Of a stretch of 64,000 bases of DNA, positions 1-64,000 are shown in pieces. How positions within the stretch are numbered: the first letter of the stretch is position 1; each line of letters opens with the position of its first letter. Made by a program: the position numbers and the translations under genes. Origin of the DNA: an uncultured bacterium (lineage in GTDB: Bacteria; Actinomycetota; Acidimicrobiia; Spongiisociales; UBA4744); the NCBI GenBank assembly GCA_963827865.1, contig CAWHCO010000006.1:196579-260578 (forward strand), written 5' to 3'. The notes beneath the pieces are model-generated. The model saw only the letters and a list, made by a program, of their open reading frames with translations, ran no database searches and was not told the DNA's origin.

Positions 1-579
1 TCGTGCCCGTTCCACCGCCTGGGCCGCCTTCGAAGCCGCGAAACCGAACTTCGTGTCGTCGCCGCCGGTCCTGACGAACTCGTGCGTGTGAGCCTCGACC
101 CCCGGGGCCACACGAAGGAGCACGACGGGTGCAGGCAGACCGTCTCGATGGAGAGCCTCGATGCGGTCCATCTCGTCGAAGTTGTCGACGACGATCCGCC
201 CAACGCCGATCTGCATGGCGGTCTCGAGCTCCTCCATCGACTTGTTGTTGCCGTGGAGGATGAGCCGGTCGGCAGGGACCCCGGCGGCCCTGGCGACGGC
301 CAGCTCACCACCGGTGGCTACATCGAGACGCATTCCCACCTCGTGAGCGAGACGGGCCATCGTGGTGCACAGGAACGCCTTGGTCGCATAGGCCGCGCCG
401 TCACCGAACGCCGAGACGGCTTCACGGCAGCGGACACGGATGTGGTCCTCGTCGTAGACGAAGAGCGGGGTGCCGAACTGACCAGCGAGGTCGACGGTGT
501 CGCACCCCGCGATGTGCAGCCTGCCATCCACGGTGGACGAGTTGTCGGGAAGCAGTGTGAGAGGGATCTGTCCGGCCAT
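1..579 (-). CDS. lysA: diaminopimelate decarboxylase, N-terminal part (gene runs off the window start)
   Basis: Absent from the ORF track because it is open at the window edge. My reverse-strand translation from ATG 579 gives MAGQIPLTLLPDNSSTVDGRLHIAGCDTVDLAGQFGTPLFVYDEDHIRVRCREAVSAFGDGAAYATKAFLC..LDVATGGELAVARAAGVPADRLILHGNNKS. That is a typical PLP-dependent DAP decarboxylase N-terminus. The + ORF 82..882 is its antisense shadow. Confidence 0.85.
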   Translation of the reverse strand, partial: MAGQIPLTLLPDNSSTVDGRLHIAGCDTVDLAGQFGTPLFVYDEDHIRVRCREAVSAFGDGAAYATKAFLCTTMARLAHEVGMRLDVATGGELAVARAAGVPADRLILHGNNKSMEELETAMQIGVGRIVVDNFDEMDRIEALHRDGLPAPVVLLRVAPGVEAHTHEFVRTGGDDTKFGFAASKAAQAVERAR

Positions 580-652
580 GGTGGTGCGAGGGTATCGCGA
601 CGATTCCACCGCCGCACTCGCGTCGCTAACCTCCGCCGACGATGGAGCACAC

Positions 653-1936
653 ATGGCGATAGGCATAGGCGTTCTCGGAAGCGGCATCGTCGGAGGGGCG
701 CTGCTGCGCCGCCTCATCGAGGACCGGCAGGCGTTGGGAGCGCGAACGGGGCTCGATCTCGAAGTGCGCAAGGTCGCCATCCGATCTCCGGAGAGGGCCC
801 GTTCGTTCCCGATTCCGGGTCATCTCATAACCACCGACGCGACCGAGGTGGTGAGCGACCCTGGTGTGCAGCTGGTCGTTGAAGTGATGGGTGGTCTGGA
901 ACCTGCGGGTGAGTTGGTTCGGACGGCCCTGCGCTCCGGCAAGGCGGTCGTCACCGCCAACAAGGAGCTGATGGCGGCACGCGGGTCCGAACTGCTCGAC
1001 GAGGCGGCGAAGACGGGTGTGTCGCTGCTGTTCGAAGCGTCGGTCGGCGGTGGGATTCCGATCATCCGCCCCTTGACCGAGACCCTCGCTGGAGAGCCGT
1101 TGACGCGCGTGATGGGCATCGTCAACGGGACGACCAACTACCTGCTGACACGCATGAGCGAAGACGGGGCCGCGTTCGACGAGGCGCTCGCAGAAGCACA
1201 GGCGAAGGGGTACGCGGAAGCCGACCCGACCGCCGACGTGTCGGGCGCCGACGCCGTCGCCAAGGCGGCGATCCTCGCGAGCTTGGCGTTCGGGACGGTT
1301 GTCGACCCTGGTGACGTGTACAGGGAAGGCATCGAGCACATCCAGACGGTCGACGTCGGCTACGCATCCAATCTCGGCTACGTACTGAAGCTGCTTGCGA
1401 TCGCCGACAAGGCGCCCGAAGGCATCACCGTCAGGGTTCATCCGACACTGGTGCCGTCGGCGCATCCGCTCGCCGCCATCCGAGGTGTGGCAAATGCCGT
1501 GTTCGTGCAGGGTCCCGAGGTGGGGGAGTTGTTGTTTTCCGGGCCCGGCGCCGGTGGAGGGCCAACAGCGACGGCGGTGCTGGGCGACGTCATCGACGCC
1601 GCTCGGGAGTTGCTCGCCGGGCCCAGAGTGACGCCTCGAGTCAGGTTCGGACCCGGCCGTGTCCGGCCGTTCGAGGAGTCGACCACCAAGTGGTACATCC
1701 GGCTCAGAGTCATAGACGCACCCGGCGTGCTCGCTGCAATCGCCGGGGCATTCGGGGAAGCCGGGGTGAGCCTCAAGTCCGTCTGGCAGGAAGGCAGACA
1801 AGACGAGGCCACCCTGCTCATGATCACCCACGATGCCGTGGAGGCGAACCTGCGCGCCGCCGTGTCGTCGATGTCCGACCTCGACGTGGTCAGCGAGGTC
1901 GCGGCGACGATCCGCGTGCAGAGCGACGAGCCGTGA
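653..1936 (+). CDS. hom: homoserine dehydrogenase
   Basis: In frame with ORF 497..1936. ATG 653 gives the NAD-binding N-terminus MAIGIGVLGSGIVGGALLRRL. Also seen: VVTANKEL, GGGIPIIRPL, NGTTNYLLT and a C-terminal ACT-like region. GGAG sits upstream of the ATG. Confidence 0.9.
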   Translation: MAIGIGVLGSGIVGGALLRRLIEDRQALGARTGLDLEVRKVAIRSPERARSFPIPGHLITTDATEVVSDPGVQLVVEVMGGLEPAGELVRTALRSGKAVVTANKELMAARGSELLDEAAKTGVSLLFEASVGGGIPIIRPLTETLAGEPLTRVMGIVNGTTNYLLTRMSEDGAAFDEALAEAQAKGYAEADPTADVSGADAVAKAAILASLAFGTVVDPGDVYREGIEHIQTVDVGYASNLGYVLKLLAIADKAPEGITVRVHPTLVPSAHPLAAIRGVANAVFVQGPEVGELLFSGPGAGGGPTATAVLGDVIDAARELLAGPRVTPRVRFGPGRVRPFEESTTKWYIRLRVIDAPGVLAAIAGAFGEAGVSLKSVWQEGRQDEATLLMITHDAVEANLRAAVSSMSDLDVVSEVAATIRVQSDEP

Positions 1937-3249
1937 GATACGTGTCGACGAGGGGCGGAGTCGCCGGAGCGACGTTCGAAGACGTGCTCCTCACCGGCCT
2001 GGCCCCTGACGGGGGGCTGTTCGTCCCCGGGTCGTGGCCCCGCCTCGATGATGTTCCAACCGGCTACCCGGACGCTGTGGCGATGATCGCCGGCATGTTC
2101 GGAGCGGGGGAAGGCCTGGAGCCACTCGCCGACGAGACCTACAGGGTGTTCGACCGGATCGCGCCGCTGACCGAATTGGGCGACGATCGCTGGCTCCTCG
2201 AGCTGTTCTGGGGACCGACGTACGCGTTCAAGGATTACGCCCTTCAGTGGCTGGGCAGGCTGTTGGATCGGACGCTCCGCCGGCGGGGTGAGCGGTTGCT
2301 CGTCGTGGGTGCGACGTCCGGCGATACTGGCTCGGCAGCGATCGCTGCGGTCGCCGGCCTCGAATCGATGGACATCGTCGTGCTGCACCCTCACGGCAGG
2401 GTGTCGGAGGTGCAGCGAAGACAGATGACGACGGTGGCCGCAGGGAACGTCCACAACGTCGCCGTCGAAGGAACGTTCGACGACTGCCAGCGGATCGTGA
2501 AGGCACTGCTCACGAGGCCGGCCAGACCTGTGTCATCCGTCAACTCCATCAACTGGGTCCGGGTGATGGGACAGATCCCCTACTACGCACACGCGGTCGC
2601 GTCCCTCGGTGCAAGTGAGGTCGATGTGGTCGTTCCAACGGGCAACTTCGGCAATGTTTACTCGGCGTGGGTTGCGAGGCGTATGGGGGTGCCGATCGGC
2701 AGGCTGATCGTCGGCACCAACGCCAACAGGAGTGTCGCCAGGTTCTTCGAGGACGGGTCGATCGTGCCCGGCCCGGTGATTCCGACCGTCGCGCCGGCGA
2801 TGGACATCCAGATCCCTTCCAACCTCGAGCGCCTGGTCTTCGAGCTGGTTGGCCGTGACGGGGATCGGGTCACCGAGGCGATGGGTGGGGGCGGTGTCCC
2901 CGATCTGGATCCTGAACCCTTCGAAGCCCACACATTCGACGACACAGAGATCCTCGCGACGATGAGTGAAGTCGACCGGCGGTACGGCCTTCAGGTGGAC
3001 CCGCACACGGCCGTCGCGATCGCCGCGTCAGACGCGACACCACGCGACACACCCACGATCGTTGTGGGCACGGCTCACCCGGCAAAGTTCCTGGAAGCCG
3101 TCGTGACCGCGACCGGTAGAGCCCCGATCGTGCCATCCCGCATCGCCGACATGTCCGGCCGGGAGGAGCACTTTGCGGTTCTGCCGGCCTCGATCGACGC
3201 AATTGATCGCTTCATCACTTGGAAGATCGGCCGATACCCCGTACAATGA
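1933..3249 (+). CDS. thrC: threonine synthase
   Basis: In frame with ORF 1690..3249. GTG 1933 overlaps the hom stop (GTGA) and gives VRYVSTRGG... Also seen: [12 protein letters not shown] (PLP-lysine region), [16 protein letters not shown]. Confidence 0.9.
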
Positions 3250-3358
3250 CCTCACACCCCCGGCGCACCAACCGTTGGTCGCGCCGGATCCCCAGGATCT
3301 CCGGATTCCCGAGATCGCGTCGCTGAGCCTCACGTTGACGGCTGGCCGAAAGGATGAC

Positions 3359-4891
3359 ATGACCACCAGAGCGGAACTCCAAGAGAAGTCCGTGAAGGAT
3401 CTCAGAACCATTGCAGCGGCTGTGGGAGTCGAGACCTATGGTCTGCAGAAGGCCAAACTCATCGACCAGATCTTGCATGCCGATGGTGTCACGGTCAGCA
3501 CCGAGCCACCGCCCATCGACTTGCCGGCCGCGTCGCCGGTAGTCTTGCCGGCCGCGTCGCCGGTAGTCGATTCGCCCGGAGAGCCGGCCGCAGGTTCGGA
3601 CGACGCTTCCGACGGATCCGACGACTCAGACGACTCCGGTGACTCCGGTGACTCCGGTGACGACTCCCCCAGCGACGGGTCGGGCGAGGACCGTCAGTAC
3701 GACGGGCAGTCTCGTGGGAAGCGCCGCCGTCGACGCTCCGCTGGGGGCCAGTCGCAGCAGCAGATCCCGGAGAGTGAGATGGAGGTCCGCGAAGGAATCC
3801 TCGACATCCTTCCGGAGGGGTACGGGTTCCTGAGGGTGACCGGATACCTGCCGGGCGAGCTGGACGTCTACGTTTCTGCAAGCCAGATCCGCAAGTTCGA
3901 CCTGCGGAAGGGCGACAAGATCGAAGGCCCGATCCGTCCGCCCCGATCGCAAGAGAAATTTCCCGCCCTGACCCGCATCTTGAGTGTCAACACGATGACC
4001 GCCGAAGAGGCGAGGGAACGCCCAAAGTTCTCGAAGCTCACACCGCTATTCCCCGATGTGCGACTTCGCCTCGAGGTGGACGGCAACCCGAACCGCACAC
4101 TCGCACGGATCATCGACCTCATCGCACCGATCGGAAAGGGACAGCGAGGGTTGATCGTCTCCCCACCGAAGGCGGGGAAGACGACCGTGCTGAAGGAGAT
4201 CGCACACTCGATCGAGTCCAACAACCCCGAGTGCTACCTGATGGTCGTTCTCGTCGACGAGCGTCCGGAAGAGGTCACCGACATGCAACGGTCGGTCAAA
4301 GGCGAAGTCGTGTACTCGACGTTCGACCGACCCGCCGAGGAGCATACGCAGGTGTCCGGCCTCGCACTGGAGCGTGCCAAGCGCCTCGTCGAGATGGGCA
4401 CCGACGTCGTCATCCTCCTCGACTCGATCACCCGGCTCGCGAGGGCACACAACCTGGCGACACCGGCGAGTGGACGCATCCTGTCGGGTGGTGTCGACTC
4501 GACGGCTCTCTACCCGCCGAAGCGTTTCTTCGGCGCAGCCCGCAACATCGAAGAAGGCGGCAGCCTGACGATCATGGGGACGGCGCTCGTCGAGACGGGG
4601 TCGAGAATGGACGAGGTCATCTTCGAGGAGTTCAAAGGCACCGGCAACATGGAGCTGCGACTCGATCGCGGTCTCGCCGACCGACGCATCTATCCTGCCG
4701 TCGACATTTCCCAGTCGGGAACACGCAAGGAGGAGCTGTTGTTCGACAGGTCAGAGCTTCTTGAGGTGTGGAAGCTGCGCAGAGTGCTCCTGGCCCTCGA
4801 GCCCGGTGCCGCCCTCGAGCTGCTGATCGACCGGTTGAAGACAACGAAATCGAACCTGGACTTCCTGACCGAAGTGGCCAGGAACACGTAG
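3359..4891 (+). CDS. rho: transcription termination factor Rho with long acidic/basic N-terminal insertion
   Basis: In frame with ORF 3173..4891. ATG 3359 gives the Rho_N-like start [23 protein letters not shown]. Also seen: cold-shock-like RNA-binding region [15 protein letters not shown], Walker [10 protein letters not shown], and [11 protein letters not shown] low-complexity insert of about 150 aa (D/S/G-rich, then RGKRRRRRS) lies between the N-terminal and RNA-binding domains. Confidence 0.95.
3521..3568. repeat. perfect 24-bp tandem duplication inside the rho insertion domain
   Basis: TTGCCGGCCGCGTCGCCGGTAGTC occurs twice back to back (3521-3544 and 3545-3568) and encodes LPAASPVV x2. 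A nearby 9-bp unit GGTGACTCC is repeated 3 times around 3639-3665. Confidence 0.9.
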
Positions 4892-4900
4892 GAGGAGACG

Positions 4901-5131
4901 GTGAAAGCAGGTATCCACCCGAACTATGTGGACACGAAGGTCACGTGCTCGTGCGGGAACACGTTCACGACCAAGTCCACGAAGCCTGAGATGCACGTCG
5001 ACCTCTGCAACGAGTGTCATCCGTTCTTCACGGGCCGTCAGAAGCTCGTCGACACCGGCGGTCGGGTCGAGCGTTTCCAGAAGCGGTACGGTCGCAAGAG
5101 CTTCACCAGCACCAGCAACACCGACGAGTAG
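4901..5131 (+). CDS. rpmE: 50S ribosomal protein L31
   Basis: ORF 4901..5131 translates to [51 protein letters not shown] start with GGAGGA at 4891-4896. Confidence 0.95.
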
Positions 5132-5140
5132 CGGGACCAG

Positions 5141-6079
5141 GTGAGTCGACCTCCCGGCGCAACCGTCGGCGGACAAGCCGTCATCGAAGGTGTGATGATG
5201 CGCGCCCCCAACCGGTGGGCAGTCGCTGTGCGTCTCCCGTCGGGAGAGATCGAGTGCTCGACGAACGATCTGCCCCGCCTGTCGTCACGATCTCGTGTCG
5301 CCAGGGTGCCGTTCATCAGAGGCATCCTGGTTCTCTACGAGTCCCTCGCCCTCGGTTTCAAGGCTCTCAGCTGGTCGGCGCAGCGAGCTGTCGACGACGA
5401 GGAAGAGGAACTGACAGGCCTGCAGCTCGCGGGGACGATCACGCTGTCGGTCGTGGCGGTTCTGGCGATCTTCATCCTCGCGCCTCTCGGGGTGGCCAGA
5501 CTCCTCTCCCCGTTGCTTGGAGGATCGTCGTTCGCGTTCAATGTCGTCGACGGTGTCGTGCGTGGGCTGCTGTTCATCGGCTATGTGTGGGCAATCGGCC
5601 GCTCGAAGGAGATCAAACGGGTCTTCGAATACCACGGCGCGGAGCACCAGACGATCCACGCGTATGAGGCCGGTCAGGCACTCACCGTCGAGAACATCCA
5701 GACACATCCGCCCGAGCATCCCCGGTGCGGAACCAACTTCCTGCTGATCGTCGTGCTGCTCGCGCTCATCGTCTTCACACTGATCGGGAGAGACATCCCG
5801 TGGCAGTGGCTGATCGGCTCCCGGATCTTGCTGATCCCTGTGATCGCCGGCCTCGCCTACGAGATCCTCAGGTTCTCGGGTCTGCACGGCGGGGAGGCCC
5901 TCGGCCGGTTCCTTGCCGCACCCGGACTATGGCTTCAGAAACTCACGACCTCACACCCGTCAGATGATCAGGTGGAGGTCGCGGTCGCGTCGCTACTCGC
6001 TGCGCTCACCGAAGAGGAAGTGGAAGAAGTCAAGGCTCGAGGTCCGGTCTGCCCGGCTGCGCTGCGCGCCGTGGAGTGA
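5141..6079 (+). CDS. DUF1385-family membrane protein (commonly found next to prfA/prmC)
   Basis: ORF 5141..6079. Motifs [25 protein letters not shown] and [10 protein letters not shown], plus several hydrophobic segments. Confidence 0.8.
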
Positions 6080-6080
6080 C

Positions 6081-7160
6081 ATGGATACGCGGCTCAGCGA
6101 CCGGCTGGAAGAGATCAGGAAGGCTTTTGAGGAGGTCGAGGCCAGCCTCGCCGATCCCGACTCGTTGAGCGACAGGGACCGGTACGCCGAACTTGCCAAG
6201 CGCCACGCAGGACTCCGCAGGATCGTCGAGCAGTACGACGCGTACCTGGCGGCGTCCTCGGAGGCGAGCGACGCGGAGGAACTCGCCGGAGAAGAGGACG
6301 ATCCGAGTTCCTCCCAGCAGTACCGGCAGCTCGCCGCGGAACAGCGCAGCGACATGGAGCGCCTCGAAGAAGCCCTGCGACGCGCACTCGTGCCGACGGA
6401 CCCCAATGACGAGAAGGACGTGATCGTCGAGATCCGGTCCGCAGCGGGAGGCGACGAAGCTGCGCTGTGGGCGGGAGACCTGCAGCAGATGTATCAGGCG
6501 TTCGCTGAACGTCAAGGATTCAAGGTGGAGACGCTCGAGGCGTCACCGTCGGAGGGCGGCGGGTTCAAGGAGGTCATCTTCTCGGTCAAGGGGCACGGCG
6601 CCTACTCGAAGCTCAAGTACGAAGCAGGTGTCCACCGTGTGCAGCGGGTCCCGCAGACAGAGTCCCAAGGACGCGTCCACACGTCCACGGCGACGGTCGC
6701 CGTGCTCCCGGAAGCCGAAGAGATAGAGGTGGAGATCGACCCTGGCGATGTGCGCGTCGATGTCTACCGCTCGACAGGGCCGGGGGGACAGTCGGTGAAC
6801 ACCACCGACTCCGCGGTGCGACTCACCCACGTGCCGACGGGCCTCGTGGTGAGCTGCCAGGACGAGAAGTCGCAGCTCCAAAACAAGGACAAGGCGTTCA
6901 GGATCCTGCGGGCTCGCCTGTACCAGCTCCAGTTGGAAGCACAACACTCCGAGATCGCCGGGGCCCGCCGCGCCCAGGTGGGGACTGGCGGGCGGTCGGA
7001 GAAGATCCGCACCTACAACTTCAAGGACAGCCGGGTCACCGATCACAGGATCGGGATGACGATCAAACGCCTGCCGCAGATCCTCCAAGGTGACCTCGGC
7101 GAGTTCGTCGAAGCGCTCGCCTCCGACGAGCAAGCCCGCCGCCTGTCCCAGGGCGACTGA
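6081..7160 (+). CDS. prfA: peptide chain release factor 1
   Basis: In frame with ORF 5913..7160. ATG 6081 gives MDTRLSDRLEEIRKAFEEVE. Also seen: RVQRVPQTESQGRVHTS and the GGQ motif STGPGGQSVNTTDSAVRLTH. Confidence 0.95.
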   Translation: MDTRLSDRLEEIRKAFEEVEASLADPDSLSDRDRYAELAKRHAGLRRIVEQYDAYLAASSEASDAEELAGEEDDPSSSQQYRQLAAEQRSDMERLEEALRRALVPTDPNDEKDVIVEIRSAAGGDEAALWAGDLQQMYQAFAERQGFKVETLEASPSEGGGFKEVIFSVKGHGAYSKLKYEAGVHRVQRVPQTESQGRVHTSTATVAVLPEAEEIEVEIDPGDVRVDVYRSTGPGGQSVNTTDSAVRLTHVPTGLVVSCQDEKSQLQNKDKAFRILRARLYQLQLEAQHSEIAGARRAQVGTGGRSEKIRTYNFKDSRVTDHRIGMTIKRLPQILQGDLGEFVEALASDEQARRLSQGD

Positions 7161-7320
7161 CGTCGCCCTGGAGCCGACGGCTCACAGCTGACAGCCGGTC
7201 GCCGAGAGGTTGTTCTTGCTGTTAGCTGTTCGCTGTCGCCCTGGAGCCGACGGCTCACAGTTGACAGCTCACAGTCAGACGACGCGACACCGAGTTCTTG
7301 CTGTTGGCTGTTGGCTGTCC
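7161..7320. repeat. two tandem copies of a 74-86 bp intergenic unit between prfA and prmC
   Basis: TCGCCCTGGAGCCGACGGCTCACAG(C/T)TGACAGC occurs at 7162-7195 and 7236-7269. GTTCTTGCTGTT(A/G)GCTGTT(C/G)GCTG occurs at 7211-7234 and 7295-7319. Within each unit the ACAGCTGACAGC arm and the GCTGTTAGCTGT arm are imperfect inverted repeats with period-7 substructure. Confidence 0.85.
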
Positions 7321-7344
7321 GCTGGGTTGTTGTACCTTGTAGTC

Positions 7345-8160
7345 ATGCTTCCCGATCTCCTTGATGTGGGTCTTCCCCGCCACGAGGCCGAACGGCTCTT
7401 GATGGTGGCGACGGGATGGACGCGGCCCGAGCTGTACTCCACCGGACCCACCGCCGAGCAGCTTGACCAGTACCGGTCGCTGGTCGCCCGACGCCGGGAA
7501 GGCGAGCCACTCCAGTATCTCGAGGGGAGAATCCCGTTCGGACCCGTCGAGGTGCGGGTCGATGAACGTGCATTGATCCCTCGGCCGGAGACCGAGTACC
7601 TGTGGGAGCAGGCAGTCACCGCTCTCGGTGATGCCGGTCCGGGAACCCGGATCGTCGATCTGTGCACGGGATCCGGCGCGCTCGCTCTGGCACTGAAGGC
7701 ACGATTCCCGGCTGCTCAGGTGATCGGAGCAGATCTGTCCGAGGAGGCACTGGCCCTGGCGGCCGAGAACGCCGCGTTGAACACTCTCGAGGTCGAGTGG
7801 TGCAAGGGGGACCTGTTCGACGCGCTACCAACGCGGGTGAAAGGGCGGGTCGACTTGATCGTGGCCAACCCACCGTACGTGTCGGCGGGGGAGTACGCGA
7901 CGCTTCCCGACGAGATCCGGCTGCACGAACCGAAGCAGGCACTCGTCGCCGGAGCTCTGGGCGACGAGGTACTCGAACGGATCGCCGAGGAGGTCTACTG
8001 GTGGTTGGGCACCGGTGGGTGGCTGTTCTGTGAGATCGGCGTGACGCAGGCCGACCGGGCAACGGAGCTGTTCGGAGGGTGGCTGTACTGCGAGGTTCGA
8101 AACGACCTGGCCGGCAGACCGAGGATCCTCGTAGGACGCAAGGGCGCCCGCTGCTGCTGA
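7345..8160 (+). CDS. prmC: release-factor glutamine N5-methyltransferase
   Basis: In frame with ORF 7210..8160. ATG 7345 gives MLPDLLDVGLPRHEAERLL. Also seen: PLQYLEG, SAM motif VDLCTGSGALAL, and catalytic IVANPPYV. Confidence 0.9.
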   Translation: MLPDLLDVGLPRHEAERLLMVATGWTRPELYSTGPTAEQLDQYRSLVARRREGEPLQYLEGRIPFGPVEVRVDERALIPRPETEYLWEQAVTALGDAGPGTRIVDLCTGSGALALALKARFPAAQVIGADLSEEALALAAENAALNTLEVEWCKGDLFDALPTRVKGRVDLIVANPPYVSAGEYATLPDEIRLHEPKQALVAGALGDEVLERIAEEVYWWLGTGGWLFCEIGVTQADRATELFGGWLYCEVRNDLAGRPRILVGRKGARCC

Positions 8161-8259
8161 CACTCGCGTCGTGACGCTCGAGTGTGCTGTCCGGGAGTCG
8201 ACCACCGACCAGTGAGAGGTTCACCGCGGGGCCTGCTGTAACCTTGAGGCGAGAGGCAG

Positions 8260-8481
8260 GTGTGCATGCGTCGACGCTTGACCAGACCACAGCTCATGGT
8301 CGTGCTCACGATCTGTCTGCTGGCCGCCGCCAGTGTCCTGCAGTGGTTGAGCCCTCCCTGGTATGACGCGAATGTGGGGTCACTTGTCCTCGGGGTGCTG
8401 ACTATGTTGCTGTTTCTCACCCTCACCGCCGTCCTGTTCGACGTGTTCTGGCCGATGGACGAGCACGCCCGGCGACGCTGA
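8260..8481 (+). CDS. small hypothetical membrane protein (two predicted TM helices)
   Basis: ORF 8260..8481. Hydrophobic segments LMVVLTICLLAAASVL and LVLGVLTMLLFLTLTAVLF. No recognisable family. A strong hairpin follows. Confidence 0.45.
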   Translation: MCMRRRLTRPQLMVVLTICLLAAASVLQWLSPPWYDANVGSLVLGVLTMLLFLTLTAVLFDVFWPMDEHARRR

Positions 8482-8489
8482 CTCCGATT

Positions 8490-8540
8490 CGAACCCAGGG
8501 CTCAGCACTTCGGTTTCCGATCCCCTGAGCCCTGGGTTCG
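8490..8540. terminator. perfect 16-bp inverted repeat between convergent genes (candidate bidirectional terminator)
   Basis: CGAACCCAGGGCTCAG (8490-8505) pairs with CTGAGCCCTGGGTTCG (8525-8540) across a 19-nt loop. It lies between the stop at 8481 (+) and the stop at 8597 (-). Confidence 0.5.
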
Positions 8541-8596
8541 GGAACACAGAGGCGCGTGCCACCCACCGCGGGCGTAGCCTCGCAAGCACGTGGCCC

Positions 8597-9037
8597 CTAG
8601 ACAGGGATCACGTACGTGCCGGTGGCGTGGGCGACGAGAACCTCCGGGTCGGAGTCGGCGCGCATCCGCACCTCTCCGTACGCGGCCCGTCCCGAGAATC
8701 GCAGCAACGTGGCATGGGCGGTGACGTCGGTTCCAATGGCCGGGTGCAGGAAGCTCGTCGACAGTTCCGACGTGACGGCCATCGGTTCGATGCGACCGAG
8801 CGCACCGAAGACGGCGCAGTACAGGGTGGTGTCGGCCAACGCCATGAGCAGCGGTCCCGACACGTACTTGCCCGGTCGGATCCACAGGTCGTTGTACGGC
8901 CACCGAATCGTCGCCGTTCCATTACCCACCTCGGTGCAGACGAACCCCATGGTATCGGCGCTGGACATGGTGGTTCTGAGGAAGGTGGTGATCGACTCGG
9001 GGGTCATGGACGAAGCGTAGCGATGGGCTCGCGCCAC
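8597..9037 (-). CDS. PaaI/hotdog-fold thioesterase family protein
   Basis: ORF 8597..9037. Size and the pattern FLRTT..MGF..EVGNGTATIRWPY...GPLLMALADTTLYCAV...TSELSTSFLHP..G.V.A.A are typical of 4HBT/PaaI-like thioesterases. The start is GTG 9037 or ATG 9007. Confidence 0.6.
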   Translation of the reverse strand: MARAHRYASSMTPESITTFLRTTMSSADTMGFVCTEVGNGTATIRWPYNDLWIRPGKYVSGPLLMALADTTLYCAVFGALGRIEPMAVTSELSTSFLHPAIGTDVTAHATLLRFSGRAAYGEVRMRADSDPEVLVAHATGTYVIPV

Positions 9038-9039
9038 CT

Positions 9040-9387
9040 GTTGGTCCCCCCAGGAGCCCGAAGGGCTGCGTTGGTGGGAACGACCCCCTCCGGCGTCATG
9101 TTGGTCCCCCCAGCGTTGAGCGTTGGGGGGAAGGTACCGCAGCGGCGGAGCCGCTGGGGTAGGGGGTCCTAGCTACGTTGGTGAGAACCACCCCCTCCGT
9201 CCTCGGCTTCGCCGAGTCCACCTCCCCCAACACTCGCTTCGCTCGCGAGGGGAGGAAACAGCACCACCCCCTCCGGCGTCATGTTGGTCCCCCCAGCGTT
9301 GAGCGTTGGGGGGAAAGTACCGCAGCGGCGGAGCCGCTGGGGTAGGGGGGCGGTGCGATGACTGATGACTGAAGACTGAAGACTCAC
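9040..9387. repeat. cluster of modular GC-rich intergenic repeats (P and Q modules) plus a heptad array
   Basis: By-eye parsing, in order: P/Q fragments 9040-9099; P 9100-9166; Q in reverse orientation 9178-9259; Q fragment 9260-9282; P 9283-9350; GACTGAN x4 heptads 9360-9387. P = GTTGGTCCCCCCA-[variable loop]-TGGGGGGAARGTACCGCAGCGGC-GGA-GCCGCTGGGGTAGGGGG. Q (reverse) = GTTGGTGRGAAC..CCCCCTCCG-[short hairpin]-CCACCTCCCCCAACACTCGCTTCGCTCGCGAGGGGAGGAAAC. Confidence 0.85.
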
Positions 9388-9402
9388 TCCCGATGTGGTC
9401 AA

Positions 9403-10731
9403 ATGGCGCCTGTGAGCACGACCATCGGCATCTTCGATTCTGGGGTTGGCGGCCTCGCCGTGCTCGCAGAACTGGAACGCCTCGTGCCCGGCCACCCGAT
9501 GATCTACCTCGCCGACCAGGCGTGGATGCCCTACGGCGAACGGACCCTTCGCGAGGTGCGTGCCCGGTCTGAGGCGATGACCCGTCTGCTGCTCGACCGT
9601 GACGCCGGCGTCGTCGTGGTCGCCTGCAACAGCGCCTCGGCGGCAGCTCTGCGCCCGCTTCGCCGCACCTTTCCCGACATCCCGTTCGTCGGGATGGAAC
9701 CCGCCGTCAAGCCCGCTGCCGAGCAGACCGCCAAGGGGGTCATCGGTGTGCTCGCCACCAACGCGACCTTTCAGGGCGAGCTCTACGCGTCGGTCGTTGA
9801 CCGGCACGCGAGCGGAGTGTCGATCGTCGAGCAGGCGTGTCCGGGCCTGGCCATGGCCGTTGAGCGAGGTGACGCCGATGTTTCCAGGGCGCTCCTCGCC
9901 GAGTACCTGCCACCGCTCATCGACGGCGGCGCCGACACGGTGGTGCTCGGCTGCACCCACTACTCTTTCCTCGTTCCGCAGATCCGAGGGGCGATCGGAC
10001 CGGACGTGCGTGTGATCGACCCCGCACCCGCGGTGGCACGACAGGCACTCAGGCTCCTGCCGGGCCCGGTCCGATCAGACGGCCACACCGTGTATCTGAC
10101 CACCGGCGACCCGGCGGTGTTCTCCGCTCGGATACGGGAACTGCGTGGTGTCGCCATCGACCCGACCCACGTGACGATCTCCGAGCCGGCGACGATAGGC
10201 GACGCCGTCGATGCACTCCGGGCAGGGCTGGTCGTCGGCGTACCGACCGACACCGTGTACGGGATCGGTGTCGACCCGCGCAACCCGGACGCGGTCACCG
10301 CCCTCGCCGGCCTCAAGGGCCGTGCCTCGGATCGCCCGTTCCCCGTGCTGGCGGCGTCCATCGATCAGGCGCTCACGCTCGGCGCTTTCAACGACGCGGC
10401 ACGCAGGCTCGCCGCCGACCACTGGCCGGGTCCGCTCACCCTCGTCGTCACGGCGACGAGTGTGGTCCCCGGGGCCGAAGGGACGATCGGCCTGCGCGTC
10501 CCGGACCACCCGACCGCGCTCGCGCTCCTCGAAACCGCCGGTCCGCTCGCGGTGACCAGTGCCAATCTGAGCGGCGACGAGGAGACCCGGGACGACCGGC
10601 AGGCGAGGGCGATCTTCGGTGGGAAGGTCGCCGTCTACCTCGAAGGTCGCAGCCGCGGGGGCATCGCATCGACGGTGATCGACTGCACTGCAGCGAGCCC
10701 CGTCATCCTTCGCGCTGGACCTGTTGGTTGA
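9403..10731 (+). CDS. murI-tsaC: fusion protein: glutamate racemase (N-terminal about 265 aa) + YrdC/TsaC-type threonylcarbamoyl-AMP synthase domain (C-terminal about 175 aa)
   Basis: Single uninterrupted ORF 9403..10731. The N-terminal half has IGIFDSGVGGLAVL, VVACNSASAAAL and VLGCTHYSFL (both racemase Cys motifs). The C-terminal half has VVGVPTDTVYGIGVDP, LKGRASDRPFPVLAAS, HWPGPLTLVV, GLRVPDHP, AVTSANLSGDE and STVIDCT. Confidence 0.85.
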   Translation: MAPVSTTIGIFDSGVGGLAVLAELERLVPGHPMIYLADQAWMPYGERTLREVRARSEAMTRLLLDRDAGVVVVACNSASAAALRPLRRTFPDIPFVGMEPAVKPAAEQTAKGVIGVLATNATFQGELYASVVDRHASGVSIVEQACPGLAMAVERGDADVSRALLAEYLPPLIDGGADTVVLGCTHYSFLVPQIRGAIGPDVRVIDPAPAVARQALRLLPGPVRSDGHTVYLTTGDPAVFSARIRELRGVAIDPTHVTISEPATIGDAVDALRAGLVVGVPTDTVYGIGVDPRNPDAVTALAGLKGRASDRPFPVLAASIDQALTLGAFNDAARRLAADHWPGPLTLVVTATSVVPGAEGTIGLRVPDHPTALALLETAGPLAVTSANLSGDEETRDDRQARAIFGGKVAVYLEGRSRGGIASTVIDCTAASPVILRAGPVG

Positions 10732-10779
10732 GGTTCCGGCATGTGTAGCCTGAGGGTGGATTCCGGTATCGAGGTGTTC

Positions 10780-12051
10780 ATGACTGACATGCGTCCAATC
10801 GAGGAGATCGACCCGGCCGTCGCGGCCCTCATCGAGGCGGATGTGGACCGGCAGGATTCCCACATTCACCTCATCGCCTCTGAGAACTTCGCGTCCAGAG
10901 CCGTCATGGAGGCTTCCGGTTCGGTGTTCACCAACAAGTACGCCGAGGGATATCCGGGACGCCGCTACTACGAGGGTTGCCAGATCGTCGATGAGGTCGA
11001 GAACCTCGCCAGGGACCGAGCGATGGAGCTCTTCGGGGCCGAACACGCCAACGTGCAGGCCCACTCGGGTTCCCAGGCGAACATGGCCGCGTACTTCGCG
11101 ACGATCCAGCCTGGCGACACCGTTCTCGGGATGCGCCTCGACCAAGGTGGGCACCTCACGCACGGCTCGCCGGTCAGCTTTTCGGGTCAGCTCTACAACT
11201 TCGTCGCCTACGGCGTCGATCCCGACAGCGAAGTGATCGACATGGACGAGGTCAGACGCCTCGCTCTCGAGTACCGACCGCAGGTGCTCCTTGCCGGATA
11301 CTCGGCATACTCGAGGACGCTCGACTACCAGGCGTTCCGAGACATCTCCGACGAGGTCGGTGCCGTGTTCATCGTCGACGCCGCCCACTTCATCGGGATC
11401 GTTGCAGGCGGCGCCTACCCGAACCCTGTCCCATACGCCGATATCGTCACCGCTACCACCCACAAGGCCCTGCGCGGGCCCCGCGGTGGACTCATCCTCA
11501 GCAAGGAGGAGTTCGGGAAGGCCATCGACAAGGCGGTGTTCCCGGCGACGCAAGGTGGTGGGATCTTCAACCAGATCGCTGCCAAGGCCGTCTGCTTCCA
11601 GGAGGCGTCTACCCCCGAGTACCGAGAGTACGCCCACCAGGTCGTCCGCAACGCCAAGGCGATGGCAGAGCGGCTCACCTCAGGTGGCGTCCGGATCGTC
11701 AGCAGCACGACGGAGAACCACATGTTCCTCGCCGACATGCGCAGCATCGACGAAGACCTCACCGGCAAGGAAGCAGCGACCCTTCTCGACAGACTCGGCA
11801 TCACACTCAACAGGAACGCCATCCCGTTCGATCCGCGGTCCCCGTTCATCACCAGCGGCATACGCATCGGCACACCACCGGTGACCACCCAGGGATTGAG
11901 GGAGGCCGAGGTCGAGCAGGTCGCCGATCTGATCGCCCGCGCACTCCACGAACGCCACGACGAAGTGGCGCTCAAGGAGGTCGGCCACGCAGTCGGTGAG
12001 CTGGCATCGCGGTTCCCGCCGTACGGGGACGGATTCATCGGCCACGTCTAG
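10780..12051 (+). CDS. glyA: serine hydroxymethyltransferase
   Basis: In frame with ORF 10741..12051. ATG 10780 gives [12 protein letters not shown]. Also seen: [32 protein letters not shown], and [12 protein letters not shown] (PLP lysine). Confidence 0.95.
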
Positions 12052-12063
12052 CTTGCTTCGCAA

Positions 12064-12195
12064 ACAGCTGACAGCCCACAGCTGACAGCCTGTTTCCTCC
12101 CCTCGCGAGCGGAGCGAGTGTTGGGGGAGGTGGCCGAGGCGAAGCCGAGGACGGAGGGGGCCGTTCCCCCAACGCTCAACGCTGGGGGGACCAAC
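12064..12195. repeat. heptad array + Q module + P fragment downstream of glyA
   Basis: GCTGACA/GCCCACA/GCTGACA heptads at 12064-12090. Q (forward) GTTTCCTCCCCTCGCGAGCGGAGCGAGTGTTGGGGGAGGTGG... at 12092-12165. Reverse P fragment CCCCCAACGCTCAACGCTGGGGGGACCAAC ends at 12195. Confidence 0.8.
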
Positions 12196-12371
12196 GAACC
12201 CAAGGCTGATCGCTGTGAGCTGGGGAGCACCCAGCTGCCGGCTACCGGTAGAGTGGTGCCTGTGCGCCAGGATCCCGTGTGGACCTCGTCGACGCGCCCA
12301 GGACGACATACCGTGTACCGCCGGGCGGAGCCCGGTTGGCTGATTTGCAAAGCCGAGGGGGATCGGTAACG

Positions 12372-12593
12372 ATGCCGCCGAACTACAGCGCTGGAAGAGG
12401 AATCGCCGAGGCAGCGGACGTCTCGAGCCGTTTCTTCGGGTCGGTGGTGTCGGGAGGAGTGCTCGGCTGGTTGCTCGATCGATGGTTGGGTACCTGGCCG
12501 TGGCTCGTGTCTCTCGGAACGATCGCAGGATTCGTGCTCGGGTTCTACTGGATGCTGCACTACGCGAGGGAGATTGAGCGGCGTGGACGTTGA
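12372..12593 (+). CDS. small membrane protein of the ATP synthase operon (AtpZ/'putative F0F1-ATPase subunit' type)
   Basis: In frame with ORF 12279..12593. ATG 12372 gives MPPNYSAGRG... It has two hydrophobic helices (FFGSVVSGGVLGWLL and WLVSLGTIAGFVLGFYWM) and sits immediately upstream of the atp genes. Confidence 0.6.
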   Translation: MPPNYSAGRGIAEAADVSSRFFGSVVSGGVLGWLLDRWLGTWPWLVSLGTIAGFVLGFYWMLHYAREIERRGR

Positions 12594-12600
12594 AGCCCGC

Positions 12601-12947
12601 ATGGGATCGGAGATGGCGCGGCGCTCGCTGTGGTTCGGTCCGGTCGTCGCAGCCGTTGTCCTCCTCATCGGCGGCCCGCCGGCCGCTCTCGCGGCGATCG
12701 CCGGCGCTGCAGTGGTCGCCCTCATCTTCTTCCTCTCCGGCAAGACGCTCTCGTGGGCGGCCCGGCGTTCTCCGACGGCGCTCGGCACCGCGGCACTCGC
12801 CGGATTCCTCGTCCGATTGGTGCTGCTGACCGCATTCGTCTGGGTCTCGATCCGCTTTCTACAATTGGACCTCATCGGGCTCTTCGCGGGGCTTGGTGTC
12901 ACGTACATCGGGTTGCTCGTGATGCAAGCCCGGAAGGAGGCTGTCAG

Positions 12948-12951
<4 letters not shown>
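12601..12951 (+). CDS. atpI: ATP synthase protein I-like membrane protein
   Basis: In frame with ORF 12574..12951 (TTG 12574 or ATG 12601). About four hydrophobic segments. The end overlaps the atpB start (GTGA at 12948-12951). Confidence 0.6.
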
Positions 12952-14497
<1,546 letters not shown>

Positions 14498-14498
<1 letters not shown>

Positions 14499-15031
14499 TG
14501 AACGACCGGATCGAAGGGTACGCCGAGGCGATCTTCGCGATTGCGAGCGCAGAAGGGAACCTGGACTCGGTCGAGGCCGAGCTGTTCGCCGTCGCTCGCG
14601 GGATCGATGCATCGCCCGAACTGGCCGACGCGCTCGCAGATCCGCGCCTCCCGAACGAACGCAAGGAGGCGGTGCTCGCCGATCTGCTCGAAGGCAAGGC
14701 GTCCAGCCTCACCGCGTCGTTCGTACAGTTCGTCGCGCGCCTCGGCCGCGCACGGGACATCCCGGAGGTCGTGGACGCGTTCGTGGCACGGTCCGCCGCA
14801 TCACGCAACAAGGCGGTGGCGGAGGTCCGTGCAGCGGTGCCGCTGGATGCCGAGACGCTCCGGCGGCTCGAAGAAGCGCTGGGCAAGGCAACGGGCAAGA
14901 CCGTAGAAGTGAAACTCGTCGTCGATCCGAGTGTCGTCGGCGGCGTGATCGCAACGGTCGGTGACATCGTGATCGACGGCTCGGTCCGGCACCGCTTCGA
15001 GAGCCTTCGCCAGACCCTGAAGAGCCGATGA
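14498..15031 (+). CDS. atpH: F0F1 ATP synthase subunit delta
   Basis: ORF 14498..15031. [13 protein letters not shown] start and C-terminal [24 protein letters not shown] (OSCP family). Confidence 0.9.
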
Positions 15032-15041
15032 AGGAGCAACG

Positions 15042-16553
<1,512 letters not shown>

Positions 16554-16564
16554 GAGACGAGTCG

Positions 16565-19193
<2,629 letters not shown>

Positions 19194-19287
19194 CTTCCCG
19201 TCTGCGGTGATTCCCCAACTACACTGAGGATGTCCAATTCTGGGCACTTCAAACGGCTCGCTCGAGCCGATCCCACAAGGAGGATGA

Positions 19288-20553
19288 ATGATGTTTGCTA
19301 AGAGGGGAGCGCTGATCGCGATTGTCGCGGTCTTCGCGCTCGTCGTAGCCGCGTGCGGAGGCACGTCGACGACGACTACCACCGAAGCCAGTAGCGGTAC
19401 AACCGCCGCCGGGGCGACGACGACCACCGAGGCGATGGCGACAACGACCACCGAGGCGATGGCCGACCTGACCGGCACGATCCAGCTGTGGCACGCGTGG
19501 AAGGACGCCGAGATTGAAAGCCTCAACGAGGTGATCGCAGGTTTCCAGGCGCTGCATCCGAACGTCACGTTCGACGTGCTGTATGTGCCATTTGACGACC
19601 TGCAGAACAAGGTGACCACTGAGTGGAGCACCGGCACCGGACCGTCCGTGCTGATCGGTGCAACCGACTGGGCGTCGTCCTTCCTCGACGCGGATCTGAT
19701 CTACGACATGAAGGGAATGGTCTCCCAGGACGTCCTCGACACGATCAACCCGGCCGCGCTGAGCGCCGTTGACTACAACGGTGTGTATGCAGGTCTCCCA
19801 GAGACGCTGAAGGGCGTTGTCATGTTCCGCAACAAGACGCTCGTTCCCGACGCGCCGGCGACGTTCGACGACGTTCTCGCAGCCGGCAATGCCAGCTTGG
19901 AGCGTGGCTTCTTCTTCTCGATGGCCAACCTCGTCACCGCCTGCGGCGGCCAGGTCGCCGATGCCGACGGGATGCCTGCGTTCAACACGGACGCCGGCGT
20001 GTGCTGGCTCGAGTTGCTGAACCAGTACCCGAGCCCGACGTACAACACCGACGATGACGTCGATACGTTCAAGGCGGGTCAGTCCGGCATCGTCATCGAC
20101 GGCACCTGGAACATCGGTGCGTTGTCCGAGGCGATCGGCGCCGACAACCTGGCGATCGACGCCTGGCCGACCACGGAGAATGGCGCCATGTCCGGAGTGG
20201 TGCAGACCGAGTCGATCTACATCAGCAACAACACGACCGATGCCGATCTGGACGCCGCCAAGGCGTTCGTCGAGTACTTCCTGTCGCCCGAGGCGCAGAA
20301 GATCCTCTCCGACTCCACCAAGGCTGCCCACATTCCGGCGGTCAGCGGTGTCGAAGTGACCGATCCGCTCCTCGCCGGTGCAGTCTCCGCGTTCAGTGGC
20401 GGGATCGCCCAGCCACGGTTCGGCGGCTGCTACTGGGGCAACATGGACACGGCCCTCAACTCGTACTTCGGTGGTGAGGCGACCGCTCAGGAGGCTCTCC
20501 AGAACGCGGCCGACATCATCGGCAACGCCGTCACGGCAGGCGAGTGCAGCTAG
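19288..20553 (+). CDS. ABC sugar (maltodextrin-type) substrate-binding lipoprotein
   Basis: ORF 19288..20553. Signal/lipobox LVVAACGG, a Thr-rich linker with the duplicated segment ATTTTEAMA, and MalE-like features (LWHAWKD, FKAGQSGIVIDGTWN). Confidence 0.85.
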   Translation: MMFAKRGALIAIVAVFALVVAACGGTSTTTTTEASSGTTAAGATTTTEAMATTTTEAMADLTGTIQLWHAWKDAEIESLNEVIAGFQALHPNVTFDVLYVPFDDLQNKVTTEWSTGTGPSVLIGATDWASSFLDADLIYDMKGMVSQDVLDTINPAALSAVDYNGVYAGLPETLKGVVMFRNKTLVPDAPATFDDVLAAGNASLERGFFFSMANLVTACGGQVADADGMPAFNTDAGVCWLELLNQYPSPTYNTDDDVDTFKAGQSGIVIDGTWNIGALSEAIGADNLAIDAWPTTENGAMSGVVQTESIYISNNTTDADLDAAKAFVEYFLSPEAQKILSDSTKAAHIPAVSGVEVTDPLLAGAVSAFSGGIAQPRFGGCYWGNMDTALNSYFGGEATAQEALQNAADIIGNAVTAGECS

Positions 20554-20570
20554 TCGAAACCGACTGAATG

Positions 20571-20600
20571 AAAGGGGCGGGTGCCAGCACCCGCCCCTTT
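20571..20600 (+). terminator. strong GC hairpin between the binding-protein gene and the first permease gene (candidate attenuator or intra-operon terminator)
   Basis: AAAGGGGCGGGTGC (20571-20584) pairs with GCACCCGCCCCTTT (20587-20600). Perfect 14-nt complementary arms; the apical base pairs must open to form a loop. It sits 18 nt after the stop at 20553. Confidence 0.6.
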
Positions 20601-20631
20601 GCTGTCTCTATACTCCCGCCACGGAGGAGAC

Positions 20632-21639
20632 GTGACCGTAGCGAGGGTGGGACGTCGACAACAGAGCATCTGGCGCCGGGCACGCAAGTCGCTGGGACCT
20701 TGGGCGTACATCGCCCCCGCAGGTGTCATCATGGCGGTGATCTCGTTCTTCCCGCAGGCCTTCCAGATCTGGATGGCCTTCACCAACTTCACGGTCAAGA
20801 ACCTCCGCTTCAATGTGTTCAACCCGGATACGTGGGCGAAGTACGCCCCGTCCGCCGTCGGGTTCGACAACTTCGTTCGCATCGTCAAGAGCGACCTGCC
20901 GATCTCGACCTACGACTTCCCGAGGATCCTCGGCTGGAACTTGTCGTGGACGTTCATCAACCTGATCTTCCACGTCTCCCTCGGCATCGGTATCGCCATA
21001 GCGCTCAACTCGAGGAGAGTGTTCTTCCGGCGGTTCTATCGGGCGATGTTCGTGATCCCGTGGGCGCTGCCCGCCTACGTGAGCGCCCTCACATGGGCGA
21101 ACATGTTCAACAAGGACTTCGGCGCGGTCAACCAACTGTTCCACACGAACATCGACTGGCTTGGCCAGGGGACTGTCGCGGGCCCCTTCGGCGGGATACT
21201 GTCCTGGCTTCCGTGGGCAGCGTACGCCGTCATCCTCGCGAACGTGTGGCTGGGCTGGCCGTTCATGATGGTGGTCGCGACAGGTGCGCTCCAATCGATC
21301 CCGCATGAGCTGTACGAGGCTTCACGGATCGACGGTGCGTCGGGCTGGCAGCAGTTCCGGTTCGTCACGATGCCACTGATCCGTCCCGCCATGGTGCCGG
21401 CGATCATGCTTGGGTCAATCTGGACGTTCAACCAGTTCAACGTGATCTACTTCATCTCACGTGGTGGTCCGCTCGGCCGTACCGAAATCCTGATCACCCA
21501 GGCGTTCAAGCTGGTCTATGAGAATCAGCTCTATGGGGTCGCGGCGGCGTTCAGCATCGTCACGTTCTTCATCCTGTTGATCATCACCCTGATCCAGAAC
21601 CGAGTCACGAGAGCGACGGAATCCTATGACCTTGCGTAG
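20632..21639 (+). CDS. ABC sugar transporter permease (MalF-like)
   Basis: In frame with ORF 20581..21639. I prefer GTG 20632 because GGAGGA lies at 20623-20628 and it is downstream of the hairpin. EAA loop LYEASRIDGASGWQQFRFVTMPLIRP. Six hydrophobic segments. Confidence 0.85.
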   Translation: MTVARVGRRQQSIWRRARKSLGPWAYIAPAGVIMAVISFFPQAFQIWMAFTNFTVKNLRFNVFNPDTWAKYAPSAVGFDNFVRIVKSDLPISTYDFPRILGWNLSWTFINLIFHVSLGIGIAIALNSRRVFFRRFYRAMFVIPWALPAYVSALTWANMFNKDFGAVNQLFHTNIDWLGQGTVAGPFGGILSWLPWAAYAVILANVWLGWPFMMVVATGALQSIPHELYEASRIDGASGWQQFRFVTMPLIRPAMVPAIMLGSIWTFNQFNVIYFISRGGPLGRTEILITQAFKLVYENQLYGVAAAFSIVTFFILLIITLIQNRVTRATESYDLA

Positions 21640-22567
21640 CTTCTTCCGAAAAGAGCCCAAGGTCCGGGACCCTTGGCTACCCAAAGACGTCCTCAAACAG
21701 GTCGCCCTTCAGGTGTTCCTGCTGATGGTGCTCGCGCTGGTCCTGTTCCCGGTCGTGTGGATCGTGTCGATGGCGATCGACCCTCGCAACATCTCCAAGC
21801 CACTGGAACTCACGCTGATCCCACCGGGGGCATCGCTCGCCGCGTTCAAGAAGGTGCTGTTCGAGCCCTTCGCGCTCCTCTGCAGCACTCCGGGGGACCC
21901 GCAGAGCTGCATGAAGTTCAGCGGCCTGCTGGTCAACAGCCTGTTGTTGTCACTCGGAACTGCCGTGTTCGCCGTCGGTCTCGGGGCGTCCGCAGCGTAC
22001 GCGTTCTCCCGATTCAAGTTCATCGGCAGGCAGGCCGGCATGCTCGGGTTCATCTTCCTGCTGATGATGCCGTCCACCGGTCTGCTCGCTCCGCTGTTCG
22101 TGTTGCTCTCGCAGATCAAGGTGGCCGGTGAGCCGTTGCGGTCCACGCTGCTCGGTTTGGCCATTGCCTACTCGGCCGGTGCGTTGCCGTTCGCCGTGTG
22201 GAACCTCAAGGGCTACTTCGATACGGTGCCCAAAGAGTTGGAGGAAGCTGCGCTGGTCGACGGTGCCAGCACGTTCACGACGTTCTTTCGCATCATTCTC
22301 CCCCTCTCGACGCCGGCAATGGCGGTGACAGTGCTGTTCTCGTTCATGACGGGCTGGACCGAGTTCATCTTGGCGTGGAACTTCCTGAGCAAGCCGAGTC
22401 GTTTCACGCTTGCGATGGCGTTGCGATCGATGCAGGGGCAGTTCACGACCCCGTGGTCGGAGTTCGCGGCCATGTCGATCCTGATGTCGATCCCGATCAT
22501 CGTGATGTTCTTCGCGTTGCAGCGGTGGATCGTGTCCGGGTTGACCATCGGCAGCGTCAAGGGATGA
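21626..22567 (+). CDS. ABC sugar transporter permease (MalG-like)
   Basis: ORF 21626..22567. EAA loop LEEAALVDGASTFTTFFRIILPLSTP. Overlaps the upstream permease by 14 nt. Confidence 0.9.
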   Translation: MTLRSFFRKEPKVRDPWLPKDVLKQVALQVFLLMVLALVLFPVVWIVSMAIDPRNISKPLELTLIPPGASLAAFKKVLFEPFALLCSTPGDPQSCMKFSGLLVNSLLLSLGTAVFAVGLGASAAYAFSRFKFIGRQAGMLGFIFLLMMPSTGLLAPLFVLLSQIKVAGEPLRSTLLGLAIAYSAGALPFAVWNLKGYFDTVPKELEEAALVDGASTFTTFFRIILPLSTPAMAVTVLFSFMTGWTEFILAWNFLSKPSRFTLAMALRSMQGQFTTPWSEFAAMSILMSIPIIVMFFALQRWIVSGLTIGSVKG

Positions 22568-23697
22568 CCTCCCGGCGGTTCGCCACACTGCTTTTCAGTG
22601 TGCTGCTCGTCTCGTGCGTCGAGACGACGCCCCCGTCATCGACGACCACCACCGCGACGACTCAACCGACGACGACGGTATCACCGCCGGGCGAGGGTCT
22701 CACGGTGTGGGTCGACGATGCTCGGTACGACCTGATCGCCGGCGCTGCGGCGTCCTTCGGCGAGGCGAGTGGCATCGCCGTCGACGTGAGCAGGGTGAGC
22801 TTCGATGACACGCTCGCCGCCGTCATGGCAGGCGAGGGTCCGGACGTGTTCCTTGCGTCACACGAGCATCTCGGGGAGTTCCTCAGGGACGGGCTCGTGC
22901 AGCCCATCGAGCTCGACCGGCTCGATCTCGATCCTGTCGCCGTCGACGCCGTTTCGGACGGCGATGTCACGTACGGGGTGCCGTACGGGATGGAGGCGGT
23001 CGCCCTGTTCACCAGGGGCGGGGGCGACGCGTCGTTCGCCGATGTCGCCGCTGCCGGTGGGACGGTGGGGGTTCCCGACCACTGGTTCTACGCCTACGGG
23101 TTCCTGTCGGCGTCGGGCGGCTACCTGTTCGGATCTTCGATCGACGACATCGGCTTGTCGGGAGGGGCTATGGGCCTTGCTGCGCTTCAGCAGCTGATCG
23201 CGAACGGCACCGTCACCGTTGCCCCCTACGCAGATCTCGTGGACGAGTTCACTGCCGGTGATGTCGACGCCCTGGTGACGGGACCGTGGCAGGTGGCTCC
23301 GTTCGTCGACACGGACACCGAGTTCAGCGTCGTTCCACTCCCGACACTCGACGGCATGACGCTTCGTCCGCTGGTCGGCGTGCAGGCGTTCTTCGTGGCT
23401 GCCGACGCCAACGGGGATCTGGCTGCATCGTTTGTGAGGGAAGTGCTCCAGTCGCCTGACGTGCTGGCTGGAGCGGCCGCCGCCGACGATCGGGTTCCCG
23501 CCTACCTTCCCGCCCGTGGCGACTACCTGTATCCGGGGTTCGTGGCGGGCGTCGACGGTGGCGATCTGATTCCGAGCTTCCCGGACGCGGCGCCGGCATG
23601 GGATCCGCTCACCGGCCTGTTCGACGACGTTTTCGCGGGCCTGCCCCCACCTCTCGCCGACACTGAAGCGACGATCCGGAACATGGTTTCGCCGTGA
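22564..23697 (+). CDS. second extracellular solute-binding lipoprotein (MalE-like)
   Basis: In frame with ORF 22198..23697. ATG 22564 overlaps the permease stop (ATGA). Signal/lipobox LLFSVLLVSC, a Thr-rich linker, then LTVWVDDARYDLI and LVTGPWQVAPF. Confidence 0.7.
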   Translation: MTSRRFATLLFSVLLVSCVETTPPSSTTTTATTQPTTTVSPPGEGLTVWVDDARYDLIAGAAASFGEASGIAVDVSRVSFDDTLAAVMAGEGPDVFLASHEHLGEFLRDGLVQPIELDRLDLDPVAVDAVSDGDVTYGVPYGMEAVALFTRGGGDASFADVAAAGGTVGVPDHWFYAYGFLSASGGYLFGSSIDDIGLSGGAMGLAALQQLIANGTVTVAPYADLVDEFTAGDVDALVTGPWQVAPFVDTDTEFSVVPLPTLDGMTLRPLVGVQAFFVAADANGDLAASFVREVLQSPDVLAGAAAADDRVPAYLPARGDYLYPGFVAGVDGGDLIPSFPDAAPAWDPLTGLFDDVFAGLPPPLADTEATIRNMVSP

Positions 23698-23720
23698 ATG
23701 CGCCCTCTACACTCCGCCGC

Positions 23721-26700
23721 ATGAAGCGACTCCTCGCGCTGCTTGCGGCCGTGGGGATCATCGCCGCGGCGTGCACTCCGCCCGAGGCCGGGACGACGAC
23801 AACGAGCGCTGCGACCACGACGTCGAGTGCCGCGACCACGACGACCTCCGAACCGCTCGACCCCAACGGGTTCTACCTGATGCTGTTGTGGCACCAGCAT
23901 CAGCCGCTCTATCCGAAGGATGCTGACGGGATCGTCACCCGTCCGTGGGTGCGGGTCCACGCGACCAAGGACTACTACGACATGGCCGCTCTCTCCGAGG
24001 AGTTCCCCGGCGTCCAGGTGAGCTTCAACCTGACTCCGGTCCTCCTGCTGCAACTCGAGGAGCTGGTCAACGGCACGAAGGACCGCTACTGGGTGATGAC
24101 CGAAGTCCCGGCCGGCCAGCTCGACGACTCTCAGAAGCAGTATCTGCTCGATCGGTTCTTCGACACGAACCCGAGGGTCATCGCCACCTACCCTCGCTAT
24201 CAGGAGCTGGCGGACAAGCGGACCGCGGGCGGGCCTTTCACGACCGACGACTACCGGGACCTCCAGCTTCTGTTCAACCTCGCTTGGATCGACCCGGACT
24301 TCCTCGCGCAGGAGCCCCTCGCGTCGCTCGTCGCCAAGGGGAGCGGGTTCAGCGAAGAGGACAAGACCACCGTCCTCGACGAGCAGATGAAGATCATCGG
24401 GGCGGTGATCCCCGAGTACACGAAGCTGTGGAACGAAGGGCGCATCGAGGTCACGACCACGCCGTTCGCGCACCCGATCCTGCCGTTGCTCGTCGACTCG
24501 AACCTCGCGCAGGTCGGTGATCCGGCAGGGATCCCGCCGAAGCACCGGTTTATCGCGATCGCCGACGCCGAGGAGCAGGTGCGGCGTGGCCTCGACGTAG
24601 CCGAGCGTCTGCTCGGGCACCGGCCGACCGGGATGTGGCCCGGCGAAGGGGCGGTCGCTCAGCTCGCCATGCCGCTGTTCCAGTCACAAGGCGTCCAGTA
24701 CGTGGCCACCGGAGAGACCGTGCTCGCCCCGTCGCTCGGTATCGGCACGTTCACCAGGAATGCCGAAGGGACCGTTCAGGAGGCGGACGAGCTGTACCGT
24801 CCGTGGAACGCCATGCTGAAGGACCCTCCGCCGGTCGCCATGTTCTTCAGGGATCAGGTGCTGTCGGACCAGATCGGATTCCAGTACTCCGGCACGTCGG
24901 CGGAGGACGCGGTCGCCGACTTCATGGGCCGCCTCCAGAACGCGAAGGATCAACTCGCAGTGGAGGGTGCAACCGGACCGCACGTCGTGTCGGTGATCCT
25001 CGACGGGGAGAACGCGTGGGAGAACTACCCGAACGACGGCAAGGACTTCCTGCGGGGCCTCTACGGTGCCCTTCAGGACGCACACTGGGTGAAGACCGTC
25101 ACACCGAGCGAGTACCTGGCGGCGTTCGGCGGCACACTCGAAGGGCTCACCAGCGTCTACCCGGGAGCGTGGTTCTCCTCCAACTACGCGACGTGGATCG
25201 GTGAACAGGAGGAGGCCGACGCGTGGGACTACCTGTGGCAGGCTCATCACGACTACGTCGCCGCGGAGCAGTCCGGGACGGTGCCACAGGACGCCCTGGA
25301 CGCCGCCTACGAGAAGCTGCTGTTCGCAGAGGGATCAGACTGGTTCTGGTGGTTCGGGTCCGACCAGTCGAGCGGCGACGACCTGTACTTCGGGGGTGCG
25401 TTCCGGGAGTTGATCGGGCAGATGTACGACGCGTTGGGTGAGCCGCGTCCCGAGTATGTGGGTGTCCCGATCATCCCAGAGACGCCCGTGTTCGCCGACC
25501 CGTCGCCCGACGGGTTGCTGTCGGTGCGCATCGACGGGTCGTTCGGCGACTGGGACGGCTCAGGTGTGTTCGCCGGCGACATGACGCTGCGGTACGGGTT
25601 CGACAAGACGAACCTCTACGTGCGGGTCGACCTGCCGGACACGAGCACACCGTTCCAGATGTACCTTGCTACGCCTGCCGCCGACAACCGTCGGGGAGCG
25701 TCGCTCGACGGTTCGCTGCTCGGGTTCGGTGCGAACGTCCTGTTTCGGTGGGATCCGGCCGACCCGAAGCACGCGTCGCTCGCCACGTCACTGCCGCCGC
25801 TCGGCTCCGAGGAGGCGCCCGAGAGCGAGACGCTGCCGGCGGGCGCCAAGGGGTCGTCGGTCGAAGTCGCCATTCCTCTGGAGCAGCTCGGCACCCTTCA
25901 GGTGGGGGACACGGTCCTCGCGAGGGTCCTGCGGGACGACACGCTCACACCTTCAGGCCCGGCCGCCCTCCAGGTGCCCGATATCTCGGATGTCGAGCCG
26001 GTCGTCGATGTGGACGACCCGGTCGGTGACGATCACGGGCCGGGCATGTACACCTATCCGCTCGACCCGGTGTTCATCCCCGGCTCGTACGACATCACGC
26101 ATTTCCAGGTGGGCACGTCCGGTGAGGATCTCGTGTTCACGTTCGACGTGGACGCGCCCGTCTACAACGCGTGGGGGAGCCCCAACGGGCTGTCGATCCA
26201 GACGTTCGACGTGTACATCGACAAGGACCACGGCGCAGGCACCGGTGCGAGGGAACTGATCGACGGTCGGAACGCGTCACTCCCCGAGGGAGACGGCTGG
26301 GAGTACGGCGTCACGATCGAAGGCTGGTACCCGGCCATCTACGTCGCTCAACCGGACGGAACGACGGAGGAGACGACGCCAACGTTCAAGGTGATCGTCA
26401 TCGGCGACAAGGGACGGGTGATTGTGCGCGTGCCCCAGGTGTTGTTCGGCGACGGTGACCCTGCCGGCTGGGGCTACGCGGCGATGGTCTTCAGCCAGGA
26501 AGGGTATCCGGCGCCGGGTGTCCGCAGGGTCCGGAATGTCGACCCCGAGGCCGCCCAGTGGCGGATCGGCGGTGGTGCGGACGACGTCAACCACACGAGG
26601 ATCCTCGACCTGGTGTGGCCGGACGCCGGCGTCCAGGAGCAGATGCTGTCCGACTACCCGCCCGCGACGGGTGTGTCGGTCGATGAGCTGGGACCGGACG

Positions 26701-26735
26701 ACTTCGGCAAGGTGCCGCTGCTGGCGGCGAACTAG
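23721..26735 (+). CDS. glycoside hydrolase family 57 alpha-glucan-active enzyme, lipoprotein, with a glucodextranase-like C-terminal domain
   Basis: In frame with ORF 23694..26735. ATG 23721 gives the signal/lipobox MKRLLALLAAVGIIAAAC. The GH57-type N-terminus is LMLLWHQHQPLYPKD..RPWVRVHATKDYYDM..SFNLTPVLLLQLEE. The C-terminal region is DPVGDDHGPGMYTYPLDPVFIPGSYDITHFQV. Confidence 0.8.
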   Translation: MKRLLALLAAVGIIAAACTPPEAGTTTTSAATTTSSAATTTTSEPLDPNGFYLMLLWHQHQPLYPKDADGIVTRPWVRVHATKDYYDMAALSEEFPGVQVSFNLTPVLLLQLEELVNGTKDRYWVMTEVPAGQLDDSQKQYLLDRFFDTNPRVIATYPRYQELADKRTAGGPFTTDDYRDLQLLFNLAWIDPDFLAQEPLASLVAKGSGFSEEDKTTVLDEQMKIIGAVIPEYTKLWNEGRIEVTTTPFAHPILPLLVDSNLAQVGDPAGIPPKHRFIAIADAEEQVRRGLDVAERLLGHRPTGMWPGEGAVAQLAMPLFQSQGVQYVATGETVLAPSLGIGTFTRNAEGTVQEADELYRPWNAMLKDPPPVAMFFRDQVLSDQIGFQYSGTSAEDAVADFMGRLQNAKDQLAVEGATGPHVVSVILDGENAWENYPNDGKDFLRGLYGALQDAHWVKTVTPSEYLAAFGGTLEGLTSVYPGAWFSSNYATWIGEQEEADAWDYLWQAHHDYVAAEQSGTVPQDALDAAYEKLLFAEGSDWFWWFGSDQSSGDDLYFGGAFRELIGQMYDALGEPRPEYVGVPIIPETPVFADPSPDGLLSVRIDGSFGDWDGSGVFAGDMTLRYGFDKTNLYVRVDLPDTSTPFQMYLATPAADNRRGASLDGSLLGFGANVLFRWDPADPKHASLATSLPPLGSEEAPESETLPAGAKGSSVEVAIPLEQLGTLQVGDTVLARVLRDDTLTPSGPAALQVPDISDVEPVVDVDDPVGDDHGPGMYTYPLDPVFIPGSYDITHFQVGTSGEDLVFTFDVDAPVYNAWGSPNGLSIQTFDVYIDKDHGAGTGARELIDGRNASLPEGDGWEYGVTIEGWYPAIYVAQPDGTTEETTPTFKVIVIGDKGRVIVRVPQVLFGDGDPAGWGYAAMVFSQEGYPAPGVRRVRNVDPEAAQWRIGGGADDVNHTRILDLVWPDAGVQEQMLSDYPPATGVSVDELGPDDFGKVPLLAAN

Positions 26736-26738
26736 CCG

Positions 26739-27182
26739 CTAGTCCTCTTCCATCCGGGCGGCGATCGCGTCGATCTGTTCGGCGAAGCCGTTGCCTACTG
26801 CCATGGAGATGATCGGAAACACCACGAGGGACAGGAGTCCCTTTGGGTGCATCTTCAGGGAGGCGGTCATGTAGGTCCCACCCGGGTTGCTCGGGCTGAG
26901 TTCCACGGAGATCGTGCCGAGCACTTCCGACGTGTCGATCGTGACCGCCATGAGCGTAGGCTCGTGGGCGTCGTGGGTGTGGGCGATCCCCTCGTAGGCT
27001 CTTCCTGCCGTCCTCACCGTGAACTTGTAGTCGCGCAGCGCGCCGTTGGGGAAGTGGTGGGCGTCGTAGACACGTTCGACCCCTGCGATCAGACCCCATG
27101 TCTCCGGGTCCTGGAGCACCTCCCACGCGTGCGTGAGGTCAGCATCTACCTTGACGCCGTGGGTGAACCGGTCGGGTGACAT
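26739..27182 (-). CDS. SRPBCC (START/polyketide-cyclase-like) family protein
   Basis: In frame with ORF 26739..27251. ATG 27182 gives MSPDRFTHGVKVDADLTHAWEVLQDPETW. The size (147 aa) and beta-rich pattern fit the SRPBCC fold. Confidence 0.5.
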   Translation of the reverse strand: MSPDRFTHGVKVDADLTHAWEVLQDPETWGLIAGVERVYDAHHFPNGALRDYKFTVRTAGRAYEGIAHTHDAHEPTLMAVTIDTSEVLGTISVELSPSNPGGTYMTASLKMHPKGLLSLVVFPIISMAVGNGFAEQIDAIAARMEED

Positions 27183-27385
27183 CGTCTGGCAGGGTAGCAA
27201 CCCGCCTTTCCTGTCAGGGTGACCGTCGCTATGCGGGGCTGAGATTGACAAGAACCGGAGGTGTGTCGTTTCTGGAGGCGATGGCGAGCTTCATCGGCGT
27301 GGTGGTATCGGTGCGTGGCGCTACCGGGAATGGCCCGGTACTCGCGGTCGAACGCGGCGAGAACTGCGTTACCCTTTTTCGCCTC

Positions 27386-28984
27386 ATGCTGATCGCACGC
27401 GACCTCGGGATCGAGGTGGGGGACCGGACGCTCCTCGTCGACGGGTCGTTCACCCTGCACCCCGGCGACAAGGTGGGTCTCGTCGGCGCCAACGGTGCCG
27501 GCAAGACCACGCTGATGCGCGTCCTCGTCGGCTACCTCGCACCCAATGACGGAACGGTGCTGCGGTCCGGCAACCTCGGGTACTTCTCCCAGGAGGCTGC
27601 CCTGCCCGACCTCGAACGTCCCGACATGACCGCCCTCGAACGTGTCCTTGCTGCGAGAGGCATCGGAGCGCTCCTACGCCGCATCGAAGAGGCACGGCGC
27701 AAGGTCGAACGCTTCGATGGGGAGAAACGCGACCGGGCGATCCACAACATGGCCCGTCTCCAGGACCAGTTCGACGCCGCAGGCGGGTACGTCGCCGAAG
27801 CGGAAGCCAAACAGACCGCAGCGGCCGTCGGGATCGGCAACGACCAGCTCGACCAGCCGGTCGCCACCATGTCCGGCGGCCAGCGCAGAAGGGTCGAGCT
27901 GGCACGGATCCTGTTCGCCGAAACCGACATCATGCTCCTCGACGAACCCACCAACCACCTCGACCTCGACGCCAAAGCATGGCTCATGGACTACCTCGCC
28001 GCCTACCGGGGGGCACTCATGGTCGTCAGCCACGACCTGCCGCTACTCGACGAGGCGATCACCGAGGTCCTGTCGCTCGAAGGGGGCATCCTCGAACCGT
28101 ACCGAGGCAACTACAGCTACTTCCTCGCCGAACGGGAACGGCGGCGGACCCAACGGCTCCGGGAACGCAAACAGCAGGAACGCAAGATCGCCCGCCTCGA
28201 AGAAACCATCAGGCGTTTCAAAGGCACCACCGAGAAGATGGCCCAGGTGGCGCGCAGCATGGAAACCCGTGTCGCCAGGATGCGACTCGACCTCGTCGAG
28301 ATCCGGGTCGAAGGCAAACGCGTCGCTGTCGAGTTCCCACAGCCGATCCCGTCCGGACGGACCCCGCTCACCGGGACGGGACTCACCAAGTCCTACGGCG
28401 ACAACCTCGTGTTCCTCGACGTCGACGTCGACACCAACAGGGGAGAGCGACTGTTGATCATGGGGCTCAACGGCGCCGGCAAGACCACCTTGCTGCGCAT
28501 CCTCGCCGGCGTCGAGGAGGCCGACATGGGCGAGGTCACTCTCGGGTACCGGGCGTCGATCGGGTACTACGCGCAGGAACACGAACAGATCCTGCCGGGC
28601 GTTCAGGTGCTCGACCATCTGCGGGCCGTGTCCAGCCAACCCGACAGGACCTTGCGGACCCTGCTCGGGCATTTCCTCCTCGCCGGCAAGGTCGACCAGG
28701 ACGCCGGCACTCTGTCCGGCGGCGAGAAGACCAAGCTGGCGCTCTGCCAGCTCGTCGCTGAAGCACCCAACGTGCTGCTGCTCGACGAACCGACCAACAA
28801 CCTCGATCCGCAAGCCAAGGATGCGCTCCTCGCCGCGTTGCAGCGCTACGAAGGCACGGTCATCCTGGTGAGCCACGACACCGACTTCGTCGCCAGGCTC
28901 GCACCCGAACGCGTGATGCTGATGCCCGAAGGCGACACGGCGTTCTACGACGAGTCGATGCTCGAGCTGGTGGCGTTGGCGTAG
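27386..28984 (+). CDS. ABC-F family ATPase (no membrane domain; translation-factor type)
   Basis: In frame with ORF 27176..28984. ATG 27386. Two ABC cassettes: GANGAGKTT...MSGGQRRRVELARIL...LLDEPTNHLD and GLNGAGKTT...LSGGEKTKLALCQL..LLLDEPTNNLD. A charged linker (ERERRRTQRLRERKQQERKIARLEE) joins them. Confidence 0.9.
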   Translation: MLIARDLGIEVGDRTLLVDGSFTLHPGDKVGLVGANGAGKTTLMRVLVGYLAPNDGTVLRSGNLGYFSQEAALPDLERPDMTALERVLAARGIGALLRRIEEARRKVERFDGEKRDRAIHNMARLQDQFDAAGGYVAEAEAKQTAAAVGIGNDQLDQPVATMSGGQRRRVELARILFAETDIMLLDEPTNHLDLDAKAWLMDYLAAYRGALMVVSHDLPLLDEAITEVLSLEGGILEPYRGNYSYFLAERERRRTQRLRERKQQERKIARLEETIRRFKGTTEKMAQVARSMETRVARMRLDLVEIRVEGKRVAVEFPQPIPSGRTPLTGTGLTKSYGDNLVFLDVDVDTNRGERLLIMGLNGAGKTTLLRILAGVEEADMGEVTLGYRASIGYYAQEHEQILPGVQVLDHLRAVSSQPDRTLRTLLGHFLLAGKVDQDAGTLSGGEKTKLALCQLVAEAPNVLLLDEPTNNLDPQAKDALLAALQRYEGTVILVSHDTDFVARLAPERVMLMPEGDTAFYDESMLELVALA

Positions 28985-28998
28985 GAGCCGGCTGCGCG

Positions 28999-29278
28999 AG
29001 CAGCTGACAGCGGACAGCCGACAGCCAGAGCGCGGCCGGGAACAACGCGAGGCGTCAGGGCGACCTCCTACCGAGAACCCAGAACCGAGAACTCAGAACC
29101 GACGGGCGAAGCCTGTCACCCGTTTCCTCCCCTCGGGGGGCCGCAGCCGAGTGTTGGGGGAGGTGGCGTCGAGCTGATGCTCGACGCCGGAGGGGGTGGT
29201 TCTCACCAACGAAGCCACAAGAAGCCCCCTACCCCAGCGGCTGCGCCGGCGGTTTTCGATTCTCAGTTCTCAGTCACG
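28999..29278. repeat. heptad arrays + Q module + P fragment downstream of the ABC-F gene
   Basis: GCTGACA/GCGGACA/GCCGACA heptads at 29003-29030. GAGAACC/CAGAACC/GAGAACT/CAGAACC at 29073-29100. Q (forward, inner hairpin GTCGAGC-TGAT-GCTCGAC) at 29122-29210. Reverse P fragment CCCCCTACCCCAGCGGCTGCGCCGGCGG at about 29224-29251. AGTTCTC heptads at 29258-29278. Confidence 0.8.
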
Positions 29279-29359
29279 GGTAAGAGCGCGGCCGGGGTTG
29301 GTTCGAGACTGCGGCGCGCGTCGAGAGAGACCCGTGAAGGCCCCTCCCGACTGCTGTCA

Positions 29360-30202
29360 CTAGCCGTTCAGGGCCGTGACCGTATCGTGCGTCAGAAGTT
29401 CCACCCGACCGCCTGGGCCGTACCGAACGAGCCGCAACGTCGACATCGTCTCGAAGGAACTGCCCGTGTAGGTGATCTCCTCGGGGATGGCGATCGTGTA
29501 GTAGGTGGTGTCACCTACCTCGGTCTTCATGACCGCGGGGCGGCCCGTCTGGGTAGCCGTCCATTCCTGCTCGGGGCCGTTGTTCACCAATTCCTCGAGG
29601 GACGCTCCCCTGAACTCACCCTGATAGGACGTGAACACGCCCACCATGGCGGCCGCAGTCGCACCGTCACCGGTGTTCCACGCAGCGTGGTAGTCGTCCA
29701 ACACCGCCTGAACGTCCGTAGGAATCGTCGATCCCGGCGGTGCGACGAGCAGCCACACGATGGCGGCAAGCGCCAGCACCAGCGCCACTGCGAGCACGAT
29801 CACCAGCCAGCGCCTTGTTGTCTTCATCTCTGGTGGTGAGATTCTCTCGATGGTTTCCATTCTCTCCCCTTTCTTTCTGAGGATGGCGACGCTCCCTGCG
29901 ACGACCATCAGTGCTACGACGACACCGATCAGGGTCGGCAGTGCCCATGCTGCGGAGGTCGCCACCGAGATCATCGAGTGCCAGAACGACTGGATGGGCT
30001 GGGGACCCAAGCGCACGAGCCAGTGGGCCGCGACGACCGAGCCGACACCGATCGTGACGGCTGCGGCACCCGTAGCCGCTGCCCACACCGGTCGGCTGAG
30101 GCGCTGTCGGCGCACCCGTGCTTGTGATAGAACGTCTTGCACGCTGACCCGTTCGACGACGTCGTCGAAGTAGTCACGCAGTTGGGTCTGAAGCTCAGAC
30201 AT
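29360..30202 (-). CDS. putative anti-sigma factor: multi-pass membrane protein with NTF2/SnoaL-like C-terminal domain
   Basis: In frame with ORF 29360..30253. ATG 30202 overlaps the sigma-factor stop by 8 nt (ATGTCTGA). Three hydrophobic segments. The C-terminus has VLDDYHAAWNTGDGATAAAMV. Confidence 0.6.
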   Translation of the reverse strand: MSELQTQLRDYFDDVVERVSVQDVLSQARVRRQRLSRPVWAAATGAAAVTIGVGSVVAAHWLVRLGPQPIQSFWHSMISVATSAAWALPTLIGVVVALMVVAGSVAILRKKGERMETIERISPPEMKTTRRWLVIVLAVALVLALAAIVWLLVAPPGSTIPTDVQAVLDDYHAAWNTGDGATAAAMVGVFTSYQGEFRGASLEELVNNGPEQEWTATQTGRPAVMKTEVGDTTYYTIAIPEEITYTGSSFETMSTLRLVRYGPGGRVELLTHDTVTALNG

Positions 30203-30662
30203 CGACCTGCACCTCCATTGCCGCTCGGAGCCGGGCGAGTGCACGCTCGACATGGGTGCGTACCGTGGCTCTGGACACGCCCATCAGCTCCGCCGCTTCA
30301 CGCTCGGACCAGCCAATTGCGTGTACGAGCACGACCGCCACGCGCTGGTTCTTGGTGAGGGACTCCAGAGCTGTCGGTAGCTTCGGTTCGAAGCCGAACT
30401 CGTCTCCTGCGACGGGAGCGGGAAATGCCACCCGCGGGCGGAAGAACCTCCTCGACTTGCTCTGACCGACCCGGTACAGGTATCCCGCCGGGTTGTCCAT
30501 GGCCCGAATCTTGGGCCAGTGCTCCCACGCGTAGACCAGCGCTTCAGATGTCGCCTCCGATCCGATCTCAGGTCCGTAGGCGGCGGCGAGTGCGTAGGAG
30601 AGCTTCGGCTCCGTCTCCTTGACGAAGCGGACGAATGCCCGTTCCTGATCCGCGTTCACCAT
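30195..30662 (-). CDS. ECF-type RNA polymerase sigma factor
   Basis: In frame with ORF 30195..30695. ATG 30662. Region 2-like DNPAGYLYRVGQSKSRRF and region 4 HTH LTKNQRVAVVLVHAIGWSEREAAELMGVSRATVRTHVERALARLR. Confidence 0.85.
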   Translation of the reverse strand: MVNADQERAFVRFVKETEPKLSYALAAAYGPEIGSEATSEALVYAWEHWPKIRAMDNPAGYLYRVGQSKSRRFFRPRVAFPAPVAGDEFGFEPKLPTALESLTKNQRVAVVLVHAIGWSEREAAELMGVSRATVRTHVERALARLRAAMEVQVDV

Positions 30663-30797
30663 CCCCTCCGGACCATGTACACCCCTAGAAACCATCGAGC
30701 GGGGCCAGTGGGCGACACGTCGAGTGTTTCACAGTCCGGGATTGGCTTCAACAGGGGATTGCTACGCGAAGGGGGAGTGATGACGTAGGCTGCCCCC

Positions 30798-31595
30798 ATG
30801 GCCGAACACGGAAGGCGGAAGCTGATCACGCTCGTCGTGACCTCGTGCATCGCCTACGCCTTCGGGTTCCTCATTGCCAGGCTCACGTACCTGCTGGGAC
30901 TCGCAGGGTTCGGATGGATCGAAGGCAGGGGACCGTTCCTGTCCCACAACCAGGTCGTGTTCAACGCCGCAGGTTCCACACTCGCCGACGCAGGCGGACT
31001 GCTCACCGTCCTCGGTCTCGGTGTCGTGCTGGCGCTGATCCTGCCGGGACCAGGCCCGCACGGTGTTGCGCGACTGACCGTGCTGTGGACGGTGCTGCAC
31101 GTGTTCGTGTTCGCACTTCAGATCATCCTCGTCGCCCCGTTCCAGAGCACAGGGGTCGGCGCCACCCTCGCCGGCTACGTCCACCTGCCGGACACGTTCC
31201 TGTGGATCCTCGCCGGTGTCGCGGCAGCCGCCATCATCGGCTTGGGGTTCATCGCAGGGCCGTTCTTTCTCACGTTCACCCCAGGACGAGCGCACGACGA
31301 AGATCGCCCGGCCCGGCTGCAATTGGCGTTGCTGATCATCGCCGTGCCGTGGCTGGTGGGTAGCATCATCGCCGCGGCAGCTCTTCTACCGTTCGAGGGG
31401 CTGTACCTGTCGATGGGACTCACTGCCGTTCTGGCCGCTATCTCGATCGTGACGATGGCGTCGTCGTCGCTGGGCCAGAGGTGGGATGCCACGAAACCGA
31501 CCCTTCCGATCGTGCCTGGCGTGTTCCTGGTGGCGCTGGTCTGGTTGTTCGGGTTCGCGCTCCGGCCCGGCATCGATATCTCGCCCTGGGGATAG
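30798..31595 (+). CDS. hypothetical polytopic membrane protein
   Basis: ORF 30798..31595. About 7-8 hydrophobic segments. No recognisable family motif. Confidence 0.5.
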   Translation: MAEHGRRKLITLVVTSCIAYAFGFLIARLTYLLGLAGFGWIEGRGPFLSHNQVVFNAAGSTLADAGGLLTVLGLGVVLALILPGPGPHGVARLTVLWTVLHVFVFALQIILVAPFQSTGVGATLAGYVHLPDTFLWILAGVAAAAIIGLGFIAGPFFLTFTPGRAHDEDRPARLQLALLIIAVPWLVGSIIAAAALLPFEGLYLSMGLTAVLAAISIVTMASSSLGQRWDATKPTLPIVPGVFLVALVWLFGFALRPGIDISPWG

Positions 31596-31637
31596 TTCCG
31601 ACTCTCGTCACTACGTACATCGTCCTGCCGGCAGTGA

Positions 31638-32144
31638 TCAGAGTGAGCGCCCGAGTCGCTCCAGCCACCCGGCCGCAACCGACGCGAACGGCTCCCGGTT
31701 CGCTTCCACCGCCAGCACCACCTCCGCCGTCGACGCTCTCGCCGTGTCGATCAGCCGCTCCGGGTACGAAAAGCGCACCTGATGGTCCAGGAACTCGTCC
31801 TCGTCGAGGACCTCCACCGTCCCGTCCTGGTAGCGCACCACGTCGAGATCGAGGTCCAGCATCGTCACCCGATCCTCCGACTCCCACACAGGCGGTGTAG
31901 CGATGTCCACGTACACCTCGTACTCGTCCTCGGTTCCGTTGTAGATCAGACTCCACCAGCGGTCCGGTGTGATCAACTGCACGGCATCACGGCCGATCGT
32001 CCGGGCCGGTTCGTGGCCGCGCTGCACGGTCGCCGAGGACGCGATGCCCAGCCACACGCCGAACTCGTCTCTGCCGAGACGGACAGTGTCGTGACGCCAG
32101 TGAAGCTGGTCGGGGTACTTGAAGTACTGGACGGTGACGGACAT
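31638..32144 (-). CDS. DUF402-family protein (nucleoside di/triphosphatase-like fold)
   Basis: ORF 31638..32144. FKYPDQLHWRHD..LGRDEFGVWLG..YVDIATPP..VTMLDLDLDVV..DGTVEVLDEDEF pattern. Confidence 0.65.
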   Translation of the reverse strand: MSVTVQYFKYPDQLHWRHDTVRLGRDEFGVWLGIASSATVQRGHEPARTIGRDAVQLITPDRWWSLIYNGTEDEYEVYVDIATPPVWESEDRVTMLDLDLDVVRYQDGTVEVLDEDEFLDHQVRFSYPERLIDTARASTAEVVLAVEANREPFASVAAGWLERLGRSL

Positions 32145-32190
32145 GGAAGCGGCAGACTAGCGGCGCGTACCAGTCTCGTCACTGCTAGCC

Positions 32191-32904
32191 GTGCATATTC
32201 CTGCCGGCATTGACGAGAGTAGATTCCCGGGGGTGAACCCGCTCGCCGACCTCGTCACGGCCGATCTCACGGCACGTGCCGACCCCGACAGAGCAGCGGA
32301 CATGGCCGCGTACATGAAGACCACGATGCCGTTCTACGGCGTCCAGGCAGGCGAACGGCGACAGATCCTTCGCCAAGCCCGGCGCCGGTTCCCGATCGAC
32401 TCGAGCGATGGGTACCGGGACACGGTGATCGCTCTGTGGGAGCGGCCCCACCGCGAAGAGAAGTACAGCGCCGTCGACCTCGCTGTCGACGAGAAGCGGT
32501 GGATCTCCATCGACCACCTGGACCTGTACCGGCGGTTGATCGTCGAGGGTGCCTGGTGGGACTTCGTCGATCTCGTCGCCGCCAAGCTGATCGGCCGGCT
32601 CCTCCTCGACGAGCCTGATCGCCTGTGGCCGATCCTCGACCGCTGGATCGACGGCGACGACATGTGGCTGCGCCGTACTGCCATCCTCGCCCAGCTCAAA
32701 CACAAGGACGCGACGAACGCCGACAAGCTGTTTGGGTACTGCCTGCGCCGTGCAGGCGAGACCGAGTTCTTCATCCGCAAGGCGATCGGGTGGGCACTCA
32801 GGGAGTACGCCAAAACCGACCGTGACGCCGTGCGAGGCTTCCTGGCCGATCACGGCGGGGAGCTGTCACCCCTGAGCTACCGGGAAGCGTCCAAGCATCT
32901 GTAG
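32191..32904 (+). CDS. DNA alkylation repair protein (AlkD-like HEAT-repeat family)
   Basis: ORF 32191..32904. ADPDRAADMAAYMKTTMPFYGV, WWDFVD, RRTAILAQL, FFIRKAIGWALREYAKTD. Confidence 0.7.
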   Translation: MHIPAGIDESRFPGVNPLADLVTADLTARADPDRAADMAAYMKTTMPFYGVQAGERRQILRQARRRFPIDSSDGYRDTVIALWERPHREEKYSAVDLAVDEKRWISIDHLDLYRRLIVEGAWWDFVDLVAAKLIGRLLLDEPDRLWPILDRWIDGDDMWLRRTAILAQLKHKDATNADKLFGYCLRRAGETEFFIRKAIGWALREYAKTDRDAVRGFLADHGGELSPLSYREASKHL

Positions 32905-32907
32905 GAG

Positions 32908-33018
32908 GTACGGCCCCCTCCGGCGTCGAGCATCAGCTCGACGCCACCTCCCCCAACAACCAGAAGCCCCTCCGTCCTCGGCTGCGCCTCGGCCGGCGGC
33001 CTCGCGAGGGGAGGAAAC
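32908..33018. repeat. Q-type module (reverse orientation, with insertion)
   Basis: GGCCCCCTCCGGCGTCGAGCATCAGCTCGACGCCACCTCCCCCAACAA...CCTCGCGAGGGGAGGAAAC. The inner hairpin is of the GTCGAGC/GCTCGAC subtype. Confidence 0.75.
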
Positions 33019-33072
33019 AAGAAGCCCCTCTGTCGTCGGCGTAGTCTCGATGTCGAGGGGAAGGAGGGTTTG

Positions 33073-33237
33073 GTGAGAACAGACACCATCATGCTTGTTG
33101 GCGGGCTGGTGATCGCACTCGTGGCCGCGCTGCTGCTGTTCCTGGGTGTCATCGAGTCGGGTCCGGCCGCGCTCGTCGGGATCGTGGGCATCGGTCTGAT
33201 CGGCGGGTCGGTGCCGCTTCGAAACGCTCGCTCCTGA
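33073..33237 (+). CDS. candidate 54-aa membrane peptide (too short for the ORF track)
   Basis: My translation from GTG 33073 gives VRTDTIMLVGGLVIALVAALLLFLGVIESGPAALVGIVGIGLIGGSVPLRNARS, stop TGA 33235-33237. AAGGAGGG lies at 33061-33068. Two hydrophobic helices. Q repeats flank it on both sides. Confidence 0.4.
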   Translation: MRTDTIMLVGGLVIALVAALLLFLGVIESGPAALVGIVGIGLIGGSVPLRNARS

Positions 33238-33291
33238 CGTTCCGGCGGTTCGGAATCGACGCTGCGGCCTGATCGCGCCGACGGACCATGG

Positions 33292-33379
33292 GTTGGTGGG
33301 AACGGCCCCCTCCTCCGGCGTCGAGCGTCAGCTCGACGCCACCTCCCTCAACGTCGCTGCGCTCGTGGGGGAGGGAAAC
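33292..33379. repeat. Q-type module (reverse orientation)
   Basis: GTTGGTGGGAACGGCCCCCTCCTCCGGCGTCGAGCGTCAGCTCGACGCCACCTCCCTCAACGTCGCTGCGCTCGTGGGGGAGGGAAAC. Confidence 0.8.
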
Positions 33380-33402
33380 GTGTCCTACCGATAACCGACA
33401 AC

Positions 33403-33431
33403 GAGTGCCGCTCGCTTGGCGAGCAGCACTC
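33403..33431 (-). terminator. hairpin immediately downstream of korB
   Basis: GAGTGCCGCTCGC-TTG-GCGAGCAGCACTC forms a 13-bp stem with one mismatch, 5 nt after the korB stop. Confidence 0.5.
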
Positions 33432-33435
33432 AGTC

Positions 33436-34446
33436 CTACTCGACCGTCCAGGTTCCCTGTGACCGCACCAGAGTCTCGATGTCGCCGACACCCTTCTTCT
33501 TCTGGACGGTGTCGATCTGCTCTTGGAGCACGGTTTCGTACACCGTGCGCTCCGCATTGCGGAACACGCCGACCGGTGTCGGTCCGTGAGGGCCGTGCGA
33601 CAGCCTGCTCAGCGAGAACGCAACGCTCGGGTTCACCGCGAACTCGTCATGCACGATGATTTGCGACGGATCCACCGACGCCGTCGGCACCACCTTCGCT
33701 GCCCCGTTCTCCATGATCACCGCGTTCTCACCCTCAGGGCCGAACACGATCGGTTCGCCGTGAACGAGGTTGATGCGGTTCTGGTCCCGAGTGTCCTTGC
33801 CGGTCAACTCCAGGAACGCGTGGTTGTTGAACACGTTGCAGTTCTGGTAGATCTCGATGAATGACGCCCCACGATGCTCGTAGGCCTCGCGGAGGACCCG
33901 TTCGGTCAGCTCCCGGTCCATGTCGATCGACCGTGCCACGTAGGACGCCTCGGCGCCCAGCGCCAGGCTCACCGGGTTGAACGGGTGATCGATCGAACCC
34001 CACGGGCTCGACTTGGTGATCTTGCCCTCTTCGCTCGTCGGCGAGTACTGGCCCTTCGTGAGACCGTAGATCTGGTTGTTGAACACCACCACGTTGATGT
34101 TCACGTTGCGGCGCATCGCATGGATGATGTGGTTGCCGCCGATGGACAGGGCGTCGCCGTCACCGGTCATGACCCACACCGACAGGTCGGGCCGGGTGAT
34201 CGCAATACCCGTCGCGATCGCCGGGGCACGCCCATGGATGCCGTGCATCCCGTACGTGTCCATGTAGTAGGGGAACCGGGATGAGCACCCGATGCCCGAC
34301 ACGATCACGAACTTCTCCCTCGGCAGCCCTATCTCGGCGAAGAGGTTCTGCACGGAGGCGAGAATCGTGAAGTCACCGCACCCCGGGCACCACTTCACCT
34401 CTTGGTCGGATTGGAAGTCCTTGCGCGTGTAGGTGAGTGTGGTCAT
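33436..34446 (-). CDS. korB: 2-oxoglutarate/2-oxoacid:ferredoxin oxidoreductase subunit beta
   Basis: ORF 33436..34446. WCPGCGDFTIL, GIGCSSRFPYYM, GIHGRAPAIATG, MTGDGDALSIGGNH (TPP-binding). Confidence 0.92.
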   Translation of the reverse strand: MTTLTYTRKDFQSDQEVKWCPGCGDFTILASVQNLFAEIGLPREKFVIVSGIGCSSRFPYYMDTYGMHGIHGRAPAIATGIAITRPDLSVWVMTGDGDALSIGGNHIIHAMRRNVNINVVVFNNQIYGLTKGQYSPTSEEGKITKSSPWGSIDHPFNPVSLALGAEASYVARSIDMDRELTERVLREAYEHRGASFIEIYQNCNVFNNHAFLELTGKDTRDQNRINLVHGEPIVFGPEGENAVIMENGAAKVVPTASVDPSQIIVHDEFAVNPSVAFSLSRLSHGPHGPTPVGVFRNAERTVYETVLQEQIDTVQKKKGVGDIETLVRSQGTWTVE

Positions 34447-36311
34447 GCCAGCACCTCCCGGATCTTTCGTTCAACGACCGAGACCTTGAACGGGAACCCG
34501 GTGACCTGGTTGAGACCGATCGCCGGCACCAGATACTCGGATCGCAGCAGGTGCCGCAGCTGCCCCGAGTTGACCTCCGGGACCAGGATCGTCTTGTACT
34601 TCATGAGGACTTCGCCGAAGTTCGCAGCGAACGGGTTGAGGTACCGCATGTGCGCCTGCGCGACCTTCAGTCCGTCCTTGCGGACCCGCTTCACGGCGCC
34701 CCTGATCGGCCCGTACGTAGAGCCCCATCCGAGGACCAGCAGGTCGGCATCCTTGTCACCGTAGACCTCCACTGGTGGGACGTCGTTGGCGATGTTGCGA
34801 ATCTTCCACGCCCTGACGTCGGTCATCAGCTGGTGGTTCGACGGGTCGTACGACACGTTGCCGACCACCGCCGACTTCTCGAGTCCACCGATGCGATGCT
34901 CGAGACCCGGCGTGCCGGGTAGAGCCCACGGGCGCGACAGCGTCTCGTCGTCACGCAAGTACGGCAGGTAGTGGCCGTCGGCGTTCGGTTCCGTCGTGAA
35001 TGGCACGCTGATGTCCTGCAGCTTCTCAATGTCGGAGAGGCGCCACGGTTCGGAACCGTTGGCGATGTAGTTGTCCGACAGCAGGATCACCGGTGTCATG
35101 TACTTGAGGGCGATCCGGGCAGCCTCGATCGCCACCGCGTAGGCATCGGCAGGGGACCGTGCCGCGAGTACCGGCAGCGGCGCCTCGCCGTGACGGCCGT
35201 AGATCGCGAACAGCAGGTCGGTCTGCTCCACCTTGGTCGGCAAACCCGTGGACGGACCCGCACGCTGAACGTCGACGATGATCATCGGCAGCTCGGTGCT
35301 GACAGCGAGCGAGATCGTCTCACTCTTCAACGCCAGTCCGGGACCGCTCGTACCGGTCACCGCCAGGTTGCCGGCGAACGCGGCGCCTAGTGTCGCTCCG
35401 GCGGCTGCGATCTCGTCCTCTGCCTGGAACGTCATCACACCGAACTCACGGCGCTTCGCCAGCTCGTGCAGGATGTCCGACGCCGGCGTGATCGGGTAGG
35501 ACCCGTAAAAGAGCTTCAACTTGGCTGCCTGGGCGGCGGCGATGAGCCCCCATGCCAGCGCTGTGTTGCCGGTCACGTTCGTGTACTCGCCCGGCTCCAA
35601 CGCCGCCTTGTGCACGACGATCGTGTGCTTGAACGCGGCGGTGTTCTCGCCGTAGTTGTACCCACCCTTGAGTGACGCGATGTTGGCGGCCATCACGTCC
35701 GGCTTCGACGCGAACTTCTCTTCGAGCCACTCGATCGTCGGGTCGATGGACCTCGTGAACACCCAGGCGAGCAAACCCAGCGCGAACAGGTTCTTGGAGC
35801 GCAGGACGTCCCGTCCACTGACCCCGGTGCCCTCGGCGGCGTCCTTCGTGAGACGCTCCATCGGGACGGCGAACACACGGAACCCGTCGAGCGAACCGTC
35901 CTCGAGGGGGTTCGTCTCATAGCCCGCCTTCTTCAGGTTGCGGGATTCGAAGGCGTCGGCGTTGGCGACGATCATGCCGCCCGGCTTCACGTCCTTGGCG
36001 TGTGCCTTGAGCGCCGCAGGGTTCATTGCGACCAGGACGTCGGCTTCGTCACCCGGTGTGAGGATGTCGAAGTCGGCGATCTGGACCTGGAACGAGGAGA
36101 CGCCCGCGACGGTGCCGGCAGGGGCACGGATCTCGGCCGGGTAGTTCGGGAAGGTCGCGAGGTCGTTGCCGAACAAGGCGGCGTCGCTGGTGAACCGGGT
36201 CCCGGCGAGCTGCATGCCGTCACCGGAGTCTCCCGCGAACCGGACGATGACCTTGTCGAGTTCTTCGGTCTCGTGGTCGATGGGTTTGAGTGTTTTTGTG
36301 TCGTTTGACAC
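34443..36311 (-). CDS. korA: 2-oxoglutarate/2-oxoacid:ferredoxin oxidoreductase subunit alpha
   Basis: In frame with ORF 34443..36983. GTG 36311 (AAGGA upstream) gives VSNDTKTLKPIDHETEELDKVIVRFAGDSGDGMQLAGTRFT. The 224 codons upstream in the ORF track are Arg/Pro-rich nonsense. The stop overlaps the korB start. Confidence 0.9.
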   Translation of the reverse strand: MSNDTKTLKPIDHETEELDKVIVRFAGDSGDGMQLAGTRFTSDAALFGNDLATFPNYPAEIRAPAGTVAGVSSFQVQIADFDILTPGDEADVLVAMNPAALKAHAKDVKPGGMIVANADAFESRNLKKAGYETNPLEDGSLDGFRVFAVPMERLTKDAAEGTGVSGRDVLRSKNLFALGLLAWVFTRSIDPTIEWLEEKFASKPDVMAANIASLKGGYNYGENTAAFKHTIVVHKAALEPGEYTNVTGNTALAWGLIAAAQAAKLKLFYGSYPITPASDILHELAKRREFGVMTFQAEDEIAAAGATLGAAFAGNLAVTGTSGPGLALKSETISLAVSTELPMIIVDVQRAGPSTGLPTKVEQTDLLFAIYGRHGEAPLPVLAARSPADAYAVAIEAARIALKYMTPVILLSDNYIANGSEPWRLSDIEKLQDISVPFTTEPNADGHYLPYLRDDETLSRPWALPGTPGLEHRIGGLEKSAVVGNVSYDPSNHQLMTDVRAWKIRNIANDVPPVEVYGDKDADLLVLGWGSTYGPIRGAVKRVRKDGLKVAQAHMRYLNPFAANFGEVLMKYKTILVPEVNSGQLRHLLRSEYLVPAIGLNQVTGFPFKVSVVERKIREVLA

Positions 36312-36394
36312 GGTGATCCTTTCGCGCGTCGAGCGCCTGGGCGCCCAAGGCACAAGTCTACCGATGTTGTGACACTGGCCAAGCAAAGGCCGGC

Positions 36395-37750
36395 TCAGCC
36401 CCCCGGGGGGTGCGGGGTCTCGAAGAGTCCGATTCCTTCGAGTGTTTCGCCGAGTGCGAGCAGCCGCCGCTCCGACCACCAGGGACCGATGAGCTGCAGC
36501 GACGGGGGGGGTGCGCCGGGTGCCCGCAGCGGCGCGGTCAGCGCCGGCGTACCGAGATGGTTGACGAGCGACGAGAACCACGACAGCACCGTGACATAGT
36601 GAACCCCGCCGATGGTCGATTCGCCTATGCGTTTTCGGGTCGCCGGGGCCGTTGGTGTGACGATGACGTCGACGTCGTGGAACAGCGCGGCCGCCTGGTT
36701 GCGGAAGTGCGCGGTCCATCGCTGTGCGTCGAGGTACTGGTCGAGGGTCACGGCGAAGGCAGCGGCGAGGCGCTCCTCCACCTCCGGACCGTACCGCTCG
36801 TGACCGAACCACCGGCGGTGGACTTGCGCAGCCTGCGCGCTCACGGCATCCGAGATGTGCGGGCTCGGAGCCAGCCAGGGGACGTTCAGGTCGGTCACGC
36901 GAGCGCCCGCGTCCGAAAGGGTCGCGAGGGCATTGTCGAACGCCGCAGCGACCCGCGGTTCGATCGGAGCGTTGTCGAGCCACGGGTGAGGAATCCCGAC
37001 CCGCAATCCGTGCAATGACTCGTCGACGGGACCGTCAACATCTCGTAGCGCCGACCACGGGTCGGCAGGGTCATAGCCGGCGATCTGCCTGTAGACGAGG
37101 GCGGCGTCGCCGACCGATCTGGCCAGTGGGCCGACCGTGTCGTGTGACCCGGCGAGCGGGAACACGCCGGTGAGCGGGACACGGCCGTGGGTCACTTTGA
37201 GCCCGACGACTGCGCACATCGCCGCGGGAACCCTGACGGACCCTCCGGTGTCGGTGCCGATCCCAACCGGGGTGAGGCTCGCCGCGACCGCAACGGCGGA
37301 ACCTCCCGACGACCCTCCCGGCGACGTGTCCAGGTCCCAGGGGTTGCGAACCGGACCGAACCAGTGATTCTCGCTGGAGAACCCATAGGCGAACTCGTGA
37401 AGGCCGGTTCGCCCGACGATCACCGCGCCGGCCGCTTCGAGACGGTCCACGATGGTCGCCGAACGGGCGGGGATCTCGCGGTAGAAGCCGGAACCGCACG
37501 TGGTGGGCAGCCCCTCCTGATCGATGAGATCCTTGAGCGCGACCGGCACGCCGGCGAGGGGACCCGGGTCGACCCCTTTGGCGACCTCGGCGTCGATCAC
37601 CGCAGCTCGTTCGAGGGCCCCGCCGCGATCGATGAGCGTGTAGGCGTTGTGCGGTGAGGCCTCGCTGCGATCGAGTGCCTCCGAGACGGCGTCCACCGCG
37701 CTGCGCTCGCCGCTTCGAACCTGTTGAGCGATAGTCCCCGCCGTCACCAT
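36395..37750 (-). CDS. amidase-signature family enzyme
   Basis: In frame with ORF 36395..38095. ATG 37750 gives MVTAGTIAQQVRSGERS. Also seen: GVPVALKDLID and DTSPGGSSGGSAVAVAA (Ser-cisSer-Lys signature region). Confidence 0.9.
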   Translation of the reverse strand: MVTAGTIAQQVRSGERSAVDAVSEALDRSEASPHNAYTLIDRGGALERAAVIDAEVAKGVDPGPLAGVPVALKDLIDQEGLPTTCGSGFYREIPARSATIVDRLEAAGAVIVGRTGLHEFAYGFSSENHWFGPVRNPWDLDTSPGGSSGGSAVAVAASLTPVGIGTDTGGSVRVPAAMCAVVGLKVTHGRVPLTGVFPLAGSHDTVGPLARSVGDAALVYRQIAGYDPADPWSALRDVDGPVDESLHGLRVGIPHPWLDNAPIEPRVAAAFDNALATLSDAGARVTDLNVPWLAPSPHISDAVSAQAAQVHRRWFGHERYGPEVEERLAAAFAVTLDQYLDAQRWTAHFRNQAAALFHDVDVIVTPTAPATRKRIGESTIGGVHYVTVLSWFSSLVNHLGTPALTAPLRAPGAPPPSLQLIGPWWSERRLLALGETLEGIGLFETPHPPGG

Positions 37751-38778
37751 TCGATGTCGAGGGTGTCGGGGAAGATCGAGATCCACGGGATCCCTGGGGG
37801 AACGGTGAGAACGGACCCGTCCGGGCGTGCCAACTGGAACGTCTCGTCGATCGAATCGCGCGACCAGGTGCCTTCCTCGTACTCGCCGCCGTGGAACACC
37901 ACGACCTTGCCCGACCCGACCGTTTCCATGGCGGGCACGGCGGTGCCGGTCGACGGGGGGTGAGCGGTGTAGCGGTGCGCGAAGATCACGACGAGTGTGT
38001 CGGCGGAGATCTGGCCGGTGGTGCCGTCCTCGGCGACCCATTCGTGCGGTTTGCCGTCGGAGGTGCGGGTGTAGCGCTCGCCGTCCCACGTCCACACCGT
38101 CCGGGGCGACCAGTAGAGGGTGATCTTGTCAGAGGTGCCGTCAGGCTGGAGCGGGCCCCACTCGAACAGGTTCGGCGGCGGGTCGTCGGGGTACCCACGG
38201 TCGTCGGCGACCTGGCGGAGAGCGGTCGTGTCCCCGTACAGGTTGTGGGGCGCGGCTCGGGACGAGATGCGGAACATGCCGGGGCGAGAGTCGACGATCA
38301 TCGGGACGTCGTCCTTGCGGATGATGTCGAGCACCCACGATTGGGCGCCGCTGATCGCGAACGTCCCCCCGAGCGGCTTGACGAGTGTCGGGTCGGTTGG
38401 ACGGCCCGACCGAACGGGACCGAGATACGTCGAGTCGTTGACGTTGAAGAGAGCCATGAACCGGGTGATCCCTTCGACGGGGAGTTCGATGACGGCGTCC
38501 GCCTCCTGGATGCCCGACTCGGGTCGAGCGGCAGGGTGATTGTCGATCTTCACGGCGAGGACCCGCCGGTCGATGGTCGTCGGGTCGGTGACGGGCAGAC
38601 CGTTGAGTGGGGCGAGGACCACCGGTTCGGTTGTCGTCGTTGTCGGCTGGGTGGTGGTCGTCGTGGTGACGGTCGAGGTCGTGGCGGGCTGGGTCGTTGT
38701 CGTTGTGGTCGGCTCCGCCTTGCCAGAGCAGGCGGCCAGCAGGGCACACAAAGCACCGACGATGAGGAGGTGGCGCAT
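37744..38778 (-). CDS. DUF3048-domain lipoprotein
   Basis: ORF 37744..38778. Lipobox ALLAACSG, a poly-Thr linker, then PLNGLPVTD..RRVLAVKIDNHPAARPESGIQEADAVIELPVEGITRFMALF. Overlaps the amidase start by 7 nt. Confidence 0.8.
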   Translation of the reverse strand: MRHLLIVGALCALLAACSGKAEPTTTTTTQPATTSTVTTTTTTQPTTTTTEPVVLAPLNGLPVTDPTTIDRRVLAVKIDNHPAARPESGIQEADAVIELPVEGITRFMALFNVNDSTYLGPVRSGRPTDPTLVKPLGGTFAISGAQSWVLDIIRKDDVPMIVDSRPGMFRISSRAAPHNLYGDTTALRQVADDRGYPDDPPPNLFEWGPLQPDGTSDKITLYWSPRTVWTWDGERYTRTSDGKPHEWVAEDGTTGQISADTLVVIFAHRYTAHPPSTGTAVPAMETVGSGKVVVFHGGEYEEGTWSRDSIDETFQLARPDGSVLTVPPGIPWISIFPDTLDIEW

Positions 38779-38813
38779 GAGGGCCGCGAGTGTAGTGACG
38801 GCACTCGCTAGTG

Positions 38814-39520
38814 AGGCTCGCTGCGCGAGCAGTCTTCAGTCTCCAATCGTGAGCCAACAGCCAGCAGCTCACAGTCGACAGCCAGAACGCGACCTTGATC
38901 ACCATGAGAGCACAGGCGTTGTGTTTCCTCCCCTCGCGAGCGCAGCGAGTGTTGGGGGAGGTGGACTCGACGCAGCCGAGGACGGAGGGGGCGGTGCCCA
39001 CCAACGTTGCTGGCTTACGGTCCCCTACCCCAGCGGCTTCGCCACTGCGGTACTTTCCCCCCAACGCTCGACCCTGCGGCCTCGCTGGGGGGACCAACGG
39101 GCTCGCCTGCGCGAGTGGTCTTCAGTCTTCAATCGTGAGCCAACAGCCAACAGCTCACAGTCGACAGCCAGAACGCGCTCTGGGTCGGCTCGAGACCGCG
39201 GGGCCTCTGTTTCCTCCCCTCGCGAGCGAAGCGAGTGTTGGGGGAGGTGGCCGAGGCGAAGCCGAGGACGGAGGGGGTCGTTCTCAGCAACGTTGCTGGC
39301 TTACGGCCCCCCTACCCCAGCGGCTTTGCCGCTGCGGTACTTTCCCCCCAACGCTCGGCCCTGCGGCCTCGCTGGGGGGACCAACAAACCCGACGCTCAA
39401 GTCATCAGTCGTGAGCCAACAGCCAACAGCTCACAGTCGACAGCCAGAACGCGCTCTGGGTCGGCTCGAGACCGCAGGGCGACCTTCTTACCGAGAACTG
39501 AGAACTGAGAACCGAGAGCT
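38814..39520. repeat. 2.5 tandem copies of a roughly 288-bp composite unit (heptad array + Q + reverse P), ending in a GAGAACT heptad array
   Basis: Unit A 38814-39097, unit B 39099-39385, partial unit C about 39411-39478. Each unit has three parts. First, GGCTCGC.TGCGCGAG..GTCTTCAGTCT.CAATCGTGAGCCAACAGCC..CAGCTCACAGTCGACAGCCAGAACGCG. Second, Q forward (38923-39005 and 39209-39290). Third, reverse P (39006-39097 and 39291-39385). GAGAACT x3-4 follows at 39493-39520. Confidence 0.85.
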
Positions 39521-39536
39521 GCGGGCGGAGCTTCTC

Positions 39537-40565
39537 CTACAGCAGTGGCATCACCTCGGTGGCTATGCGCTCGAGCACCTCGATCTGACGGCCGTGGCTC
39601 ATGGCCGGGAACACCGATCGAGCGACGAACCGGATCGGCGCGCCGATCCTGTTCTGCAGGTCTTGGAGGCGACCCGCGATGAGTTCCCCCGGTCCGACGA
39701 GCGCTGTGGCGCGAAGCTGCGCCTCGGTTGCCGGGTCCAACGGTGGTGGAGCCGGGATCGGGCCGCTCCGAGTCGCAGAAGAGGCCATGTCCTGGTACTT
39801 CCAGCGCATCAGGTGGACATGGTCTCGAATCTCGGCCCAACCCTGTTCGACGTCGTCGCTCGGGTAGATGACGTCGTAGTGGGCCCAGGTGAACGCGTCG
39901 GGGTCGCGACCGTGGGCCTCCATCTCGGCGCGGGCGATGCGAACCTGTGTCTCGAACCGGTCGGCCGGTGCATTCGAGAAGATCCCGTCGGCGAGTCGTG
40001 CGGCACGCTTGATGGCGGCGTCTGCGCCGCCTCCGATCCAGATGGGGATGGGGTGGGTGGGTGTTGGACGGACCGCGACCTCAGGCAAGTCGTAGACGCG
40101 GCCCTGGTGGCGAAACGGCTCGCCGGACCACGCCTTGGGGAGGATGTCGAGGATCTCGTCCATGGCTCTGCCTCTGGTATGCAGATCGGCACCGAGCCCG
40201 GAGAACTCCACGGGCGACCAGCCGAGACCGAGGCCAAGGGTGAGTCGACCCCCTGCGATCAGATCCACGACGGCGGCGTCCTCCGCGAGACGGAGCGGAT
40301 GGTGGAGCGGGGCGAGGATCACACCGGTACCGACTCCGATGGTCGACGTTCGAGCCGCCATCGCCGCCGCCAGCGGCAGCAGCGAGGGCGCGTACCCGTC
40401 GTCGACGAAGTGGTGTTCGGTGGTCCAGATCGACGAGTACCCGAAGCGTTCGGCTTCCGCGGCGAGCTGGAGCGACTCACGGTAGAGGTCCTCCCAAGTG
40501 CGACCGTCGCCAGGGGCGCGCTGACAAGAAACCAGACCAATGCCGAGATCACTCACCGCAACCAA
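39537..40565 (-). CDS. LLM-class (luciferase-like) flavin/F420-dependent oxidoreductase
   Basis: ORF 39537..40565. [56 protein letters not shown]. Confidence 0.8.
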
Positions 40566-41307
40566 CTCCTCCTTGAATCGAGTTGACCGTACCGCCCGGC
40601 CCCTCGAGGAACCCCCACAAGGCGCCCGGGGCAGGAACCGTCACGCTGTAGTAGTCACCGAACTCGTCGGATGTGATGTCGACGGCGTCCCCGTACGCGT
40701 CGCGCAGGTCTTGGGCAGTCGACCCGAGACCGATCCCCTCGGCCGTCGTGAGCCCCCAGAAGTCGAAGTCGTAGAGCACGTAGCTGTAGAAGAACAAGTG
40801 CTTGATTCCGAAGGCGGCCCACGGTGTCGCCGCATCGGTGTACACGGTGGTCAGGTTGGACCACTCGACGACCCGGATCTCGGTTCCTGGGCAGGGTCCG
40901 TAGACCTGGTTGCCCTGATCGTCGGTTGGGGGCACCCACCCCGTGTCGGAGACGGGTTCGCCCAGGTATCCCACGAGTGTGGTGATCGCCGACTCGGGAT
41001 CGGTGCCGAACGGGATCCCGTCGATGTTCTCCGGTCCGAGAATCAGCACGTCCGACGGGGGAATCGTGGTCGTCGTGGGAGTCGTGGTGGTGGTTGTGGA
41101 GGAGGAGGTCGTTGTTGTCGTTTCTGTTGTCGTGGTGGAGGACGAGGAGGTCGTCGACGGCGCGGTCGTGGTGGTCGCACCGGCTGACGCAGTGGTGGTC
41201 GTCGTGTCGGAAGTCTGGTTCACGAGCGCCAAGAGGCCCACGGCGACAAACACGAGTGCCACAGCTCCGGCGAGGATGGCGAGGATGCGCCGCTGGACGT
41301 CGGTCAC
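40549..41307 (-). CDS. hypothetical membrane-anchored exported protein with Thr/Ser-rich linker
   Basis: ORF 40549..41307. An N-terminal TM ([21 protein letters not shown]), an S/T tract of about 60 aa, then a globular C-terminal domain ending in GGVGCGE. Overlaps both neighbouring genes. Confidence 0.6.
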
Positions 41308-41789
41308 GGGATCATCCTCGGATCGGGCCAGTACCGGGCGACGACGACTCGCCGCAGGTTCTCGATTGGCACGGGTCCGATCTGGCGGCTGTCACCAGCC
41401 GAGAGTGAGCGGGCGTCTCCCAGAACGATCGCCTCATTCGGATCGAGATCCCAGGAGGCGTCTGGACCGGTGGGGTCGGTCGTCCATGGTTCATCCAGCG
41501 GGGCACCGTCGGTGAGCACGCGACCGTCAGTGATCTCGACGTGTTCGCCAGGGAGCCCGATGACCCGCTTCACCATCCAGAAGTCCGGCCGGGACGGATG
41601 TTCGAACACGACGATGTCGCTCCGGGACGGCTCGCGTTCCCAGGTCAGAATCCGGTCACCCGGTCGTAGGACGGGGACCATCGACGCTTCGGAGATCTCG
41701 AAGCGGGCGAGCCCACGGTATGCGCGCCGCGCAGCAACACCGCCGGCAGCGGCGGCCACGAGCGTGGCGAAGGTGCGGGGCCATCTCAT
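41304..41789 (-). CDS. sodX: S26-family signal peptidase, NiSOD maturation protease type
   Basis: ORF 41304..41789. SEASMVPVL (catalytic Ser), MVKRVIGLPGE (Lys), GDARSLSAGDSRQIGPV. Divergent from sodN with a 54-nt gap. Confidence 0.8.
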   Translation of the reverse strand: MRWPRTFATLVAAAAGGVAARRAYRGLARFEISEASMVPVLRPGDRILTWEREPSRSDIVVFEHPSRPDFWMVKRVIGLPGEHVEITDGRVLTDGAPLDEPWTTDPTGPDASWDLDPNEAIVLGDARSLSAGDSRQIGPVPIENLRRVVVARYWPDPRMIP

Positions 41790-41843
41790 GTTCGTTCAGG
41801 ATGAGTGTATCGTCGGATGCGACCACCCTGTCAGGAGGCAACC

Positions 41844-42260
41844 ATGGATCTGTTCGGTCCCATCCGCACCGCGCACGCACACTGTGACTTGTTCTGTGGC
41901 GTCTACGACCCCGCACAAGCCAAGATCGAAGCGGCGTCCGTGCTCGAGATCACCACCAAATACCTCGCGTCAGAAGACCCCGTTTTCAAGGCTCGTGCGC
42001 TGTATCTGAGAGAGGAGCGCGCCGAGCTGGCCAAGCATCATCTCATGGTGCTGTGGGCCGACTTCTTCGCACCGGAGCACGCCGAGCAGTTCCCGCAGCT
42101 TCACGACCTGTTCTGGAGGGCCATCAAGCAGGCGGGCATTGCCAAGAAGACGGTCGATCCGGAGGACGGCCGCAAGCTGCTCGAGCTGATCGACGAGATC
42201 TCGGTCATCTTCTGGAAGACCGACAAGGCCAAGAAGATGGGTGTGTACCCGCCGGCCTGA
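41844..42260 (+). CDS. sodN: nickel-containing superoxide dismutase precursor
   Basis: In frame with ORF 41805..42260. ATG 41844 follows AGGAGG. A 12-aa leader MDLFGPIRTAHA precedes the Ni-hook HCDLFCGVYDPAQAKIEAASV. Also seen: REERAELAKHHLMVLW. Matches the Streptomyces NiSOD architecture as I recall it. Confidence 0.9.
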   Translation: MDLFGPIRTAHAHCDLFCGVYDPAQAKIEAASVLEITTKYLASEDPVFKARALYLREERAELAKHHLMVLWADFFAPEHAEQFPQLHDLFWRAIKQAGIAKKTVDPEDGRKLLELIDEISVIFWKTDKAKKMGVYPPA

Positions 42261-42280
42261 GCTGGTTCACTGTGAGAGAG

Positions 42281-42304
42281 GGGCGGTCCCGGAAGGGGCC
42301 GCTC
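42281..42304 (+). terminator. GC hairpin with GGAA tetraloop downstream of sodN
   Basis: GGGCGGTCCC-GGAA-GGGGCCGCTC, including one G-U pair, 21 nt after the sodN stop. Confidence 0.45.
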
Positions 42305-42324
42305 CGTTCGCGCCCGGGCCAGAT

Positions 42325-42379
42325 CCCGTTCTTGCGTGAGTTGGGGGCACACTGTCGACCGTTCTCACGCAAGAACGGG
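42325..42379. terminator. perfect 16-bp inverted repeat between convergent sodN and metG
   Basis: CCCGTTCTTGCGTGAG (42325-42340) pairs with CTCACGCAAGAACGGG (42364-42379) across a 23-nt loop. It ends 10 nt before the metG stop. Confidence 0.55.
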
Positions 42380-42389
42380 GGGAGGGGAG

Positions 42390-44024
42390 CTAGAGCTCCT
42401 CGAGCTTGGTGAACAGCGGGGTGATCTCGCCCAATCGAGTCCCGGCCGGTACGTCCGGTCGGCGCCATACCCCACCGCCGGATTCGAGACCGAGCATCTC
42501 TCGGAGCCGGTCCGCCGTGAACGGTGTGTACGGGGAGAACCCGACGCCGAGACCGGCGATCGCCGACAGCGCGACGGACAGGATCGTTCCGGCTCTGGCC
42601 GGGTCGTCCTTGAGGACCTTCCACGGTTCCTGCGCGTTGAGGTAGCCGTTGACCGCTTGGGCGCCCTGCATCGCGGCACGCAGCCCTGCCCGCAGCTCCA
42701 CCCGCTCGATCAGATCGGCCTCTTCGGTGAGGAGCCCGTCGATCGTGTCTAGCAGGTCCCCATCCTCGGAGGACAGGTCACCCTGGTTCGGGATGAAGCC
42801 ATCGAAGCTGCGCGCCGTCAGGGTGAGCACCCGGTTGACGAGGTTGCCCCAGGTTGCCACCAGCTCCTCGTTGATTCTGCGCACGATCTCGTCGTCTGAC
42901 AGGTCGGTGTCGTTCTGTTCCGGCAGTGATGCCGCGATGGCGTAGCGGAGCGCGTCCGGTTCAAGACGCTCCGCGTACCACGAGATCGACCTGCCGACAC
43001 CGCGACTCGCCGATCCTTTCTCACCTTTGAACGTGATGAACTGGTTCGCCGGGACGTCGGTGGGGAGGTTGAGGCCCTCGTAGCCCATCAGCTGACAGGG
43101 CCAGATCACGGCATGGAACACAACGTTGTCCTTGCCGATGAAGTAGTACGACTCGGCTTCAGGATCTTCCCACCATGCTTTCCAAGCGTCGGGTGTGCCT
43201 TGGATCTGGGCCCACTCCTTTGCGGCTGACAAATAGCCGATCACCGCCTCGAACCACACATAGATCCGCTTGCCTTCGCCGAGGTCGGCGAACTCCGGCG
43301 GCAGGGGGATACCCCAGGTGAGGTCACGCGTGATCGCCCTGTCGAGGAGCCCTTCCTTGGTGAAGCCGATCGCCATGTTCTGCACGTGGCGGCGCCACCC
43401 CTCTCTCGACTCGAGCCACTCGAGGAGGCGATCCTGGAACACGGAGAGCCGCAGGAAGTAATGCTCGGTATCCCGCATGACCGGCTTCGCACCCGAGATG
43501 CGGCTCTTCGGGTCGATCAGGTCCTCCGGGTCGAGCTGACGCCCACAGTCGTCGCACTGGTCGCCCCTTGCACTCGCATAGCCGCAGAACGGGCAGGTGC
43601 CCTCCACGTACCGGTCCGGCAGGAATCGGCCGGCATCCTCGTCATAGAACTGGCTCGACGGCTTCGTGACGATGAAACCGTGCTCATGGAGCCTTCGGAA
43701 CACGTCCCAGGTGACCTCGCGGTGATTGTCGGTACCCGTGGTCGTGTACAGGTCCCACGAGATGCCGAGTGCCTCCCAGTTGGCGAGGAACTCGGCGTGG
43801 TATCGGTCGACGATCACCTGGGGTTCGACACCCTCCTGGTCGGCCCTGACGGTGATCGGGGTTCCGTGGACGTCGCTGCCGGACACCATCAACACGTCGT
43901 TGCCCGCGAGGCGGTGGTAGCGGGCGAAGATGTCAGCGGGCAGATAGGCGCCAGAGAGGTGCCCAAGATGGCGTGAACCGCTGGCGTAAGGCCACGCGAC
44001 GGCAACGAGAATGTGGCGTTTCAT
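42390..44024 (-). CDS. metG: methionine--tRNA ligase
   Basis: In frame with ORF 42390..44213. ATG 44024 gives MKRHILVAVAWPYASGSRHLGHLSGAYLPADIFARYHR (HIGH-type motif). Also seen: a zinc knuckle CPFCGYASARGDQCDDCG and a KMSKS-like FKGEKGSASRG. The 63 upstream codons read through a repeat element. Confidence 0.93.
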   Translation of the reverse strand: MKRHILVAVAWPYASGSRHLGHLSGAYLPADIFARYHRLAGNDVLMVSGSDVHGTPITVRADQEGVEPQVIVDRYHAEFLANWEALGISWDLYTTTGTDNHREVTWDVFRRLHEHGFIVTKPSSQFYDEDAGRFLPDRYVEGTCPFCGYASARGDQCDDCGRQLDPEDLIDPKSRISGAKPVMRDTEHYFLRLSVFQDRLLEWLESREGWRRHVQNMAIGFTKEGLLDRAITRDLTWGIPLPPEFADLGEGKRIYVWFEAVIGYLSAAKEWAQIQGTPDAWKAWWEDPEAESYYFIGKDNVVFHAVIWPCQLMGYEGLNLPTDVPANQFITFKGEKGSASRGVGRSISWYAERLEPDALRYAIAASLPEQNDTDLSDDEIVRRINEELVATWGNLVNRVLTLTARSFDGFIPNQGDLSSEDGDLLDTIDGLLTEEADLIERVELRAGLRAAMQGAQAVNGYLNAQEPWKVLKDDPARAGTILSVALSAIAGLGVGFSPYTPFTADRLREMLGLESGGGVWRRPDVPAGTRLGEITPLFTKLEEL

Positions 44025-44157
44025 CGGCGCGGAGGCTACCAGGCGGTGTCCGCTCGCCCGGATGGATATGCGCTCTGCCGGGATTGTCGGCGTGGTGGGC
44101 CACCGGAGAACGTGAACTGCGGAGGTGCCTGCTGTGGGCGGTCGTGAGCGGGCTACG

Positions 44158-44364
44158 TTGCTGGGAACGACCCCCTCCGTCCTCGGCTCCGCCGAGTCCA
44201 CCTCCCCCAACACTCGCTTCGCTCGCGAGGGGAGGAAACAGGAACCGCCCCTTCCGTCCTCGGCTCCGCCGAGTCCACCTCCCCCAACACTCGCTTCGCT
44301 CGCGGGGGAGGAAACGGGAACGGCCTCCGCCGTTTTCGGTTCTCAGTTCTGGGTTCTCGGTAGG
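44158..44364. repeat. two tandem Q modules (reverse orientation) + heptad array
   Basis: Q at 44158-44239 and a 5'-truncated Q at 44241-44313, both ending CTCGCTTCGCTCGCG(A/G)GGGGAGGAAAC. CGGTTCT/CAGTTCT/GGGTTCT heptads at 44337-44364. Confidence 0.85.
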
Positions 44365-44441
44365 AAGCTCGCCCTGGCGAGCCGATCCACGGCGCTTTCT
44401 GGCTGGAGACTGGAGGAATCGGGGCGCACCACGGCCTGCGG

Positions 44442-45434
44442 CTAGGGGCTCGAGGCGGCCACACCCCGGGAGGCCATCCAACGGAAGAGACCCGACCCGA
44501 CGACGAAGACCATCGCGCTGAACAAGATCAGGCGGGTCGACATGGGAACGATGAGTATCGCCGCGATGAACTGCGCGATGATCGACGCATACAGGAGCCT
44601 CGCCACGAACAGCCGGTTGCGGTGTGAGATGAACCAGGCGCCGAACGGCGCGCCGATCACCACGATGGGGACGCACACCCACCAGTAGTTCCAGGCCTCG
44701 GTTGCCATGCCTCCACCGGCGAGGGTCTTCCAAGTGAACCCCACGGCGGCGTTCAGCCCCATCAACACAACCGAGGTCGGGGTCGCGACGGACTCGTTGA
44801 TCCGCAGCCGTAGCACGAGCAGAGAGAAGGTTGTGATGTCGAGACCGCTTCCCGTGATCGACGACACCAACCCGCCCACGACGCCTGTGAGGATGAGCAG
44901 CACGACATGGCGTGACGCGAAGTCGCGGATCTCGTGGCGGACCTCGCGATTGTGATAGCGGTTGATCAGCCAAAGGGCAACGGCGAACGCCAACCATGTG
45001 CTGGTGAAGAGCATCTTGGCGTAGGAAGGCGGGAGACGGCCGGCGATCCACTTCAGACCGACGATCACACCCACTGTTCCTCCCACGCTCGACCACACCA
45101 GGGCGTGTCGTTCAACCGGTATCCGGGTGTAGAGGATCGTCACCGCGGCGGCGCACATCCCTACCGTCTGGATCATCAGCGAGAAGTCACGGGCAGTGGC
45201 CGGGTTGATGTTGAAGAGCAGTGTCATCACGGGGAAAGCGACCGCGCCGCCGCCTTCACTCGTGGCCCCGGCGATGAACGATCCGAAGACCATGGTCACC
45301 GACATGAACCAGCCCTTGACGAACAGCACCCAGCGGTCTCCGATGGTCATGGCGCCGATCCACGCCCCCCATACGACCACTGCGGTCAGGCCGACCGAGA
45401 TCCACGCGGAGCGGCGGCGTGTCAGGTGTGGCAC
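44442..45434 (-). CDS. TauE/SafE-family (sulfite exporter-like) membrane protein
   Basis: ORF 44442..45434. About 8 TM segments. FGSFIAGATSEGGGAVAFPVMTLLF and SSITGSGLDITTFSLLVL repeats are typical of the family. Confidence 0.7.
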   Translation of the reverse strand: MPHLTRRRSAWISVGLTAVVVWGAWIGAMTIGDRWVLFVKGWFMSVTMVFGSFIAGATSEGGGAVAFPVMTLLFNINPATARDFSLMIQTVGMCAAAVTILYTRIPVERHALVWSSVGGTVGVIVGLKWIAGRLPPSYAKMLFTSTWLAFAVALWLINRYHNREVRHEIRDFASRHVVLLILTGVVGGLVSSITGSGLDITTFSLLVLRLRINESVATPTSVVLMGLNAAVGFTWKTLAGGGMATEAWNYWWVCVPIVVIGAPFGAWFISHRNRLFVARLLYASIIAQFIAAILIVPMSTRLILFSAMVFVVGSGLFRWMASRGVAASSP

Positions 45435-45471
45435 AAGCGGATCCTATCGGCGCGAAACGACCCGAAGTCGG

Positions 45472-46377
45472 CTAGACGCCGTGCGGTTCCACCGGTCGCG
45501 TGGGTTCGGCCCGGTCGACGATGACCACCCCGACGAGGATCAATCCGGCGGCGAGTCCGATGATCAGGTTGAGCTGCTCCGCCAGCAGCAATGCTCCCGC
45601 GGCGAGGCTCACCAGGGGCACGAGATACCCGACGAGTGACGCTCGGGTTGCCGTGGTGTGGCGGACGACCCACAAGAACCCGAGGTACGGCAGCACGGTG
45701 CCGAGCGTTGCCATGTAGGCGAGGAGGCTCCACGACGTAGGGGTGATCGACGCAAGGGGTGTGCTGCCGAACAACGGCCAGATGATGAGCACCCCCACCG
45801 CACAGGCGACGAACTGGGGTCCCGCCAGTTCCATCACCGGGTAGCGCTGCGCGTACACCCTGCTGAGCACACCGCCCAGTGACGCAAGCAGGATGCCGAC
45901 CGCCGACCACGCGACACCTACGATGATGCTTCCCCCGGTGAACCCGGCTTCGCCCGTTGCGATCAGCACGGCGACACCGGCGAATGCCACTCCCGAGCCG
46001 GCGAGTTTGCGCAACGTGAACCGCTCCTCCACAAGGACGAAGTGGGCCCAGACCGTGGTGACGACGGGGATGAGCGCGATCAGCAACCCACCGAGGCCGG
46101 CCGATATGTGCTCGAGTGCGACAGTGAAAAAGACCGTCGGTGCCGACATGTTGGCGGTCCCGACGATCAGGCCGGCGAGCCATACTCCACGGTCTGTCGT
46201 CAGGCGGCGACGCCACCAGAGCCATCCGACCAAGATGGCCGCCGCTGCGACGAAGCGAATCGGCATGAGGGTGAAGGGGTCGACGCCGTGTAGCAGCAGG
46301 CTGCGGGTCGCCACGCTCCCCGTACCCCACCCGAAGGCGGCGAGGAGCAGCACCATCCAGAGTCTCCTGTCTGCCAT
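45472..46377 (-). CDS. DMT-superfamily (EamA-like) transporter
   Basis: In frame with ORF 45472..46542. ATG 46377 gives MADRRLWMVLLLAAFGWGTGSVATR. Ten hydrophobic segments in two halves. The upstream 55 codons read through a repeat element. Confidence 0.8.
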   Translation of the reverse strand: MADRRLWMVLLLAAFGWGTGSVATRSLLLHGVDPFTLMPIRFVAAAAILVGWLWWRRRLTTDRGVWLAGLIVGTANMSAPTVFFTVALEHISAGLGGLLIALIPVVTTVWAHFVLVEERFTLRKLAGSGVAFAGVAVLIATGEAGFTGGSIIVGVAWSAVGILLASLGGVLSRVYAQRYPVMELAGPQFVACAVGVLIIWPLFGSTPLASITPTSWSLLAYMATLGTVLPYLGFLWVVRHTTATRASLVGYLVPLVSLAAGALLLAEQLNLIIGLAAGLILVGVVIVDRAEPTRPVEPHGV

Positions 46378-46397
46378 CGGTGTGAGGCTAGGGCAGT

Positions 46398-46567
46398 GTT
46401 GGTCCCCCCAAGGAGCCCGCAGGGCGACGTTGGGGGGAAAGTACCGCATAAGCCGTCTGGGGTAGGGGGGTGGTGCGCGGGCTACGTTGGTGGGAACGGC
46501 CCCCTCCGTCCTCGGCTTCGCCTCGGCCACCTCCCCCAACACTCGCTTCGCTCGCGGGGGAGGAAAC
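46398..46567. repeat. P + reverse-Q composite (left copy of the pair bracketing the BMC region)
   Basis: GTTGGTCCCCCCAAGGAGCCCGCAGGGCGACGTTGGGGGGAAAGTACCGCATAAGCCGTCTGGGGTAGGGGGGTGGTGCGCGGGCTACGTTGGTGGGAACGG...CTCGCGGGGGAGGAAAC. It shares the private variant CGCATAAGCCGTCTGGGG with 52781-52950. Confidence 0.85.
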
Positions 46568-46589
46568 GGGTGGTCAGCGCAGCGGGCGT

Positions 46590-47297
46590 CTATCGCCCGC
46601 GGGTTCCCCAGCGGCGGACGAGGTAGAGCCAGAGTGGCCCGGGGTCGCGCTGCTCGATCGGGGGTTCCGGTACGGGTTCGGGCTCCGGCGCCGGTTCCGG
46701 CGGCGGCTGCTCGGCAGTCTCGAGTTGCGTCCGCAGATCACGGACTCGCTCCTTCAGGAAGTGCGCCTCGGTCTCGGCCTTGGCGGCCCGCTCTCGCGCA
46801 TCTGCGAGTTGCTGGCCCGCCTCGTGCAGGTTCCCCAATTGGTTGAGGAGGCGGCGCCACTCATCGATGGGTACGAGCATCGAGCCTTCCGGGACCGGTG
46901 GCGTGGGAGGCTGCGCCGCGGACACGCCACCGTCGCGAGGAGCCGGAGGCCCTTCGCCCGGATGTGTCGCCTGGGCAGGCGGCTCCTCGGCCGGTCGCTT
47001 CTTCTGTTTCGGTGGTTCGGCGGGCCGTTTCTTCTGTTTCTGTTTCTGCTTCTGTTTCTGCTTCTGTTTCTGCTTCGATGCTTCGGCTTCGGCGCGGGAC
47101 CGAGCCCGCTCCACGACCTCGGACCTGAGCACCACGCGCTCGTCGTCCACGAGTCTCGAACCAATCTTCTGTTTGCGAGCCCAGTTGCGGATCGTCTTGG
47201 CAGAAAGGCCGGTGATTTCGGCCGCGATGTCGAGTGTCACCCAGCTCCGTGGGGGCGGGGGAGCGGACGGGCTCTGCCAGACGAAGGCCGGATCCAT
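46590..47297 (-). CDS. excisionase/MerR-type HTH DNA-binding protein with (KQ)n repeat, Pro-rich tracts and a coiled-coil region
   Basis: In frame with ORF 46590..47330 (ATG 47297 or GTG 47330). HTH WVTLDIAAEITGLSAKTIRNWARKQKIG, then KQKQKQKQKQKQKKRPAEPPKQKKRPAEEP, then the helical segment LLNQLGNLHEAGQQLADARERAAKAETEAHFLKERVRDLRTQLE. Divergent from the BMC operon. Confidence 0.6.
   Translation of the reverse strand: MDPAFVWQSPSAPPPPRSWVTLDIAAEITGLSAKTIRNWARKQKIGSRLVDDERVVLRSEVVERARSRAEAEASKQKQKQKQKQKQKQKKRPAEPPKQKKRPAEEPPAQATHPGEGPPAPRDGGVSAAQPPTPPVPEGSMLVPIDEWRRLLNQLGNLHEAGQQLADARERAAKAETEAHFLKERVRDLRTQLETAEQPPPEPAPEPEPVPEPPIEQRDPGPLWLYLVRRWGTRGR
47034..47075. repeat. in-frame hexanucleotide microsatellite CTG(T/C)TT x7 inside the HTH gene
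   Basis: CTGTTT CTGTTT CTGCTT CTGTTT CTGCTT CTGTTT CTGCTT on the + strand, which encodes (KQ)7 on the coding strand. Confidence 0.9.
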
Positions 47298-47343
47298 GCC
47301 CAGGGAGCCTAGTTGGGTGCAGGGCACCAATTAGGCGTGTCTC

Positions 47344-47462
47344 GTACCTTGTACCTTGTACCTCGTGCCGTGCGCAGCCTGAACGGGTTCGACAGGCTCT
47401 GGCTGTCAGCTGTTTGCTGTTGGCTGTCAACTGTTTACTAATGACTGAAGACTGATGGCTGA
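47344..47462. repeat. heptad arrays in the divergent HTH/BMC intergenic region
   Basis: GTACCTT GTACCTT GTACCTC at 47344-47364. Then about 47398-47462 reads as period-7 units GGCTGTC AGCTGTT TGCTGTT GGCTGTC AACTGTT TACTAAT GACTGAA GACTGAT GGCTGAC. Confidence 0.75.
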
Positions 47463-47487
47463 CTCCCCGGTGCCCTAGGATGCCGAT

Positions 47488-48033
47488 ATGCCGTCAGAGT
47501 CGGAGGTTCGAGAACTCGTGCGCGCAGCCGTCGAGGCACTCCAGCCCGTATCTGAGAGCGGGTCTCGACCGGACGCCGCCTCGGACTCCATCGCTGTCGG
47601 GGCCGACCACGGAGGCTACCCGATGAAGGAGAAGATCGCCTTCCACCTCCGGGAGCGCGGCTTCGACGTACATGACTGCGGCACCGGCAGCGGCGACTCG
47701 GTCGACTACCCCGAGTTCGCCCACGCCGTCGCCCGGCTCGTCGCCGACGGGACGTGCCGGTTGGGGATCATCGTCGACGGGGCGGGAATCGGCTCTTGCA
47801 TGGTCGCCAACAAGGTCCCGGGGGTGCGAGCTGCCCTTTGCTACGACCTGTCGTCTGCTCGCAACAGCCGTGAGCACAACCACGCTAATGTCCTCACTCT
47901 GGGCGCCGGGCTGATCGGCACGAACCTCGCGCTCCAAATCGTCGACGAGTGGCTCGCCACCGACTGGGCCGGCGGACGACACGAACGACGGGTCGGGATG
48001 ATCGACGAGATCGATCGCAGGTATCGCACATGA
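47488..48033 (+). CDS. RpiB/LacAB-family sugar-phosphate isomerase, BMC-associated paralog with an N-terminal extension of about 32 aa
   Basis: ORF 47488..48033. The core is [61 protein letters not shown]. The N-terminal [34 protein letters not shown] has no counterpart in the second rpiB at 57396-57842. Confidence 0.88.
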
Positions 48034-48854
48034 CCAACGAGCAACTGATCGAGATCATCACCAAGCAGGTCCTCCAGCAGCTCACCACCCACGAGGACGA
48101 CTGCAACGGCGCCTGCGCGTACCACAGCCCCGATCAGGTCCGCGAGGTCGTCGCCACCGGAGCCAACCGGGTGTCCTATCGGGGGTCGGGCGCCGACGTA
48201 CCCCGGGACCTCGCCCGCTACATCGATCACACGCTCCTCAAGCCCGACGCGACGTCGGCCGACATCGACCGGCTGTGCACGGAGGCGTCCGAGTACGGGT
48301 TCGCCGCCGTGTGTGTCAACCCCTACTGGGTCAAGCGGTGCGCGAAGAACCTACGCGGCACATCGGTCAAGATCGCATCCGTTATCGGCTTCCCGCTCGG
48401 CGCTACGCCATCGGAGATCAAGGCGTTCGAAGCGCGCAGAGTCATCCGGGACGGCGCAACAGAAATCGACATGGTGATCAACATCGGGGCGCTCCGCTCG
48501 GGCGACTACGACCTCGTTCGCGACGACATCGCCAAGGTGTCGGACGCATGCCACGAGTCGGGTGCGCTGAACAAGGTGATCATCGAGGCGGCTCTGTTGA
48601 CCGACGAGGAGAAGGTCATCGCCTCGGCGCTCGCGAGGGAAGGCAGAGCCGACTACGTGAAGACATCCACCGGGTTCGCGTCGAGTGGAGCGACGGTCCA
48701 CGACGTGCTCCTCATGAGAGAGACCGTCGGGCCCAAGATGGGTGTGAAAGCGGCCGGCGGTATCCACACCGCCGAGGATGTTCGGGATATGGTGGCCGCC
48801 GGTGCGACGAGGATCGGCGCGTCGGCAGGCGTACAGATCGTGACGGGAGAGTGA
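48030..48854 (+). CDS. deoC: deoxyribose-phosphate aldolase (DeoC family), BMC-associated, with an N-terminal extension of about 60 aa
   Basis: In frame with ORF 47949..48854. ATG 48030 overlaps the isomerase stop (ATGA). The core is [64 protein letters not shown] (Schiff-base Lys)..VKAAGGI. The extension begins [20 protein letters not shown]. Confidence 0.9.
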
Positions 48855-48858
48855 TCCG

Positions 48859-49485
48859 GTGAGTGACGTCGAACTGAGGAGCTACGCATTCCTGGACAGT
48901 CTCCAGCCCCAGTACGCCGCGTTCCTCGGAACCGTCGCTCAGGGGTTCCTGCCACTCGCCGGAGACGCGTCGCTGTACATCGAGATCTCCCCCGGCATCG
49001 AGATCAACCGTCTCACCGACGTGGCGTTGAAGTCGACGAGGGTCAAGCCCGGCATGCAGGTTGTCGAGCGGTACTACGGCGTGCTCGAGATTCACTCGCC
49101 AGAGCAGGCGGAGACCCGTGCCGCGGGAGCGGCGATCCTCCACGATCTGGGCCTCGCGGAGACCGACCGTCTCAAGCCGAAGATCCTGTCGAGTCAGATC
49201 ATCCGGCGGATCGACGACCACCAGGCGCAGCTCATCAACCGAACCCGGCATGGACAGATGATCATCCCGGGCCAGACCCTCTACGTGATGGAGGTCGAGC
49301 CGGCGGCGTACGCGCCACTTGCCGCCAACGAAGCGGAGAAAGCAGCGGACATCAATGTGCTCGAGGTTCGGGCGTTCGGTTCGATGGGCCGTATCTACCT
49401 CGGTGGTGAGGAACGGGACATCGACGTCGGGTGGCGTGCGGCGATAGCCGCCATCGAAGGTGTCGAAGGACGAGAAACGAAGTAG
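48859..49485 (+). CDS. BMC-T shell protein, permuted tandem-BMC-domain type (resembles the double-stacking BMC-T2/T3 of Haliangium ochraceum as I recall them)
   Basis: ORF 48859..49485 (GTG). [74 protein letters not shown], and a second domain [45 protein letters not shown]. Confidence 0.8.
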
Positions 49486-49502
49486 AAGAGAGGAGACAGC
49501 CG

Positions 49503-49805
49503 ATGGCTGAAGCGTTGGGGATGATCGAGGCTCGTGGTTTCGCGGCGATGGTCGAAGCGGCCGACGCGATGGTGAAGGCTGCCAAGGTCGAGCTGGTGAG
49601 CTACGAGAAGACCGGTGGCGGCTACGTCACGGCGATCGTTCGTGGAGACGTGGCGGCCGTCAAGGCCGCGATCGAAGCAGGCGTACGGAACGCGGAGAAG
49701 GTCGGCGAAGTCATCGCGACTCACGTCATCGCCCGCCCGCACACGAACGTCGACCTGGTGCTGCCCCTTGGCCGCGCCGAGGAGGCACAGGCCGAAACCT
49801 CCTGA
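49503..49805 (+). CDS. BMC-H shell protein (PduA/CcmK-like hexamer)
   Basis: In frame with ORF 49431..49805. ATG 49503 follows [67 protein letters not shown]. Confidence 0.95.
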
Positions 49806-49816
49806 GAGGAGACGAC

Positions 49817-50104
49817 ATGCTCCTAGCGCGAGTCGCCGGGACGCTCGTCGCCACCAGAAAGGAGCCCAGCATGTCCGGGCTCAAGTTCCTGGTGCTGCGA
49901 CAGCTCGATGTCGACGACACCGAGACGGGCGGCTACGTCGTCGCAGCCGACGCCGTCGGTGCCGGCGTCGGCGAGATCGTCCTCTACGCGACGGGCAGCT
50001 CGGCACGCCAAACCGAACTCACCAACAACCGACCCTGTGACGCGGTCGTCATGGCGATTGTCGACACCTGGGAGGTCGGCGGGGAAGAGAAGTACCACAA
50101 GTGA
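49817..50104 (+). CDS. BMC-P vertex protein (EutN/CcmL family), copy 1
   Basis: ORF 49817..50104. [61 protein letters not shown]. Close in pattern to E. coli EutN. Confidence 0.92.
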
Positions 50105-51555
50105 TCGATCAGGCCGAGATCCAAGAGATCATCGAGCGGGTCCGGAAGAAGCTCGGCGAGGCCGGCGAGTCCGTCGGCGCGGGGCTACGTGGCAGCACGG
50201 CTCTGGAAGCGATCGCTCCGGCCGACCTTGGCGAAGGCATCTATCCGACCGTCGATGAAGCAGTCGCCGCAGCCAGACGGGCGTTCGAAGCGTACCGGTC
50301 GGTTGGACTCGAGGGTCGCAAGACGATCATCAGCGCCGTGCGCGCCTCGATGCTCCAGCACGGAGAACAGCTCGCCGAGATGGCCCACGCCGAGACGGGA
50401 CTCGGTCGAGTCGAGGACAAGATCGTCAAGAACCGGATCGTCACGACGAAGGCACCCGGCCCCGAGGATCTTGAGCTGGAGGCAGCCACAGGCGATCTCG
50501 GCATGGTCGTCACCGAGTTCGCCCCCTACGGGGTGATCGGGTCGATCACCCCCACGACGAACCCGACGTCGACCATCATCAACAACACCATCTCGATCGT
50601 CTCGGCGGGCAACGCGCTCGTCTTCAACGTGCACCCGAGCGCCAAGCGCGTCTCGGCCGAAAACGTCCGACTCATCAACAGGGCGATCGTCGCCGCTGGT
50701 GGCCCACCCGACCTGGTCGCCGCCATCCCCAACCCGACGATCGCCTCGGCGAAAGAGCTGATGGTGCACCCGGACGTCCCGGTGCTGCTCGTGACCGGAG
50801 GCGGGGGAGTGGTCAAAGAGGCGATGCGCACCGACAAACGCGTCGTTGCCGCTGGGCCGGGCAACCCTCCGACCGTTGTCGACCAGACCGCCGACCTCGA
50901 CAAGGCCGCCCGCGACATCGTGCTCGGAGCGTCGTTCGACAACAACATCGTCTGCATCGACGAGAAGACGGTGATCGCCATCGACACCATCGCCGACTCG
51001 CTGGTCAGGAAGATGGCGGACCAGGGCGCCTACGTCCTGAAGGGGCACGAGCTACGCCGGATAGAACGGGTCGTGTTCTCCGAGCTGGGACCACCGAACA
51101 AACCCGGGGTCATCAACAAAGAGTGGATCGGCAAGAACGCAGGGGCGATTCTCGCCGAGATCGGCGTGCAGGTGGGCCCGGAAGTCCGTTTGGCCGTGGC
51201 CGAGGTCGCGATAGAACACAGCCTGGTGTGGACCGAGCAGATGTTGCCGGTGCTGCCGGTCGTCCGGGTTCCGGACGTCGACCGGGCGATCGATCTTGCG
51301 GTGCGGTCCGAACATCGTTTCCGCCACACTGCATCGATCCACTCGACCAACGTTGAAACCATCACCCGCATGGCCAGAGCGATGGACTGCTCGATCTTCG
51401 TGGCGAACGGTCCCCACTACGCGGGACTGGGAGAAGGCGGTGAAGGGTTCGCATCCTTCTCGATCGCCAGCCCGACCGGCGACGGGCTGACTCGACCCCG
51501 GACCTTCTCTCGTGAACGGCGCATCACCGTTGTCGGTGCACTGAGGATCGTGTGA
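50101..51555 (+). CDS. CoA-acylating aldehyde dehydrogenase (EutE/PduP-like), with an N-terminal amphipathic helix
   Basis: ORF 50101..51555 (GTG, overlapping the BMC-P stop as GTGA). [24 protein letters not shown], catalytic Cys in [11 protein letters not shown]. The N-terminus is [20 protein letters not shown]. Confidence 0.9.
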
Positions 51556-52124
51556 TGCGGCCGGCGCTCGCGTTGCTCGAGTTCGACTCGATCGCCCGTG
51601 GAATCGAGGCAGGCGACCAGATGGTCAAGCGTGCGCCCGTCGAAGTGCTCCGCGCAGGAACGGTCCAGCCCGGCAAGTACCTCGTGCTGATCGCCGGCGA
51701 GGTCGGCGACGTCGAGGAGGCTGTCGACGCAGGCAAGGCGATCGCCACGCTGATCGATCTGGTCCTGCTCCCGGATATCCATCCGGATGTGACCGCCGCC
51801 GTCCGAGGTGCTCGCAGGGCGGGTGAGGGCGAGGCGCTGGGGGTCATCGAGACTCGGACCGTCGCCGCCGTCATCCAGGCAGCCGACGCGGGCGTCAAGG
51901 GAGCGAAGGTGACGCTCCAGGAGATCCGCCTCGCCGACGGCCTCGGCGGCAAGGGCTACCTGCTGTTCCAAGGTCCCGTGGCCGAGGTGGAGGCCGCAGT
52001 CGAGATCGGCTCGGCGAGCGTTCCGGAGCGGGTGATCTCCGTGGTCATCCCGCAGCTCCACCCGGAGATGGGCGACAACCTGTCGGCCGACGGGCGGTTC
52101 TCCGAACGGGTCGGCGAGGAGTAG
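51552..52124 (+). CDS. BMC-T shell protein, tandem canonical BMC domains (PduT-like)
   Basis: ORF 51552..52124. Domain 1 is ALALLEFDSIARGIEAGDQMVKRAPVEVL..GKYLVLIAGEVGDVEEAVDAG. Domain 2 is ALGVIETRTVAAVIQAADAGVKGAKVTLQEIRLADGLGGKGYLLFQGPVAEVEAAVEIG. Confidence 0.9.
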   Translation: MMRPALALLEFDSIARGIEAGDQMVKRAPVEVLRAGTVQPGKYLVLIAGEVGDVEEAVDAGKAIATLIDLVLLPDIHPDVTAAVRGARRAGEGEALGVIETRTVAAVIQAADAGVKGAKVTLQEIRLADGLGGKGYLLFQGPVAEVEAAVEIGSASVPERVISVVIPQLHPEMGDNLSADGRFSERVGEE

Positions 52125-52126
52125 CG

Positions 52127-52393
52127 GTGCAACTCGGGCGTGTCGTCGGAACGGTCGTGGCCACGGTCAAGACGCCAGGGCTGGAAGGCGTCAAGTTCCT
52201 CATCGTCCAGCCACTGGACCGCCGCCAAGAGCCGAACGGGAGGCCGGTGGTCGCCGCAGACGGGGTGCACATGGCCGGACCGGGCGAACTCGTGTACATC
52301 GTCGGGTCCCGAGAGGCCGCCCAGGCACTGCCGAACACGTTCGTACCCGTGGACCATGCGATCGTCGGGATCGTCGACCAGGTGAGCTCGTGA
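52127..52393 (+). CDS. BMC-P vertex protein (EutN/CcmL family), copy 2
   Basis: ORF 52127..52393. MQLGRVVGTVVATVKTPGLEGVKFLIVQPLD..VVAADGVHMAGPGELVYIVGSREA..HAIVGIVD. Confidence 0.9.
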   Translation: MQLGRVVGTVVATVKTPGLEGVKFLIVQPLDRRQEPNGRPVVAADGVHMAGPGELVYIVGSREAAQALPNTFVPVDHAIVGIVDQVSS

Positions 52394-52662
52394 AGGTCGG
52401 GACCGTGGTCGGTACGGTCGTCTCGACGATCAGCTCGCCGGTGTTCGACGGCCGGAAGCTGCTCCTCTGTGACCTCCTCGACGCGGATGGCAACCCGGAA
52501 GGCGGGTACCTGATCGCCGTGGATGTCGTCGATGCAGGCGTCGGGGAGAAAGTACTCATCCTCGACGAAGGCAATTCCGCACGCCAGATCGTCGGTTTGG
52601 ACACGGCCCCGATCAGGGCCGTCGTGGTGGGAATCGTTGACGAGACAACGATGGACAGCTGA
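52390..52662 (+). CDS. BMC-P vertex protein (EutN/CcmL family), copy 3
   Basis: ORF 52390..52662 (GTGA overlap). MKVGTVVGTVVSTISSPVFDGRKLLLCDLLD..LIAVDVVDAGVGEKVLILDEGNSARQ..RAVVVGIVD. Confidence 0.9.
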   Translation: MKVGTVVGTVVSTISSPVFDGRKLLLCDLLDADGNPEGGYLIAVDVVDAGVGEKVLILDEGNSARQIVGLDTAPIRAVVVGIVDETTMDS

Positions 52663-52996
52663 CAAGCGACAGCCGACAGCTGACAGCTAACAGCCAACGG
52701 CCAACAGCCTCTGGCACCTCCCCAGTCGGGTCCTTGCTGTTCGCCGTGAGCCGTCCCCCCCAGCGTTGAGCGTTGGGCTTGTTGGTCCCCCCCAGGAGCC
52801 CGGGGGGCGACGTTGGGGGAAAGTACGCATAAGCCGTCTGGGGTAGGGGGGCGGTGCGCGGGCTCTGTTGGTGGGAACGGACCCATCCGTCCTCGGCTTT
52901 CAGCCGAGTCCACCTCCCCCAACACTCGCTTCGCTCGCGGGGGAGGAGACAGATCCGCACCCCCCAACACTCGGCCTTCGGCCCAGGGGAGGAAAC
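52654..52996. repeat. heptad array + P/reverse-Q composite (right copy of the bracketing pair) + extra Q fragment
   Basis: Eight heptads GACAGCT GACAAGC GACAGCC GACAGCT GACAGCT AACAGCC AACGGCC AACAGCC at 52654-52709, starting in the last codons of the BMC-P gene. P fragment at 52751-52780. P at 52781-52851 and reverse Q at 52867-52950, about 90 percent identical by eye to 46398-46567. Fragment ...CCCCCAACACTCGGCCTTCGGCCCAGGGGAGGAAAC ends at 52996. Confidence 0.85.
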
Positions 52997-53028
52997 GCGA
53001 GCTCAGGTCTTGACAAAGCGACACCAAC

Positions 53029-53071
53029 ATGACATCATCATGACATCACAAGGAGGAAGGTAATGATGTCA
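53029..53071. promoter_or_regulatory. cluster of TGACATCA motifs (two direct, one inverted) in an AT-richer patch with a TTGACA hexamer
   Basis: TTGACA at 53010-53015. ATGACATCA at 53029-53037 and 53040-53048 (11-bp spacing). Inverted TGATGTCA at 53064-53071, overlapping the small-ORF start. Related GTGACGTCAC palindrome at 53236-53245 and GTGACATCG at 53248-53256, just before the MFS start codon. Confidence 0.35.
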
Positions 53072-53212
53072 ATGGCGGAGAGCTACTCGAGGGCGATGAA
53101 GGCGGAGATCGAGCGCAAGGTGGCGGCACAGGTCGTGATCGACTACGTTCCTGGTACTCATCGTCGTGATGAGCGCAAGGTCAAGACGGCTGGAGGACGC
53201 CGCGCAGCATGA
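53063..53212 (+). CDS. candidate 49-aa ORF upstream of the MFS gene (too short for the ORF track)
   Basis: My translation gives MMSMAESYSRAMKAEIERKVAAQVVIDYVPGTHRRDERKVKTAGGRRAA, stop TGA 53210-53212. It is preceded by AAGGAGGAAGG at 53050-53060, one of the clearest Shine-Dalgarno sequences I saw in the window. Confidence 0.4.
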   Translation: MMSMAESYSRAMKAEIERKVAAQVVIDYVPGTHRRDERKVKTAGGRRAA

Positions 53213-53258
53213 CACGGGACGAGCAGAACACGCTCAGTGACGTCACAGTGACATCGCG

Positions 53259-54551
53259 ATGAAGACATTCTTCGTCGTGTGGATCGGACAGCTGGTATCG
53301 ATCGTCGGATCGAGTCTGACCGGGTTTGCCCTCTCGATCTGGGTCTATCAGCAGTCGGGTTCGGTGACGTTGCTCGCCCTCGTGATGCTGGCGGCCACGG
53401 TTCCCGGCATCATCGTCGCCCCGTTCGCGGGTGCGCTCGTCGACCGGTGGGATCGGCGTCTGACGATGATGGGTGGCGACGGTGCGGCGGGCATCGCAAC
53501 CGGTGTCGTCGCTCTTCTGCTCTTCCTGGGTGACCTCCACCTGGCATGGGTGTTCGTGCTGGTCATCGTTGGCTCCATCGGCAACTCGTTCCAGGAGCCG
53601 GCGTGGACGGCGTCGATCCCGATGCTCGTTCCGAAACAGCACCTCGGCCGTGCCAACGGGCTCGCGCAGACGGGCCAGGCCGTGGGGCAGCTCTTGGCCC
53701 CGGCGATCGCCGGGGCCCTGCTGACGCTCTTCGGGCTCAAGGCAGTTCTGCTGATCGACTTCGTCACGTTCCTGTTCGCAGTATCCACCGTCGCGCTCGT
53801 TCGCATCCCCAGTCCGAAACGCTCGACCGCCGTCGAGTCGCTGAGGACGGAAGCCGGCGACGGCTGGCGTTTCGTGAAGGAACGTCCTGGGCTGTTGGGA
53901 CTTCTCGTTGTCATGGCAACTCTCAACTTCGAGTTCGGCTTTGCCAACGTCCTGTTCATCCCTCTGTTCCTCAGCTTCACGAACGAGCTCGTGTTCGGGT
54001 CGGTGATGTCGATCGCGGGCATGGGCATGCTCGTCGGTACCGTCGTCATGAGCACGTGGGGTGGCCCAAAGAAGCGGGTCCGAGGACTGGCGTCACTGCT
54101 CTCGGTCGCGGGCCTGGCGACGTGCGTCGTCGGGTTGCGCCCGGCCGTCGTGCCTGCGGCCGCGGGGATGTTCGCACTCATGCTCCTGATCCCTATCGTC
54201 AACGGCACGAGCACGACGCTGTGGCAGATGAAGGTCGATCTCGATATGCAGGGACGGGTGTTCGCATTGCGCCGGATGATGGCGCTGATCGCAACCCCCC
54301 TCTCCTACCTCCTGGCCGGACCCTTGGCGGACAAGGTGTTCGAGCCACTGATGAGCGGTCCGCTGGTGGACACCGTCGGCAAGGTGATCGGGGTCGGGGA
54401 GGGTCGCGGTATCGGGCTGCTGTTCATCGTGATGGGTCTACTGCTCGTGCTGACGATGGCGTTTGCCTACGCCATGCCTCGAATTCGTCATCTGGAAGTC
54501 GAGCTGCCCGACGTAGTTACCGAGGCTATCCCCGAAGCGACCACGTCGTGA
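53259..54551 (+). CDS. MFS transporter (MFS_3 / enterobactin-macrolide exporter-like)
   Basis: ORF 53259..54551. MKTFFVVWIGQLVSIVGSSLTGFALSIWVYQQSGS, FAGALVDRWDRR, 12 hydrophobic segments. Confidence 0.85.
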   Translation: MKTFFVVWIGQLVSIVGSSLTGFALSIWVYQQSGSVTLLALVMLAATVPGIIVAPFAGALVDRWDRRLTMMGGDGAAGIATGVVALLLFLGDLHLAWVFVLVIVGSIGNSFQEPAWTASIPMLVPKQHLGRANGLAQTGQAVGQLLAPAIAGALLTLFGLKAVLLIDFVTFLFAVSTVALVRIPSPKRSTAVESLRTEAGDGWRFVKERPGLLGLLVVMATLNFEFGFANVLFIPLFLSFTNELVFGSVMSIAGMGMLVGTVVMSTWGGPKKRVRGLASLLSVAGLATCVVGLRPAVVPAAAGMFALMLLIPIVNGTSTTLWQMKVDLDMQGRVFALRRMMALIATPLSYLLAGPLADKVFEPLMSGPLVDTVGKVIGVGEGRGIGLLFIVMGLLLVLTMAFAYAMPRIRHLEVELPDVVTEAIPEATTS

Positions 54552-55449
54552 CTGCAGATCCGCCGAGCAGCACCACACCGATGAACGCCAAGAGCGCCTG
54601 ATCTCCTCCGCAGCGACTCTCGCTGCACAGCAAACCGTCACTCTCCCAACTGCCGATGAGCGATGCCAGCGTGCTCGCCGGTTGCTCGGCCGACACGGTT
54701 GTCGTCGTTGTCGTGGGGAACGCCGCGGCCGATGCCGTCGTCGACGTCGTAGTCGTCGAAGCGGTTGTTGTGACAGGTCCGGTCGTCTCGGTCGTTGACG
54801 TGCTCGTGGTCGGTGTACCCGTCGTGGTTGGCGCCTGGGTCGGAGTGGTCGTGGGTGGTGGTGGGGCTGTCGTGGTCGACGTAGAGGTTGTTGTCGTCGG
54901 GTGCGTGGTCGTTGTCGTCGGTGGGGGAGCGGTGGTCGTGGTCGGTGGTGGGGCCGTGGTGGTCGTGGTGGTGGCTGGAGCGTTCTGTCTCTGGAGGAAG
55001 ACGTCGGTGGTCCATATCACCGAGTTCTCGTCTATGTAGACGCCGATCCCCGCGTACTGATATACCGGATCCAGGAGGTTCTCACGGTGCGAGGACGACG
55101 CCCAGAATGCGTCGAACAGCGCATCACACGAGCCTCCGACACCGACGTTCTCGCCCCACTGCATCCAATCATCGGGGAGGTAGGGCGCGAGGTCGTCCGT
55201 CGACGAGTGATAGATGCTGCCGTGCTCGTGCATCGCCTTCGAGTGGGTGCGAGCGTACTCGGTGAGTGTCGAGTTCGTGGTGAGTGTCGGTGTCCTGTTT
55301 GCCACTCGTGCGGCGTTGATCTTGGCAAGAAAGCACGTCTCGGCATCAGAGGTCGCATCGGCCAGCGCGGGCTGCGCAACCAAGATGGTTGCGGCCATGG
55401 CCCATACGAAGATCAACCCAATTGCTCGGGTTCGGTGCCTAGTGTTCAC
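54526..55449 (-). CDS. CAP/SCP-domain exported protein with a long Thr/Pro linker and a C-terminal membrane anchor
   Basis: ORF 54526..55449. Signal IGLIFVWAMAATILVAQPALA. CAP-like HSKAMHEHGSIYHS..WGENVG..HRENLLDPVYQYAGIGV. About 110 aa of T/P-rich sequence. C-terminal LLAFIGVVLLGGSAV. The 3' end overlaps the MFS gene by 26 nt. Confidence 0.7.
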   Translation of the reverse strand: MNTRHRTRAIGLIFVWAMAATILVAQPALADATSDAETCFLAKINAARVANRTPTLTTNSTLTEYARTHSKAMHEHGSIYHSSTDDLAPYLPDDWMQWGENVGVGGSCDALFDAFWASSSHRENLLDPVYQYAGIGVYIDENSVIWTTDVFLQRQNAPATTTTTTAPPPTTTTAPPPTTTTTHPTTTTSTSTTTAPPPPTTTPTQAPTTTGTPTTSTSTTETTGPVTTTASTTTTSTTASAAAFPTTTTTTVSAEQPASTLASLIGSWESDGLLCSESRCGGDQALLAFIGVVLLGGSAVTTWSLRG

Positions 55450-55491
55450 TCTCTGTGTATCGGCTGACCACTCAGAGTGCTTGAACGAATG

Positions 55492-56388
55492 TCAGCCCTC
55501 GATCGCGTTGATGACGAGCGCACCTGAGATCGCGGGGTCGGCGATCCCGAGATGGTTCACGCCGGGAAGCATCGTCAGGTGGCTGTCGTACCCGGCGTCC
55601 TCGAGTTGCTGTTCGAAGTAATGGGAGAACAACGGCGGAACCACCAGGTCCTCCTCGCCATGGAACAGTCGCACGACGAGATCCAGGTTCCGCCCAAGGT
55701 AGGTCAGAGGATTACCCAGCCGCCAGGGCTCGGGATCGACATCCGGATCGGTTCCGAAGAACGGGATCATCAGCGGACCGAGAGCATCGGTGTCGTACGG
55801 TCCCGCGAGCCCCACCATCCTCGTCGGTAGCGTGTCGTTCATCTCGACGAGACAGTCACCGTCGAAGGTATCGGCGGCGAGCGCGACGAGGGCGGCGATC
55901 TGGGCTCCTGCCGAGTAGCCGACGACGACGAGCTGCGAAGGGTCACCCCCGTACTCGGCGCTGTGAGCAGCGGCGAAGCGCACCGCACACGCGGCGTCCT
56001 CGAAGGTCATCGGAAACCCGCCACCGTCCAGCAGGAGGCGGTACGGCGCGTTGAACACGACGGTACCCGAGTCGGCGATCGTTCTGGCGAGTGGAGCGAT
56101 GTCATCCGGGGTGCCGCTGATCCACCCGCCCCCGTGGAACAGGACGACGGTCGGGCCCGTCGATCCGTACACGTCGAGACTCAGGGTCGAGGTGAACGCA
56201 ACGTGACGGGCGGCGGCGATCGTGGTCGTTGTCGGCGGTGCCGTCGTGGTAGTCGTGGGTGGCACCGTTGTGGTGGTCGTGGTCGTTGGCACGGTGGTGG
56301 TGGTCGTGGTCGTCGTCGTTGCGGTCGGGGGCAACGCGGTGGTGCATGCTGCGACCGCCAAGGTGGCGAGGAGCGCGAGTCGTTTCAC
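55492..56388 (-). CDS. alpha/beta-hydrolase lipoprotein (esterase/lipase type)
   Basis: In frame with ORF 55492..56553. GTG 56388 gives VKRLALLATLAVAAC (lipobox). A poly-Thr linker follows, then LFHGGGWISG (oxyanion hole) and VGYSAGAQIA (nucleophile elbow). Confidence 0.8.
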   Translation of the reverse strand: MKRLALLATLAVAACTTALPPTATTTTTTTTTVPTTTTTTTVPPTTTTTAPPTTTTIAAARHVAFTSTLSLDVYGSTGPTVVLFHGGGWISGTPDDIAPLARTIADSGTVVFNAPYRLLLDGGGFPMTFEDAACAVRFAAAHSAEYGGDPSQLVVVGYSAGAQIAALVALAADTFDGDCLVEMNDTLPTRMVGLAGPYDTDALGPLMIPFFGTDPDVDPEPWRLGNPLTYLGRNLDLVVRLFHGEEDLVVPPLFSHYFEQQLEDAGYDSHLTMLPGVNHLGIADPAISGALVINAIEG

Positions 56389-56558
56389 AGGTGAGCTTCG
56401 CTTTGGTCTCTTCGGAGAACGCCCCGGAGAGAAGTCCGCACTCGGCCTCGCGCCACTCGAATGCGATCGCCGATGCCACCACCGAACGTTCCGGCTCGTG
56501 GGCCATCTGTTGGCAGTGGGCATACCCATGATGCTAGGGGGACCCCGACTCAAGCCGG

Positions 56559-57233
56559 TTGCGACGGTACGCTCGGTTCGTGCGCGAGATCGTGATCGAG
56601 TGCGGAGACGACCGAACAGTGACGGGACGTCTCCTGGAAGGCGATCGTCTTCCGGCGGTGTTGCTGGCGCATGGAGCCGGGGCCGGACAGGATCACCCGC
56701 TGGTCGCCCTCCTCAGAGACGGATTGGCCTCGCACGGCTACCCCGTGGTGACCTTCGAGTACTCCTACATGGCGGAAGGCCGCGGGAGGCCCGATCGCAC
56801 GCCAGTGCTGATGTCCGTCCATCATGCCGCCCTCGACTGGGTTCGAACGCACCTCACCGAGCGCGTGATCCTCGCAGGCAGGTCGATGGGTGGTCGAATC
56901 GCGAGCATGCTCGCAACCGAAGGTGTCCCGGTGGAAGGGTTGGTCTGCTACTCGTACCCGTTGCATGCGCCGGGACGGTACGACAAGCTCCGTGCCGAGC
57001 ACTTGTGGCGTGTCCAGGTGCCGATGTTGTTCTTCGTCGGTGGACGAGACGGGTTCGCCAGAAAGGACCTGGTCGACGCCTACCTTCGACCCCTTCCCGG
57101 AGCGACGGTGGAGATCATCGACGGTGCCGATCACTCGCTCAAGATGCTCAAACGATCGGGTGTGACCACCGAACAGGTCATCGAACGGATCGTCGAGACG
57201 AGCGTCGAGTGGATCGGGGGCCTGGGCGAGTGA
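56559..57233 (+). CDS. alpha/beta-hydrolase family protein (small dienelactone-hydrolase/TEX30-like)
   Basis: ORF 56559..57233 (TTG 56559 or GTG 56580). VLLAHGAGAGQDHP, LAGRSMGGRIAS, PMLFFVGGRDGF, GADHSL. Confidence 0.75.
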   Translation: MRRYARFVREIVIECGDDRTVTGRLLEGDRLPAVLLAHGAGAGQDHPLVALLRDGLASHGYPVVTFEYSYMAEGRGRPDRTPVLMSVHHAALDWVRTHLTERVILAGRSMGGRIASMLATEGVPVEGLVCYSYPLHAPGRYDKLRAEHLWRVQVPMLFFVGGRDGFARKDLVDAYLRPLPGATVEIIDGADHSLKMLKRSGVTTEQVIERIVETSVEWIGGLGE

Positions 57234-57244
57234 GGCGAGCGAGG

Positions 57245-57393
57245 CTCGCTTCGCTCGCGGGGGAGGAAACGGGTGGCGACTTTGCTCGCCGTACTCGGTT
57301 CTCGGTTGTCGGTTCTCGGTAGGACACTCGCCCCATAGTCGTTGAACGCGTCCAGGCCGCGTTCCGACTGAAGACTGAAGACTGAAGACTGTC
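57245..57393. repeat. Q fragment + two heptad arrays between convergent genes
   Basis: CTCGCTTCGCTCGCGGGGGAGGAAAC at 57245-57270. CGGTTCT/CGGTTGT/CGGTTCT/CGGTAGG at 57296-57323. GACTGAA x3 + GACTGTC at 57366-57393. Confidence 0.8.
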
Positions 57394-57395
57394 TC

Positions 57396-57842
57396 CTAGA
57401 ACTCTTCTTCCAGCGCTTTGATCTTGTTCACTCGCCGGACGTGACGCTCGGCTCTCGAGAACGTGGCGTTCACGAACGCCGCGACGATCTCGTCGGCGAG
57501 CGCAGTGCCCACGACCCTGCTTCCTATCGCCAGGACGTTCACGTCGTCATGTTCGACGCACTGATGGGCCGTGTAGGTGTCGTGCGCAAGGCCGGCTCGG
57601 ATGCCTCGCAGCTTGTTCGCCGCGATCGACGCACCCGCTCCGGATCCGCAGACGACGATGCCCCGTTCCGCAGTTCCGTCCAACACCGCCCTTCCGACTG
57701 CCGCTGCGAAGTCCGGGTAGTCGACGGGCTCCTCCGAGTAGGTGCCGACATCGATGATCTCGTGACCGGCTGCTGCCACGCGGCGGGCGATGTGCTGTTT
57801 GAGCTGGTAGCCGGCGTGATCCGAACCCACGACGATGCGCAT
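57396..57842 (-). CDS. rpiB: ribose-5-phosphate isomerase B (housekeeping-type, no extension)
   Basis: In frame with ORF 57396..58034. ATG 57842 gives MRIVVGSDHAGYQLKQHI. Also seen: GIVVCGSGAGASIAANK (Cys at the E. coli-type catalytic position), HDDVNVLAIG, RHVRRVNKI. Confidence 0.9.
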   Translation of the reverse strand: MRIVVGSDHAGYQLKQHIARRVAAAGHEIIDVGTYSEEPVDYPDFAAAVGRAVLDGTAERGIVVCGSGAGASIAANKLRGIRAGLAHDTYTAHQCVEHDDVNVLAIGSRVVGTALADEIVAAFVNATFSRAERHVRRVNKIKALEEEF

Positions 57843-57885
57843 TGATGCCTCTCTTTGGGGGACAGGGTACTCGTACAATGCCAGG

Positions 57886-59469
57886 ATGGATCTCACCGGT
57901 GGGGTAGTGCGCAGGGTGTTCGCGTTCCTGATCGCCCTCCTGGTCACGATCGTGGTGGCTCCCCCTGCGGTTGCCGAAACGACGGGTCCGTACCACTCGG
58001 TGACTATCGAGCCTGGCGAGGGAGTGACCCTCACGTGGAACGATCACCACTACGCCGGATCACTCGAGGTGACGTCGGCATCTGACGGACTCGTCGTGCT
58101 CGACCATGTGGGCATCGACGACTACCTCCTTGGAATCCAAGAGGTGCCGTTCTCATGGCCCATGGAAGCGTTGAAGGCTCAGGTGGTCGCAGCTCGCACA
58201 TACCTCGCGTGGACGCTGACGCGAGGTCGTGCAGGTGCAGGCGCCACCTACGGCTTCGACATCTGCGCCTCGTCGGCGTGCCAGGTGTACGGCGGTCTGG
58301 ACCAGGTTGCGACGGACGCCGGGTTGCGGTGGGAGGAGGCCGTCATGAGCACCGCCGGACAGATCCTCGTCTACGACGAAGCGCCGGCCTTCGCAATGTA
58401 CAGCTCGACCACCGGCGGACGGACGCGCAACTACGAGGACGTGTACGGAGGTCGAGACCCCATTCCGTACCTGAAGGCCGTGCCGTCTCCGGGAGAGGAT
58501 TCGGCCTTTGCCGACTGGCATTTCGAGGTGCGAAGCGGGGTCCTCGAGGATGTGCTCACCGCCGCGAACGTCGTCGACGGCAGACTCCACACGATCACCG
58601 TGCACCAGACCGACGATGGTGGAGGGCCGTGGACGGTCGACATCGAGAGCGACGGGGGAACCACCACCCTGACCACCAACGAGTTCCGCAGTCTCATGAA
58701 TCGCTGGGGCCCGGACGTCGCGTCGGACGTGTTCCCTGCGACCAGGCACGATGGGAAGGCCTACCCCCAGACGGTCCTCTCGCCCACCTTCGTGATCCAT
58801 AAGACGTGGCACTTCCCGGACGTGTTCCCGTCGGGACACATCGACATGTATCCGGTCTACGTGTTCGAGGGACACGGATGGGGGCACATGGTGGGGATGA
58901 GCCAGTACGGGGCGAAGGCAATGGCGGATGCGGGCGCCAACTACCGCACGATCTTGTCGCACTACTACACCGGGCTCGTTCCCCGGGCCGGCGGTGATCT
59001 GCTTCCGCAGACGGTCGTCGTCGGGCTCGGTTGGGGTCAGGGCTCGGTGCACATCGGCGCGGACGGGCCCGTAGACATAGTCGTCGACGGCGATGTCGTC
59101 GCCAGTGGAGCGATCGGCTCCTGGGACTTCACCCAAGGGGGCGGCATCATGATGACCCCACCAGAAGGCTTCGGGCTACCGCCGACCATCGGAGAGATCC
59201 CCGAACGTCCGACCACGCCGGCAGGGAGAGCGATGCTGGTGTCCGTTGTCGTCACGGCACCGTCGCAGGTGCGGTTGGTCGTGTTCCGGGGCGCTCAGAT
59301 GGTGCAAGCCACGCCGTGGAAGGCCCGTGATGCAGGGCGAGTCTCCCTCATCTGGGATGGAACGGTCGGTGGGTCGAATGCTCCACCGGGGCCGTATCGA
59401 CTGATGGTCGAGGCTGTGAATGGCGAGGGGAGGGCGGTTGCCTTCGTGACCGCGCTCGTCAGCAACTGA
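57886..59469 (+). CDS. SpoIID/LytB-domain protein with a C-terminal FlgD-Ig-like domain
   Basis: In frame with ORF 57835..59469. ATG 57886 gives a signal/TM FAFLIALLVTIVVAPPAVA. Also seen: IDDYLLGIQEVPFSWPMEALKAQVVAARTY, CASSACQVYGG, FAMYSSTTGGRT. The C-terminus is LIWDGTVGGSNAPPGPYRLMVEAVNGEG. Confidence 0.8.
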   Translation: MDLTGGVVRRVFAFLIALLVTIVVAPPAVAETTGPYHSVTIEPGEGVTLTWNDHHYAGSLEVTSASDGLVVLDHVGIDDYLLGIQEVPFSWPMEALKAQVVAARTYLAWTLTRGRAGAGATYGFDICASSACQVYGGLDQVATDAGLRWEEAVMSTAGQILVYDEAPAFAMYSSTTGGRTRNYEDVYGGRDPIPYLKAVPSPGEDSAFADWHFEVRSGVLEDVLTAANVVDGRLHTITVHQTDDGGGPWTVDIESDGGTTTLTTNEFRSLMNRWGPDVASDVFPATRHDGKAYPQTVLSPTFVIHKTWHFPDVFPSGHIDMYPVYVFEGHGWGHMVGMSQYGAKAMADAGANYRTILSHYYTGLVPRAGGDLLPQTVVVGLGWGQGSVHIGADGPVDIVVDGDVVASGAIGSWDFTQGGGIMMTPPEGFGLPPTIGEIPERPTTPAGRAMLVSVVVTAPSQVRLVVFRGAQMVQATPWKARDAGRVSLIWDGTVGGSNAPPGPYRLMVEAVNGEGRAVAFVTALVSN

Positions 59470-59509
59470 TGGTTCCGTATCGGCCGAGTACCGGTACACT
59501 GCTACCCGC

Positions 59510-59758
59510 ATGACCGCACACGACACCACCAGCCAGATCGACTTGGACGTGCTCGAGTCGACGCTCGAATACATCCGACCTGCCCTCCAAGCGGATGGTG
59601 GCGATCTGATCTTGCTCGGGGTCGACGAGGGGACCGTCAACCTTCAGCTCGTGGGAGCATGTGGCGGCTGCCCGCTCTCGACGATGACCCTGAAGGCGGG
59701 GATCGAACGGATCCTCACCGACCGCGTTCCCGGTGTCGAGGACGTCAACGCCATCTAG
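59510..59758 (+). CDS. NifU C-terminal-domain (Nfu-type) Fe-S scaffold protein
   Basis: ORF 59510..59758. IRPALQADGGDLILLGVDEGTVNLQLVGACGGCPLSTMTLKAGIE (CxxC). Confidence 0.85.
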   Translation: MTAHDTTSQIDLDVLESTLEYIRPALQADGGDLILLGVDEGTVNLQLVGACGGCPLSTMTLKAGIERILTDRVPGVEDVNAI

Positions 59759-59777
59759 CGGCTCGCTGTTCTTGCAG

Positions 59778-59819
59778 TCGACAGCCAACAGCTGACAGCT
59801 GACAGCTGACAGCAAGAAG
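59778..59819. repeat. heptad array GTCGACA GCCAACA GCTGACA x3 GCAAGAA
   Basis: Read directly from the sequence. Three perfect GCTGACA units lie at 59792-59812, flanked by degenerate units. Confidence 0.85.
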
Positions 59820-59944
59820 TGTGGGGTCGCGGACTGGGAATCACGCCATATGTCTCCGTCGCATTCATGGAGCGCTCTGGCTGTGGGCTGTCAGCTACCG
59901 GCGGTGACTTGCATGCGGGACGGTTAGACCCCAGACTCCCATCC

Positions 59945-60874
59945 ATGGTCGACTCGCTCACCGAATCGGCCCTCCGAGGTGATCGGCGGGCCCTTGCCCG
60001 TCTGATCAGCCTCGTCGAGGACGACCGCCCCGGTGCGTCGGACGTGCTCTCTGAGCTGTTCCCACGAACCGGCGGCTCTTATGTCATCGGGCTGACCGGG
60101 GCTCCGGGAGGTGGCAAGTCGACGTTGACGTCGAAGCTGATCACCGACGTTCGCGACGATGGTCACACGGTCGCTGTCCTTGCGGTCGACCCGTCGAGCC
60201 CGTTCACCGGGGGAGCAATCCTCGGTGACCGCATCCGGATGCAAGACCACGCCTCCGACGGCGGTGTGTACATCCGGTCCATGGGGAGTCGGGGACATCT
60301 CGGAGGTGTATCCGAGGCGACCCCCAAGGGGCTACTGGTCCTCGACGCGGTGGGGTTTCCCTACGTCATCGTCGAGACGGTCGGCGTGGGCCAGGCGGAA
60401 GTGGAAATCGTGGAGAGCGCCGACACGACGGTCGTCGTGCTCAACCCCGGGTGGGGCGACAGCGTGCAGGCGAACAAGGCTGGTCTGCTCGAGATCGGGG
60501 ACCTCTTTGTCGTCAACAAGGCCGACCGGCCCGGCTTGTCGGAAACCATCCGCGATCTGAACCAGATGCTCGACCTTGGCGGCGAACGCCCGTGGAGGCC
60601 GCCCGTGCTGGCCACCGTCGCGACGACGGGCGACGGCGTCGACGCCGTGTGGGACGCTATCCGATCACACCGTGCGTTTCTCGAGAGCAATGGTGCGCTC
60701 GAAGAGCGAAGGACGGCGAGACTCACCGGTGAGCTCAAGCATGCGCTCGCGTCCGAGCTGGCAAGACGGGCCGACGCAGAGTCGGGTGCCGGTGAGTTCG
60801 CGCGCGTGGTCGAGGAGGTCACGGCTCGCCGGCTCGACCCGTGGAGTGCAGCGAGACAGCTCCTCGACCGCTGA
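59945..60874 (+). CDS. meaB: MeaB/ArgK-type G3E GTPase (methylmalonyl-CoA mutase chaperone family)
   Basis: In frame with ORF 59819..60874. ATG 59945. RALARLISLVED, P-loop GLTGAPGGGKSTL, AVDPSSPFTGGAILGDRIRM, ETVGVGQ, VVNKADR. Confidence 0.85.
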   Translation: MVDSLTESALRGDRRALARLISLVEDDRPGASDVLSELFPRTGGSYVIGLTGAPGGGKSTLTSKLITDVRDDGHTVAVLAVDPSSPFTGGAILGDRIRMQDHASDGGVYIRSMGSRGHLGGVSEATPKGLLVLDAVGFPYVIVETVGVGQAEVEIVESADTTVVVLNPGWGDSVQANKAGLLEIGDLFVVNKADRPGLSETIRDLNQMLDLGGERPWRPPVLATVATTGDGVDAVWDAIRSHRAFLESNGALEERRTARLTGELKHALASELARRADAESGAGEFARVVEEVTARRLDPWSAARQLLDR

Positions 60875-60914
60875 CCTGCGCTACGCTCAGAGCAAGGTAG
60901 GAGGAGGACGGTAC

Positions 60915-61655
60915 ATGCAGTTTGTCGAGTACTCGCTTGATGGACCCGTCGGGGTGGTGCGGCTCAATCGGCCGCCCGTCAATGCCCTCTCTGCGGCCCT
61001 CGCTTCAGAGCTGTTGGAAGCGTTCACACGCGCGGCCGATCCGTCCATCAGGGCGCTGGTCGTGACGGGCTCACCACACTTCGCCGCAGGGGCCGACATC
61101 AAAGAGTTCCAGGCCTCCTTCGGCACCACCGGCATCGCGTCCGAACTCGCAGACGCCGTTCTCGCGCTCGAGGAGCTGGCCAAGCCGACGATCGCCGCCA
61201 TCCGCGGGTTCGCGCTCGGCGGAGGGTTGGAACTCGCCATGGGCGCCGACTTCCGCTACCTCGCCGCGGACGCCAAAGTCGGCCAGCCGGAGATCCTCCT
61301 CGGCATCATTCCCGGGGCAGGCGGGACGCAGCGGCTCACCCGGCTGATAGGCTACCGGGCCGCGCGGGACCTGATCCTCACGGGCAGGCACGTTCCCGCA
61401 CAGGAGGCCCTCGAGCGGGGGATCGCCGACAAGGTCGTCGACGATGTGTTCGAAGCCGCGATGGAAGACGCCCACCGGTTGGCGTCCGGGCCCACCGTCG
61501 CGTACGGCGCCGCCAAGGCGGCACTCAGAGCCGGTCTCGCCCAGGGTCTGGATGTCGAGCGGGAGGAATTCGCGGCCACCTTCGGCAGCGAGGATGCGCG
61601 AGAGGGTGTGCAAGCGTTCATCGAGAAACGGCGGGCAGTCTTCCAGGGCAGGTAG
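60915..61655 (+). CDS. enoyl-CoA hydratase/isomerase (crotonase) family protein
   Basis: In frame with ORF 60576..61655. ATG 60915 follows GGAGGAGGA. VVRLNRPPVNAL, FAAGADIKEF, AAIRGFALGGGLELAMGAD, EILLGIIPGAGGTQRL, EGVQAFIEKR. Confidence 0.88.
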   Translation: MQFVEYSLDGPVGVVRLNRPPVNALSAALASELLEAFTRAADPSIRALVVTGSPHFAAGADIKEFQASFGTTGIASELADAVLALEELAKPTIAAIRGFALGGGLELAMGADFRYLAADAKVGQPEILLGIIPGAGGTQRLTRLIGYRAARDLILTGRHVPAQEALERGIADKVVDDVFEAAMEDAHRLASGPTVAYGAAKAALRAGLAQGLDVEREEFAATFGSEDAREGVQAFIEKRRAVFQGR

Positions 61656-61682
61656 GCGTTCTTCATAGTAGGATGACGGACT

Positions 61683-62351
61683 ATGGGAGATCAACGCGAT
61701 TCCAAAGAGCGGCTGCTCGCGGCCGCATGGGACCTGGCGATTGGGGCGTTCGAGGTAGGCGAGGGGGTGACCAGGACCACACCGCGAGTGTTCGACCAGT
61801 TGACCGCGGCCAGGGTGTCGCAACATGCAGGATTGACGACGGGCGCGTTCTACAACCGCTGGCTGGATCGCGACGCGTTCCTCGTGGACTTTCTCGACTA
61901 TGCATTGGCGGTGACCCGCTCCACGGCGATCGACGAGGTCGTGAATCTGGTCGAGCATTCGGAAGGTATGACACCGGAGAACCTGGCCATCGAAGCCATC
62001 AAGCGTACGGTCGACGCCACGATGACGGACACCGCGTTCGCGATGCACATGTACCTCTGGGCGCTGACGCGCAGCCGTGAGGTTGTCGTCGAACACTTGA
62101 AGGTCGGCTACCAGGACGCGCGCGAGCAAGTAGGGGCGCTGATCTCGCTGTACTTCACGAGTGCCGGCCACGAAATCAAACCCCCATTCAGCATCGAGTC
62201 GGTGGCGGTGATGATGGTTGCTCTGGTCGAAGGGCTGGCTCTTCAGCGAAGCATCGATCCGGACAAGGTCGACATGGATGTCGTAGAGCAAGCAGTCATC
62301 GCGATCACCCGAGCCGTTTCGCAGCCTGTAGTCGATCAGCAGGACTCGTGA
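61683..62351 (+). CDS. TetR-family transcriptional regulator
   Basis: ORF 61683..62351. N-terminal HTH region KERLLAAAWDLA...LTAARVSQHAGLTTGAFYNRW, with a helical C-terminal domain. Confidence 0.7.
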   Translation: MGDQRDSKERLLAAAWDLAIGAFEVGEGVTRTTPRVFDQLTAARVSQHAGLTTGAFYNRWLDRDAFLVDFLDYALAVTRSTAIDEVVNLVEHSEGMTPENLAIEAIKRTVDATMTDTAFAMHMYLWALTRSREVVVEHLKVGYQDAREQVGALISLYFTSAGHEIKPPFSIESVAVMMVALVEGLALQRSIDPDKVDMDVVEQAVIAITRAVSQPVVDQQDS

Positions 62352-62361
62352 CCAGTCACTG

Positions 62362-63477
62362 ATGACGTTGTATCTCGATCACGCGGCGACAACACCCGGT
62401 CGTCCCCAAGCCATGGCCGCGTTCCAGGCAGCCGGCTTCGGCAATCCCTCCGGGATCCATCGGACCGCAAGGGACTCCAAGAACCACCTCGAGGATGCCC
62501 GTGAACAGGCTGCCACGCTGATCGGAGCATCGTCCCGTGAGATCGTGTTCACGGGGGGAGGTTCGGAGTCGGACAACCTCGCGGTCATCGGAGCGATGCT
62601 TGCATCGGATCTTCGCCTCGTGGTGTCGCCTGTGGAGCACGACGCCGTCATCGAGTCCGCCCGATTCGTCGAACGACTCGGCCACGACGTGAAGTTCGTG
62701 TCGGTCGACCACTGGGGAAGGGTCGATCCGGTTGAGATCGCCGCAGCGACGGAGGGGCGACCCTCGGTCGTTTCGGTGATGCTCGCCAACAACGAAACGG
62801 GGGTGATCGAGCCGGTTCGGGCTGTGGCCGATGTCGCCCATGCCCGAGGAGCGATCGTGCACACGGACGCAGTCCAGGCGTTCGTCTCCGAGGACGTCGA
62901 CGTGGACGAACTCGGGGTCGACATGCTGACGCTCGCAGCGCACAAGTTCGGCGGGCCAAAGGGCGTCGGGTTGCTGTACGTGCGGTCGGGGACGCGTCTC
63001 GAGCCGCTCGTGCACGGAGGCGGACAGGAGTGGGGGCTTCGCTCCGGAACCCAGAACGTCCCGGGGATCGTGGCCATGGTCGCCGCGATGCACGCCACCG
63101 TGAAGGGTCGCGAACGGTTCCGTACCGACGTTGGGGAGGCCCGTCGCCGCTTCGAGAATCGTCTCGTGGACCAGATCGAAGGCCTTGAGATCAACGCGCC
63201 TGTCGACGCACGCCTCGTGCAGCACTCCCACGTGCGGATACCAGGGGTCCGAAACGACGTGGTGCTCATCCGACTGGATCAGGAAGGCGTCGCAGCATCG
63301 GCCGGTTCCGCCTGCCAAAGTGGTGCGGCGGACGTGAGCCACGTGCTGTCCGCAATGGGATTCGACGCTGCCAGGGCAAGGGAGTGCTTCCGTTTCACAT
63401 TCGGTTGGACGACCCTTCCCGAGGACGGCGACACCGCTGCGGACGCAGTTCTGCGGGCGATAGGAGGTGAACGGTGA
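62362..63477 (+). CDS. cysteine desulfurase (class V aminotransferase, IscS/NifS-like)
   Basis: ORF 62362..63477. LYLDHAATTP, FTGGGSESDNL, AAHKFGGPKGVGLLYV (PLP Lys), RSGTQNVPGI, SAGSACQSG (catalytic Cys loop). Confidence 0.9.
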   Translation: MTLYLDHAATTPGRPQAMAAFQAAGFGNPSGIHRTARDSKNHLEDAREQAATLIGASSREIVFTGGGSESDNLAVIGAMLASDLRLVVSPVEHDAVIESARFVERLGHDVKFVSVDHWGRVDPVEIAAATEGRPSVVSVMLANNETGVIEPVRAVADVAHARGAIVHTDAVQAFVSEDVDVDELGVDMLTLAAHKFGGPKGVGLLYVRSGTRLEPLVHGGGQEWGLRSGTQNVPGIVAMVAAMHATVKGRERFRTDVGEARRRFENRLVDQIEGLEINAPVDARLVQHSHVRIPGVRNDVVLIRLDQEGVAASAGSACQSGAADVSHVLSAMGFDAARARECFRFTFGWTTLPEDGDTAADAVLRAIGGER

Positions 63478-64000
63478 AGGTGCTGGCTGCGATGAGCGGA
63501 GGGGTCGACTCCTCCGTCGCGGCTGCGCTCATGGTGCAGGAGGGTCACGAGGTGATCGGCGCCACCCTGAAGCTGTGGGCAGGAACGGACGGCTCCCTGC
63601 CGACCTCCGGGTGCTGTACTCTCGCCGACTCCGAGGACGCTCGCCGGGTCGCTGCAACGCTCGCGATCCCGTACTACGTGCTCGACGCCACCGAGAAGTT
63701 CAGAGCCGGCATCGTTGATCCGTTCATCGCCGACTACCTGAACGGCCGCACGCCCAACCCGTGCATCTCGTGCAACCGTGTCGTCAAGTTCGGTCATCTC
63801 CTCAGATGGGCCGAGGATCTGGCATGCGACCTGCTCGTCACAGGACACTACGCACGTGTCGTTCCGGAGGGATCGACCTTCGGCCTGTTTCGGGGTGTCG
63901 ACCGCGACAAGGACCAGTCGTACGTTCTGTACATGCTCGGGCGTGATGCGCTGGAACGGGTTCGTTTCCCGGTCGGCGAGTATTGCAAGGACGCCGTGCG
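63474..64000 (+). CDS. mnmA: tRNA 2-thiouridine(34) synthase, N-terminal part (runs off the window end)
   Basis: Absent from the ORF track because it is open at the window edge. GTG 63474 overlaps the desulfurase stop (GTGA). My translation gives VKVLAAMSGGVDSSVAAALMVQEGHEVIGATLKLW...CC..DARRVAATLAIPYYVLD...GRTPNPCISCNRVVKF...VTGHYARV...DKDQSYVLY. Confidence 0.9.
   Translation, partial: MKVLAAMSGGVDSSVAAALMVQEGHEVIGATLKLWAGTDGSLPTSGCCTLADSEDARRVAATLAIPYYVLDATEKFRAGIVDPFIADYLNGRTPNPCISCNRVVKFGHLLRWAEDLACDLLVTGHYARVVPEGSTFGLFRGVDRDKDQSYVLYMLGRDALERVRFPVGEYCKDAV

Follow-up and report, generated by a model that had tools for sequence, protein, structure and literature searches.

Two kinds of described repeats stand close to the elements considered here. 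BoxC/PIT/TM_ECO repeats are found in E. coli and other Proteobacteria (Hoyne et al., 2000; Holder et al., 2015, PMC4666352). In a class II intrastrand triplex, a 5' pyrimidine domain is followed by a purine domain and a 3' reverse-Hoogsteen domain; the criteria are triad stems of 6–15 nt with at most one mismatch and loops of 1–6 nt (ITxF) or 0–10 nt (Hoyne) (PMC4666352). TM_ECO, with the pattern CCCTCNCCC-N3-6-GGGNGAGGG-N3-GGGNGAGGG, formed such a triplex in vitro (PMC4666352). In our searches, E. coli genomes carried a BoxC-like 36-mer at a median of 18 sites. CGTC-tagged REPs, which include dRS3 of Neisseria and RPE-4/6 of Rickettsia (Di Nocera et al., 2013, PMC3733652), have CGTC (or TGTC/CCTC) at one end of a palindrome and a short unpaired tail, mostly CCA. 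Their stems are 8–9 bp with complementary A/T in the first two positions, their loops are 4–5 nt, and they were reported without an associated transposase (PMC3733652). Abundant and old as they are, BoxC and CGTC REPs have no known function or means of spread.

The Repeat Family and Its Unit

The window analyzed here, a stretch of 64,000 nucleotides from an uncultured Acidimicrobiia bacterium (Actinomycetota), carries real, abundant, non-coding, and modular intergenic repeats of the chromosome. A sequence-only reading of the window had listed two modules, P and Q, at 11 loci. With nhmmer profiles built from window copies and run with all filters off, P (about 70 nt) and Q (about 84 nt) were recovered at all 11 loci and at zero unrelated loci, giving 10 full Q, six full P, and about 10 fragments. 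In the window, eight matches to the Q-core pattern GTTGGGGGAGGTGG-N15-30-GGAGGGGG and five to the P pattern GTTGGTCCCCCCA-N8-30-TGGGGGGA compare with 0.00 expected from shuffles in each case. The loci total 1,694 nt, so that the share of the window, put earlier at roughly 3%, is 2.6%. The description of a modular, structured, non-coding intergenic family with REP/BIME-like behavior is supported.

On the purine-rich strand, the unit consists of GTT, a pyrimidine run (Y1), an inner hairpin, GTT, a purine run (R1), a short linker, a second hairpin, a short linker, and a further purine run (R2). R1 is the complement of Y1, and R2 is the mirror of R1. The runs read CCTCCCC / GGGGGAGG / GGAGGGGG in the Q version and TCCCCCCA / TGGGGGGA / AGGGGGG in the P version. 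The common 175-nt element is a P followed by an inverted Q, and the order on one strand is always P then Q among the window copies located by nhmmer. Moreover, the first stem-loop of some P copies is identical in sequence to the one that Q carries in other lineages (CAGGAGCGAAGCGACGTTGGGGG). Because of this shared stem-loop and constant order, P and Q, which had been regarded as two modules, are taken as one unit in two versions, paralogous copies in inverted relative orientation.

The sequence at 9040–9350 is as described earlier. This cluster, on the plus strand, starts with a P fragment that has the first stem-loop only (9039–9083; nhmmer P positions 2–49, E = 5.6e-7), fused to a Q 5' fragment (9069–9097; Q positions 2–30, E = 1.7e-4). 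A full P follows at 9098–9167 (pattern and nhmmer), with Y1 TCCCCCCA, R1 TGGGGGGA, hairpin CAGCGGC-GGA-GCCGCTG, and R2 TAGGGGG; its fold has a z-score of −5.7 as RNA and −6.5 as DNA. The full Q at 9176–9259 (pattern, nhmmer, and folding), which has its purine-rich sense on the minus strand, comprises CCTCCCC, GGGGGAGG, hairpin CTCGGC-GAA-GCCGAG, and GGAGGGGG. The last part, 9263–9350, is a Q 5' fragment plus a full P (9281–9350) found by self-comparison and nhmmer; as noticed before, it is a duplicate, with 9263–9349 being 98% identical to 9080–9166.

Minus-strand copies were identified at four other loci. A full Q (12092–12172) with a P first stem-loop fragment (12164–12195) lies 40 nt after the glyA stop codon (pattern and nhmmer). 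The locus at 29122–29253 has a full Q (29122–29211) with a long hairpin version, GGCGTCGAGC-TGAT-GCTCGACGCC, and a P 3' fragment (29225–29253), as found by pattern, nhmmer, and folding; it is situated between convergent genes, and inverted heptamer arrays are present on its flanks. Two P-Q composites, at 38923–39098 (Q 38923–39006, P 39021–39098) and 39209–39387 (Q 39209–39292, P 39307–39387), belong to the first and second copies of a 286-bp tandem unit (self-comparison, patterns, and nhmmer).

The remaining copies are on the plus strand. Two partial Q (32903–32958 and 32967–33018; pattern and nhmmer) begin at the stop codon of a DNA-alkylation-repair gene, and a full Q at 33292–33379 (nhmmer) has degenerate runs (R1 GAGGGAGG, R2 GGAGGAGG). 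Two tandem Q (period 77, 2.2 copies; pattern and nhmmer), one full (44156–44239) and one without the 5' GTTGGTGGGAAC (44241–44315), are about 130 nt upstream of the true start of metG. The composite at 46397–46567 (P 46397–46470, Q 46485–46567; patterns and nhmmer) occupies most of the 212-nt gap between the stop of an HTH gene (46590) and the start of an EamA gene (46377). The block at 52751–52996 (nhmmer) contains a P fragment (52751–52778), a P (52779–52851), a Q with a degenerate R2 (52867–52950), and a Q 3' fragment (52961–52995). Finally, a Q 3' fragment at 57245–57270 (nhmmer) is found 12 nt past a hydrolase stop codon.

Compensatory Changes and Mirror Runs

The second hairpin of the unit is free in sequence, and its pairing is always kept, mostly around a GNA triloop. 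It has 98 distinct versions, nearly all folding. RNAalifold and pair counting were used in place of a covariance model; the former supported five pairs, each with 5–29 double changes. By pair counting, 84% of the cells in the hairpin are paired, and 128 cells are compensatory; shuffles gave 41, and none of 500 reached the observed count. When the pairing partner was slid, the compensatory cells dropped to 22–42. These counts bear out the proposal of selection on structure rather than sequence in the inner Q hairpin, for which the two versions reported earlier are both present and both pair. The two strands are not equivalent: GNA triloops on the purine-rich strand account for 40 of the 98 versions and the complementary type TNC for two, G.T pairs number 32 versus 12 by strand, and the purine-rich strand is the better folder in 76 of 98.

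For R1 and R2, P-type copies gave 18 mirror and 0 direct relations. Degenerate-pattern matches with Y1 upstream, collected with patterns in which GTT, TGG, and AC were constant and the runs had to fit GGRRRRGG, gave 81 exact mirrors, eight that were one base off, and 0 direct; in matches without Y1, the R1/R2 relation was scattered. Seven to eight triads are possible in eight of the 10 full Q and five of the six full P, and degenerate R2 runs are found in the copies at 33292 and 52867 and in the tandem copy at 44241–44315. In DNA folds, R2 is left unpaired. The P tail can also pair conventionally with CCCCCTCC of Q, which gives a competing long-hairpin fold.

Relatives and Comparison With Described Repeats

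The same core was found in at least five phyla, and the Y1/R1/R2 relation is kept in four sequence families that cover Acidimicrobiia, Caulobacterales, Sphingomonadales, Longimicrobium, Acidobacteriota, and low-GC metagenome contigs. The mirror relation is seen across GGGGGAGG/GGAGGGGG, GGGAGAGG/GGAGAGGG, and GGAGAAGG/GGAAGAGG. Common ancestry of the four run families is possible, so that they amount to few independent events. P/Q represents, in its Acidimicrobiia host, a class of REP-like elements that spans phyla and whose conserved parts are arranged as hairpins plus a three-stranded helix in single-stranded DNA would require. A search of Rfam with the 64 kb returned 0 matches at the gathering threshold, and the region 38800–39500 at E up to 10 gave chance-level miRNA and snoRNA matches only; a literature search with the core sequence as text returned unrelated papers only. 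The P-Q composite had no match among plasmids. The alpha-type element matched only megaplasmids of Sphingomonas and Sphingobium, where it is unannotated, and one copy of it (L009) contains no GANTC site.

The family was not recognized in the sequence-only reading, and two published designs turn out to resemble it. Like BoxC/PIT/TM_ECO repeats, P and Q have a pyrimidine run, a complementary purine run, and a mirror purine run of 7–9 nt on one strand, and they are intergenic, multi-copy, present in both orientations regardless of gene direction, and tied to local rearrangement. One relative family, CCTCTCCC / GGGAGAGG / GGAGAGGG, comes very close to the BoxC triads CCCTCTCCC / GGGAGAGGG / GGGTGAGGG. 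Both P and Q follow the class II domain order on one strand, and their 7–8 triads fall within the 6–15 nt range with at most one mismatch. In contrast, the P/Q loops are hairpins of 17–30 nt (by copy in the window, 11–23 nt for loop 1 and about 20–30 nt for loop 2), compared with 3–6 nt in BoxC, and they are too long for the class II loop limits. Elements of this type are outside the published search because their loops exceed its 1–6 nt, and all characterized intrastrand triplexes have far shorter loops. The run sequences also differ from those of BoxC/PIT/TM_ECO and from the TM_ECO pattern, the host belongs to Actinomycetota, and the units occur as inverted P-Q pairs. The P/Q plan is the published class II purine-motif order with a hairpin in each loop. 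From the joint change of Y1, R1, and R2 in four families, we infer that the unit may fold as a triplex. The G-quadruplex reading was rejected, as the relative families GGGAGAGG and GGAGAAGG have the same architecture without G tracts. An integron attC-like reading (GTTRRRY / RYYYAAC) was also set aside; the ends do not fit, and cassette arrays are absent.

The second hairpin of Q resembles the CGTC-tagged REPs, with the pyrimidine-rich strand reading CGTC-stem-loop-stem-(T)CCA, that is, tag and tail. Eight Q copies have CCGTC-CTCGGC..., and three have CCGG-CGTC-GAGC with the tag inside the stem; in an alignment of 63 copies, at least 90% have the CCA(CC) tail after the hairpin. The stems in the window differ in being 6–10 bp, GC-rich, and without A/T in the first positions, and the loops are 3–4 nt. 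However, relatives in Caulobacterales, Sphingomonadales, and low-GC contigs (e.g., L022, L211, and L214) have A/T-first stems. Further similarities are the preference for same-direction and convergent gaps, with seldom divergent ones, and no known transposase. Further differences are that P has no CGTC tag, that Actinomycetota are absent from the phyla listed in PMC3733652, and that pyrimidine/purine runs around the hairpin are not described there.

The reading we prefer, to which we give a little better than an even chance, is that P/Q is a REP/BIME-like mosaic of one unit whose purine strand is predicted to fold as a class II triplex and which spreads as non-autonomous DNA. Once replication or supercoiling has separated the strands, the purine-rich one would fold into two hairpins, and R2 would fold back on the Y1:R1 stem to form a class II purine-motif intrastrand triplex. 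The elements would spread by some single-strand-DNA route and persist where the harm is small, mainly 3' of genes; any effects on transcript ends or local rearrangement would be secondary.

Genomic Context and a Possible Role in RNA

All copies lie outside real genes, as was claimed before; the long ORFs that overlap them are false N-terminal extensions, with true starts at M 44024 for metG and M 46377 for the EamA gene. The placement, given earlier as mostly operon ends or convergent gaps, is wider than that. The cluster at 9040–9350 is between divergent genes, and copies are also found in same-direction gaps (38923–39387, 44156–44315, 46397–46567, and 52751–52996). Among 129 core matches in the window and in genome-scan loci L001–L109, 29 are in convergent, 40 in same-direction, and seven in divergent gaps, as counted with a crude GC3-based gene caller. 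In same-direction gaps, the purine strand is on the mRNA side in 21 cases and the pyrimidine strand in 19. P/Q elements avoid divergent promoter regions and have no orientation bias to flanking transcription. Replication-strand bias was not seen in the window either, which has eight full units per strand and a uniform GC skew.

A role in transcript ends or 3' mRNA protection has been proposed for REP/BIME. Under this alternative, the GC-rich P/Q hairpins, transcribed at gene 3' ends, would terminate transcription or shield mRNA from 3' exonucleases, with selection maintaining this function. We consider this explanation improbable, albeit the strongest of the alternatives. Most window copies are 0–150 nt past stop codons, convergent and same-direction gaps outnumber divergent ones by 69 to seven, folds are stable (z from −2 to −5.7), and the strand asymmetry is compatible with G.U pairing; for CGTC/GTAG REPs, the same distribution was read as a sign of RNA function (PMC3733652). 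However, the 21 versus 19 split shows no bias to the upstream gene, one cluster is between divergent genes, and the hairpins are not followed by a U tract. The sole terminator-like match at 8900–9500 (stem 9262–9278, minus strand, within the repeat cluster) is within shuffle expectation, and PIT/BoxC elements showed no terminator activity (PMC4666352). Moreover, the R1/R2 mirror has no explanation in RNA because purine-motif triplexes do not form there (PMC4666352).

Copy Dynamics and Mode of Spread

Orthologous intergenic regions of related genomes differ in their copies. In a related MAG (L030), the whole block corresponding to 52751–53009 is absent, and Q+P+Q is present where the window has the 26-nt fragment at 57245–57270. 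Another ortholog (L016) has P+Q at a site where the window has none, and in L032 an inverted Q follows glyA. Local tandem duplications are also seen among the window copies. Within the species (contigs 99.6–99.97% identical; EutN look-up), loci are stable without repeat polymorphism, and the presence/absence differences come from species at 85–90% identity. We infer mobility of P/Q from this polymorphism, which is confined to comparisons between species. None of the three orthologous comparisons, with L030 and L016, gave a clean empty/filled site pair from which to define the ends and the target, as the junctions are too divergent or the contig ends. Neither an enzyme nor a target-site duplication for the spread of P/Q was found.

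REP/BIME and REPIN-RAYT systems are similar to P/Q in having short GC-rich palindromes, single or paired in inverted orientation, that form mosaic clusters and are extragenic, variable between relatives, and free in sequence where pairing is held. They differ in that the P/Q units are longer (70–85 nt) and have three structural parts. In a REPIN-like route, the inverted P-Q pair would be a non-autonomous element that is cut and pasted in single-stranded form by a REP-associated tyrosine transposase (RAYT), whose one gene would lie in another part of the genome. This route is unlikely, a shade less probable than the role in RNA. It would fit the arrangement of two hairpin units in inverted orientation with a spacer between them, the presence/absence of copies between relatives, the loop strand asymmetry (consistent with one-strand recognition), and the occurrence of GGGTAGGGG within P. 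Nevertheless, no GTAG tag is found 5' of any stem, the CGTC-tagged REPs that the Q hairpin resembles were reported without an associated transposase (PMC3733652), and the eight full units each way show no bias to the GC-skew direction in the window. The RAYT-type motif (Y..NP.RA) is absent from about 750 kb of related DNA (window and L001–L112, six frames), which is weak evidence because RAYTs are single copy.

The suggestion of MITE-like elements, that is, internally deleted insertion sequences with a DDE transposase acting on terminal inverted repeats, fares worse and is very improbable. The size (80–180 nt), abundance, intergenic position in both orientations, and ends sharing GTT...AAC recall MITEs such as Correia, ERIC, and RUP. 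However, P/Q lacks real terminal inverted repeats and a parent insertion sequence: the ends match only in GTT and a C run, the window has no transposase ORF (as stated before for the vicinity of the repeats), and plasmids gave no match. In five full P-Q composites whose flanks were read, target-site duplication is absent, and the only bases common to the flanks are a T preceding GTT and an R following AAC. Fragments and lone, truncated, or reshuffled modules are common, unlike in MITEs. Lastly, chance low-complexity G/C runs or an assembly artifact, as a GC-rich genome (65%) and MAG assemblies broken at the repeats might suggest, have next to no probability and are already refuted by three independent assemblies with the same loci at 99.6–99.97% identity, in addition to the lack of pattern matches in shuffles and the related copies in many genomes.

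Biological Implications

P/Q elements break MAG assemblies and produce false N-terminal ORF extensions, as in metG and the EamA gene. A model of these elements would improve the annotation of Acidimicrobiia genomes. The family fuses the designs of BoxC and CGTC REPs and extends them to Actinomycetota. With four run families and about 100 hairpin versions, it is a natural mutational series that may be used to test selection on a three-stranded fold. In a further reading, with a probability well below even, a single superfamily across phyla would include P/Q together with its relatives in Caulobacterales, Sphingomonadales, Longimicrobium, Acidobacteriota, and low-GC bacteria; a REP hairpin would be the loop of a purine-motif intrastrand DNA triplex, uniting BoxC/PIT with the CGTC-tagged REPs. 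If so, the concerted shifts of Y1, R1, and R2 at mirror positions (C.G*G to T.A*A) would provide the first comparative evidence of selection on triplex folding itself in living bacteria and would point to a factor, not yet known, that reads or makes the triplex fold.

Extent and placement of the repeats

For the P (about 70 nt) and Q (about 84 nt) modules, pattern searches of the window found eight Q-core and five P matches, compared with 0.00 expected from shuffles in both cases. Profiles built from the window copies, with which the window was searched with all filters off, yielded 10 full Q, six full P, and about 10 fragments. These recovered all loci listed in the sequence-only reading and no others. 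The repeats are as abundant as that reading held, although the 11 loci combine to 1694 nt (2.6% of the window) rather than roughly 3%. On re-reading, the sequence at 9040–9350 agrees with its earlier description, including a duplicated segment, here measured as 87 nt with copies 98% identical. A 77-nt Q repeat at 44164–44333 is a local duplication. A 286-bp tandem unit (heptamer array, Q, and P; 2.3 copies, 85–97% identity) occupies 38821–39480, between a luciferase-like gene and a DUF3048 gene.

The copies are non-coding, as previously proposed. ORFs that reach into them are false N-terminal extensions, and the true starts are MKRHILVAV (44024) for metG and MADRRLW (46377) for the EamA gene. 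The earlier placement at mostly operon ends or between convergent genes proved too narrow, because one cluster lies between divergent genes and several between same-direction genes. A crude GC3-based gene caller, applied to 129 core matches from the window plus genome-scan loci L001–L109, placed 29 in convergent, 40 in same-direction, and seven in divergent contexts; divergent gaps are avoided. In the same-direction gaps, the mRNA-side strand is the purine-rich one in 21 cases and the other one in 19. The window has eight full units per strand and a uniform GC skew.

The window has about 65% G+C and contains chromosomal housekeeping genes (a murI/Sua5-like ORF, glyA, the ATP synthase operon, a GH57 enzyme, metG, and a microcompartment locus). 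The ORF at 9403–10731 (+; 442 aa) combines an Asp/Glu racemase domain (residues 24–215) with a Sua5/YciO/YrdC domain (271–439) and may be a murI-tsaC-type fusion. The locus at 47488–52662, also found in the same-species contig L110, has the gene order RpiB, DeoC, CsoS1D-like shell protein, BMC, EutN, aldehyde dehydrogenase, BMC, EutN, and EutN, and is a bacterial microcompartment of sugar-phosphate type in an Acidimicrobiia genome. A hydrophobic 48-codon ORF with a GGAGG ribosome site, below the 100-aa ORF list, lies between Q copies at 33091–33237 (+). Low-complexity GTCGTGGTGGTC-type repeats within minus-strand ORFs of several genes (38633–38712, 41054–41205, 54701–54999, and 56219–56340) have no relation to P and Q.

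About 20 short intergenic tandem arrays with a 7-nt period were also observed, with units RACAGCY, its complement GCTGTTR, SAGAACY/GTTCTCR, and GACTGAA (7162–7320, 9352–9385, 12052–12090, 28996–29110, 29252–29275, 38838–38885, 39124–39170, 39400–39521, 44328–44374, 47344–47462, 52654–52755, 57287–57391, and 59766–59813). These arrays are reminiscent of cyanobacterial STRR heptamers. They are often inverted pairs directly 3' of stop codons and thus could form long imperfect hairpins. They adjoin Q copies in other Acidimicrobiia MAGs as well, and their positions are conserved in the orthologous contig L030 where P/Q are missing.

Architecture of the unit

P invariably precedes Q along any one strand. 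Alignment of composites and single copies revealed that P forward and Q reverse share one plan: GTT and a pyrimidine run (Y1) precede an inner hairpin, which is followed by another GTT and the purine run complementary to Y1 (R1); after a linker (TGG for Q and AAAGTACC for P) come the second hairpin, a further linker, and a second purine run (R2). The first stem-loops of P and Q are identical in some lineages (CAGGAGCGAAGCGACGTTGGGGG). These similarities indicate that the 175-nt P-Q composite consists of two paralogous units in inverted orientation, separated by a linker that contains GTTGGTGGGAAC.

Among 63 Q copies from the window, Acidimicrobiia, and other loci, RNAalifold recovered the second hairpin with 5–29 double changes per pair. 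When pairs were counted in a structure that we specified, 84% of cells were paired and 128 were compensatory, compared with 41 under column shuffling (0 of 500 shuffles reached 128) and 22–42 when the pairing partner was slid; these cells count sequences rather than events, and subfamilies have common founders. The suggestion that structure rather than sequence is conserved was borne out by this hairpin. The run stem CCTCCCC/GGGGAGG (96% paired) is nearly invariant and therefore uninformative on covariation, either way.

The segment between R1 and R2 has 98 distinct versions in the window and L001–L112 (L110–L112 being same-species contigs), nearly all of them hairpins, with a mean of seven pairs. 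The two strands are asymmetric. Of the 98 loops, read on the purine-rich strand, 40 are GNA triloops (GAA, GCA, GGA, and GTA) and two are of the complementary type; G.T pairs number 32 on this strand versus 12 on the opposite one, and it gives the better fold in 76 of the 98 cases. The P sense strand has a similar asymmetry (loops GGA, GAA, and AAA; T.G wobbles in three copies). Minihairpins of the d(GCGNAGC) type are unusually stable in DNA. DNA folding predicts the same hairpins and leaves R2 unpaired. A long hairpin pairing the P tail with CCCCCTCC of Q is a possible competing fold.

Mirror relation between the purine runs

R2 reads as R1 backwards and is not its complement (GGGGGAGG/GGAGGGGG in Q and TGGGGGGA/AGGGGGG in P). 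The P type, for which none of the search patterns selected, occurs as 18 mirror instances and no direct copies. A degenerate run pattern (15–30 spacer) had 134 matches in viral and metagenome contigs. Those with Y1 upstream comprised 81 exact mirrors, eight one base off, and no direct non-mirror, in few families that are possibly of common descent and with the pattern flanks fixed. The run pairs were GGGGGAGG/GGAGGGGG (69), GGGAGAGG/GGAGAGGG (11), and GGAGAAGG/GGAAGAGG (one, plus five matches to the one-off variant GGGGAAGG/GGAAGAGG); matches lacking Y1 had scattered run combinations. The third family is found on contigs of 40–47% G+C, and its hairpins are A/T-rich. Across the run families, G-to-A in R1 is thus accompanied by C-to-T in Y1 and by a second G-to-A change at the mirrored R2 position.

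A relative family on metagenome and viral contigs (L113/L130, L157, L187, L208, and L237) has the runs CCTCTCCC/GGGAGAGG/GGAGAGGG and a right arm with CCCTCTCAGTCGCCTGCGGCGACAGCTCTCCCAGAGGGAGAGCC. Its triads are almost like those of E. coli BoxC, and it differs by a hairpin in the second loop. E. coli genomes carry a BoxC-like 36-mer at a median of 18 places each.

Distribution and turnover

With one genome per species, the Q core was found at at least 109 loci across phyla. Among the matches listed, about 45 belong to Acidimicrobiia and other Actinomycetota, about 38 to Caulobacterales, about nine to Sphingomonadales, four to Longimicrobium, and three to Acidobacteriota, with a few single or spurious. 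The alphaproteobacterial form is without the inner hairpin and forms a 130-nt imperfect palindrome of two units (positions 5533–5662 of the genome-scan locus L009). It is also present, unannotated, on Sphingomonas megaplasmids. The P-Q composite had no match in plasmids.

Comparison of orthologous gaps, a check proposed in the sequence-only reading, revealed presence/absence differences from two uncultured Acidimicrobiia MAG contigs, L030 and L016 (85–91% identity to stretches of the window). L030 is without the entire block 52751–53009, with the flanking heptamer arrays and downstream TTGACA kept. Downstream of the hydrolase gene, L030 has Q+P+Q versus a 26-nt Q fragment in the window; downstream of the gene ending at 42260, L016 has P+Q versus none. 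In the more distant relative L032, a Q copy lies 3' of glyA in the opposite orientation. Among the same-species contigs L110–L112 (two NCBI assemblies and one Logan assembly; 99.6–99.97% identity to window stretches), the P/Q loci are stable; a single SNP, in P, was seen. These identities, together with those to L030 and L016, place the source of the window in the Acidimicrobiia. The sole length difference from L110 in 6.8 kb is a 12-nt indel (47038–47049) in a TTCTGY hexamer repeat of an HTH-domain gene. Contigs of related MAGs (L012, L016, L089, and L110, which begins at 46493) often start or stop inside P or Q; these repeats thus break short-read assemblies. No ortholog junction was clean enough to fix the element ends or target.

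Relationship to known repeats

The order Y1, R1, R2 is that which defines class II intrastrand purine-motif triplexes (PMC4666352). The known abundant example, BoxC (also known as PIT or TM_ECO; CCCTCNCCC-N3-6-GGGNGAGGG-N3-GGGNGAGGG), has 3610 copies in 262 proteobacterial genomes, forms a triplex in vitro by CD and NMR, blocks DNA polymerase in vitro, has no promoter or terminator activity, is unrelated to gene orientation, and is associated with rearranged loci (PMC4666352 and work cited there). The published motif search covered loops of 1–6 nt only (PMC4666352), so elements with hairpin loops would be missed. On its pyrimidine-rich strand, the second Q hairpin reads CGTC-stem-loop-stem-CCA, the defining tag and tail of CGTC-tagged REPs, and the gene-context distribution of P/Q is also the same (PMC3733652). 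CGTC-tagged REPs are reported to have no associated transposase and are listed for five phyla, Actinobacteria not among them (PMC3733652). Conserved runs around the hairpin are a P/Q feature not described for these REPs, and a search of the supplements for such runs found nothing (PMC3733652). In a 2025 REP survey, Acidimicrobium appears in a table only.

The best-supported interpretation is that P/Q are a DNA-level REP/BIME-like family, in which each unit has a BoxC-type triplex frame whose loops are hairpins. An action at the RNA level is weakened by the absence of orientation bias in same-direction gaps (21 versus 19), and the R1/R2 mirror relation also speaks against it; purine-motif triplexes do not form in RNA (PMC4666352 and work cited there). 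Mobilization as a REPIN/RAYT system appears less probable. Of the earlier "REP/BIME or MITE-like" proposal, the first part stands, and the MITE part fails on the ends and on the absence of target duplications at the composites. As a DNA-level family, P/Q would fold as triplexes and may spread via a single-strand-DNA route, and any effects on transcripts or rearrangement would be secondary. The family is real, abundant, and undescribed as such; it is a new version of two kinds already known and does not found a category of its own. It is chiefly valuable for testing, in a natural setting, whether selection acts on intrastrand triplex folding in bacteria.

Follow-up and report, generated by a model that had tools for sequence, protein, structure and literature searches.

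The 64,000-nucleotide stretch of DNA that we analyzed (the window, 64 kb), which comes from an uncultured Acidimicrobiia bacterium, carries between positions 47488 and 52662 a real and intact operon of nine genes for a bacterial organelle with a protein shell (Table 1). ORF calling yielded nine intact reading frames, all on the + strand, in the order RPI-DERA-Tdp-H-P-AldDH-Ts-P-P, with RPI denoting the RpiB-like protein. These calls bore out in every detail the coordinates and tight packing reported in a preliminary description of this DNA: four start/stop overlaps (ATGA at 48030-48033, where the DERA start overlaps the RPI stop; 50101-50104; 51552-51555; 52390-52393) and other gaps of 4, 17, 11, and 2 nt. 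The identical operon was recovered independently in six metagenome/MAG records, a finding that excludes an assembly artefact. Profile searches assigned all nine proteins to the expected families, and the two enzyme motifs singled out beforehand, DYVKTSTGF and an 11-residue segment (letters not shown), are both present in the operon proteins.

Table 1. Features of the microcompartment operon and its immediate surroundings.
Feature	Position	Strand	Match or basis
HTH_17/MerR-like DNA-binding protein, divergent, C-terminal coiled coil	46590..47330	-	PF12728 25 bits, just under cut-off
Intergenic region upstream of operon	47331..47487		Alignment with nearest other species (L007); repeat search
RpiB-family protein (RPI), 181 aa	47488..48033	+	PF02502 178 bits; TIGR01120 153 bits
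Deoxyribose-5-phosphate aldolase (DERA), 274 aa	48030..48854	+	TIGR00126 deoC 277 bits (cut-off 117)
BMC-T, double-stacking, gated (BMC-Tdp), CcmP-like, 208 aa	48859..49485	+	NCBIfam CcmP 346 bits (cut-off 340)
BMC-H hexamer shell protein, 100 aa	49503..49805	+	PF00936 103 bits
BMC-P pentamer protein 1, 95 aa	49817..50104	+	PF03319 101 bits
CoA-acylating aldehyde dehydrogenase (AldDH), 484 aa	50101..51555	+	PRK15398 615 bits
BMC-Ts, single-layer tandem, PduT-like, 190 aa	51552..52124	+	Two PF00936 domains, 123 bits
BMC-P pentamer protein 2, 88 aa	52127..52393	+	PF03319 95 bits
BMC-P pentamer protein 3, 90 aa; start overlaps BMC-P2 stop	52390..52662	+	PF03319 87 bits
Terminator-like hairpin	52759..52777	+	97 nt past last stop codon

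Pfam and NCBIfam matches agree with the shell set proposed previously, namely one BMC-H, two different BMC-T, and three BMC-P proteins. Five of these match the BMC or EutN profiles as expected; the CcmP-like BMC-Tdp scores 19.5 bits, which lies under the Pfam BMC cut-off, and was rescued by its NCBIfam match and by structure 4HT5, and it also matches PF27545 (CsoS1D_N). It is 67% identical to crystallized CcmP (4HT5/5LSR) in a gapless alignment of 204 residues, so that its sequence-based assignment as a BMC protein is unambiguous despite the low Pfam score. All 69 homologues retain its gating pair, Glu70-Arg71. Since this protein passes the NCBIfam CcmP "equivalog" cut-off (346 vs 340), automatic annotation may mislabel it as a carboxysome protein. 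The BMC-H protein possesses the interface residues Lys25 (KAAK) and Arg78 (RPH) and a Gly-Gly-Gly pore loop; K25, G38-40, and R78 show no variation among 65-67 homologues. The PduT-like BMC-Ts is devoid of cysteines and carries Gln39 where PduT has its Fe-S ligand Cys38 (alignment to 3N79); among the homologues, this pore position is occupied by His (42), Gln (13), or Cys (1). BMC-P1 shares 42-45% identity with the other two pentamer proteins.

The aldolase aligns over residues 60-273 with the solved DERA 8QPS (257 bits), and Lys211 of its DYVKTSTGF motif coincides with the catalytic residue of that homologue. Asp147, Lys182, Lys211, and Lys240 are invariant in 80/80 homologues, and the catalytic spacing of 64 + 29 residues equals that of E. 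coli D102/K167/K201 and of the assayed SPU6 enzyme discussed below. Preceding this core is an N-terminal extension of about 60 residues, in which two helices (3-18 and 34-42) flank a short Cys/His segment and to which the AlphaFold2 model (mean pLDDT 79.9) assigns low confidence. Relatives of this DERA are encoded in 597 genome stretches. The AldDH aligns with the BMC aldehyde dehydrogenase 5JFL (409 bits) right up to the chain end, has no C-terminal extension, and matches the catalytic Cys of 5JFL with Cys285 of the 11-residue motif. Cys285, too, is invariant in the homologue sets (65-80 sequences). The chain begins with a helix that resembles an encapsulation peptide (residues ~5-20), followed by a linker.

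A similar amphipathic, encapsulation-peptide-like helix (residues ~5-20), followed by a linker of about 15 residues, begins the RpiB-like protein; in both proteins the N-terminal 14-mer shows the highest helical hydrophobic moment of the entire chain, and the helices are conserved in sequence across homologues. The preliminary description had called this protein an RpiB/LacAB-family isomerase. Its family membership stands (PF02502, 178 bits), but isomerase activity is doubtful: when aligned with E. coli RpiB (1NN4), the protein has Asp97 in place of catalytic Cys66 and Ala99 in place of Thr68, while the remaining pocket residues are retained. Both replacements recur in the homologues (Asp in 76/76, Ala in 75/76), and eight of the nine pocket positions (D40, H41, D97, H130, N131, R164, H165, and R168) are invariant in 76 species, compared to 18% of all aligned columns (hypergeometric P ~4e-6).

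Signature enzymes of PDU, EUT, GRM, or other BMC classes were not found among the 49 genes of the 64-kb window that were scanned with Pfam. The earlier identification as a sugar-phosphate-utilizing (SPU) metabolosome was right, and the composition fits the published SPU3 subtype (PMC8217296) point for point. AldDH, pfam01791, and pfam02502 are the only enzymes, with pfam02502 first; AldDH and DERA have N-terminal encapsulation peptides; and the shell set comprises one BMC-H, a BMC-P triplet with two adjacent genes, a CcmP-like BMC-Tdp, and a BMC-Ts lacking a PduS partner or a pore cysteine. RPI and DERA are separate, ATGA-coupled genes here, whereas 12-20 SPU3 loci carry a fusion of the two. 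SPU3 has been reported in Actinobacteria, Chloroflexi, and Acidobacteria (PMC8217296, Supplementary Data 2), and the gene order of the operon is kept in 52 other species-level genomes from Acidimicrobiia, other Actinomycetota, Chloroflexota, Acidobacteriota, and others. We therefore consider it likely, from the published written description of the subtype rather than from BMC Caller HMMs or the reference phylogeny, that the operon encodes an SPU3-type metabolosome that degrades deoxyribose-5-phosphate (dR5P), with the RpiB-like protein as a non-isomerase partner of DERA.

The operon is a new member of a catalogued locus type and no new system. Its earlier portrayal as uncharacterized does not hold, since SPU loci were catalogued and named in 2014 (Axen 2014, PMC4207490), split into seven subtypes in 2021 (Sutter 2021, Nat Commun, PMC8217296), and had SPU6 enzymes assayed in 2024 (Dwyer 2024, PMC11585597). 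In that study, the SPU6 DERA cleaved dR5P in vitro, and the RpiB-like partner showed no activity on ribose-5-phosphate (R5P) and formed a complex with DERA; by analogy, the same may apply to the proteins studied here. A 2025 preprint (PMC12747264) has described shell assembly for an archaeal compartment of the SPU type, with cargo recruited in a peptide-dependent manner. The claim that no SPU compartment has a known substrate, flux direction, or structure thus stands for the in vivo substrate, flux direction, and native shell structure of bacterial SPU systems, for which the literature searched reports none, but not for SPU6 DERA in vitro or archaeal shell assembly.

Among SPU loci, enzyme data are available for just one, an SPU6 locus in Chloroflexi bacterium GWB2_54_36 (Dwyer, Sutter and Kerfeld 2024, PMC11585597); its DERA is 52-59% identical to ours (tblastn, Anaerolineae-type loci). 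Both loci share the N-terminal extension and catalytic triad spacing of DERA, an adjoining RpiB-like protein with the Cys66 to Asp replacement and an N-terminal encapsulation peptide, three BMC-P proteins, and the absence of PTAC. SPU6 differs in the C-terminal encapsulation peptide of its AldDH, which belongs to an EUT3-related branch, in a Tdp of the "blue" clade, in the absence of a BMC-Ts, and in a EutQ-like small protein and a GntR/UTRA regulator, where the operon has the HTH_17 protein upstream. The Hodarchaeales SPU-type system (bioRxiv 2025, PMC12747264) resembles the operon in its DERA and AldDH core, in dR5P as the proposed substrate, in its P, H, and T shell proteins, and in cargo recruitment by encapsulation peptides, which for the operon is predicted; unlike the operon, it joins DERA and a flavoprotein domain in one fusion protein, encodes PTAC, citrate synthase, and an MNdh together with a Cys-pore BMC-Ts, and has a DNA-binding disordered tail on one BMC-P.

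Other known systems share individual parts. The Tdp retains the Glu-Arg gate of beta-carboxysome CcmP (4HT5, 5LSR) and scores 236-248 bits against BMC-T of the Haliangium ochraceum model shell (5V74, 5V76), whose loci have the BMC-P triplet in common with the operon. In contrast to the beta-carboxysome, the operon lacks RuBisCO, CcmM/N, and carbonic anhydrase, which argues for a catabolic locus. As in EUT and PDU compartments, an acylating AldDH (EutE/PduP) would trap a volatile aldehyde within a BMC-H/T/P shell to which N-terminal amphipathic helices target cargo; unlike in those, the predicted aldehyde source is a class I aldolase instead of a B12-dependent lyase or dehydratase, no internal cofactor-recycling enzyme is encoded, and the PduT-like protein lacks the Fe-S ligand.

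The divergent HTH_17 gene, with an uncertain start codon (231 aa in other assemblies), encodes a candidate regulator; in 11 syntenic Acidimicrobiia/Actinomycetota loci, a homologue is found at this position and in this orientation. In the intergenic region, conservation with the nearest other species covers the final ~45 nt, which adjoin the RPI start; dispersed heptamer repeats make up the remainder, and no sigma-70-like consensus site was found. The hairpin behind the operon is the only terminator-like + strand site within 47488-53000, and the adjacent MFS gene is of the Mef/EntS-like efflux type with its own promoter-like site. In syntenic Chloroflexota loci, the gene immediately upstream codes for a sugar-phosphate-binding regulator of the SorC family (PF04198) in 14 cases; in 5 loci, it codes for a GntR/UTRA regulator. 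The deoxyribonucleoside regulator DeoR of B. subtilis belongs to the SorC family.

We infer encapsulation, in vivo substrate, flux direction, and cofactor route as follows. One BMC-H, the BMC-Ts, the gated CcmP-like BMC-Tdp, and three distinct pentamer proteins would form a closed shell, and the N-terminal amphipathic helices of DERA, the RpiB-like protein, and AldDH would package these proteins inside. dR5P from the breakdown of deoxynucleosides or DNA would enter the shell; since the window contains no phosphopentomutase, nucleoside phosphorylase, or nucleoside transporter, this supply route is putative. DERA would cleave dR5P to glyceraldehyde-3-phosphate, which would exit to glycolysis, and acetaldehyde, which would be kept inside and be converted by AldDH with CoA and NAD+ to acetyl-CoA and NADH. 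Because PTAC, AlcDH, and PduS are missing from the 49 window genes scanned with Pfam, acetyl-CoA/CoA and NADH/NAD+ would have to cross the shell, most plausibly via the ~14 Å gated pore of the CcmP-like BMC-T; we assume this crossing to be the answer to the missing internal recycling of NAD+ and CoA.

The RpiB-like protein is predicted not to be a ribose-5-phosphate isomerase and would most likely bind DERA 1:1, as their translational coupling by ATGA suggests, and help to organize the core. An unlikely alternative within the same compartment is that it serves as a working enzyme or ligand-binding subunit instead of an inert scaffold: Asp97 could act as a base on a sugar phosphate other than R5P, the protein could be a LacA-like half-site partner, or it could open the furanose ring of dR5P and pass the open chain to DERA. 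The invariance of the pocket points in this direction, as does the fixation of both replacements without drift, unlike in a decayed active site, and Dwyer et al. left activity on other sugar phosphates open (PMC11585597). However, the SPU6 protein had negligible activity on R5P, and complex formation did not improve DERA kinetics (PMC11585597). Moreover, dR5P has no 2-hydroxyl, so that aldose-ketose isomerization is impossible, the pocket may persist for folding or as a DERA interface, and SPU5 loci lack the protein entirely.

Both DERA and acylating aldehyde dehydrogenases are reversible, and the sequence consequently leaves the direction of flux unfixed. In the condensing direction, AldDH would generate acetaldehyde from acetyl-CoA, and DERA would join it with glyceraldehyde-3-phosphate to dR5P, for aldehyde scavenging or deoxyribose synthesis; the lack of PTAC or AlcDH to draw flux to acetyl-phosphate or ethanol would suit this operation. 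We regard it as very improbable, since every characterized metabolosome is catabolic, related loci of other SPU subtypes carry downstream enzymes of the PTAC, TPI, and acetate-kinase type, and the sugar-phosphate-responsive repressor-type regulators upstream of syntenic loci fit substrate induction. Hardly credible is a recently transferred mobile cassette or decaying relic unused by its host: an inverted pair (47402-47434/52655-52687, 82% complementary) brackets the operon, and shell proteins 80-90% identical between Acidimicrobiia and Chloroflexota suggest past horizontal transfer, but the same heptamer repeats occur at at least seven unrelated intergenic sites in the window, the GC content of the operon equals that of its flanks, the nine ORFs are intact and identical across the six assemblies, and the neighboring MetRS, Ni-SOD, EamA, and alpha/beta hydrolase genes flank the operon in other Acidimicrobiia too.

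The organelle encoded by this Acidimicrobiia bacterium probably degrades dR5P derived from DNA. Should the RpiB-like protein be a working component, the true entry substrate or the first step would differ from the published scheme.

The preliminary description had placed nine open reading frames on the + strand of the window, between positions 47488 and 52662, and all of them were recovered there. The four overlaps that it had read between neighboring genes hold as well: the ATGA overlap at 48030-48033 was seen directly, and the others follow from the ends of the reading frames. The non-overlapping junctions are 4, 17, 11, and 2 nt wide. Profile searches with all nine predicted proteins gave decisive family assignments, and the operon sequence is identical across six independent assemblies; the operon is thus real, intact, and far beyond what chance would produce. 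A terminator-like hairpin is located on the + strand 97 nt past the last stop codon of the operon, and none was found on this strand inside it. A scan of the whole window against Rfam at gathering thresholds returned zero matches and hence no known riboswitch or leader 5' of the operon. A search for sigma-70-like promoters, which is uninformative for an actinobacterium, found none in 47331-47487; such sites were present only at 53010-53067, 5' of the gene following the operon.

Genes of the microcompartment operon (window positions) and further loci from other genomes
Feature	Position	Strand	Assignment
RpiB-like protein (RPI)	47488-48033	+	PF02502, 178 bits
Deoxyribose-5-phosphate aldolase (DERA)	48030-48854	+	TIGR00126 deoC, 277 bits (cut-off 117)
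BMC-Tdp, double-stacking shell protein, 208 aa	48859-49485	+	NCBIfam CcmP, 346 bits; under Pfam BMC cut-off
BMC-H, hexamer shell protein	49503-49805	+	PF00936, 103 bits
BMC-P1, pentamer shell protein	49817-50104	+	EutN/CcmL (PF03319), 87-101 bits across the three BMC-P
CoA-acylating aldehyde dehydrogenase (AldDH)	50101-51555	+	PRK15398, 615 bits
BMC-Ts, single-layer shell protein	51552-52124	+	two BMC domains, 123 bits
BMC-P2, pentamer shell protein	52127-52393	+	EutN/CcmL (PF03319)
BMC-P3, pentamer shell protein	52390-52662	+	EutN/CcmL (PF03319)
Retrieved loci cited for the regulator and second-DeoC observations	L059 8372-9361; L022 8692-9447; L041 14994-15776; L048; L062		

Bacterial microcompartment (BMC) loci of the sugar-phosphate utilising (SPU) class were named in 2014 (Axen, 2014; PMC4207490), and a later survey counts more than 280 of them in 26 phyla and seven subtypes (Sutter, 2021; PMC8217296). 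In the window, BMC-H and BMC-P genes cluster within 5.2 kb around a CoA-acylating AldDH with its catalytic Cys, as in a metabolosome. The features of the SPU class are likewise present: a DeoC-type aldolase (pfam01791) with its Asp/Lys/Lys residues and an N-terminal extension, an adjacent pfam02502 protein with a Cys to Asp exchange, and three BMC-P paralogues, of which P2 and P3 adjoin. The preliminary description read the sequence correctly and proposed the right class. Its claim of an uncharacterised system does not hold in the sense given there; the locus falls in a known and catalogued subtype. The survey describes SPU3 loci as combining AldDH with pfam01791 and pfam02502 proteins, the pfam02502 gene being first, with N-terminal encapsulation peptides (EPs) and a shell made of one BMC-H, a BMC-P triplet, a CcmP-like BMC-Tdp, and a BMC-Ts that has neither a PduS partner nor a pore cysteine (Sutter, 2021; PMC8217296). 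Judged by this written description, the locus matches SPU3 in every item that sequence can show: AldDH, DERA, and RPI are its only enzymes, neither PTAC nor PduS having turned up within the operon or, by Pfam, in 40 further genes of the window, the predicted EP of AldDH is N-terminal and not C-terminal, BMC-Tdp is CcmP-like, and BMC-Ts lacks the pore cysteine.

Neighboring subtypes differ from the operon in several respects. SPU6 loci have a C-terminal AldDH EP, no BMC-Ts, and a EutQ-like protein of 130 aa, whereas the operon has an N-terminal EP, a BMC-Ts, and no extra small gene. SPU2 loci possess four BMC-P and a BMC-Ts in which a pore cysteine is usual and for which a PduS partner is frequent; the operon has three BMC-P, a cysteine-less BMC-Ts, and no PduS. 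Membership in the PDU, EUT, or GRM classes, which the preliminary description had named as one of the findings that would overturn its reading, is not indicated: neither a diol dehydratase nor an ethanolamine ammonia-lyase or a glycyl-radical enzyme was found among 49 window genes scanned with Pfam. While beta-carboxysomes combine RuBisCO, CcmM/CcmN, CcmK, and CcmP, the operon has the CcmP-like protein alone, and its cargo is catabolic.

BMC-Tdp aligns without gaps to the crystallised CcmP of Synechococcus (4HT5) over 204 residues with 67% identity, and its Glu-Arg gate is present in 69 of 69 homologues. Although non-carboxysomal, the protein scores 346 bits with the NCBIfam "equivalog" model of beta-carboxysome CcmP, above its cut-off of 340 bits, and automatic annotation may consequently label it a carboxysome protein in a heterotroph. 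BMC-Ts contains zero cysteines and carries Gln39 at the position of Cys38, the Fe-S ligand of PduT; this residue (51666-51668) varies among homologues (His in 42, Gln in 13 including the window, Gly in 4, Ser and Cys in 1 each). The pore loop of BMC-H (residues 38-40; 49614-49622) reads Gly-Gly-Gly in all 66 homologues instead of the usual Gly-Ser-Gly. The three BMC-P paralogues share 40-45% pairwise identity, and the genes for BMC-P2 and BMC-P3 overlap by 4 nt.

Among the cargo enzymes, Cys285 of AldDH aligns to the catalytic Cys of a solved BMC dehydrogenase (5JFL) and is invariant (65/65 homologues). The C-terminus of AldDH ends level with that of 5JFL, without an extension, and an amphipathic helix is found at residues ~5-20. 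This short N-terminal helix, like the one of RPI, has the highest helical hydrophobic moment of its protein and is conserved among homologues. Judging from these sequence features, a closed shell would enclose the enzymes. An SPU-type compartment of archaea has been reported to assemble its shell and to recruit cargo in a peptide-dependent manner (2025 preprint, PMC12747264).

DERA residues D147, K182, K211, and K240 are unchanged in 80 of 80 homologues, and the Asp-Lys-Lys spacing (64 + 29 residues) equals that of D102/K167/K201 in the Escherichia coli enzyme and of D165/K229/K258 in the SPU6 enzyme that has been assayed. The core follows an N-terminal extension of about 60 residues, which is conserved among homologues; an AlphaFold2 model built with 43 homologues predicts helices at residues 3-18 and 34-42, joined by a low-confidence segment. 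Most SPU DERA extensions (loci L008-L086 of those retrieved from other genomes) carry a four-cysteine motif after the N-terminal helix; Chloroflexota and many Actinomycetota, for example, have CxxCxxxCxxxC, and Anaerolineae-type loci have CxxxCxxxxCxxxC. In the window protein, only Cys25 and Cys29 are kept, flanked by His21 and His32 (residues 21-33; 48090-48128), and in some Acidimicrobiia the motif is wholly lost. It may represent a metal or redox site; pLDDT is below 50 at residues 16-28, which overlap the Cys/His segment examined for a metal-site fold. The main text of Dwyer (2024; PMC11585597) makes no mention of this motif. Three Chloroflexota loci encode, just 3' of the operon, a second, divergent DeoC-family protein devoid of the extension.

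In a residue-by-residue alignment with E. coli RpiB, RPI has Asp97 at the position of the catalytic Cys66 and Ala99 at that of Thr68, likewise a catalytic residue of RpiB. The first of these positions is Asp in 76 of 76 homologues and the second Ala in 75 of 76, and the other seven pocket residues (D40, H41, H130, N131, R164, H165, R168) are invariant. Eight of nine pocket positions are thus invariant, against 18% of all aligned columns (P ~ 4e-6), which argues that the pocket is under selection. Simple decay would hardly leave an altered pocket so strictly conserved, and the question of what RPI does becomes sharper. RPI could be more than a dead scaffold, keeping a functional sugar-phosphate pocket in which the catalytic pair is exchanged (Asp for Cys66 and Ala for Thr68) and, in complex with DERA, performing a different reaction, opening or presenting the ring of deoxyribose-5-phosphate (dR5P), or sensing the substrate. 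We regard such a catalytic or ligand-binding role as unlikely on balance. The RpiB-like partner of the SPU6 enzyme showed negligible ribose-5-phosphate isomerase activity, and Asp occupies the Cys66 position in all SPU RPIs (Dwyer, 2024; PMC11585597). The SPU6 DERA and RPI form a ~1:1 complex (Dwyer, 2024; PMC11585597), and the ATGA coupling of the two genes in the window fits such a stoichiometric complex.

The best-supported account of the operon, and in our judgment a likely one, sees in it a minimal SPU3 locus that follows the SPU scheme already published. dR5P would enter the compartment and be split by DERA into glyceraldehyde-3-phosphate plus acetaldehyde, which the acylating AldDH would convert to acetyl-CoA and NADH; because no recycling enzyme is encoded, cofactors would exchange through the gated pore of BMC-Tdp. 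The reaction sequence in the preliminary description is the one proposed by Dwyer (2024; PMC11585597), according to whom acetyl-CoA leaves via BMC-Tdp where loci lack PTAC. Enzyme activities have been demonstrated only for an SPU6 relative, whose DERA, with its N-terminal extension removed, cleaves dR5P (Dwyer, 2024; PMC11585597). The window enzymes would work in the cleaving direction; operation of the compartment in the condensing direction, which the preliminary description had allowed for, is very improbable. The literature searched yielded no in vivo studies of a bacterial SPU compartment.

Regulatory genes next to related operons agree with the substrate class of the cleavage scheme. In 14 syntenic Chloroflexota loci, the same-strand gene directly upstream encodes a SorC-family regulator with a sugar-binding domain (PF04198), and in five syntenic loci the upstream regulator is of the GntR/UTRA type; both kinds bind effectors and regulate sugar-phosphate pathways, in keeping with the substrate class proposed. 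In the window, a divergent upstream gene codes for an HTH_17/MerR-like protein whose coiled coil is conserved, and 11 related loci have such a gene at this position. A further 40 window genes scanned with Pfam are housekeeping or unrelated (e.g., ATP synthase, Rho, RF1, SHMT, MetRS, Ni-SOD, 2-oxoacid:ferredoxin oxidoreductase, transporters, hydrolases). Within the window, Pfam revealed no PTAC, alcohol dehydrogenase, PduS, phosphopentomutase, or nucleoside phosphorylase, and deoB, nucleoside phosphorylases, pta/ackA, and adhE were looked for there and not found.

The closest species-level genome is that of an uncultured Acidimicrobiia MAG, with a 96% identical DERA. A scan of one genome per species yielded 597 stretches with relatives of the extended DERA, and 52 of the 80 loci retrieved have the complete set of nine genes, in unchanged order and spanning no more than 7 kb. 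Their carriers are Acidimicrobiia, other Actinomycetota, Chloroflexota, Acidobacteriota, and a few others; the 2021 survey lists Actinobacteria, Chloroflexi, and Acidobacteria among the SPU3 carriers, and the searched portions of its supplements contain no match to Acidimicrobiia or BMS3Abin02 (Sutter, 2021; PMC8217296). Shell proteins are 80-90% identical across phyla, as would fit the horizontal spread that this survey describes for BMC loci (Sutter, 2021; PMC8217296). Nevertheless, the operon can hardly be a mobile or relic cassette, since MetRS, Ni-SOD, EamA transporter, and alpha/beta hydrolase genes adjoin it repeatedly within Acidimicrobiia and its GC content is that of its flanks, which marks it as a resident part of the chromosome.

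A nickel superoxide dismutase gene (41805-42260, +) has as its divergent neighbor a gene for an S26-type peptidase (41304-41789, -). The two form the usual sodN/sodX maturation pair, which recurs near the operon in other Acidimicrobiia. A second, ordinary RpiB of 148 aa is encoded on the - strand (57396-57842) 5 kb 3' of the operon; it keeps the catalytic Cys, lacks an N-terminal extension, and is 43% identical to the operon RPI. Loci L046 and L054 from other genomes have an RpiB match at the same relative position. Downstream of the operon, the stretch 53010-53212 holds a 49-aa reading frame together with a promoter-like site (TTGACA-17-CATCAT) and a strong ribosome-binding site in front of it. 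Directly after this frame comes a Mef/EntS-like MFS efflux gene (53259-54551), and the unit appears separate from the BMC operon. We rejected the MFS gene as a substrate importer given its efflux type, its own promoter-like site and leader reading frame, and its presence next to the operon in just one other species. Three predicted secreted proteins with long Thr/Pro-rich low-complexity linkers are encoded on the - strand (40549-41307, 54526-55449, 55492-56553), of which the first type lacks a Pfam match, another has a CAP domain, and a third is an esterase. Repeat family D1 is accounted for by the codon repeats of these genes.

A dispersed, modular repeat family occupies intergenic sites of the window (7178-7324, 9218-9247, 12065-12222, 29001-29025, 38821-39524, 44129-44376, 46397-46573, 47398-47466, 52642-52960, 57245-57396, and 59775-59897). 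Its 30-nt core, CCACCTCCCCCAACACTCGCTTCGCTCGCG, occurs in 8 copies at 0-1 mismatch (0 expected), and heptamers in tandem runs, (ACAGCYR)n, match 32 times with overlaps (0.2 expected). Among these runs, several start ~20 nt or less from a stop codon, and one extends across the stop codon of the final BMC-P gene. Spurious long reading frames with the recurrent peptide LGEVDSAEPRTEGAVP arise from the repeats, for which Rfam had no match. They could be REP-like, terminator, or mRNA-stability elements; inverted repeats flanking the operon were rejected as ends of a mobile element, as the same repeats are found at many unrelated intergenic sites.

The locus raises no new question, and those that it touches were already posed in the literature of 2021-2025: the role of RPI, the recycling of NAD+ and CoA in the absence of PTAC or alcohol dehydrogenase, and DNA-derived deoxyribose as the substrate. 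The one point newly added by the present analysis is that the RpiB pocket, though altered, is strictly conserved; if RPI were a working component, the accepted SPU reaction scheme would miss a step. The locus adds an abundant sediment lineage of Acidimicrobiia to the carriers of a BMC type that is among the most widespread yet least tested, and as a compact set of nine genes without accessory enzymes, it could reasonably serve as the minimal template when an SPU shell and its cargo are to be reconstituted.
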